64,000 nt of DNA. Source: Ancylonema sp. Taxonomy: Eukaryota. Positions 1 through 64,000 of this stretch are shown here, piece by piece (positions within the stretch are counted from its first letter, which is position 1; each line of letters opens with the position of its first letter). Made by a program: the position numbers and the translations under genes. The stretch is taken from the NCBI GenBank assembly GCA_050230475.1, contig JBFLGF010000120.1, forward strand, positions 1 through 64,000, written 5' to 3'. The notes beneath the pieces are model-generated. The model searched no databases, had not been told where the DNA came from, and saw nothing but the letters and a program-made list of their open reading frames with translations.

Positions 1-14545: not shown

Positions 14546-15646
14546 ATATTTTTAACGACGGTATTTATTGCTCTGAAAATAATGATTGCCTATTTTATTG
14601 ATCGCAATATACAATTCAGCTCAAATCTGGCTCTCTGTCCTCGCTGAACGTCGAATTTGGGGTCTTAAACAGTTTGTAATACGGAATGGATAGAAAGGAC
14701 CGGCAATAAAATTCGGAGTCGTAAGGGAGCGCAAATGCACAATTTTACAGTGGCAGCACAAAAGCGAGTGTAAGGTTGAAGTGCTTTCTTGAGAATCGTG
14801 AGGGTCAGCAGCCGGGAATTGGGGGAAAAAACGCTGGATAATCCGGGACCACCGCTTGGCTGGACAATATTGACTAACGTGCGGTGGGGGCGGTGACTTA
14901 TCATACACGTTTTCTTCCGTGACATACTTCACCTCCTCTCTTGCTGCTATGCTCTCCTGTCACCTCCCACTTTTCTTTTCCTGACTGACAAATTCTGAAG
15001 TGCGGTAGGAACATCATGCATGTCATCACTACTTGCCCGTCGGTTGCCAGAATGTCGTCTTCTGCCACCTGGTCGTCTTGTTTTGATGGTATCCAGTCCC
15101 ATCCATGGCTTTTGTCGTGTTCCTGAACGATCGAAGACGTCTGACTTTGCATTCGCAATTTTTTTCACACGAGTGAAAAAGTTTCGAGTTCTAGTTTCTA
15201 CGACCAACCCGTGTTAACCTTTCAGATCCGTTGCCATGCATATCTGACGGTTCATTACATCCAATGTTGGGCAAAGGAATTCCCGAAAAAAAAAGAAGTG
15301 AAGTTGGCCGATCCGGTTGATATGAAAACCGGATTGGGCGAATGCGCCTTCCCTCCCCGCCCGCTCTCTTTCCACCGACAACTGACAAAGAACGATCTGC
15401 TGTCTCTACTATGGGTACCCAATCCCCCATCAGAAACTTCATGCCCTTCTCAATGCATCCGCGCTGCGTAGCTGGCCTGCCGGTGCTCCACCTCCCGTAG
15501 CTGTCGGGTAAACAGAAGAGACGCGTCTTTCTTATCGGTTCCCCAGGTGTAAGTTCTTTGAATAACTGTAGTTGTCCGTCTTTTTGTCTTGACGACCGCT
15601 CAAAATTGTTCAAATATTTATCGTCGGCCAGAAGGGGGCGATAAAA

Positions 15647-18600
15647 ATGGCGGTGGAGGTCGGGAAGGATGGAGGTCGAGCGTCTCGAAATGCTGCGTTC
15701 TATCCGACAGGATTTTCTCTCTGTTCTCAGCTCCTAGCAGTCGCCATCGCCTTAGCCAACCTCGTCCATCCATGCCGCGCTCAAAATGACGGCAAGTGTC
15801 CAACAGTCGCCATCCTTCTGAGCCCCGTTTACGAAAATCTGAACTGACAGCACATTGTTCTGCGACGAAGCTGTCAAACGCGTTGCATGCGTAGGATAAC
15901 CAAATCATTACAGAATTCACGTTCCCGAAAATGCGCATACACGAAAGCAGTTGATCACGAAACTCGTGTGAATGGTCAGCCAGACTGGCCATCCACTCTA
16001 CAACTACCTCCGCCCCGACCCACATTCCCCTGGTTGGCCGGGGGCGGACCAACCGACATCCATCCGAACACGACCCGGTATCCATGTCCGCTAAAATCCG
16101 CACTTCTTCTGGTCACCCGCCACCTGGCATCTGTTCCCTGTGCCTGCCTGGATCCGCACAGTACCCCAGCTGATCCCAGCCCCTCCTCTTGCCCTCCCGC
16201 AGCCGTCTACCTCTCCTATATCAACACCGCCCTCCCCTCCTTCTACGCGTGGCAAGACCGTACCCGCCCGCCTTGCCAGTGGGAATACGTGACGTGCAAC
16301 CGGGTCGGAAACGTGATCGCAATGTAGGACCACAACCCAGAACCAACCCCACCCAGGATTCCACCACCCACCCCCCCACCCCTTTCTTTTGTTCCCTCCT
16401 TGTCCAGCGACCTCTCCAATCTTGGCCTCAACGGCTACCTCCACGAGGCGGTGGGGAATTTGTACTCCCTCAAAAGATTGTAAGTCGGAACAATTTGGGG
16501 CACTTGAATAGCAGGGGGTGTACCTTTGCAGTACGTACGGAATCTGACCCCCCCTACACAAATGTACGGATGGTGTGTGGTGGGCGCCCTCAGGTTGGTG
16601 GGAGGCAACCAGCTCTCTGGACCCATAGTAAGACAGACATCCCCCATCCGGGGTTGGAAATTGGGGGTTGGGGGTCGTGTTGACCAACAATAAGAGAGGT
16701 TAGTTGTTGTGTTCAACTCCCCCCCTCCCCCATTTCCTCTCCCCCTCCAGCCCGATCTGAGCAGCCTGACCCACCTCCGCGTTCTGAACGGTAGTGGGAA
16801 CGCGTTGAACGGAAGCGTGGATCCGACTCTGGCCACGCTACCTGCAATGCATTGCCTGTAAGGAGACCAACCCTAAGAGGGAATTGCGTCAGGTGGCATG
16901 TGGAGTGACTGCCAGGTGGCATGTGGTGGATGGTCGCAGGGACTTGAGCAACAACCTTTTTTCGGGGAGGCTGGCGAACTTCTCCTCCTTCGCATGCGAA
17001 GAGTAGGGGACCTGAGGATGACACAATCATTCTGATCATACATATTTGCCACATCTCATATTTTCTGCCACATTTAGGCCGACTCTCTGACACATCTCTG
17101 CCGCATTTCTGCCGCCTTTCAGCAGTAGTTCTGCCTCAACATTCCCCATTAAAAAACTATGTTATTATCTCCTGTTTCTTTGATCCTTTTTGTCTTTGAT
17201 TTTTTTTTTTTTTTCGCAGTTTTTGGGGGAACCCTCAGCTGAATTTCACCGGAAATTGCGCGTCAGGTAAGAAGCACCAAGCGGGAAAGGGAAACAGAAG
17301 CAGAGTAGGGTGGGGGAGAGGTGGGTCACAGGGACTGCGAGAGTTAGAGGTTCAGAGATTCTGAGATTCAGATGTTAGAAAAGTTTTGTACCCAGCAGGT
17401 CCACCATTCCCCCCGAGGACATCCCACCTCCTCCCCATCACGGGGTGGGGGGATACCTGAAGGCCTTTGTTTTTTTTGGGGGGGGGGGGGGGGTATGGTA
17501 TCTTTTGAATCCCAACAGACCCCATGTCATTTTACCCTCCATTCCACTCCCCCCCCCCAGGTCCCAAGAATTGTTCCATCGCGGCCGCCCTCGCAATCGC
17601 CCCCCCCCCCCCCCCCCGCCGTCCTCTATGCGGGTGGGGGGTTGGGGGTGGGAGCCATCCTGGGCATTGTGGTGGGTGCCCTGGTCTTCCTCTCCCTCCT
17701 TCTCTGCACTTTCCTCTACTGGAGAAGGAGGAAGGCGGCAGAGAGGGCGAGATATGAGAAGTCGCTGCATGCTATGGACGTGGAAAGTGAGGAGTGGGGG
17801 AGGGGGTAACAGAATGATGGCGTCAAATACAGGACGTCTTTATTCTAACGTCATCAAGTAGTTTTTATCATGAGTTTGGTATTACTGCTATAACCTTTTC
17901 CTCTTTTTTTTTTTTTTTTTTTTTTCCTCCCATTTTTGAATTATTACTAATATTATCAGATTATCGATAGAAGAAAGTTGTGCCGTGTACCACAGAATAC
18001 CATTTTTTTGATCCCTTCCTTTTCCGCCTGTTCCCCCCTCAAAATGCGCTGCGCTGCAATGTACTCTTCGTCCAAACTTTCTCCTCCTTCAAATCCACAC
18101 CTTCTTTCTTTCATCTCATCCATCATATCTATATTCCCTCCCCCCCCCCAGCCGCTCTGTCCCAGAGTCAGTTTGGCAACCTGAAGCGGTTCCCCTTTGA
18201 AGACCTGTCTGCAGCCACGGACGCCTTCTCCCCTAAGAACCTCCTGGGCGAGGGCAGTTTTGCGTTCGTTTACAAGGGGGTGCTGGCAGACGGCCGCACG
18301 GTTGCCATAAAACGAGTGAAGGAGGAGAAGAAGGGGGCGGGGGAGCTGATGTTTATCAACGAAATCGACCTTTACAACCGAGCGGTGCACAAGAACCTGT
18401 TGAGGATTGAGGGGTACTGCTTCCAGAGTGGGGAGAGCTGTCTCGTGTTCCCCTTTATGAAGCACGGATCCGTGGCGTCGAGTTTGCAAGGTACTGGTTC
18501 TCAAGCGCACGTCGATGGATCTGCGCATTCGAAAGGATACATATTTATGGAAACTCGTATTTCGTGGCCTTTTTTTTTTTTTTGGTGGCTTGTCTGCATG

Positions 18601-20508
18601 TGGTTGGATGCATGAGGGGAACTAAACTACATTTAATGATCGTAACGTGTTATTTGTTGTACTTTCTATTTTGTTACTTGTTAGTTGTCAGTTACCCAAG
18701 CGGGCCCCCACATCTTGGTGTCATCATTTAATTTTGAATAATCACTATCAACCGATTGATCTTTACTATTGATCTTTACTATATTTACAATCTCTTTTTT
18801 TTTTCTCTGGTTTGTTGTTGGAATGATTCACTATATATTATTTATCATTTATTATTTATGAATCATTATTATTATTTAATATTTATGGATTACTTTTGCT
18901 ACTAAGTTTTTGTTATTAACTATAGATTATGATGTATTGATTTTCGTGTCATTTTCAAATATTGTTATTTATTGTTCTTACATTTTCTTGTTGCTTATCT
19001 GCTTTCTATTATGTTTTTTTTTTTGTTTATTATCAGTCATCATTCACATTTCTTACTTATTATTCAATGTTAATAACATGTTTTTGATTATTTTATGAGT
19101 CATGAGCCTTCTTCCTCCACGCGGCATTGCTCTGTCAGGCTTGCGCCCGTTGCATAAAATTTCCCACAGCTGCCTAGCATCTGTAGATAATTCTCTTTAT
19201 CATTTATCATTTATCATTTATCATTCATGAGTCATGATTCAACAATCATCATCATCCAATAGTTCTCATCCATCCATCCATCCATCCATCCATCCATCCA
19301 TCCATCCACCTATTCTTCCGTTTTTTTCACTCAATCCTCCTTCAGGGTTGAAACCCGGCGAGTCCACCCTCCCTTGGACCGTCCGCCACACCATCGCAAT
19401 CGGCACGGCAGAAGGTCTTTCCTACATGCACAACGACTGCCACCCCAAACTCATCCACCGCGACATCAAAGCCGCCAACGTGTTGCTCAACGACGTCAAC
19501 GAAGCCGTGATCGGTGACTTTGGTTTGGCGAAACAGATCAACCGCAAGGACACGCACGCGTCCACCGCGGTGAAGGGCACCATGGGACACATTGCTCCGG
19601 GTGAGGAATACGAGGGGGGAGGGGGGGGAGGGTAGGGTAGGGTGGGGTAGGTGAGGGTAGGTTAGGAGAGGGTAGGTGGGGGGGTCGGCATAGTATGGGG
19701 GGGGGGGCGAGGGACGTGACGTTTGTGTTTGTGTGGTTTCTTCCCTTCCACCCTTCCAGAGTATTTCCTCAGTGGTCAGACTTCCGCAAAGACGGACGTG
19801 TGTGCTTACGGCGTCTTTCTTCTCGAGTTGGTGTCGGGGAGAGACGTTTACAAACTGACGCTGGAGGGAATGCCGCTGGATCTCATGCTACGAGACTGGG
19901 TGAGAAATAGGGCGGAAACAGTATAAAGTATGGGATAGGAAATATGAAATATGGGAGATGAATTATGTGAAATATGAAATATGAAATCTGAATTACGGAA
20001 GTATGGAATTCACATAGGAGTCATAAGTTGAAGTATGAAATATATTCCAAAAAGAATTTAAGCAAAGGGGTTAGAAAATTTCGGATGGGGGGTGGTAGAA
20101 TTGGGAGAGAGATGGGGAGACGTATGGATATGCACTCACTCGGAACGAGTACATCGCACCCGTACCCGTGCGCAGGTGTTGAAGTTGATGCAGGAGGAGC
20201 GTTACGGCGACATTGTGGATCCCAATCTCGACACCTCGCAATACTCCCCCTCGGACATCGTGGGCCTACTGAAGGTCGCCGTGCTGTGCATGCAAGGAGG
20301 TGCGGCAGAACGCCCCAACATGGCAGAATGCGCCACCATGCTGCAAGGCACGGGATTGGCAGAGAGGTGGGAGGGGTGGCAGGCGGATGCGGTGGACATA
20401 CGGGTGTCGGATCTGCTGTCGGTTATCAAAAACGACGATATTTGGTCCAGCGGTGACTCGGGGATTAGTTGGGATGCGTTTGAGGTGGAGCTGTTGGGGC
20501 CGAGATAA
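15647..20508 (+). CDS. SERK: SERK/BAK1-like LRR-II receptor-like kinase, 12 exons, one homopolymer frameshift
   Basis: Exons 15647-15791 (GC donor), ~16203-16323, ~16408-16479, 16594-16627, 16751-16857, 16940-17002, 17220-17266, 17561-17786, 18152-18490, 19346-19600, 19760-19899 and 20176-20508. Domain order: signal peptide, N-cap [10 protein letters not shown], 4 LRRs, poly-Pro, TM helix with WRRRK stop-transfer, kinase ([42 protein letters not shown]), and the SERK-type tail [10 protein letters not shown]...ELLGPR. The C18 run at 17600-17617 shifts the frame. Confidence 0.9.
19197..19307. repeat. Intronic simple repeats (TATCATT)n and (ATCC)n
   Basis: About 4 copies of TATCATT at 19197-19226 and about 10 copies of ATCC at 19267-19307, inside a SERK intron. 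Confidence 0.85.
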
Positions 20509-21883
20509 GGAGGAAGGGAGGGTGTGACTGGGTCACAATTTTCTATAACGAAGAGGCAAGCAATGATTGGCCGTGTGGTCGTTTATAACGATGGGGCGTG
20601 AGGCGATCCAAGGGATCGCTCTTGTTTTCTATTTTAATATGGTGGAAGGCCCTCGTGGTAATTTATGTCACTTGGAGTGCCAGTGTAGTATCTTACGTCA
20701 ATTTTTTGAGTGGATTACAAACGAAGTGGATCTCGCTTCGTGTGCTTTTAGTGGTAGTTGACCATTATGTGTAACGCATTATGTGTAATGCTTCATTCCG
20801 TATATATTTCAATAAAAAAAGTCTTTGACACTGCTCAGTATTTTGGGAAATGGTTTTTACACAGCTCGCCATATTCTTCCCATCTGATGTACGTCGTCCA
20901 CAGGTACCCAAACTGGTGTGGACCACATTCGAATCATGAATGGCGGCTATTGGCTGGTGCCGATTGAAAAGTGGGTTAACGTTTTGTGACATTCTAGTTG
21001 TGAACTTCACGTGGCATGACGCGTGTTTGCATTCTGTCTTCTTAGTAATTTATCGCACAAGGGACCCACACATTGTCTAGGGGCTTGGCCGCACGTGTTC
21101 CGCATATCTGCGGGTCCGGACGGAAACTTGAAACACTCCACTAACCCAAAACCAATGGGATAGAATAGAGGACACGGAATATTTTTGTCCGCTCAAAACG
21201 TGAATGCTAGCTATTTTCACGAGGGTGAAGATTGTCTTGAGAACCATAGCTTGCCTATGTGGTGTGACATCCTGGTCATACGGCTCAAAGCATCGCCAAC
21301 TCGCTTAAAAAGGATAGTAGGTGAAATAGTTTGAATCTCCAATTCGGAACGAGGCGCCTGTATTGACATTGACGGCATTTCCCGCTCTTGTGTCTCGTCA
21401 TCAAATGCACATCGATTTCCCATGTAGGAATCGTGAGAGTAGCCACTCACAATAAACAAAGGTATGTGAACTTGAGCATGTTACTTAACACTCGTCTTGG
21501 GCCCATCGACATTCAACCCTTCCCTATGTGAGGCAAGATACCAACCAAAAGGACCAACTAGGTAGTACTGCAAAACCTTTCATCAATAATACGATAGTGG
21601 TGGTGCCAGAGTGGCACGCCTTCAACTCCAATTATTGTCCGTATCCACATACCATTTCGAGAGGTACATCTCCACCTTTATCGCCAACAACAAAAAATTA
21701 TAATTTCTACCAGGAGCTTTTGAGTATGAGGCATAATGGGAGGGAAGTTGGAGAAGGGAGGTCTAATGACGAGCTTTCTTGGCTTTTCTACAGAACGAGT
21801 GAACGAAAGAGTAGTTGCACCCTTGTTAGAGTACGAGCTCAAAATCGGATCGCTTCTTTTTTGAAGCTTCGAGTTGCTTTTGT

Positions 21884-23612
21884 TTAAAGCTTGGATGGTT
21901 TGGGGAAGATGTCGGGAGTGAACTTTTGAGCAGCCCGCATGCTGCCCTTGATCCGCATTGTGCCCCTGCAAACAGAATTCGACGAAATGTTACCCTCACG
22001 CACCCTTGACAAGAATTTTGGTGAGAATGGTACGCTGCTAGGGCACACACATTCAAAACGATAACCAATAATCGATAACTGATAACCGATAGCCAATAAT
22101 CGATAACTGATAACCGATAACCGATATCCAATAATCGATAACCGATCATTTCGATACGGAATCGTTAGCTCTTGGTTAGACAATCCTTCCTACAGGCACA
22201 CATTGGCACTTCTTTATTTTTTCACTCTCTCCCTCTCTCTCTCTCACTCGCTCTTTTTCGTTTTTTTTGTTTTTTTTTTAATGTGCCCTTACAGAGGTAC
22301 AATCATTAGGATATGAGAATACCATTTGTCGAACTGGTGCCCTCGGAAAGGTGTGCCTAGTCAAAAGGTGAGTATGTAGAAGCAATGAAAATCGTGATGT
22401 GTTATCAAAGAGGGACATACGTGGCAGGCGCAGCCCCCAACCTCCCAACCCAACCTCCCAACCCAACCTCATGTCTGCGTGTTCAGATATGTTCATTAGA
22501 TCATCACCCCATTCTGATAAAGATTCATGCCTTGATGAAGGTATTCTGTCCCTTCAACTACATTTATGCATGCTCACTTCTAAACTTCCAGTGATAATTG
22601 CTAAATTTCGGGTACTTATACCGGTATATGTAATTGTATTTGTATTCCATATGTACTATGCACATGATACACCAACTACTGTGATACACTCGTCCTCTCC
22701 TGTGTCGACCAGTGGGTTGACCTGATGAAGGCCATCTGTGGGTTCATCTTCCCGCTGGCAACGGACACAAAATCCCCATCGACGAATGAGAAGGTGGCAT
22801 CTGGCTTCTCCTCCGGCGCCCCTGCAACCGACAACCGACAACCGACAGGGAATGTGTGTCCGCCAATAAGGGAGCAGCAAACCACTTAGAAACAAAGGAC
22901 ACATAAATTTTGCGATGGCATGGACATCACCACTCCCCCGAACCAAACCTGCCTTCGACCCCATCACATTGTCTTCCCCATTAATCCGTTTTTGTCAGAC
23001 TTGATTTCTGCCAGACATGATTTCTGCCCCCCCTTGTACCTTTCGCGACTTTTCTGTTCTTCAGGTCAACCACGAAGATCTCTTCATTGAAACCCATTTT
23101 CTGCGCAGACACGTGGCAAACAGAAGGATGAACTTCTGGATGCGTTCCTTCAAAGAGTTCAGAGAAATATCTGCTACATTTTCTGTTTCATGTTGCTCAT
23201 TTCAAGCAATTCCGACACAATGTGCGATAGATATATTCTAAGGGATGCTCCAATGGAAACGAGTACATAAAAAGTATTGCCGAAAAATCGGGCGACTACA
23301 TCATAGCACAGCTGCTTCCAAAGAGATGGACCTGTAAAAATCCTACGGCAGTTTTCGTACATGACGTGTATGTGATCCCCTTGAAATTTAATAAATAAAT
23401 AACCTAGAAGAGTCAGCTGAAGGAGAGCAGCGACTGATGCGCCAGCAAGTTTTCGAATCCATTCCCACCTGCGGCGCGATATTAATTTGGTAAACAAAAG
23501 GCACTTTTGTCTTCAGCTCCTCTCCTGCTTCACTTGCCAGGTGGCCTTTCATCTGTTCGAGGAGGGCGGCTGATTTAAGGCTGGAGCCGCTGGCCACGTC
23601 ACCGTCGACCAT
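21884..23612 (-). CDS. SCP2: Peroxisomal sterol carrier protein 2, 128 aa, 4 exons
   Basis: Exons 23612-23469, 23100-23040, 22821-22722 and 21965-21884 total 387 nt. The product reads LKSAALLEQMKGHLASEAG...VYQINIAPQKMGFNEEIFVVDLK...DATFSFVDGDFVSVASGKMNPQMAFIRGTMRIKGSMRAAQKFTPDIFPKPSKL*, with a C-terminal PTS1 (SKL). Confidence 0.96.
22059..22147. repeat. 7-bp tandem repeat (CGATAAC-like, ~12 copies) in SCP2 intron 3
   Basis: cgataac caataat cgataac tgataac cgatagc caataat cgataac tgataac ... Confidence 0.85.
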
Positions 23613-24210
23613 ATCGACAAACGAGGGGAACTAATATACTCTGGCCTTGTAGCGCAATCCGAAGCACGCTGACAGAAAATTGATGGCCCAGGCCTGACCA
23701 CAAGGTAATGATACTAGCGAAGGTGGCTGAAGCAGCCCCTGGTACTCATACTAGAATGCCGTCACTGGCGTCAAGTGCATTCTGGGTGGAGGCTAGCCAC
23801 GTGGCAGTTGGGCGAAGGCCATCACGCGGCCGACCGGGAGTGGTCAATACGTCTGGGAAACGGCTGGGGAGTGGTCAGCCCGTCTGCATCAAAGTCGGTT
23901 GGCAATTTTTGACGTCGGAAAAAGCTGTCGATGACTCACCGGTCTTGGTCACACGTACGATGAGGTACAATTTTTGAAGGATTCGGCGAGCTCAACCAAC
24001 ACGTGAGCCCGCCTGCCACCGTCCCGCCCCAGCTATGCGAGTTGGGCGGTGCAAAACGGTTGGGCTGGATCGGAAGATCGGTGGATGGATGGATCGGAAG
24101 TACGTCAGTGTTGACGAAAATCCCAACACTCTCAAAACAAAATATTGACGTAAAAAATATTCGAGAAGGGCCAACGGGAAAAAAAAAAAAAAACTCGTGA
24201 TTGGGAACCG

Positions 24211-24290
24211 GTAGGGATCGGTAGGGATCGGTAGGGATCGGTATGGATCAGTAGGGATTAATAGGGATCGGTAGGGATCGGTAGGGAATC
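24211..24290. repeat. 10-bp tandem repeat GTAGGGATCG x8
   Basis: Eight 10-nt units, some degenerate, ~600 bp upstream of the SCP2 start. Possibly subterminal repeats of a decayed transposon. Confidence 0.85.
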
Positions 24291-25886
24291 GAATAATTTC
24301 ATGTTTTTCTTCGGTTTCCTAAAATCGTAAAACGTAAACCTAACGTAAAAATGTACGGATATGACAGATTCCGTACATTATTGATCAACACGTCGACGAG
24401 ACCGGACATAAATATTTATTATCATGTTCGAGAGGTTTGTCAATATTTCCACTCGCCAAAGGTCGGGACCGTTAAAAAAAGCAATTGAGACACGTTGTTA
24501 ATGAAGACAGTAGTAAGTAAGAAAGATTTTATTGTATATACGTGTTGTAATTTGTCAGCTTAACTCATTGATGCATTGTCCGTTCTCAAATATGTTAGGC
24601 TATACATACATCGCATCGTGAGAGGCACCAAATGATGTAAGGATAGTATCGCGTCTCTTCCACGGGTTATATAGTTTGGTTTCACATATTCATTGAAAAT
24701 TTAGATATAAACATCACACGAAGCTAAGATGCACACTAAGGATGCACACTCGTCTACTTTGTGTGATAGATCTGTTAACTTTTGTGTTTTTGGTTGCGAC
24801 TCATACCTTTGATTTCACGTTGGTAAAAAAAACTTTACCGTTTCCTATCACTCCCTACCGTCACCCTTCCCATTATCATACCGCCTTCTGTCGCCCTACA
24901 CTCTACCGATGCCCAACCGGACTTGGGGGAGGGGTTAGATACCGGGTAGCAACCCCCTACCGCGGGGCGCCAACCCTAGTCAACATGGAAGATTGGGTTG
25001 GGTTGCAAATTATGATAGAATTGAAATCCATTTACCACCACATGCTGTATGTAAACATATTGACATCAACACACGTGCACTGCGTGTGAACACACGTAAT
25101 GTGTCATACAAACATGAAAATGTTGTTAATTATGTTGAATCGTCCATTGGGTACCAATCCAAACTCGACTCGCGAGATTTGCTCAACCGCCTCAAGTGAA
25201 TTCAAAACAATGACACTCGACACGTGGTCAATGTAACGACATGAATGAATTAGTTTGAGAGGTACAAAATGACCCACTTATAGTCGCCTAGAAAACATCA
25301 CACCCTATTGGCCGGCTCGCCGAATAACGGTCGGCCCACATCTTACGCTAACTACGTCCGGCCCGCATGTCATGCCAACTATTGCCGGCCCGTACAAGTA
25401 GGCCACACATTGCCGGATTCGTACACACAACACTACTATTGAGTCAAGCCACACAAACCACCCGCAATACCCCGATACAACGTCACCAACTCGCTATAGG
25501 CCCACTATTATTCCTAAAGCCACCAAAGGGCCCTAAATGCATACTTAGGCATTAAGTGTTTTCCCAACAAATTATTGATGTGTATCTGAAAATTTGTTAA
25601 TTGTCCACATACTGGTTTTTCTTGGGTTACGTTTGTAACTATCCAAATCATTCAACTTTGAATTTCTTCCTCATTAAAACTTCGTTAATATTTCCTACCA
25701 AAATCTTAGTTGAACGAATCCATACTGTTTCCAAACCGGATCTAAGAAACCGGTTCCACAAAGTGGCCTACGGTTCAGAATCGAAGAAACTACTTCTGTT
25801 TTCCATCAGTGTTTTGGTGCAACGTTCGACTTCAAATACAAAAGGTAAATAAAAAACGATTGTACTCCTGGGTTTCGACCGGGATA

Positions 25887-26444
25887 CAGTGGAGTCTTGA
25901 TATAGTGACGCACTGTACAGTGACAATCGCGATATAGTGACATTTTTTTTGCCCTTTTTCTAATCCAATATAAAAACCTACTATATATAGTGACAATCGC
26001 TAAAGTGACACACGTTGTAGTGACCAAAAAATCCCAGATTTTTGTATTGCGATGTCACTATTCGGTGAAACCTATCTAAATTTATACAGTGAAAATTAAT
26101 AACCTGTCTATTTTCATGCATAATATTCCGCCCGAATTGTTTTTAGCCAAAAGGTGACGCGTAAATTAATCATTAGTCTAATATCATTTTATTTAATGGT
26201 TCCAACATTAGTCATGTAGACAGGTTTTACTAGAGCGAGAGGATGTTATAACGAAAGCCGTTTAGATGAGCCACCTCTGTTACAAATATCGACTTGAATT
26301 TCACTTTCTCTCGATATAGTGACGTTTGCCTATTGTCGCCCTATCAAATGTCACTATACAGTGTATAGTGACAGCCCTAGCGTTCAATATAGTGACATTA
26401 AATCCCCATGTCTATAAAATTGTCACTATATCGAGACTGCACTG
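25887..26444. mobile_element. Tc1/mariner (pogo-like) MITE family A, copy 1, 558 bp
   Basis: 23-bp TIR CAGTGGAGTCTTGATATAGTGAC / GTCACTATATCGAGACTGCACTG (2 mismatches), TA on both flanks, internal TATAGTGAC repeats. A second copy lies at 46546-48182. Confidence 0.9.
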
Positions 26445-27903
26445 TAATGTGTTTGTATCAGATATGTTGAACTTCTAAGAAAATCATACTCTCCAATTTC
26501 TACTACTTTACATACTAGTTCTCCTCAGGATTTAATGAGATGATATTTCCATGATCCAAGCGTGTCATGCCATTTGCAATAATCACGTACCAATTATCAT
26601 TCCTTCATTTCCATAACTCAAACACTTCAATACAAATGCTTCTATTCAAATGATTCTACATCTATGCTCCTAAAGCTTCCACTCCTGATGTCCTAATGAG
26701 CTTTTGGCAGATAAAATGTACCAAGTTATGGAATGTTGCGAGCAAGCAAATTGTAACATGAGACCTTTGCACCATCTTTTCACGAAAAATAATATTTGGA
26801 CATAGTTGAACAATGCGTTTGTTCATATTGACGAGTGTACAAAGCATTTGTGACAAGCGGCGGCAATTGATATACAATCACATATCATACATACTAGCAT
26901 ACATTCCGCCCCCGTAATTTTCGTGGAAACAAACTCTTCCGAGGTCGAGAGGAAAAGCCCCAAAATGACCGCCGGTATCTGTTCGCCTGGTACCAAACAG
27001 GTTCTATCTCGGAAGTGGTTCCAAAGAAAACGGCCGGTGCCTGCAACTATGACCACAACCATTCTGGTACCACCCCGCCAAACGCAAGTGCCCAACTGCA
27101 TCAACCAATGTCTTCATGCTTAAAGATCTTTACCAATTTCTATCGCCCTACCAATTCCAACTTGTTGGTGCCAGTCCGCATACGCAATATTTCGATTTTG
27201 GTGGTATTTCAATAGTCCACTAGGTAGGGGAGGTAGGGTGATCGAGTGTTCAGCCGGATTTTTCACACCCTTCTTTATCGCCAATGCCTTCTCCCACCAA
27301 TTTTAGTCCACGCTTGTTTGCCAACTTATGCAACTTCATATACATTGACTTCCGTGGGGAAACGGTTGACATCTTATCAACACATGCTCCATATTTTACG
27401 AGACTCTCCAAAAAAATCGTTCAAATGCCGAATTTCAGTTGAACACATATTTAACCACAAAAAGTTATTCCATAGCCACAAAAGTGTGTATTACAGAATG
27501 GACCTCCATGTCTGCCACAAACTGTTTGCCCCAACAACCAGCCACCCCTCTGAAACGCCACGCTACGCGACCCTGACCAAGCAAAAGGGAGGAGGGAGGG
27601 GAAATAATAGACATCAATTCTCACTATCTCAGGAGTTTCTATTTATGAATCTCAACCCCTTCATGTATATGAGTTGTGGATACTTCTCACTCACTCTTGG
27701 CATCCTACAGTTGCAACCAGAATATGAAAGTTGTTAACAACAAAAAAAAGTCGAAGGCCATCAAATCGGTTGTCACACACACATACGGCTAGTGTATATT
27801 TCCCTCAATTCCTGCTTTCACACCAGAAAGCTTTCTATCGGCCTCTCCTTCCCACATCCATGGATCATCAAACCATGAGCTCTCCTTCCCTCTCGTCAAC
27901 AAC

Positions 27904-30741
27904 TTACCGCACGTCTTCACGGAGGCGGCCGTCCATGTATTCATGAAATGCATGTAGCTGCTTCCAGTATGTTGTCCCGTCTCTTGAGGGCTGCAGGGAC
28001 GCATATTCACAGGTTGAGGGAGGAGACGAGCACTTGTCCTCGTCAAGCAGCAGGTTACGTAATCATCCCTTTGGAAAAAACGTGGAAGTGTTGATTGAAG
28101 AGCACAGTACAAGGCACATGAATTGTCAGCAGCGCAGATATAGTCCAAGGAGGAAGACCTGGGACAAGGAGCACACCCGTATTCTACGTCTTGAGAATGC
28201 CAGGACAGATACGGAAGTACAAAGCGACTCAGTCGATTTCCCTCACTCTGTTTCAGTTTCTCACCTGGTTCAGGTTGTTCACAAAGGCTTCCCGAACTGT
28301 TGGCTGCTCCGAAAAGCTCCAGTCTGCCACTTGGAAACCAATCTCCCCCTGTTCCCACATCCACACCCGAATGGCATCATTGCTTCTGCCTCTCTTGCAC
28401 TCTGCTTCATGCCATACTGCAGCTGTTGGGACAGTACCTGACCAAGCATACAACGGGGGCTCGACATCTGCCCTGGATCCTGACTAACCAGGATTCGCCA
28501 GCTGGCACAAGTTGTCTAGAATATTTTCACGTAAATATGGCAGCTATGGAAAGTATAGAAGTCTAGATCTTTCAAAAGGGAGGTGCTCTGCTGACCTCCG
28601 GAACGATATGTCGAAGGAAAAAGTCGAGTGACTCAATTTTACCTCCGGTTTCCGGATGTCGAACCAGTTGATCATCTTGACGTGAGGAAGATGCCGCCTC
28701 AAATCCACCGACATTTCATCATCTGCTTGGGCGGTAAACACCTGACCACATGCACACACAGTCCAGCTCTGAACATGAGAAAGATGAGGAAGAAGAAGAA
28801 GAAGAAGAGGAATGCACAAGGCAGGCGAAGTACGCTGCAAAGTATATATCAGAGCATACATCAGAGCATATATGAGAGCATGTATCAGAGCATGTATCAT
28901 ATACACGTGACAACAACTTAATATGTACAACAGGCAAGGCGCATACACGATGAGTGAGGAGCGTTCTACGGTCCCTCACCTGCCTCCACCATGAACTCTT
29001 CACTTCCATCTCGGACGCACAGCAGAAGGCATTCACATTGAAAAGGGCAGCAGTCTCGGGAATGGCCATGGGTTTGTTGTGCACGCCGTCCACGCAGAAC
29101 GAGGCGTAGAAGTCAGGGACCATGCTCTCGTCGCCAAGGATCCCATTGTATCGGCCTGTCAGCTGAAAACAAGGAATAATACATGTGACTTCCTGCCCTC
29201 CCTCCCTGTTCATGTGTCCGCCCAAGGCACGATCGGGGTGGAGAATACAAGGAGAAATTTAAACCATTCCATTCTCTTGAACATACTTCGAGCCTCTGTC
29301 TATACTCCATTGGAGAGTCTATCCACCCAATCAACCACGTCATCTCCAGGATAATACGGGCCGTACATGTCATCGTACTCATTCAGCACTCCATCGCGGT
29401 TGGTGTCCAGGAGAGCAAAGTCTTCACAATACACACAGGAGTAGACCCCGCCTGAAAAAGGGTAACCGGCCCCGTTATTTGGCGCCCACAGCATGGCAAG
29501 GCGTGCCACCTTGGCATGCAGGATGGATGCGACCAACCGGACTTTATGCTTGTACAGAGTGGGGCTCTGGGACCACGGGTACCAGCTTCCATTCATTTCA
29601 TGTGCGAATCGGATCATGTATGAGACTCCTTTGGCAGCGAACACGTGGAGGAAACGAGCTAGCTGGATCACCACAACTTCGGTGACAGACTCCAGTCCGA
29701 GGTTGGGCTCCAGTGTCACCAGCGCAAGTCCTCTGCGTTCTGCCACCTGCCAAACGTAGCACAAATTACTTGAAGTTGGTCCCGGGTTGTCTCATATGGC
29801 CCAATCACCCAAAGATTCATGAACAATCGAAGGAATTGCTGACAGTGGTCTCCAAGGTCTGGCTAGACCAGTGCTATATTCAGCCTCGCAGCCACTGACA
29901 CAAGAACACAAAGCTGGCGTTTCATCATGTGGCTTGCAAACACTTCCAGTGCCAAGATCATCATGACCGTCATGCAAACTAGCAGCTCATAAGCGGCAAT
30001 GTGTGAGCTGGAGACTGTTTTGAGCACCTCCAAGTTTTCGGAATCAGATTAATACAGAATGCAATACAACCAAAAATGTTAAAATTAGTTGTGCTGAAAA
30101 GGGCACTCTTGCAACCTCGAACTGTTCCTAGAAGTGCTTTCTAAAAGAACTGAAGATTTTGCGCGTCTTGGTCTGTGTGATACTCTGAATGCATTGTATG
30201 ATGTCACCATAGACATATGACGCCTAGCCCACAGTAAATAAAAAGAAGATCGCAATGATCAAACATAATAATAGGCTACTTGGCCAATTATGGTGGCTGA
30301 AGATGCTGGATATTGTCTATCCTAAAGACGGAATTCATAATATTTGCTGTACTTCCTCTGTTGGAAAAATAAACAGTCGCACGATTAGGCTACCTGGGAG
30401 TATGTGGCTAAGGTAATCGGTAATCGGCATATGGTAACAAGACAGTCAACGACCTGGTCCAGGAACTCCCTGAGGAATAAAACGTCCTCTCCTCGCATGG
30501 GCAACTCGATAAACGTCCCAAATGTGACCGGATTTACGCCAAGTACTCGCGGATAATGCTCCAGCTCCACCTGATTGTCCATGTTCACACCAAACCACAC
30601 TCCAGATTCTGGTTCCAGAGGGGCTAGATGGGCTAGATGGGCTAGAGGGGCTAGAGCCTCCAAGTTTCGGAAAAAGGTAAGGAGCAAGAAGCAACGGAGC
30701 ACAGCTATGAGCCTAAGGCAATTTGTTATTCTGAGGGCCAT
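27904..30741 (-). CDS. Secreted glycoside hydrolase family 26 (beta-mannanase-like) protein, 6 visible exons; one conserved segment is absent, so possibly a pseudogene
   Basis: Exons 30741-30454, 29746-29327, 29162-28980, 28741-28643, 28348-28265 and 27990-27904 are all phase 0. Signal peptide. GH26 motifs: VTLEP, IRFAHEMNGSWYPW (acid/base Glu), MLWAPN, YYPGDDVVDW, KPMAIPETAA (nucleophile Glu), KMINWFD. The last exon is the least certain. Confidence 0.85.
28845..28900. repeat. Intronic 12-bp tandem repeat (ATCAGAGCATRY-like, ~4-5 copies)
   Basis: atatcagagcatacatcagagcatatatgagagcatgtatcagagcatgtatc; a (GAA)n tract lies nearby at 28789-28808. Confidence 0.75.
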
Positions 30742-31415
30742 TAGGATTACGACTATGCCACTATTTAACAGATACCTCCCTGAACTCTGGACGGCTGTGC
30801 TCCCGAAGAGACTCAGCGTAATGGTATCAGACCAGTCATAAGTGGTGCTTTTGGGTCCGGCACTACAAGTTAATGAGCTTCTAGAATGGCCGGAGTCTTG
30901 AAAATGACGTTCCGCATGTCGATCTCGCGGGGAAAAAAAACGAAAAACAACTATTCACGCTGCGTAATTATGTCTGAGTGGCTTCTGAAATCATCAAATG
31001 CTGGCCCAAATGATCCTGACCACCTGCCTCGATCGACTACGGAACTGCCTCGTTGAATTTCACCACAAGTCTGTCCGGACAGTATTCTGCTCAAAATAGT
31101 ACCTACTTTCAACGACTGCGACGGGTGCGCCATTTCGGAACCTACTGCTCGTGGGAAACAAGATCTCTACACGTGGTGAGCTGCTGTGACGGAAGTGGGT
31201 AATGCATCCGCAAAAGTGACGCTGACAGTTGAGCGTAGTCGCACCCCGCCAGTCACTTCAAGCCCTCAAGCTGGCCTCCACCCGCGTCTCCCTGTCCCAT
31301 TCACCCGTCACCGGGACCCCGCCCGCATTCCATCCGCTTTCCACCTGTCCCGCCCGCAGTACACCCGGGTGGCCGCCAAAGTGTGGCGAGCGGACAGGTA
31401 AATGTGGCGGGCGGA

Positions 31416-31948
31416 CAGAGTTGGCCCCGCCCCGGGGAAAAAATATCCCGCCCGGGGCGCCGCCCGGAGTGAATTCGCCCGGGGCGGAAAGCGGGGAAGG
31501 ATTTGCGGGGCGGGGCCATAGGCCAAAATACGAAAAAAAACAATTGCCGCAATGCGGAGATATGGCTGGTTTTGTCAAAAACCGACTTCTTGCACAATGT
31601 GCACCATACGCCACAAGTCCGACATCATCTAATGTCACCCATGAGTCCGACTTGTGGCGTGGTGTGGTATTTTTCGATTTAAAAAAAAAACAAAAAAAAA
31701 GAAATTGAGATATACAAAAGAATATTACACGGGTAAAGATGACATGCGCACTTAGTGTTATAAAATCTTAAATACTCGTCGGACTTAAATTTTAAAAACA
31801 TGTACATGATCTACGTGGTCTTGGGGTCCTTATGCAAATAAACATAAAAAACCTCTATGGCCCCGCCCCGGGCGGGATATTCTCCGCCCGGGGCGAGCCC
31901 GCCCGGGGCGAAAATTGGGGCGGGATTTGCGGGGCGGGGCTAACTATG
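31416..31948. mobile_element. GC-rich non-autonomous hAT-like element, ~533 bp
   Basis: 18-bp TIR CAGAGTTGGCCCCGCCCC / GGGGCGGGGCTAACTATG (2 mismatches). A ~90-100-bp self-complementary GCCCGGGGCG-rich unit sits at both ends. No TSD recognisable. Confidence 0.7.
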
Positions 31949-31966
31949 TCTTGAAGAGAGAATTAT

Positions 31967-32397
31967 AGAGGATCCGCTACGGCCTCGCAAATCTTTGAGC
32001 ATAATTTGGAGATATGCTCGGTGATGATCAATTTATCATGCGGCAAAATAACATGTGCTTAATTTGCATACGTTATGGCTTGAGCATTTTGAAGCAAAAT
32101 AATTGCCACGTAGGCGAACAAGTAGTTTCCGATTGATCCGGATGAAACTTTTAAGTTTTCTGCCACGTAGGTGAACCGTACGAGAATCTGATTGGTCGAG
32201 AATCTGATTGGTCCAGAGGTTATGCTCAACCCGATGATTTACGCAAACTTCTAATCATATTTTGGGAAAATTTGCGACAAGATATGCGTAAATCATCCGG
32301 CAGAATGTCCTGAGCATAATAATTTTGATATGCGCAGGTGTTGATGATTTGAGCATATTAATGGCAGGATGATATGCGAGGCCGTAGCGGATGCTCT
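31967..32397. mobile_element. PIF/Harbinger (Tourist)-like MITE, ~431 bp
   Basis: ~23-bp TIR AGAGGATCCGCTACGGCCTCGCA / TGCGAGGCCGTAGCGGATGCTCT (1 mismatch). AGAGCATC-type termini resemble Tourist elements. The 3-bp TSD is not preserved. Confidence 0.7.
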
Positions 32398-32519
32398 CAG
32401 GGAAGCACGAAGGGAACCTCTTTGAGACCTTTGATGAAGGTTTTCATGTTGTTAATCTCTGGGAGTTTTCGGACCCTTCAAATGTGGAATTGTTTTAAGG
32501 CGTAAATGCCACGTGCATA

Positions 32520-33140
32520 CAGTGCTCCCTCGATATAACGACCCTCGATATAGCGACAACCTCGGTATAACGACATTTTTTTGGAACTTTTTTAGAATCA
32601 ACATGAAATCGCCCTCGATATACGCATAATGACACTCTATATAATGACAAATTATTTCAGAAATTTGTTTCTGAATGTCGTTATACTGTGTATATAACGC
32701 TATTGCTCGCAGATAACGATGTATGGAAATCGAGAAAAATATAGAACGGCACCTCAAATTCTATATATAATTCTATATAGGTCCAATAGAATGTGCGTGT
32801 CCGGTGTTGCTTTGTAACGACCTTAATACCTCCCCAACTCTCGTCGTAAAATTTTGTAGTATATTTAGTCCATCCGCATGTATTGGCATTATGACGCACT
32901 TGTATAGCTCGTATATCAATACACACGCTGAATTTAATCATCATGCCAAGGCAACTTACTCTAGGAAACACATAATAAACACATTTGCTTATTTATTCAC
33001 TTTGCTTCATTCGCAAAGTCCCTCGATACAACGACATAGATTTCAGATTATAGTAGTAAATGTCGTTATACAGTGTGTATAACGACACCTCGATATAACG
33101 TTATGAAAAAAATGATTGTCGTTATATCGGGGGAGAACTG
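32520..33140 (+). mobile_element. Tc1/mariner (pogo-like) MITE family B, copy 1, 621 bp
   Basis: TIR CAGTGCTCCCTCGATATAACGAC / GTCGTTATATCGGGGGAGAACTG, TA TSD, internal CTCGATATA repeats. A closely similar inverted copy lies at 60322-60941. Confidence 0.93.
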
Positions 33141-33487
33141 TACTAGGCCCAAAATTGCTCTCTGAGGGGTAGTAACCTTATAACCTTAATAACCTCTTAC
33201 TAGGGGTTACCCCTAAATTTATCAATTGCGAAGGTATACATGTTTTGTGCACCTTATGATAGCTTTAGACACTATGATGCGCCTAAAAAAATGTTATTTC
33301 AATGGATTGATGTGTTTTACGCGCATTTTCGAAACGATCAAAGAGAGCGGGACCCACCACCTCTTTAGGAGCTCGTGAACAACCACATTCACTATCTCAC
33401 ATATGTATGATATACTGCATCACTTTTATTACAAAAACCCTTAGTTTTCTCCAACATGTCTTTGCTTGTATTATACAGTCGGAGTTT

Positions 33488-33590
33488 CGTCACACTCGAA
33501 GTGCCAAATAGTGTCGTCACACTCAATAGTGTCGTCACACTTAATAGTGTCAAATAGTGCCTTCACACTCAAATAGGTGCCGTCACACTT
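33488..33590. repeat. Degenerate ~18-bp tandem repeat (CGTCACACTCAATAGTGT-like, ~5 copies)
   Basis: Repeated gtcacact and aatagtg blocks are directly visible. Confidence 0.7.
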
Positions 33591-34723
33591 ACACTTGCAT
33601 CCTCTACCCTTGCGCAGTCAACCGTAACCGGGTCGATACCCTACCGAGACTGTACGGAACACCTGTGCCACACATGCGACTCTAATAATAATGGAAAAGT
33701 GAAGTGTTGGGCAATGAAACTGATGGCATTTAAAATACAATCAAACAATATTTATCTCGATGCATCATCATTTATCTCCCTACAAAGTGGCGCCTGTTTC
33801 ATCATGTAGGACCACAAGTTTGGAGACAAGTATTTCCCCCGAAGAGCCTTAATCCCGAGTTTCCCGGGTGACTCAATTCCGTACGCCCCCGTTGAGAAGC
33901 CACCAGTGTCGCAGTTCATGACATACATTACTCGTTCGAGCTCAAGGAATACGTGTCTATTTTATGATGTCTACTCAAATTTTCCGCAATGGCGGCAACT
34001 CACTTGTATGTACGTTTTGGTCCGAAGCCTTAAGGCTTTTTATTTCCCCCCCTTGGCAGAGAAATGTAAGCCCGAAAATGACAAGGGGGTGCCATTAGGG
34101 GGGGAAGAATGCCCTTTTGAATCTCTATACTTCCGAGTTTTTGGGGGCTCCTTATCGGCGCCCTAATTAAGATGAGGGTTTATAGACCACAGGAACTGCC
34201 GCTTGAGTCAAGTGGCCCGTAAATGTAGTAATCATGTTGTACACTTGTGGCTAGAGTGGTGGTCTACACTTAACCAGGAAAACCCTTAACCTTTAACCCT
34301 GAGTTCAAGTCCTCCAAATACCCCGGCAGGAAAAAACCGGGTTAAAAACCCGGGAAAACCCGAAATACCCCAAGGTATGTTTGTTTTTCCCGCGTATTTC
34401 CGGGTATTTTAGGGTATTTCAGAGTACATGAATGTAGGTTATGGTAGGTTCTCCCGGGACATTTGTTTGATTTATAGGTCACCCATCTCCATTTGTTTAA
34501 TTTTTTAGTAAAAAAAAAAAAAACCTCGTTGCGGACGGCAAGTGGGGATGAAAAAAATCTTCTCCTGCAACAATTTTATCGGATGCACTGGAGCCCCTCA
34601 TCACGAAACAACCAAGCCGTAGATAACTCTCATAGGAAACTTTACATAGAGTCATTAAATGATCGTTCCTACCTTGGTGAGATTACTTTGTGAAGATGTT
34701 TATTGATTCGAGGTTTTGCAATA

Positions 34724-35395
34724 CCGTACGGGGCACCGTAAATGATTTTTGATTAATTTTTGAAAACCGAAAGTAATCATTTAACTTAATTTTATCAGTG
34801 TAAAATAAGGATACTCAAAACCATCAATAAACCCGTTTCGAGAATCATTTACGAAAATTCGGGGCCACCTAGATGTGACTATAGATGTGATGAAACGGGG
34901 TACCCGACAAAGAAGGCACGTGTAAAACGACACGTATATAATCGAGTGACACCTGCGACGGCGGAAACTAAGTTACCGGGCCCTAAACTCCCACGATGTG
35001 GGAAATTACGCTCATACCGATCATACACGCTACACGAAGAAATTGTACCTTGCATAACGGCAACATCGTGGCCGGGCGAGACATCGTGACTGGACGAGTG
35101 CTTACCACGTGCACTTGCTACGTGAAAAACTACGTTACGTTCAGAGTGACCCACATGCGGGTGGATATGGGCGAGTCATTTGAATTTTAATTCCCAAGGA
35201 AGGATTTTTTTTGGAGACTTTTTATTTCTGCAATCCGGAATCTTCCCCAAAAATCATTGATAATAACTAACGGATATCAGGAATCATTACCAAAAATCAT
35301 CGATAATAACTAACGGAATCCCGGCATCATTAAAAAAAATCATCATGAAAATAATTAATTTTGAAAACATAAATAATTTACGGTGCCCAGTACGG
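34724..35395. mobile_element. Tc1/mariner-like MITE family D (CCGTA termini), 672 bp
   Basis: 20-bp TIR CCGTACGGGGCACCGTAAAT / ATTTACGGTGCCCAGTACGG (1 mismatch), TA on both flanks, internal duplication of AAAAATCATYGATAATAACTAACGGA. Confidence 0.85.
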
Positions 35396-36925
35396 TATGC
35401 TAGTAGCAACATGTAGACCAATTAGGGTGTTCGTTCACATTTGACAATCTCCTTCCCAATCTTTATCGGCAATAATTACAAATAATGTGCATGTCATGCT
35501 ATTTCACCCTATCAAGTGTATAACATGAAAAGGGATAACATCAATGACATGGAAAATAGGTGCATCACAACACACACAATCACATGTTGTATATCGCGCG
35601 TCACACAAGTATCGTACAAGCGTCACCCATATATCATATAAGTGTCCAACAAAACATATTTATGATCAATACACTAGTCAAAGGTTTTTTTTTTTTTTTT
35701 TTAATAGCTAAAGAATAAGGTGAGCGAATCACTTTAATGGACATGCTCCATGATTTTTACATTGATACCGTCGAATATTCGTTTCTACAATGTGTACTTC
35801 ACAACAAATAAAATCACAAGTAGCATGTCAATCATCAAACATGTATCACACATTTTTTTTTCCAAGCATCAATGCATCGATAAACATGAAAGTATTTATA
35901 AACATCGTAAGTGATATCTTATTACATATCGCTACAAAATCAAGATGAGAGAGTCTCTAAAAATGACTAACTCAATGTTGCTTACATTGATAACGTCAAT
36001 ATTCGTCAATATTCGTCAATATTCGTGTGTACAATATTTAGGCCACACGATTGGGTGTTTGTTAAAGAGACTCTCTTAACATCGAAATGTAAGTGTTGAA
36101 AAGTGGGGGGGGGGAGGAGAAAAAGAAAAAAGAAAAAAAAAGTAAGGAGTTTTATGGTTTTCGTTAGAGTAGAATCACCTCACGGAATGTAAGGATATGT
36201 CAGGGTTCTTCGGGTTATTTGGGTTTTTAGGTATATTTTCGGGTATTTAAGGGTTTTAGAGGGGAATTTCGGGTACTTAGGGATACAAATTGTATGCCCT
36301 AAAAACAACCTATCGTATCGTTGGATTTTTAGGCCCTGAAAATTCCGCAGGTAATTAATAAGGTTAAAAATCTAATTAGGGGTAAAACTTCAAAATGTTA
36401 ATAATTCACATCATACAATATCCTTAGGCCAAAATTCAACGCTGATCACAGTGGTCGAGTTAAAAAATAAAAATTATGAAGATTTACCATACTTTTCGCT
36501 CATGACAATAATCGTGATGTTACTAGACGGATTGTTTACAGGAAACATTCGAAAAATGCATGTTGTTGTTTTTTAGGCATGGGTGCAGGAAACCAATGAA
36601 GGTAGTTCACATTTACATTGAATGAGTTTTAAAATATTATTGAGTAGTCATAGGGTATTACAAAGGAAAATTAATTAATTATCATTTTTGTTGCAAAAAC
36701 GACATATGTGGAGAAGTAATACGTATGACATGGTTTGTTTTGCATCAAACCACTCGAAGGAAATCTCTACCTCAATAGAACCCCAACAACGTAGTCACCA
36801 ACGGCGTCACAATTTTTTTTTAGGAAGGGTAAATACCATGAAGAAAACAACCACAAAGTATGAACACAAACTTCACATCCCAATTATAACTTGTTTGTAT
36901 AATGTTGTTGCATATGAGATTCAAA

Positions 36926-39348
36926 TGTAACCATTTTTACAAGTGCTATCCCGAGATATTTAGATCTCCGACTATGAGTTTCCGTACGCTAACCAATATC
37001 TGTCACCGATCAACAATTGACATGAACGTGATAAACGATATTACACACAAGCGATGATTGGAAAAGAGTAATGTGAAAGTGTTCTCGTTGGGCTAATGTG
37101 TCCGACGAGCCGACAACAGTACAATGATTACTGGTCGCTTTTCTAGCCGACGGTCGGAACTATCGACCGTCGTCGTGCCACCGCACGTGTGTCCACGGGA
37201 AACATGCCGGACTCGAATGTCACCACACAATTCAGCCACTGGCGTGGCGACACCGCCTAGCATCCTACAACGACTACTAGAAACGTCACGCCCGTACAAG
37301 TGCGGACGCGCCACATTTGCGGACGGATACCCGGGTATAGCATTCCCGGCTCCGTTTCCTAAAAGACTCTAAGGCAATTAGTTGGACAAGGCAAACAAGT
37401 TATATGTGCCTATCCGAACTCAATTCCTAACACACCCCCTCGGATGCACAGCCTTTGGCATTGTCTGGTGCAAAGGAGGACTACCCTACAATGTGTCAAA
37501 TATCGAACTAGGGGCTCCTATGGGGCTCCTATCTAAGTCATCCCAACACATCCACGCTTGAACTTGAAGCGCTCCCGATCCTTGTCGTTTTTTGGGCTGA
37601 AGCCCTGAACATACAGACAAATACCACAAGTTAGTGAAACACAAAAAACAAAAAAATACATTTTTTACTTTTTGACTTTTCTGTCCTTTTAACCCATGCA
37701 GTCTGAAAACTTTAAACTCGCATAACTTTTTCAAAACATGTGCGTACGACCTGAAATTTTGTCATCATGTTGAAAATAGCAAAGGCAACGTACACACAAA
37801 AAATGAAGTCATTCTGAAAACTTTTGAAATCTGCAAAATCTGCAGAATGTGCTGCCCTTTTTACCTTGGCGTAAAAGTGTTTTAGGGGTATAAAAGGTTG
37901 CTGATGGACTTAGCTGGATGGTGGAGGAGTCCTGATCCCTCCAGATGTGTCCTGGCCCCCCAAAATACAGACCAAAACAAACACACCCCCTGCCAGGCAT
38001 GGCAAAGCATCCGAAAACATCCTAAAAACTTCCAATTCTGTCCAGTTCTGTCCAGTTCTATAAAAACCTCCAGTTCTGTAAAGTTCTGTAAAGTTCTGTA
38101 CACCCCCAGTTTCATTACACCCTTCCAAAACCTATTGACTTAGAATATTTGTCTAGTAAAACCTGTGGCAGGGCCTGAGTGAACATGTCCGGAGGCTGAT
38201 GGGCTCCAGCCAGGTACACGTACTTCAGTGTGCCAGTTCTGTGACACTCCCTGACCCACTGGTACACCACATTAAAGTGTTTAGCTTTCTGTCTTTGGAC
38301 TGGATTCTGTACCATGGACAGGGCTGCAATGGAATCACTGTAAACGGTAATTTCATTCGGGAACTTCAACTCATGCAAGAGCGACTTCAAGTCGCAACAT
38401 TCTTTAGACACACTACATGCAGCGATGTATTCCGACTTTGCAATGGACTGTGCAAGTGTTGACTGTTTCTGCGACTTCCAGCTAAGAGTTTTCCCCCCAA
38501 GTGTTGTTACCCAGCCAGTGACTGACTTCCTTGTCATGCTACAACTGTTCCAACTTGCATCACAGTATCCCCTTATTTCCAGCCTGTCCTTTCCCACATA
38601 CGTGAGTTCGTGGTACGTGGTTCCTTTTAGGTATCCAAACAGTTGGTGTAGGGCTTTAATGTGAGCTTCCCCACGATTACCCATGTGTTTGGCTAGTATC
38701 CCCACCGTGTATGCAATATCGATTCTGGTCTGTTTCATGGCGTAGATCAGAGACCCTATCTAAGCCCTATATTCTGTGATCTGATCGGGGGTAGGGGGAA
38801 TGAGGGGTTCATCATCTTGACTGAACTGTGTGCCTGGGGCTAGGGGAAGTTTAGTGGGGTTGCATCTTTTCGTTCCGTACCGTTTCAGTACCTCTGTGAT
38901 GTATGCCCCCTGACTTAACGTGAGAATTCTTATGTGTCTGTTGCGATGCACTTCCACCCCCAGGATATGGGTTAGGGGACCCAAGTTTTTCATCTTAAAT
39001 TCAGTTGCAATTTCAGTTTTGAATGCTTTGATCACCATGGGGTTAGGGCCTGTAATCACCTGATCATCTACGTGGATACCCGGAATGATGCGACTGTTTC
39101 CCTCCCCCCTTGTGTAGATGCAAGTATCCATAACACATTGTCTGAACCCTTGTTTAAGCATAAAGTTTTGGAACATTTCCCCCCAGACGTTAGAACTCTG
39201 TTTCAGTCCGTACAGTGCCCCCTTAACCAGCAATACTTTGCCCTCTGCCCCCCCCTCGATAAGGTGGAATCTTCATGTAAACAGTCTCCTTACCTCTTTT
39301 AACCGTCCGTGCAAAAATGCGGTTACCACGTCCATATGTTCTAGTTCT
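36926..39348 (-). mobile_element. Ty1/Copia retrotransposon remnant: 3' half of RT, RNase H, PPT and 3' LTR (36926-37432)
   Basis: Minus-strand motifs ELEHMDVVTAFLHG, KGALYGLKQS, IHVDD, MKNLGPLTHILGVEV, TRIDIAYTV, GYCDASW, RKSVTG, SWKSQKQ, YSDSIAAL and KHFNVVYQWVRE, with stops and frameshifts. PPT GAGGGGG(TG) is followed by an LTR running TGTTAGGAATT...TGGTTACA that aligns by eye to the LTR at 39349. Confidence 0.9.
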
Positions 39349-42300
39349 TGTTGGAATATTTGGATAGCCATACCTTATGCTTGCTAGTCCAATTGTAACC
39401 GGTTACTCTAACCGGGAGCAATATTCCTAGATGTGCTTACCGACCGTCGGCACACAACGATGTGTAAAGCGCATCGGGTATTACCATCCCCGATGCGATC
39501 ACAATAATTAATTCGTTCCACACACGCAACTCCTGTATCGTTGATCATCAGTGATAGAGATCCTTTGCGTACGGTTCGTTTTGTCGCCCACCAAATCTCC
39601 TGCACGTCTAATCACTCAAAAGCTTAAAAGGTTATGGGCCCACGTGCGGTCTAGTTCAGACGCCGTGTAAAAACTATAGGCTCCACGCGATTCCCTCCGC
39701 CACGCGATTCGCTGCAAAGATCTCTGAAAACGGTATATTCTGCCAGTGAGGGCAAATTTAGCCGTAGTTAGTTGTTAAGTGCTGCACGTAATTTCGACAC
39801 GACATCGCGCTGCAAGAAATCGAGCTGAGTGCTGCATTGCAGGAATGCACTGAGAGCTCGAGCTGCGTGAGAATTCTCGTGGAATCCTATACAACTGCTG
39901 CCATAATGTCGGATAGATATCAAATTCCGCAATTTACTGGAGCAGATTACAGAGGATGGGCCTTCAAGGTCAAGTATGGGTTAGCAGACAAGAAGCTGCA
40001 TCGTGTGGTCATGGATTGGGACAGCCTGCTTCGGAGGTGTCGTCCAGACATATTATAATGCCATTGACACCAGGAAATGAGCTGCAACGTTAGGGGGATC
40101 GACGTGGGAGTCGAGAGAACGGCTAGGGAGCAGCAAATTTCCCAGCAGCTTCCGCAGCTCGAGAAATGGGACGAGGATAATCTGGCTGCAATGTCATACA
40201 TTGTGAAGCACTTAGGTCCTTCGGAGCTGACGCACGTCACGGACTCACGACAACTGCCGGGATGTGGGAAGCCCTCAGGACATTCTACATGGTGCAGGGA
40301 GCTATCGAAATAGCAAACACTGAGGCGCTGCTGAGCGCTGTATCAGGCGGAGGCTGAGGACCTCAACGCCTACGTGAAGCGGCTGCAGCAGATCCACGAG
40401 GACTTGAAGAACCTGGGTGTGCCTGTGACGCCGATGAAGCAAGCGATCAACCTGCTAAACTCCCTCAACACCCACTACAGCCCTATGGGGTCTACGCTCA
40501 TGCCGTGGTCGGAGTCGTCACCACACCTCTTCACGATTCCTCACATCGTGAGTGCGCTGCTACGCGACGACGTCCGGAAAAAGCTGAACGAGCGGAAGAG
40601 GGGGGCGCTGCCAGGAGGTCACCAAGCAAACTATGGTGGACCTGGAGGAGGTAGCGGAGCTTGGAAGCAGCAGCAGACCTGGTGGTGGTGGTGGAGCTGG
40701 TCGCAGAGACGCTGGTGGCGTCGAATGCTACAACTGCCACCAATTCGGCCACATCAAGGCAAACTCTTCTTCACCAGCCGTTGGCGGAGGCCATGCCGGA
40801 GCTTGGAAATGCCACAGGTACCACCAAGCAGGCCATAGGGCTGCTCAGTGCCCTGCAGTATCGCCAGCAGCTGCCAATGTCGGACACGCACATCAGGGAA
40901 GTTCAGGGGGGGAAATCAAGTGCAGATATTGCAACAACAACAGCATTCCATTGACAAATGTAGAAAACGTGCATCTGATATGGCATTGATGAACTCAGAG
41001 GCTACTCGAAAGGCTGAAGCACAGGCTAGACTTGCTCGCTTTGCTGACACACCTTTCGATGCCAATGTGGATTATCTTGCTTTTGGTGCAACATTTGATG
41101 TTGCCCGAGCTCTGTCTGCTGGTTCTCACAAAGAGCCTCTCATCCTGGATTCAGGGGCTACTGACCACATTTTCACCGAGCGTGACCATTTCGTTGAGCA
41201 CACCCCGACCCTGAGCACGCAAAGAGCCTTCATCACCACTGCTGACGGCTCGTCGCACAAGGTGGCAGGCACGGGTTTCGTGCACATCCGAGTCACATCC
41301 GAGTGAGGAACGGCAACACGTTCTTCGTGCAGCCTCTCAACCCCTACCTTTGCCTGCACCCTCGTGTCGACATCATGCCTCGTCAAAAGAGGTGGGCTGA
41401 GCTTCTTACAGCTGCCCGCGGGTCCAGAATTGAAAAAGGGGGATGATGGGCTGATGTAGTTGGATGTACTGCAGCAGCCTAGTGGTCTGACTTTGCTTGC
41501 TGCTACCATCGTCATGCCTGGATCTCATGATACGAACTTATCCACAGGCATGATCTGACATCACAAACTGGGTCACCCCGGTTCTGATGTGATGTCAGAT
41601 TTTGTCAAACGTGGTGACATCCCACAGTTAAGTCCAGATGAATTAACTGAAGTCAGGAGGGGATGTCAAGTTTGGTGTCAGGGGAAAATGAGTCAGTTGA
41701 GTCACGCTAAGGCCAGCGAGGATCTGGGGACATGGCCCAAGATGGGTCGCATTCACCTGGATCTGATTGGTCTGTCTGTTAGGTCTGCTAATGGAGGTTT
41801 CACTTATGCTACAGGTGAGGTGTCCACACGTCTGTCATTTGTCAGTTTACTGAAAACTAAGGATGAAGCACTGAACCGAGTAAAGGTCACTATACAGTTG
41901 CTCGAGGTACAGTCAGGGTTGCCACTACAGTCTATAAGGACAGACAAGGTGGGGAGTATGTGTCTCAGGACTGGATGAACTACTGTGGGGGGAAGGGAAT
42001 TGACAAACAAACCACAAAACCATACAGTCCTGAACAAAATGGCATCTGTGAGAGACTGAACAGAACTTTGACACAAAAGATGCGATGCATACTAATTTGG
42101 TCAGGTTTACCAAAGTCATATTGGGATGTTGCACTGTTGCATGCAAACTGGTTAAGAAACAGAACACCAACTAAGTCGCTCGCTGGCAAGATACCAATTG
42201 AAGTCTGGGAGGGAAAGAAGTTAAAAATGAACAAAAGTCAGAACTTTGGGTGTCTGGTGCAATATTTAAAAGTTGGAGCAGAAAAGAACAGGCAAGGGGA

Positions 42301-43600
42301 CAAGTTTGCCCCTCGCACGTGTTTTGGTGTGTTTCTGGGGATCGCTGCGGGGAGTGCAGGCTACAACGTGTTCGACCCTCATAGGGTGGGGGTGATAGCA
42401 CGCACGGACGTGCGGTTCTTCGAGGAGGTGCCGGGGTACCCGACTGATGGGGGGGAGAGCTCCCCAGGTTGAGGCTACAGCAGAAAAACACTTCTTATAT
42501 CTGTTCCCCGACACCGAAGATGAACCCCCAGCAGCACTTGTGCCAGCAGCAGCAGTTCCCCCCAACATGCCAGCAGTCGTGCCACCAATGCCAGCACCAG
42601 CAGCTCCAGCAGCCCTAGCCCTAGCTCTAGCTGCCAACAATCTTCAGCACGACGCCTTCCAGCCACAAGCTGCTGAGGTCCCCATCATTTCGATTGAGCT
42701 GTCTGACAGCCAGTCTGGGATCAACAATGCAGGAGGTGGAGATGCAGGGGAGGAGGAGGTGCAAGGAGGGGGTGCGAACCTAGCAGAGGTGGGGGAGCCA
42801 GGCAGCATAGCAGACAGGGTAATGGCCAGATGGAGAGCCAACTTTGCCCAATATGGGGACATTCTGTGATGTGATGGGGAGGAGTTCGACGACGAGGCAC
42901 ACGCCAACTACTCAGCGACTGAGTGCCAGCTGCGTCTTCACTGGCTTCAACGGTCCAGTAGACCCTGGCTACGCCTGCGTCGCATCATCCAACAACTCCT
43001 CCGAGCCACTCACCCTCAACCATGCCATGAGGAGGCCCCAGACTGGGACCACTAGGACAGAGCTATCGTCGAAGAGCTCGCTGCCCTGGAGACGTTCAAC
43101 ACCTTTGAGGTGTGTATTCTTCCTCCAGGTAAAAAAGGCTGTGGGATGTCGTTATGTTTTTAAAGTCAAAATAACACCTAAGGGGGATATTGAAAGATAT
43201 AAAGTCTGACTGGTCGCACAGGGATTTTTAACAGCAAGAGGGAATTGACTATAATGAAGTATTTGCACCAGTTATTGACAGTACATCTATCACTTTATCT
43301 CCTCGCTATAGCAAACCACTTTGACTGGGAACTGGAACAGATGGACGTGATAACAGAGTTCTTGCATGGACGTCTGGAAGAAGAAGTATATATGAAAATA
43401 CCACCACGTATGTATATAAAAGAGGGTGCTGAGGGAAAGGTCTTACGACTGAAGGGTGCTTTGTACGGACTGAAACAGAGTAGCCACGTGTGGCAAGAAA
43501 TGTTCAGAAAATTCATGATATGTGAAGGGTTTAAACAATGTGTAATGGATACTTGCATATACATGAGGGGAGAGGGGGACAGCATACTCATATGCATATG
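39349..43600 (+). mobile_element. Ty1/Copia retrotransposon, decayed and 3'-truncated: 5' LTR (39349-39629), PBS, gag, protease, integrase, partial RT
   Basis: LTR starts TGTTGGAATA; PBS GGTTATGGGCCCAC; gag from 39906 (IPQFTGADYRGWAFKV, zinc knuckles). Protease LILDSGATDH; GAG-pre-integrase HHKLGHP...CQVWCQGK; integrase RIHLDLIG / IRTD / PYSPEQNGICERLNRTL; RT AVGCRYVFKVK, WELEQMDV, LKGALYGLKQS. Many stops and frameshifts; no RNase H or 3' LTR. Confidence 0.93.
39630..39643 (+). promoter_or_regulatory. Retrotransposon primer-binding site complementary to the anticodon arm of initiator tRNA-Met (half-tRNA priming)
   Basis: GGTTATGGGCCCAC directly follows the 5' LTR. It is the reverse complement of GUGGGCCCAUAACC in plant tRNAiMet as I recall that sequence. 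Confidence 0.85.
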
Positions 43601-43961
43601 CATCGATCGACATCCATCGAACAAGCAATAACTTGATTGTAGTTGGTGTCTATTGCGACTCTAAAAGAGTATTGTGTGCATGACAACAACACTTCACTTT
43701 GCCACGTTGTCACGTAGAAATGGACAACGCAAGCTAGCCCTCTTGAATTTCCGAGGCCAGCCTTATCGCCAAGCGGATGGAAGAAGAATTTACGTCATTT
43801 TGAATCGACAAGGTCCTCGAAATGGCTCCGAAATGACGGTGGTCTTCCTGTGGATTTGACCCACAAGGGGGGAAGAACGGCTCGAAAAAAGGGTGTTGTG
43901 CACCACGAGTAGCGCTACTCCATATTGTGACGTGACGCCCTCCTTGCTCTATAGTGGAGTT

Positions 43962-46361
43962 TTAAAGAAGCTCCCAAATCTGCGCAAGCACCAATCGCCT
44001 CAATCCCATTGTTCATATGTTGGCCACATTCTGCGTGCGTGTATGGTGAGCGTAGAGGGGTATTCGTATACACATATATGCACAGATACATGTATACATA
44101 TAAACACATATACAATTATATCTTCATACATGGAAACATGTACACACATACACGTATATACACATATTTTATATACATATAAATACATATTTCAGTGTAT
44201 ATACTACCATAGAGTAGTCGGACATTTACACACACTCAATGTGAAACCAAGACAAAGTAAATCACAAAGGCAACTCTTTCCATTGAATTTGCTGACATAG
44301 ATGTTGGCAATGTTCAAATGTGGCCATTTTTCACCACATGTCCCATAAAACTTGTCGTATCAAATGATACGAAACCCGCGAGCAAATCCCTCCACCAATA
44401 CCATATGCATAAACCCACTTACCACCTTTAGAGAGGTGAAGTCACAACCACAAGAGCACCAGTAGGGGTTGGGGTTGGGGGGGGGGGGGGGGGGTCAAAT
44501 TGGAACTCTCACATTGATCGGCATTGCTTCAATACTACAATTCGTTGTCTCTTCCATCCGACGCAGGGCGGACACCTCTCCCGCGGAAACAAAGTTGATC
44601 ACCTCCCCTCCTGAACCCGAAACCCCACCCCCAAATCCCAACCACAACCGCAGCCCCAGCCCCAACCCCATCCCCACCCCCAACCCCAACCCCAACCCCA
44701 ACCCCAGGCCTCCAGGTGAGTGGTCAGAATACAACCAGGGAGGAGAAAATGAATGCGACGGATGAATCCCTCACAACCGATGCCTGGGGATTTTATAATA
44801 CTCGTGAGGAACGAGAATGAGTACATCGCAACCCCTCTCACCTGCTGCCCCTCCCATCGTGTGACTCAAACATGCAGAGACCCTCCGCATGTACGACTCC
44901 TGGATACACACCCAAAACCAATCGCAGACTGACAGCTGTCGGTGATTCTAAATGGTGACTGACACGTGTCGACAGACCCTGGATAAAGCACACACGTGCG
45001 GATGAAATATAACCCAAAAGAAAGAAAGTCATTGCAATCTAAGAGCCCTGGGGGAAGGGGGGTGGAGGAAATGGCAAGCCACCTTCTTCTCCGGTAGATC
45101 ATAATTGATGAGTACCCTCGCCCCCAGGGGCCCCTCCCCCCCCCCCTGACTCGGCAGACACGCGTCGGTGGACAGAAGAAGATGCGGCTTCGACCCGTCG
45201 CAGTCCCCCCCTCCACCCCCCCCCTTCCTCATCCCCCACTGGGCGGTGGTGCGACGGAAGGAGGACAGCATAGAGTGACGCTCGCCCTCACCTTGGTCGC
45301 TGTGCTGAACCCTAAACCCCAAACTCAAGGCCCGAACCCAAACCTGAAAAAGACCGAAACTTTCAACCCGAAACTCGAAACCAAAAACTCAACCTTTGCA
45401 ACTCAAAGCCCGAAACTGAGAACCCCGAAGCCAAAACCGAAACAGTCGAGAGGAGTTGGTGGATTAGACTAGAAGACTTGTTTTGTATTCGGAACCATAT
45501 ATTCTTGTTGCACCTTGCGCTGATCTCGTGTTTGTAAAATTTTCTGCGATTCCAGAGTCCTTGCTGCGATGTTGAATTTGAAGAAGAAAGCATAGGGAGG
45601 AGGAAGAAAGCATAGGGAGGAGGAAGAAACAGTAAATTAAAATTAAAAAAAGGGGGAAAAAAAAAGGCGCACGTGTTGTTTTCAGTATGAAGGACTGCCT
45701 CCGCACCTTGAGCACTGATGAGCCCCCATGGCTCGTAGGTGGGGCGACTGGAAAAGTTCATCAAATAAATATGAACTTTTGTCTGTTTAGAGGACAGTAC
45801 TTTCACTCTGGGACACTGGTCGGGAAAGATTTGAGAGTATAATGCACAAGTAGCCGAGGTTCTTTCTCATAGAGTGACAAATTCAGAGGTTGCATGCACT
45901 GTCTACGACTGGTGATGTGACAGTGCGTACAAGCCCCCGATCATACCAGGTAGGAGACAGAGAATCTTTTCAACGCTGACGTGGCCGCCAGTAGAGCGTC
46001 CAGGACATCGCGACTGCCACATGCGATGGCCAATGGGAGAGAAGGAAGGCGTCCTAGATGCTCCAGTAGGTCCACAAATGATTCCTGTCCGAAAGTTGGG
46101 GCAGCACAATAAAACAGGAGGCACAGGCAAGGGGGGAAATAATTTCATGCAATAATGACATACATATTTCGTTAAGTTCCTTGAATTGATCCTTGAATTT
46201 AATAAGAAGGCTGGAAGTAAGGAAGAACTGTTTTTTACATGTGGGAAATGGGTACAGTGTCCTCATATCTTCCACTTGACTGTCAGATTGAAATAGCCCC
46301 TCACCATTTTGAAGTGCTGACGATCCACGGCCACGTAAAAGTGATGTAGGGGGTGTGACAT
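43962..46361 (-). CDS. eIF4A/DEAD-box-like protein consisting only of the C-terminal RecA (helicase-C) domain, 196 aa, 6 exons
   Basis: Exons 46361-46305, 46084-45947, 45304-45083, 44899-44842, 44610-44513 and 43979-43962 total 591 nt in frame. The product reads MSHPLHHFYVAVDRQHFKMESFVDLL...AIACGSRD...LHSDQGEGER...FR...LLLSTDACL...VLINYDLPEKKESYMRRVSACL...VINFV...IEAMPINIWELL*. It resembles a small conserved plant protein (At4g37020-like, from memory). Confidence 0.88.
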
Positions 46362-46545
46362 GGCGGAACGCCTGCGGTTAGCCAGGAGAGTACCGCCAAA
46401 GGCGATAGGTAATAAATGTCACAAACACCGGATAGGTAACACTTGGTCAAAGAGGCTACATGGGATGCGGTGAAAAACTAAGCGCACATGTCCAGCGGGC
46501 GGGCATGGGCGGGCACAGCCGGAAGGCATCCATGTGGCCCACACA

Positions 46546-48182
46546 CAGCAGTCTTGATTAGTGATCGGGGAGCCCACGAGCCCGCGAGCCCGTGAGCCAC
46601 AGGATCCGAGCCCGTGATCCTGATTTTGTTCGCCGACGGGCTCAGAGGCCGACGGGCTAGCGATTTTCGGGCTCAACGGGCTCCGGGCTCCGACGGGCTC
46701 GGACGGGCTCAAAAAGAGCTCCGACGGGCTCGTTTTGACTCACTTTCTGGTTGTCATGTGATCTTCAGATTCTACACAACGTATTCAACGCCCGTGTTAT
46801 TCCCCGAAAAAAATCCAAAAAATTACATAAAAGCCCATTTGAGGCAATAGACTATAGTGGAGTAGTGGCCCTTAGTGGCCCTTCAAAGTAGTATCATGTA
46901 TCCATCAAGTTTGAGACCCCTCTCTTTTGATGCCTCTAGTTTTTCCGATTCTTGGTTTACCCATTTATCAACATAAATTAGGGAAAAAGGTTGTCTCGAT
47001 TTATAGACTTAAAAGTACACGTTGAGAGGTGAGAAATTGCAATGGTTACTGTAGTGTAAGTCTTATTGGTATGTTGGTTTGTTTACGTAGTGTGGTAAGC
47101 TCAAATGTGGTTGCATTCATATTGATGTTCCCTTGAGATAAACTACCTTGGTGTGATTCTCATGTCGGTAAACTTCTCTACCATAAAAAAATTACTAAAT
47201 AATAGTGGATGTATAAGCTTCACGTTTTTTTGTCATTCACTCTTGTTGAGGTGCTCGTGCGTGTGTGTTCGGAAATGCATGATTCGGTTTAACACACTAA
47301 CGCATCCATGAAGGACATGTCACACATGAAACAACATGCGTCATTAAATGACTTGCACATGTGAATTTGTTCTCAAATAGATCACACATCAATATGTGTT
47401 ACACAAGAGTCCATGTGAACCGCGTTGGGGACATCGTGAAAAAAAAAACCCCATTATTTTGTGTGGTAATCAATCGAATGATGTTCAAAAAATTCGGAGC
47501 CCGTTTTTTTCCCCCAAGGATCCCGTCGACCCCGCGAGCCCGCTTTGAGCTCGTCGGGCTCCAAGACTCCGTTGAGCCCGACGAGCCCGACTGGGCTCGT
47601 ATATACGAGTCGGGCTCGCGAGCCCGGATCCGGAGCCCCGAGGTTTTGGTGCGGGCTCCCCGATCACTAGTCTTGATATAGTGACACACTCTACAGCGAC
47701 AATCTCGATATAGTGATACTTTTTTTGCCCTATTTCTAATCCTAGTTGGTATATAAAAACCAACTGTATATAGCGACAATCGCTATAGTGCCATATGTTA
47801 TAGTGACCAAAAAATCCCAGATTTTACTATTGCGATGTTAGTGACATCATGTCACTATACCATGAAAACCTGTCTAAATTTATGAATTGTCTTATATAAT
47901 ATATAATTTCAGCCCGATTCTGGTTTTCACCTAAAACATGATGTGTAAATCAATTACCTCTCTGTAATTTCGTTTTTTTTTAATGGTTCCAACATGAGTC
48001 ATGTAGACAAGTTATAGTATAGCGAGTGGATACTATAACAAACTTAGTTTAAATGAGCCACCTCCGTTAAAAATACTGACCTTATTGCGACTTTCTCTCG
48101 ATATAGTGACATTTGCCCCTTGCCGTTCTACCGAATGTCACTATACAGTGTATGGTGACAGCCATAGCATTCCCCTGCACTG
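46546..48182. mobile_element. MITE family A, copy 2; left TIR split by a hAT insertion, right TIR partly deleted
   Basis: CAGCAGTCTTGAT at 46546-46558 resumes as GTCTTGATATAGTGAC at 47670. 47670-48170 is collinear with 25894-26380 and the copy ends CTGCACTG+TA. Confidence 0.85.
46559..47669. mobile_element. Non-autonomous hAT element, 1111 bp
   Basis: Perfect 17-bp TIR TAGTGATCGGGGAGCCC / GGGCTCCCCGATCACTA, perfect 8-bp TSD GTCTTGAT (46551-46558, 47670-47677), dense subterminal GAGCCC(G) repeats, no transposase ORF. Confidence 0.95.
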
Positions 48183-50559
48183 TACACGCCGGTTGAAATC
48201 TTCGCCCGGCAACGCCAGCGAGCAACTTCGCCCGCGGATGACAAAGCGTATGCCGACCTGGCGGGCGGGTATATCAAGCTATTTTAATGTACTAGTCTTT
48301 ACATTTTTTTAAACTCCACATTAGCGGTAATCGAAATAAAAAAGTAGAAAGTGCTAATATCGACTACATGGTCCAATTTCAAATTATATTATGACTCTCA
48401 TAGAAGAAAACGAAATAATCATGAGGGAATCACGTTGCGAACCCCATTCTTTTGCAACGAAGTAAACCAGAGAATCTAAAAAATACATAGGAGGGCAATT
48501 AATACAGTGCAAAGTTCCTCACAATAGGGGACCCGAGCTACCACACGTAACTCATTCGCCGTAACAAACGCGCGCGGGGGGCGGGGGGGGAGAGAAATAC
48601 ATACCCTGCATTAAACGCAATGTGCTAGCATAGATAGCATGTGCTAAAGACCGATGCAAAGCAACCAAAGACCTGTGGCGATACCATGGTGGTGCCCCGA
48701 CATACCGCCCTTCTCCGCCGCGCCATAAAACGTGTGGACATTATGCAATTTTTTACTTGCTTACTTTGAATCCATAAATTCAGCATTGATATTCAACATC
48801 GAAATTCAGCATTCAGCATCAGCATTGAAATTCAACAGATTGTCTATCCTATATTAATATGTGAAAATCGAGATAGAGACTCTAGTGTTGTCTATCGATA
48901 CCCCGGACGCATGAATTTGCCGGTTTTGCAACGGCCGGTTGATCCGATCAGCCGGTCGAGAATGCGCCAGGAACAACACCCGTTTTGTGCATGCCTGGCA
49001 CACTTGGTAGTCGGGCATTAATATTGATTCGCAAGGTTTAATACTTCACTCGAAGTCGGGGAGGGGTAATATTATATTACACATGTGTGACGAGCGTAGG
49101 TTATAAATGTAAACCGTGGTAACTAGGGTTGTGAATGTTACACTTACACCTTACACTTACACCAATATGTAAGGTGTAATGTAAAATTACATATCATTTT
49201 TACTGATTACAAATAATCGTCATACTGAGAGCAAAAACTCCCCAAAGACGTAATTTATTTTAAGTTTCCGTCATGTGATATTTATACAAAAATTATTTAA
49301 ATGATTGGTTTTTATTTTAAAAGAAGAAAATCAATTAAAAACACACAAAAAAAGGAGATCAAAAGTTTGGTTGATGTTGCGACTCTAGGTTGTTTTGAGC
49401 AAAAAAATGTAATCGCTGGACCATTTTCGTATACATTGGCGTACTTCCTCCTTGAGATTTATTTTCAATATCGCTATTGAGTCATTGTCAGGCATCAATG
49501 ACTTTATGTCGTAATGGAAAGATAATCATGTTAGTAACTTGCGAAGTTTGAAAATCGTGTTATTTGTCCGCTTTTCCATTTGCATTCAACGTCATGGGAT
49601 ATTAATATCGTCTGATGACAATTTTTTTGTTGGGGCATTTTCATTCCTCGGGCCAAAATGCTAAACATTTTCAAAATACTGGAAAAAAATAAAGGAAAAT
49701 ATTATGTTATGAAGCCGATTTTTTTAACATCATACCAAAACATTCAGAGCATTATCAACTATAGTTGCACGAACCGGCTGTTTCATTTTTTTGGAACCGG
49801 TTCCAAGATGAAACCGTTTAGAAACCGGACGAACCAAGTGATTTGTAGGGCTTTCCTCCTTCCCGCGGTATTGCAATATTTTCCTACCAAAAAATGTACG
49901 CGGAAAAAATATATCGTTGTACATGTTCATGTTGGTGACTCCACGTCACTTTCGGACGCTAAAATTGTTTAATATTTCATCGGGAAAATATGGCGCGGCC
50001 ATTACAAGGTTTAATTTGCTTTCTTTTGCAAGTCCATCGGCGAAGAACAGCACCCGACCTTCCACTCTGGTACACACATCTGGCTTTAAAACCGTAAGGG
50101 ATGTGGAAGGTAGAGGAGAAGAGTAAAATTATTTAGAGTTGTGAGCTTATTTAGAGGTGTTAGAGCTTTGAGAGCACGATTTGAAAGAGAAAATACGGTT
50201 GAAGCATATGTCAAATTTCATTAGATTACGGGTAAAATCATATTCTCGTAATATTTTTACATGGAGGTATAACACGGAAATGGGAACGAGGAAAGATGTA
50301 TGGAACGGAGATGAGCATATGATGATTATATATTAAAAAAACCATTTCATTTAAATACGTGTACATAAATAGACATACGGTTTTCAGAGAATCGAGCAAA
50401 ACATATGCACCAAAAATACTGAGGGTGTACTCATGCGGAAAATCTTTCTGTTTTTTTTTACAATGGATGTTATTTGTTTGATATATTTGTTGGATTTTTG
50501 TAGTATGACGAGCTACACGAAAAAAAAAAAAAAAACCGTTTTTTTCCGTGCCAAATAAC

Positions 50560-51066
50560 TAGGGTTGTGAAATTATCGTAATTGGGATTTTGTCCCCGTA
50601 ATTACCGACCAAAATTACATGATTACGCGTAAATCGCGTAATTCGTAATTTGGGAGCGTCACTTTAATGTCGATATCAAGCCGGAATTTCCACTGTCACA
50701 CGTGTGGAAACCAATAAACACGTACGGAATAGTCCGATTTCTATGATCGCATGTGTTTCCTCACAAGTACTATCGTACATTGAAACAAAAAAATGGATGG
50801 AAAAGTACATTTGCCTTTTACCGTACATATATTTGTACAACATGCGCTCGATGTAAAAAAATTGTTGTGTATAATATGTACGGTATGTGTACGATTACGC
50901 TTACAGTTATGATTTTTCCAGGGTAACGGCAATTCCGGGCCCGTCATGACCAAAATAAGTGAATCGCTTTAATTCGTAACGTTACCGAGGGTGTGCGTAG
51001 TTACGCGTAAAAATGACGCGTAATTTACCGTCACGCGTAAGCGTCACGGTCACGTTCACAACCCTA
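50560..51066. mobile_element. Non-autonomous hAT element (TAGGGTTGTGAA family), 507 bp
   Basis: 12-bp TIR TAGGGTTGTGAA / TTCACAACCCTA, TSD CAAATAAC / CACATAAC (1 mismatch), subterminal CGTAA/TTACG repeats. Related left ends start at 49124 and 51075. Confidence 0.85.
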
Positions 51067-52312
51067 CACATAACTAGGTTGTGGATTTTACATTTACGTT
51101 TTGTTTTACATTAAGTAATACGTCAATTACCGTTTTTTACGGTAATCTTACCGTAATCTTACAAGTTACATCGATTTGCTCAATTACGTAATATATGGCC
51201 AAAATGGCGATAACACGTTATTTGTAAGGATTTCGATTGGAGTTATTGAATAAAAAAATAAAAAAATATGTGTGGATACATTTTTTTCCCCATATTTAAA
51301 ATATATAGTTTGCATATTATATGTCCAACATCAACGGAGTTATCGATGTTAATATCTTGTATGTCAATTATTGTGTACTATGAAAAGTTTTACAAGAGTA
51401 CCTCCAAATCCTCGTACCTCATATTCTTCGACATGTATGTTACCCGAGAGAGTAATGGGGAAAAATGGAATTCCTTCATAAAATGCATTCCGAGCAAGTC
51501 CATTTTCGATACCCAATCGGAATGCCGTCCGAGATAATTTTTTTGCCGGTTTGTGCGACTACAATAATGGTATGTCCCTTAAATAAGTTGTCGAGGTGGG
51601 TGACAACGGGAGTCGGCATGTTGTATAACGAAATCGAGGTCCGATTCATCATACGTTTTGCACCTATATGTCGTAGATGTTAACGCGTGGCCCGCGATCT
51701 GAGATGATGTGACACGTTTGGGATAACCATGCCTTGATGGCGGGTATGTAGAAGTTTTTTAGGGTTTTTGGGGGTTCGATATTTAGTTATCCACAAATAC
51801 CGAACAAAATTTTCTAAAGTTTGAATATCAACTAAAAGACGTACTCTACGTTAAAATAAGAGAGTAACTAGAAAAGCATGAGCCATCCCCAAGCTATGCT
51901 TTCTTGAAATCGGGTTCGTAAAAATCCGTAATGTAGCCCCATCCGGACGAACGGTGCAACGCGTTCGGAGAGTTTTTTGTTACCCGCCCGCGCGCGGGGT
52001 GCATCATTGGTCTGACATGTGAAACACAACCACAGTCCCGCGATTCGATTCGATGATTCGATTCGATGGAGTACTTTCTGTCATCATTGCTTGTTGTACG
52101 ATAGCAAGGTCCCACAACAGGCCTTTGTCGTGTCCGGCTTCACCTCTCTTCCCCCTTGCCCCAAAACAGTTGTGGAGGTAGCATAACTGGAGTCCTCGCG
52201 GATTTATATCCCCACTCCCCGGGTACCACACATTCCTCCTGAACTGTAGGCGCCTAGAATGAGCCGGAAGTGCATTGAAATTTAAGTCTCTTGCACACGG
52301 CTCGTCTCTCAA

Positions 52313-54544
52313 ATGCCGGCCTTTTGGGGGCGCAGCAAGAGTGGGAGACAGTTTCAGCCCACGGACAAGGCTGTCATGGCCTCCTTGGCCACTATGGCTG
52401 CCCGTGTCTTCCCTAATTCAAGAATGCGAGCCAATAATGCGGTTCTTGTAGGAATACTGGCCTTTGAAATGGGAGGAATCGTGAGGAGGTCCCTGGAGAT
52501 TTGGGACTCGATGCAGGAGAAGGACCTTTCGCAGCTAAGGAGAAGCTTACAGGTGCTGACAACAAGTCACATGACATGCCGTACAAAATGCAGTATATGA
52601 GTACCTTTTTGCTCTTTCCGACATGATTTGCGGTGTCTGTAAGATCGATGACTGTAGTTTGCTGTAGAAGGAATGGAAGCTATGCGCGCTACTGCACTTA
52701 TTAATATGTAGCTCTGAAATTAAAAAAAACAGGTGCAAATCGCCGAAGGTGGCTATCCTCAGGAAGTACTCGCGCCAATCTAGGACAGTCTTACGTTTTG
52801 AACCTGAAAGCATAACAAACAGGCAGCGCACCCCCCAAACTAAAATGCTGAGACGCTGATGGCGACAAAGTCTGGCGGGCTGTGTACTCTGCGCAGGCGG
52901 CAGGTATCCAGAACTTAATATCGCCAGACAACACGAAGCTGTGGGCTCTCTCTGGTATGTTCTCCACCTTTGCCGTATCTGCGCCCATCCTTTGTCGTAT
53001 CCGCATCCATCACCGTAGCCACAGCGCTCAGGTTCCCATTCGACCCAATCGCGGCGACTTTTGCGGGGGTGGTTGTAGGTCTCGAGAAACAGGAGCAGCT
53101 GAACGTGCTGGCTTCCCGGGTTGCGGTGCTGGGCATCACGTGTGCCGACCCGCGCCTGCACGGGCTGACACCTATCATGCCACATGTCGGGCGGTCGCAA
53201 GATCCGCAGACGGAGATGGGACAGCTGGATGTGCAGCCGAAGGGAGCCGAGCTGCTCATCAGGTGGGAACAACAGAGCAGGAGGGGTTGCAGAAGCAGGT
53301 GGACGAACGCGGGGGCTATCAGAGAGGGGGGGGTGTTTGACGCCCCTCTCTGGACAATTGTAGGGTCGCTATTTCCTGTGTGAGGGCAAATCTTCGTTCT
53401 GAAAGTATGTATGGTGGGCATACGAACGACTCACACCTGATGTCTCTGTTCCGGTTCTGTATCTGGTCCTCATTCGGGTGCAGGTTCATGAAAGACCAAA
53501 CCGACATCATCAACAACTTGAAGTGGGAGATGGAGACGCTCCAGCACCTATACAGCAGGTGACTTTTTAACCCCCCTCCACCCCCCCCCCCCCCCATGAT
53601 TCCATCTGAGAAGTCAATGTCGGTGCTGATGGTGGTGGAGGGGGGGTGGGAAGTGGAAAGAAAAAAAGTGGAATTGTGGGAAAGGCTCTCAAAGCTTCAG
53701 AAATCAATGCCCCTTTCTGCCACTTGTTGTATCCTTTTTGCCCCTTTTTGCCGCAGGGTGCGCCTGCATGGGGAGACCGATAAGATGCCCGAGATTTTGG
53801 CACAGGTTGGTTCCCCCTCCCCACCCTTTGTCCGCCTGAAGAGGAGGTGGGAACAGGGGCTGAGATGGGTCGCGGGTGGGGTTGCAGAGGGACCTCATCC
53901 TCCGTATGCAGGCCAACTGCCTGTGGTCGCAAAACCTGTACATCTCTGTCCCCCACCCTACAACACACCCACCAAAAAAGGGACAACAGAGTATACATTG
54001 CTTGCAGCGTAACCCATCCCCAACTGCCAGCCTGACCGATGTTGGAGTGGTCGGGGGCTGGGGTTGGGGACCCGGCAGTTAATGGTTCTTATCGTCTCCA
54101 TGCTCCGGAAGCGCATTTTGGCAATTTCCGGGAGTGCAGTCCACCCCGACGCCCTCAAGTCGGGCTCATTGGGGCAAGCGGGACTGGCGCTGCACTACAC
54201 CCACATCGTAGTATTCATCGAACAAATATTCAAGGACCCAACGATGGTGCTCGGATCCGCCAGGTCAGCAAAAAATAAAAAAAAAGACGGGATCCGTGCC
54301 TGGTTGCTAGTTACAGTAAAACCTGTCTAAAGGAGTAACCTCTCTAAAGGAATAAAAAATTCCGGTCGCAAAACCGGATTTGTGAGGAACCGTGGCTGTC
54401 TAATTGAATAACCTGTCTAAAGGAATATTACTTCCCGGTCCCGACAGTATTCCTTTAGACAGGTTTTACTGTATCCGGCCACCCGGTTAACTTCGTAATC
54501 GGTAGCCTTGTCGCAACCAGCCATGCTCATGGTGTCCGCTTTGC

Positions 54545-54581
<37 letters not shown>

Positions 54582-56997
54582 GGGGGGGGGGGTAGGTCTT
54601 GGGTGCAGGGACGAGTTCTACCAGATGCTCCCCCGCGAGATCCAGGGCGCCGTCCGCATCCACCTCCGCGACAAACGGACGGTCGGCAGCGACCCTCGCA
54701 TCGAGGAGCGTCTGAAGCGTAGCATGACCCTCCTCCCCCCCCTGGCGCGCAACACCATCAGCTGGCAGACGGCGCACACCCCCGGGTTGAACTTCATCCC
54801 CAAAACCACCGTCTTCCGCGTGCAGACCTTTGAGTACGCCGACAAGGGCGCTGTCAACCAGGCGCTCGTGGACGTGCTCGTCGGGCTCTGCCACGTGTGC
54901 AACACGGACGAGGATGACGTGGCGACCCCGAGGTCCTCGGGATCGCATCTGGAGGCGCCCGGGATGCGGCCTAGAACTCCCAGGAGGGAGGAGGGCGGCA
55001 GGATGGGGCAGGAAGAGGCGCCAGTGTTGAGGGGAGAGGTGCAGCAGCAGAAGATGGCTTCTTACCGCACGATAGAGCCCAAGGCGGCCGCAGGGGGGGG
55101 GGGAGGAGGGGGAGTGGGCTCAGAGCCACCTGGACGAGAATGGTGAGCCCCTGGTGCCTGTGTACCAAAACTCGAAAGCAGTGGGGGGCACTTACGACAT
55201 TTACAACGGAGCGCTGCACTCGGCAGTGGCGGCTGCGCCGGAGAGGGGGGGGCCGGGGGCGGGGGCGGACTTTGGGTTACGCCACGGGGAAGGGGAGTAT
55301 GGGGAGGGGGCGTCTCCGCTAGACTCCCCCCCTGGGGCCCCCAATGACCTCTACCACACAGCGCCTTCTCAAAATGAGTACTCTGCAGCGGGCTACAATG
55401 AGTACATCCCCCCTGGGGGCGGGGGGGGGGGGAGGGGGAGGGGGGAGTTGGACATTTACGGCAGTGACCCCCCCCCCATAAACGGCCACGAGGATTATGG
55501 GGCGGATTCAGACTACTCCCGCCAGTCCAGCATGCAGTATGAGGACAGGAGCGCAGCCCGCAGGGCCACCCTCCAGCCCCCCCCCCCCAACCACGTCAAC
55601 GGGGTTGGGGCCTACGCTGCAGAGGCGGCCGTGAGGGCGGAGGCCGCCACCCGTACGGAGCGGTGGGTGGAACCGGCGGTTACCCTGGGGGCGGTACAGC
55701 TGAGGAGGATGGACTCGCAGGGGAGGGGGGACCTGCCGCAGGGGGGGCTGCTGAGGAGGATGGATTCGCAGGGGAGGGGGGACAACCCCAACCCCAACCC
55801 CCAGCTGCGGAGGATGGACTTGCAGGGGCGGGGGGATCGGGAGAGGGAGAGGGAGAGGGAGAGGGAGCCCAATTTGAGGCGTATGGATTCCCTGGGGAGG
55901 AACCAGGGCGGAGAGCCCCAACTGCGCAGGATGGATTCCCAGGGGAGGAGTCTGGAGCAGCCCCAGCTGCGGAGGATGGACTCGCAGGGAAGGGGGGATA
56001 GCAGCGGGCAGTTCCGACGGATGGATTCGATGGGGAGGAATGACAACCCCAACCCCAACCCCAACCCCCAACCCCAACTGCGGAGGATGGATTCCCAGGG
56101 GCGGAATGATAACAGGGAGCTGAGGAGGATGGATTCGCAGGGGCGGGGGGATAACCCCAACCCCAACCCCCAGCTGCGGCGGATGGACTCGCAGGGGCGG
56201 AACGATAGCGGGGGGGGAAACCTTTGCAGAATGGATTCGCTGGGGAGGAACGAGAACTCCATCCCCAACCCCCAGCTGCGGCGGATGGACTCCCAGGGGC
56301 GAAACGACAGCGGGGGGTGGAACCTGCGCAGAATGGACTCCCTTGGGCGAACAGCTGCGCAGCGGGGGGGGGGGGCCAGCCTCGAGGTCCTGCTCGGGGG
56401 GTTCAACGGCCCCCCCGGGGGTGGGCTGCAGAGGACAATCTCGGTTGGGGAGGCCCAGTTCAGGAGAATGGATTCCCTGAAGCGCGTGGACGGGGGGGGG
56501 AACACAGCCCTCCAGCGAATGGATAGTCTGAGTCGGGTGGAAGGGAGCGGAAACAATCTCCGTAGGATGGATAGCATGGGGAGGACGGATGCAGGGGGGG
56601 GGGGGGGTTGCGGAGGATGGATAGCATGGGGAGGTCGGATGCCGGGGGTGGGGGGGGTCTGCGGCGGATGGACTCCATGGGTCGATCCGACAGCGGGGGG
56701 CTGAGGCGCATGGACTCGCTGGGCCGGAATCCGGGGTCCAAAACACGCAAAGCAATCCATATCGAGGTTTCTCGATCCACGGGGGAGAAGCAGGTGACGA
56801 TCAACGTGGCCACCCTCATGGCCAACCACGCCGCGAAGCCGCCCACGTCCAACCGCCCCCCGCCGCAGTTCGCCCCCGTGGCCTTGGACCCACGGGAGAA
56901 GAGGGGCGCCCTCAGACCCACGCGCAGCATGAGGGCCAAACCCAAGTCAAGGGGACTGTGTTCTTGTGCGGGGTGGTCGAATATGGTGATGGACTAA
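52313..56997 (+). CDS. DUF3475 + DUF668 (PSK SIMULATOR / PSI family) protein with a ~700-aa disordered C-terminal tail of LRRMDS repeats, ~1080 aa, 8 exons
   Basis: Exons 52313-52552, 52897-52954, 53079-53262, 53484-53558, 53757-53805, 53888-~53953, 54079-54263 and 54609-56997. DUF3475 motifs: VGILAFE, GIQNLIS, LGITCADP. Linker CLWSQNL. DUF668 motifs: SLGQAGLALHYTHIV, ARDEFYQMLP, PLARNTISWQ, RVQTFEYADK. Two frameshifts lie in G runs (55093-55103, 56594-56607), and the exon-6 donor is uncertain. Confidence 0.88.
54314..54471. mobile_element. Tc1/mariner (pogo-like) MITE family C, 158 bp, intronic
   Basis: Perfect 21-bp TIR CAGTAAAACCTGTCTAAAGGA / TCCTTTAGACAGGTTTTACTG, TA TSD, internal copies of AACCTSTCTAAAGGA. 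It sits in intron 7 of the DUF668 gene. Confidence 0.95.
55700..56727 (+). repeat. Coding repeat array: 19 x [LF]xRMD[S]-type motif (consensus LRRMDSQGR) with variable low-complexity spacers
   Basis: Counted in the translations of ORFs 55154..56704 and 56608..56997. Spacers include NPNPNP, ERERER and GGGGG. Confidence 0.95.
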
Positions 56998-57518
56998 GGG
57001 GAGGAGAGGATCCGGGATTGTTTGGGCTCATTGTTGGGGTCTGCGGCCCTCGATGACATGCGGCCCCAAAGGGAGATACAGATGCATGGTTGTGTACAGA
57101 AATCTGGGAGGTCATGCGTGGGAAGTCAATTTACTCATGGTGATTATTGAGTGATTGGACTTCAGGGTGGGGGTAGATCTTTGTTGCTAGTGGCGGGGTT
57201 TGAATCAGAAGTATAGAGCATAGATGGGTTGTGATTGTCCGAGTTCCGATCGTGTTCCGATCATCAACGTTTCTTAGTTTATTTATTTTTCGGATTTTGG
57301 GTGTATTCAATACTCTTTTTTTTTTTGGACGATCGGAACTATGACCGGGAATATTCCGACTAGATGGGGGCCTTCATAGATTGGAGAAGTTTCAAGTGAA
57401 GAATTTCCTCGTTACCTGAGTCAAACGATTGTTTGAGTGTGCGCAGGAAAACCACTATTTGGTTGACATACGCTTAAAACATTTGAATGTTAGTGTTTCT
57501 TCCTTTTGCCCTTTCTTA

Positions 57519-58557
57519 TGTTACAATGGCCACGTGATTCTTCAACATAATTGGACGGCGCTCAAAGTTTGTGTTTGAAAAGACACGGCCAGTCATGGCA
57601 TCTCCGACATTGAAGGTGCTCGGAAACATCGGATGACCTTGAGGGGGGTATAGATTGAACGCCTCATAGGGAATTACGGATGAACGACGAAACCCCATTT
57701 GGGTCCAGAATGTGTAGGGATCTGATGGACTGTTCCAGTGACGTATCGATATGAATCGTTACTCAACACTAGCAAAACATGTAGGTAACAAGATACTACA
57801 TGTGCCACAAAGTATATATCTACCCAGATCAACCCGAGATATAAAGTGTGCCAACACTTTAGAGATTCCAACTACAACAACTACGTCACTCCCAACTCCA
57901 ATCCCCAACTAGTATCACGTCCCAAATTGTTTTAACTAACTATCCAAAGGAAGAAATGCGATGGGTGCCAAAGTGCGAGACGAAATCAGCACACTTCTGA
58001 GGCTCAAGGGCATTCCAGCCACAACAACCTTATTAAAACAGGCAAACCATAGACGATTGCAAGTGCATGTGTAATCAAAAGTAAGTCGTCCGGGAAATGT
58101 GCCGGAAAGGTGTACAATGAGTCCTCTCCTAGACGCTAATAGGCGGGCACCAACGAGCTCAACGGAGCAGCGTTGGTCCAAAAGTCTAACCTGACGGTCG
58201 CACGCGGGACAGCGACACCCCGTTCGCTAGATCTGGAACTATCGACTTAGGACTTATGGGATGCAAGAAATCCTAGAGGACCAATAGAAACCGAGCACCG
58301 CGAACCAACCGCGGAAGGTTCGTGGTCACCTAAATTCAACGCTAGCAAGACTGGAACATTCTCGTCCTTAATCCTCGGCATAACGAACACAAGCACCTCT
58401 ACAGCCTTAACGGCAAAGGAACCCGCTACAGCCACACGAGGCCTCTCTATACGACACCCGGTCCGGTCTAGAATCAGTACGAAACCTTGACACCCACTGA
58501 AAACGACTCAAGTATTATGTTGGGCAATTAGTGTGGGCGCTCGTTAACTCAAAAACA
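57519..58557 (-). mobile_element. Possible solo LTR related to the Copia LTR at 36926-37432
   Basis: Bounded by TGT...ACA. Shares short blocks (GGAACTATCGAC, GGCAATTAGT, AACTCAA) in the same order with 37150-37430. No TSD found. Confidence 0.3.
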
Positions 58558-58815
58558 CAATAATACGTTGAGTCCTCAGACTACTGTCGAAGAACTCATA
58601 GTTCTTTATAAATAGTGGTTTTTTTTTTTTTTTGCGTTCACATACTATTTTCATGTACCATAGCTAAGCTACGCAGAGCGCCAAACATTTGAAGTCTCGC
58701 TATGCAATTCGGAGTATCGTGATGAATTCAATCATTTTTGGTGACGATATGAAACTTGTCTGTACAAATTTTTTAGGTGTAGGTTCACATGCTTAAAAAC
58801 TTGAAGTGTTGATAA

Positions 58816-59930
58816 CATAGTTGCACGATCTCCGAACCGTTTCCGAACCAAATCTTATATGGAACCGGTTCCGACAAAAGTGGCCGCGGTTCGGAACCGG
58901 AGGATTTAGGTTTCTTTCACTTAAACGTCATTTTGAGGGGTTATATGTAGGGTTATAAATTTGACGTTATCCGGGCTTCGGCGAAAGTATTACGGAAGAA
59001 ATTTACGAATGATAGTAGTATCATTATTTTACAAAAACCCTTGTAAATTGACGATGGCCTTACATGTAAATCTTAATTGAGGTAATTACTAATTTACAGT
59101 CATGACAATTAAAAAGTAAAAATTACACCTAGCAAATTGGGGACACTTTAGAGACGCCATATTCCCTCCCCCCCCCCCCCCCCCCCCCTCTTCCCGGCAT
59201 TCTCTATGCGTGAGAGTGCCTCACACTCTACTATCTTCCTCGTGCAATAACATACTAGGACTTCCGCTGTAGAACCACGTTTCAGTAGACAACGATGTAA
59301 TGGAGTCAACAACTACAACATACTTGACAACATAGTTACAACGTTCTGGCGGACAACAATGTTATGTAGAACGACGACGCCATGAAAGTCATGTGATGGA
59401 ATACCCTAGTGACTTGGAATCCCCATGACATATTTCGTCTTCCACGCTGGAGGACGATTCTTGTAAAGAAGATATAAGGATGGACGAACACTATTTTATA
59501 TGTGTTGATGAAGTCTTGTTTGTTGTAAAATATAATAAAATGAATAGAATCATGAATTAGTTAAAATATGTGGTTTGTGTACGTGTGTATATCAGAGAAA
59601 TGAAGCAAACTCATTTTCTAAGGTACACAGTGCCAACACGATAGCAATGCAAGTTGGTAGTAAGTTTTTACATGTTGTTAAAAAATGCAATTTTAACATT
59701 GCATTTTGTGATGGAGAAAAGGCCACATCTAGCACTAGAAGTAGGTTCAGAAATAAATGGAATATTGGACTTGAGGGGAGATGATGCACTACAACATGGA
59801 AAGGAAAATTATAGATACATAAACCGAAAGTATCATACCACCCCTGGTCCGGCATCTTTGGCCGGAAATGAATGACCTCGGTACGGAATCGGAACCTCGG
59901 AGCCCCGGTCCGCGAGTCCGAGCAACTATC
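58816..59930. mobile_element. Degenerate hAT-like element (CATAGTTGCACG family)
   Basis: Left end CATAGTTGCACG with GGAACC/GGTTCC subterminal repeats; right end CGAGCAACTATC; no TSD. Related ends occur at ~180-190, 49760 and 63766-63780. Confidence 0.55.
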
Positions 59931-60321
59931 ATGTTTTCAATAGATGAGCCCGCCCCAGTAAATTACTAATGTTCTCGAGACGAGCACAGGTTGTACCGTC
60001 CCGGGCTGAAATGCGGAGCGGGGCCATTAGCCGAATCGAAGCTATCCGATATGTAGACATCTATCGACGAATCAGAGTGTTCCCCTTGAATCTTCGATAA
60101 ATGTATATATCGTTACTATATACGCCTTAATGCTATCTTGCCATCTTCAATCATACTTGGCAACTCTGTATTTTTCATTTTTGCCGTCCTCAAGCGTAGC
60201 TGTCGTAGCGCTAGGGATCAGTAGCTTAGTGCGGGTTCTCCCCCGTTGTAGCCGATCGGTTACTACCAGTAACCGATAACCAGTAACTTACTGGTAGATA
60301 CGCCCCTACCGTAACTAAGTG

Positions 60322-60941
60322 CAGTACTCCCTCGATATAACGACAAAAAAAAATCCATAAAAGTGTCGTTATATCGAGGTGTCGTTATACAGTGTATGAC
60401 GACATTTACTACTAGAATCTGAAATCTATGTCGTTGTATCGAGGGACTTTGCGAATGAATCAAAGTGAATAAGAAAAAGTGTTTATTATGTGTTTCCTAG
60501 AGTAAGTTGCCTTGGCATGATTATTAATTTCAGCGTGTGTATTGATATACGATCTATACAAGTGCGTCATGATACCAATACATGCGGATGGACAAAATAT
60601 ACCATAAAATTTTACGAGGAGAGTTGGGGAGGTATCAAGGTTGTTACAAAGCAACACCGGACACGCACATTCTATTGGACCTATATAGAATTCTACATAG
60701 AATTTGAGGTGCCGTTCTATATTTTTCTCGATTTCCATACATCGTTATCTGCGAGCAATAGCGTTATATACACAGTATAACGACATTCAGTAACAAATTT
60801 CTGAAATAATTTGTCATTATATAGAGTGTCGTTATGCTTATATCGAGGGCGATTTCATATTGATTTTAAAAAAGTTCCCAAAAACTGTCGTTATACCGAG
60901 GTTCCCGTTATATCGAGGGTCGTTATATCGAGGGAGCACTG
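60322..60941 (-). mobile_element. MITE family B, copy 2 (inverted relative to 32520-33140), 620 bp
   Basis: TIRs CAGTACTCCCTCGATATAACGAC / GTCGTTATATCGAGGGAGCACTG, flanks TG and TA. The interior is the reverse complement of copy 1; ORFs 60490..60780 and 32681..32971 translate nearly identically. Confidence 0.93.
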
Positions 60942-62691
60942 TAGCTTGCATTCGTTATACCGGGATGACGTCCGCTGGCCGTGAGTTCTGATTGGCCATC
61001 TAGATTTGCTCGTCAATGCTACGCAGATTAGTTTGGCGCTGACTTTCGCACGTGCAGGGGTGCCTCACCCACTGCACTAGAATAGGGACAGGAAGAGCTT
61101 TGTACCCAAACTTTCTCGATAACTTCCCGGAACCTACTCGTCTCCTCGCACGTGTCTTGCTGTGTCGTGTGCATTGATACCGCTGCGCTGTGCTGCATTT
61201 AGGTTGGCAGAAATACCCATTAGCCCGATAGGTCGCCAGCTCACGGCGCTCCTAGGCACCCAACGGCTTCTATTGCCTTGGATAGTTTATCGAGTGGACG
61301 TGGCTGCCCTCTTTCCTCTCTCCTAATCTTCCCACAAGTCCCATCCTCAACCTTCAAACTCAATCTAAACCTCTCCTAAGGTTCGAGCAGCTCCTACTTC
61401 AGATCCTGGCTCCGTTTAGTCCGGGGCAGCAGACTCCACTTGCGCGCAGCAGATTGGATCTGGTCGTGAACAGGCCATCTGGCCTCCCGCTGGCTGGCCT
61501 ACTTCAACGTGCAGCAGCAGCCCCTGAGGTCCTTGTTGCTCAGGCGCTGCGCAGAAGTGTTCAGAAGCTGGCGGGTGCAAGTCTCTCAACCTTGGCACCC
61601 GTGCAGCAGCCCTTTGTTCGGCAGCCTTTACTATATGAGCACCTGGGCCAGCCTCCTGGTCAGTGTTCAGTTTGGAGTGGAGGCAGCGGTCAGCGGTGCG
61701 GTTCATCTGGTGGGCGGTGCGTTTCATCAAGCTCATCCCTGGTGGCTGATCAGCACCTTCTTCCCTCTCCTTCCTTACCGCCTTGTTCTTCTCTTCAGCC
61801 TTCTCTACCCTTCCACCTTCACCCTCTCAGACAACCAGCTTTGAACCTCGTGGAAACAGAGGGGGGGGGCTAGGGGGGGGGGCTGGGGGGGGGGGCTGAA
61901 AGGGGGACAGCTGGCGCACTTGAGATAAGTGTGGCCAGCTCTCAGCAGTTCTGCAGCCAGCCGCTGGATCTCCATGAGCGCGCGACTCTTTTCCTTCCCT
62001 TCCTCACCTCAAAACTCTGACGTTGTCGTTTGGGGGGGGAGGAGGGGTGCAATCTTGGGAGGGGACGCTTTGATAACTTCTTCACCTCTACCCCCGTACG
62101 CGGTATAACCAAGCTGCTTCGACGGTCGATGTCAGGATGTAAGGAACGTGGACGGATCTCAATCCGCACGTGTTCGCTTGTGTCCTTAGCGTGTTTGTAG
62201 TGTGCTTGGCCTAGCCGCACGTGTGTGACGCATCGATCTCTATAGGTACGTCAATAGCGGCTGGAGAAGGTGCGCTAGAAAATCTGAAAAATAATATATT
62301 AAATTGGGTTCCACTGTGATGCGCCATGCAATTTATAATGTTCGGTGATCCACCACTTTCGCTAGGAAGATTTTGACCGGATAATAAATTGTTGCACCAC
62401 ATATCTTCGCATTTTTTTTTTATTATTATTTTTTTTTATTGACAAAAATATTACATTGCCCTGTTGTTTAGGGCAATACTATTTTTTGGGGTTGTGAGAG
62501 ATTTACCTTGAAGAAAAAACTCGACTTTTTGTTTTCTCGTGGATAATTTTTTACTTGTACAGAAAAAAAAACAAAAAAATGTGACGCATTCGTTGTGATG
62601 TATTCGTCACAACGAATACGTCATGAAAACCTATGATGGCGAAGGAGTACATACATTTTTCACCAAGTTCCCAATCAGATGGGATTAAAAC

Positions 62692-63042
62692 CGTAGTTGC
62701 ACGGACTGGCAAGATTGGTTTTTCGGACCGCGGTCGGACCGGTTCCGGAGTCGGGCCCCGGTCGGACGGGGATTTCTTAGGGTTCTTTCCGCCCCGGGCA
62801 ATTTTCGGGGGGAAATCGACAAGTCGGGGAAATTTGAAAGAGTATATCCTTGTTTCATTTTTGTACGATGCACAAAGCCCAAATGAAAAACAAAATATTT
62901 GTTTTCCGGAAACCTTTTAGAATCCCGAAAGAAAAACCGAAAGTATCGTACTACCGCCGGTCCGGCATTTTGGCCTAGAAAGACGGACCCCGGTCCGGAA
63001 CCGGGACCTCGGAACCCCGGTCCGCCGGTCCGTGCAACTATG
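62692..63042. mobile_element. Non-autonomous hAT MITE (CATAGTTGCACGGAC family), 351 bp
   Basis: 15-bp TIR CGTAGTTGCACGGAC / GTCCGTGCAACTATG (1 mismatch), perfect 8-bp TSD ATTAAAAC (62684-62691, 63043-63050), subterminal CGGACC/GGTCCG repeats. Confidence 0.93.
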
Positions 63043-64000
63043 ATTAAAACCCAAACCATTTCATGGTGTCTTTAGAGACAAAATTTTAGAATGTTTCACA
63101 TTTAAATCTGAACATCAATATTAAAAAAAAATCAGTATTTCACTACATGGGTCTATAGGTGAGAGAAGTTTTCTCAACTAAATATCATATCCTTCCAAAA
63201 ATAGTCGATTTACATATAATCTCAAACTCCATGCATGAAAACATGATGCGACATCCTTCACTTGAGCCAAATGTATTTTTATAGTACAAACTCTACACAC
63301 TTTTGGAAAGGCAAAGTAGCCACCATATCATCATGAGATGATGCACATAAGTAATTATTTAGAATTGTAAATAAAAGTCTGGGTGACTACCATTCCCTCT
63401 TCTTATTGGTCACCATTTTCAGGTCGAAATAGAAGAGCTTTTCAAAATCGACAAAGCAATGCTATTGTACTGACCATACCCATAATTCTAACTCACCGAC
63501 CAAGAAAAGTATGGTAAGGCAACCATGGACTCGTTATATCCTTTTCAACAACATGTTCATCGGATGGTGGATATGTATGCGACCATCGAAACCACATTTT
63601 TGAACAACATGCACCTTTCGATCAATGGACGGTTGGATAAGAACACTCATTTTTTTACACCAAAATTTTCCGCGGGGAAAATTTGAAGAGCCAAACAAAC
63701 CCCGGTTCAATCTGGTCCCGACTCTAGCCACGGTCCGCCCGCGGTGCGAAGAGATAAAAACGCCTGTCCGTGCAACTATGTATGATTCGAATTTTTTTTT
63801 CGTCGTTTTGAATTATTTTTTTGCGCCAAGAGGCTCTAGTCTACCAGTGTGGTCAAAATACCGTAGTGGCCATACATAATGACCCGGGAAATCCTTTATC
63901 TCAAATTTATTCGCCGTTCATCCGTTCATTTTACACTAAAAAATCAGTTCATTTTTTTCATTTCAAATTTGTCTGCCGTTCATTCGTTCACTTTACACCC

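What the first reader, a model, noticed from the sequence alone, without database searches (positions are those of the whole stretch)
55700..56727. PSI/DUF668 protein with a 19-copy LRRMDS phospho-acceptor array, a candidate multisite phospho-switch
Seen: after the DUF668 domain the last exon continues ~700 codons into a G/P/N/R-rich tail. It holds 19 copies of a motif with consensus [LF]RRMDS[QLM]GR (18 keep the Ser) plus an LQRTIS variant. The motif is conserved at protein level while the DNA drifts: all six Arg codons are used, Asp is GAC or GAT, Ser uses both TCN and AGY codons, and spacers vary freely. A neutral minisatellite is unlikely to behave this way. Known: hydrophobic(-5)-x-R(-3)-x-x-S is the consensus of plant CDPK, SnRK1 and SnRK2 kinases, and RxxpS sites are typical 14-3-3 docks. 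The land-plant DUF3475/DUF668 proteins I know have no such tail. Inference: a disordered polycationic tail whose charge, membrane or cytoskeleton binding, 14-3-3 loading or condensation is tuned by up to 18 phosphorylations. This is the best candidate for an undescribed system in the window.
Basis: partly seen in the sequence, partly recalled or inferred. Interest (0 to 1): 0.88.

Follow-up and report, generated by a model that had tools for sequence, protein, structure and literature searches.

The report
Algal PSI protein with kinase-motif array
A gene of the plant PSI/DUF668 growth-regulator family, most like those of conjugating green algae, ends in a long tail with 19 copies of one short motif that selection has kept at protein level and that likely serves as a bank of kinase sites tuning membrane contact, but as sequenced the tail is cut by two frameshifts in runs of G, so this copy may not make it.

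Summary
The array is real: 19 RMD[SL] copies at 55700-56727, 15 matching [LF]RRMDS[QLM]GR exactly. It was kept by selection on the peptide: pN/pS 0.10-0.35 against a null of 0.98, and 17 of 18 spacings in frame. It is not one open frame. Error or recent mutation is open; no RNA could be laid. The gene is a DUF3475+DUF668 protein grouping with Closterium, Mesotaenium and Netrium. Long low-complexity tails are usual there (median 493 aa, 25 proteins), but 0 of 25 carries RMDS. A paralog contig of the same sample carries the motif. The unit fits LxRxxS and RxxSxxR, motifs of CDPK/SnRK clients; it lacks the +2 Pro of the classic 14-3-3 site. Best reading: a lineage-specific multisite phospho/charge tail, phosphorylation untested. 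New variant of a known family; interest 0.45. No earlier scan note matched.

The parts
52313..52552 (+). Exon 1 (ATG; start of DUF3475); no N-terminal Met-Gly myristoylation start
   Evidence: GT donor; aligns with algal homologues
52897..52954 (+). Exon 2 (DUF3475, second part)
   Evidence: spliced model open and aligned to homologues
53079..53262 (+). Exon 3
53484..53558 (+). Exon 4
53757..53805 (+). Exon 5
53888..53947 (+). Exon 6; its donor (TCT|GTCCCC) is weak and the joint is about 2 residues shorter than in homologues, so this boundary is unsure
54079..54263 (+). Exon 7 (first part of DUF668)
   Evidence: Pfam PF05003 E 2.5e-5
54609..55092 (+). Last exon, frame mod1: rest of DUF668 and end of the helical core (to ~54900), then linker
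   Evidence: PF05003 E 1.2e-6; 46-52% identity to zygnematophyte proteins
55093..55103 (+). G11 run: first frame break (mod1 to mod2); read as it stands the protein stops at TGA 55144-55146
   Evidence: run X1 contig spans it without gap, run X2 contig has one G more
55104..55699 (+). Acidic, Tyr-rich low-complexity linker (198 aa, net -16, 13 Tyr), frame mod2
55700..56584 (+). Motif copies 1-16 (LRRMDSxGR) with NP, ER and Gly spacers made of microsatellite DNA; LQRTIS variant at 56426
56594..56607 (+). G14 run: second frame break (mod2 to mod1); the spacer is 23 nt where the next, near-duplicate unit has 24
   Evidence: window, X1 and X2 agree on the length
56608..56727 (+). Motif copies 17-19, frame mod1
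56728..56997 (+). C-terminal 89 aa ending in a basic stretch followed by Gly-Leu and Cys; candidate membrane anchor; stop TAA 56995-56997
   Evidence: a second contig of run X1 matches up to 56928 and goes on in frame as LRSKPKLWGL against the window's MRAKPKSRGL (loose end translated by eye)

Best explanation
This is a PSI-like (DUF3475+DUF668) gene whose last exon carries 19 selected copies of LRRMDSxGR in a long low-complexity tail, likely a lineage-specific bank of CDPK/SnRK2-type phosphorylation sites that would tune the tail's grip on the plasma membrane, and as sequenced the tail is interrupted by two frameshifts at G runs. Shown: the gene model (445 open codons up to the first G run), its place among zygnematophyte proteins, the array, purifying selection on it, the motif in a paralog contig, the two breaks. 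Inferred: the full protein (~1080 aa) is a helical core plus a disordered tail held at the membrane by its basic/Cys end; the array (338 aa, net +20) binds acidic lipids; graded phosphorylation of up to 18 serines takes it to about -16 and loosens that contact or changes partner binding. The array grew by tandem duplication and microsatellite slippage, with selection keeping frame and motif. The two breaks are either run-length errors (about even odds) or recent slips that have silenced the tail in this copy only.
For: pN/pS among units 0.15 (6 codons) and 0.22 (9 codons) against 0.98 mean, 0.57 minimum in 300 simulations, and 0.69-2.14 in the other five frames; 0.22-0.35 on codons not used to pick the units. 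17 of 18 spacings are multiples of 3; a 542-codon open frame. Top 7 hits of 54 (E<1e-10) are Closterium and Mesotaenium; clade of 9 rows, SH-aLRT 99, quick tree. Paralog contig (X2 record 9): 36 differences over 54790-54976 (of the 27 listed, 16 at third positions; 13 of 23 changed codons silent) and matches to motif units at 55913-55949 and 56664-56693. LxRxxS/T is the OST1 optimum (PMC2978106, passages); LxRxxS and RxxSxxR are enriched in CPK/SnRK clients (PMC11174488, passages). Arabidopsis PSI3, PSIL1, PSIL3 fusions sit at the plasma membrane (bioRxiv 10.64898/2026.08.17.745151, passages). 11 of 25 algal relatives carry a basic stretch followed by G-x-x-G-C-F in the tail. Long runs are unstable between data sets: X2 differs from the window by one base at three runs, two of which must be as in the window for the frame to stay open.
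Against: No data set shows an in-frame length at either break: X1 contigs (depth 64 and 88) span both without a gap, X2 (depth 3-4) has G12 and G14; window and runs differ at three substitutions, so they are not simply the same consensus. Two long C runs in other genes of the window (C16 10765, C18 17600) look in frame (by eye). Two copies carry damaging changes at core positions (Ser to Leu, Arg to Cys), as expected if selection has just relaxed. 0 of 25 algal relatives has RMDS and their tails hold 0-5 such sites, so the array is not needed by the family. Met and Asp are invariant (19 of 19), stricter than a kinase consensus demands, which suits a binding motif. Membrane binding, acylation and phosphorylation were not tested.
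Confidence: 0.45

Rival explanations
1. The frameshifts are real and recent: this copy makes only the core (ending ...EPPGREW at 55146) and the array is a decaying relic of a tail still used by a paralog or by an ancestor.
For: X1 reproduces both run lengths, X2 the second; two damaging changes in the motif; other long runs in window genes look in frame; relatives with short tails exist (6-98 aa in 4 of 25).
Against: No stop in 542 codons and four other G/C runs of 10-12 are in frame; both breaks fall on the error-prone site type (PMC9262707 passages: runs of 10 or more remain problematic for Nanopore; PMC13456413 passages: all assemblies struggle with long runs, mostly over 20); contigs hide minor alleles. 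This rival concerns the state of this copy and is compatible with the motif's role in the best explanation.
Confidence: 0.4
2. The unit is a repeated short binding motif (multivalent 'sticker') for one partner domain, with phosphorylation secondary or absent; the tail acts as a scaffold or condensate linker.
For: Met, Asp, Arg(-3) and Arg(+3) are invariant in 19 of 19 and +5 is Asp/Glu in 15 of 19, more than a kinase needs; spacers are flexible and 4-14 aa long apart from one.
Against: The divergent LQRTIS copy keeps only L-x-R-x-x-S; relatives hold scattered L/V-x-R-x-x-S sites of varied sequence; the unit fits two client motifs at once. No partner is known.
Confidence: 0.25
3. The first shift is programmed or spliced: a short intron, or slippage on the G run, joins core and tail in part of the transcripts, giving a short and a long form.
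For: In the paralog contig the motif lies at the same +1 phase to the DUF668 frame (distance 523 against 937 in the window, both 1 mod 3). A 55-nt GT-AG intron 55039-55093 with good sites and a CTTAC would restore frame.
Against: 55039-55093 scores as coding in the core frame (0.24 bits/nt; four real introns -0.02 or lower) and is shorter than the gene's seven introns (82-345 nt); X2 overcalls long runs by one, which alone can give the paralog's offset; no intron mends the second break without removing motif copies.
Confidence: 0.1
4. A neutral GC-rich minisatellite that happens to be open in one frame.
For: Spacers are microsatellites (AACCCC, GAGAGG, G runs), and AACCCC tracts occur elsewhere in the window.
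Against: pN/pS 0.10-0.35, 17 of 18 spacings in frame, 19 DNA units giving 8 peptides, motif shared with a paralog about 20% diverged.
Confidence: 0.03

Closest known systems
PSI / PSK SIMULATOR (DUF3475 + DUF668) proteins of land plants: Arabidopsis PSI1-3, PSIL1, PSIL3; rice and cotton DUF668 families; C-terminal half of wheat Sr43
   Same: DUF3475 then DUF668; multi-exon gene; about 26-37% identity over the aligned part.
   Different: Land-plant members are 357-656 aa in rice (PMC6969926 passages) and 209-652 aa in cotton (PMC8162019 passages) and end soon after the domain; this one has ~700 further codons and no Met-Gly start (PSI1 has a putative myristoylation site, PMC10260397 passages).
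Long-tailed DUF3475/DUF668 proteins of Zygnematophyceae (Closterium CAI5477473.1, GJP30980.1, CAI5506123.1; Mesotaenium ME000373S06350; Netrium P003096), unannotated
   Same: 40-46% identity over 340-370 aa (31% for Netrium); one clade; Gly/Ser/Arg-rich tails, median 493 aa; a basic + Cys motif late in the tail in 11 of 25.
   Different: None has a repeated motif of this kind; 0-5 hydrophobic-x-R-x-x-S/T sites against 20 here.
CDPK/SnRK2 client motif LxRxxS/T (ABF3, RBOHF) and RxxSxxR
   Same: All 18 Ser copies fit hydrophobic(-5), Arg(-3); all fit Arg(+3).
   Different: ABF3 holds four such sites, of varied sequence; here 18 near-identical ones; +2 Pro of the 14-3-3 site absent.
Multisite charge switches and phospho-repeat tails: MARCKS effector domain, yeast Ste5, CFTR R region, PIN TPRxS triplet, BKI1 (all recalled, from no call)
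   Same: Disordered basic segment with many phospho-acceptors near a membrane anchor: a model for how it may work.
   Different: No sequence relationship was tested or is claimed; those carry fewer and less uniform sites.

Membership tests
PSI / DUF3475+DUF668 family | DUF668 domain (PF05003) above Pfam cut-off | tested here: met
   Two exon pieces score 29.3 and 25.1 bits, cut-off 24
PSI / DUF3475+DUF668 family | N-terminal DUF3475 domain (PF11961) | tested here: inconclusive
   Exon-1 piece covers profile 1-31 of 57 at E 3.4e-4, 21.1 bits, under the cut-off 29.7; the spliced domain was not scanned, but it aligns to four relatives that pass
PSI / DUF3475+DUF668 family | Full-length homology of the core and place inside the family tree | tested here: met
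   BLASTP E 1e-99 to 1e-82 over 339-369 columns; clade with Closterium, Mesotaenium, Netrium, SH-aLRT 99, quick tree of 32 rows
PSI / DUF3475+DUF668 family | N-terminal myristoylation start (PSI1; also Mesotaenium and Netrium proteins) | tested here: not met
   Predicted start MPAF, no Met-Gly; also absent from most Closterium members, so not required of all members
PSI / DUF3475+DUF668 family | Growth-promoting role, plasma-membrane or nuclear location | not testable with these tools
   Known for Arabidopsis members only
CDPK/SnRK2 substrates | Hydrophobic(-5)-x-R(-3)-x-x-S/T consensus | tested here: met
   18 of 19 copies plus two further sites; 20 against 1.6 expected
CDPK/SnRK2 substrates | Phosphorylation in vitro or in vivo | not testable with these tools
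   No proteomic data at hand
Mode-I 14-3-3 clients | Pro at +2 (RxxpS/TxP) | tested here: not met
   +2 is Gly 17, Lys 1, Ser 1; lowers but does not exclude non-canonical binding
Intact protein-coding last exon | One open frame from DUF668 to the stop at 56995 | tested here: not met
   Two breaks in the window; none of two runs shows an in-frame length; whether error or real is open

The most novel reading that the evidence does not exclude
The poly-G run between core and tail is a conserved switch: in both paralogs the motif array lies at +1 to the DUF668 frame, and slippage or a short alternative intron lets only part of the transcripts append a membrane-anchored, 18-site CDPK/SnRK2 phospho-rheostat to a PSI growth regulator, giving a short free form and a long tunable form.
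Probability: 0.07. Interest if true: 0.8.

Novelty: new variant of a known kind. Interest (0 to 1): 0.45.

Why it matters
The molecular job of PSI/DUF668 proteins is unknown although they are needed for plant growth and half of the wheat rust-resistance protein Sr43 is one. A natural member with 18 near-identical basophilic kinase sites gives a direct handle: which kinase, which location, which effect. It also shows that the sister lineage of land plants has a long-tailed branch of the family that I found in no paper of the library (searches: with 40 of 82 hits listed, 25, 67). The weight is limited: one organism, no expression data, and a copy that may be broken.

Tried and rejected
No whole genome held, so paralogs are known only from contig pieces. 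No RNA holder listed: no evidence either way. Run X3 laid nothing on 54600-57100 and X4 only three short unrelated pieces. Word-index searches with the DUF668 piece (0 of 305 candidates) and with the array (0 of 7986, lengths 523-2000 only) found nothing; weak evidence, since one search missed relatives that one search found. Two-copy DNA pattern in metagenome contigs: 4 hits, 4 of 4 with out-of-frame spacing, chance. ESM Atlas: no usable hit for the array; the core did not complete. PDB sequence search: 0. Fold of the Mesotaenium core: first model poor (pLDDT 50), second good (90.4, all-helical, 51 rows); Foldseek no hit at E<=0.001, VIA-align best Z 8.5, rmsd 4.1, 96 aligned, generic three-helix bundles on residues 31-228: no functional lead. 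The window's own protein was not folded. Literature search for the motif letters: 4 papers, unrelated by title (listing only). The original PSI paper is not held. Earlier scan notes: none by sequence (17), none relevant by words (41), none for this genome (42). Introns to mend the second break: all remove motif copies. P0009 is a repetitive false hit and P0018 probably one too; both were left out of the tree and of the fold alignment, as were short fragments and near-duplicates. The tree is the quick search; the careful one did not finish. Supplements were not read; phosphoproteome tables (e.g. PMC10783624, passages only) may hold algal DUF668 sites.

Full report
Observation. The array is at the stated place. 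A six-frame scan of the window finds RMD[SL] 19 times between 55700 and 56727 on the + strand and twice, singly and without Ser, elsewhere. Arg(-3), Met, Asp and Arg(+3) are invariant. A scan on DNA alone recovers all 19 units at 9 or fewer mismatches, with one shifted extra.

Selection. Pairwise pN/pS among the units is 0.15 for six codons and 0.22 for nine; scattering the same number of changes at random gives 0.98 on average and 0.57 at least in 300 runs; the five other frames give 0.69-2.14. On codons not used to pick the units the ratio is 0.22-0.35. The 19 DNA units are all different and give 8 peptides. Seventeen of 18 spacings are multiples of three although the spacers are slippery microsatellites that read as NP, ER and Gly runs. 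Units are related, so these are not independent pairs, but a neutral minisatellite is not tenable.

Frame. The last exon is not one open frame. The domain is in frame mod1, which stops at 55144; copies 1-16 are in mod2, open for 542 codons; copies 17-19 and the C-terminus are in mod1. A periodicity score trained on the gene's exons changes frame at G11 (55093-55103) and at G14 (56594-56607). I laid contigs of four runs, three from one sample. X1 spans the first run (record 1, depth 64) and the second (record 7, depth 88) without a gap. X2 (depth 3-4) has one base more at three runs, among them the first break, and agrees at the second. No in-frame length appears at either break. Both runs differ from the window at three substitutions, so the window is not their plain consensus. 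Against that, X2's extra bases at two runs that must be in frame show that such runs are misread, and contigs drop minor alleles. Published benchmarks say long runs trouble assemblies, more so over 10 (Nanopore; PMC9262707, passages) or over 20 bases (PMC13456413, passages). I put error and real recent slips at about even odds. A 55-nt intron 55039-55093 would mend the first break but scores as coding; none mends the second without losing copies. No RNA run was listed, which says nothing.

The gene. Eight exons from 52313 splice to 445 open codons up to the first G run; the exon 6 donor is unsure. Pfam finds DUF668 above cut-off and part of DUF3475. Of 54 hits among 1.84 billion representatives the best seven are Closterium and Mesotaenium proteins; the core aligns to them at 40-46% and falls in a clade with them and Netrium (SH-aLRT 99, quick tree). 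The window is therefore most likely from a zygnematophyte or close streptophyte alga (inference). A profile search of proteins over 642 aa returned 16, all Closterium or Mesotaenium. Twenty-five algal proteins (some near-duplicates) have tails of median 493 aa; 46 other rows have median 28. So the long tail is a trait of this algal branch. The repeated motif is not: 0 of 25 has RMDS, and their tails hold 0-5 hydrophobic-x-R-x-x-S/T sites against 20 here, 1.6 expected. The Mesotaenium core folds confidently as an all-helical domain (pLDDT 90) with no telling structural match.

Paralogs. One X2 contig (3764 nt, depth 12) matches the DUF668 exon with 36 differences in 187 bases, mostly at third positions among those listed, and further on matches two motif units. 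Another contig in both runs carries similar Gly-flanked units but shows no match to the domain in the stretch laid. A loose end at 56928 continues in frame as LRSKPKLWGL beside the window's MRAKPKSRGL (by eye). So motif and C-terminus are older than this copy. In the first contig the motif lies at the same +1 phase to the domain as in the window (523 against 937 bases); one overcalled run would explain that, but it keeps a programmed or spliced shift alive at low odds.

How it likely works. The unit L-R-R-M-D-S-x-G-R fits LxRxxS/T, the optimum of the SnRK2 OST1 (PMC2978106, passages), and both LxRxxS and RxxSxxR, enriched among CPK/SnRK clients (PMC11174488, passages; that study found no significant motif for SnRKs alone). 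It lacks the +2 Pro of the site that bound 14-3-3's paper, where a plain LxRxxpS peptide did not bind. The array has net charge +20 over 338 residues and would reach about -16 with 18 phosphates; an acidic Tyr-rich linker precedes it. The protein has no Met-Gly start but ends in a basic stretch and Cys, and 11 of 25 relatives hold a basic + Gly-Cys-Phe motif late in the tail. Arabidopsis PSI3, PSIL1 and PSIL3 fusions are at the plasma membrane (bioRxiv 10.64898/2026.08.17.745151, passages). I infer a tail anchored at its end whose basic array lies on acidic lipids and is lifted stepwise by Ca2+- or stress-activated kinases. Every step of this is untested. The main functional rival is a repeated docking motif, favoured by the invariant Met and Asp.

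Known and new. Family membership is secure. Land-plant members end by about 656 aa (passages). I found no paper on algal members or on this motif (listings only; 40 of 82 DUF668 papers listed; subscription papers and supplements unseen). Multisite charge switches are a known principle (MARCKS, Ste5, CFTR; recalled). The finding is a new variant: a selected, near-uniform 18-site array on a PSI-like protein, in one lineage, in a copy that may be broken. Interest 0.45.

Noticed in passing
window 55137, 56397, 56960: Contigs of runs X1 and X2 both read T where the window has A, G, G; all three change the residue in the proposed frame (E to V, G to V, C to F). Window errors or another haplotype.
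   Followed up: partly
window 53938-54078: Exon 6/7 joint: weak donor GTCCCC and about two residues fewer than in relatives; acceptors in this gene are G-rich rather than pyrimidine-rich.
   Followed up: partly
window 54546-54592: T35 followed by G12 near the 3' end of intron 7.
   Followed up: no
window ~16400-19900, + strand: Multi-exon receptor-like kinase gene: LRR-like exons, Pro-rich stalk, transmembrane segment, kinase domain (Pfam E 5.7e-14); its C18 run looks in frame.
   Followed up: partly
window ~10600-12100, - strand: PPR-repeat gene (Pfam PPR_2 E 2.4e-11) with a Gly-rich end containing a 16-base run.
   Followed up: partly
window 38115-42870: Copia-type retrotransposon pieces: RVT_2 on the - strand (38760-39272), gag and integrase on the + strand (40335-42472), so two elements or a rearranged one.
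   Followed up: no
window 29300-30954, - strand: Weak glycosyl hydrolase family 26 match (E 6.9e-4, under cut-off).
   Followed up: no
window 1305-1687; 11640-11723; 44621-44706: (TA)191 tract and AACCCC-type tracts; the same AACCCC repeat forms the NP spacers of the array.
   Followed up: no
proteins P0003-P0005, P0055, P0070-P0077: 11 Closterium DUF668 tails share LRKAMQ-x-GG-x-VGCF, a conserved basic + Cys motif in otherwise unalignable tails; candidate acylation site.
   Followed up: partly
protein P0069: Closterium DUF3475/DUF668 protein with armadillo-repeat annotation (PF00514) and a short tail; fusion or gene-model join.
   Followed up: no
X1 record 8 / X2 record 15: A further contig with Gly-flanked RMDSMGR-like units and no match to the DUF668 exon in the stretch laid: a third locus with the motif, gene unknown.
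   Followed up: no
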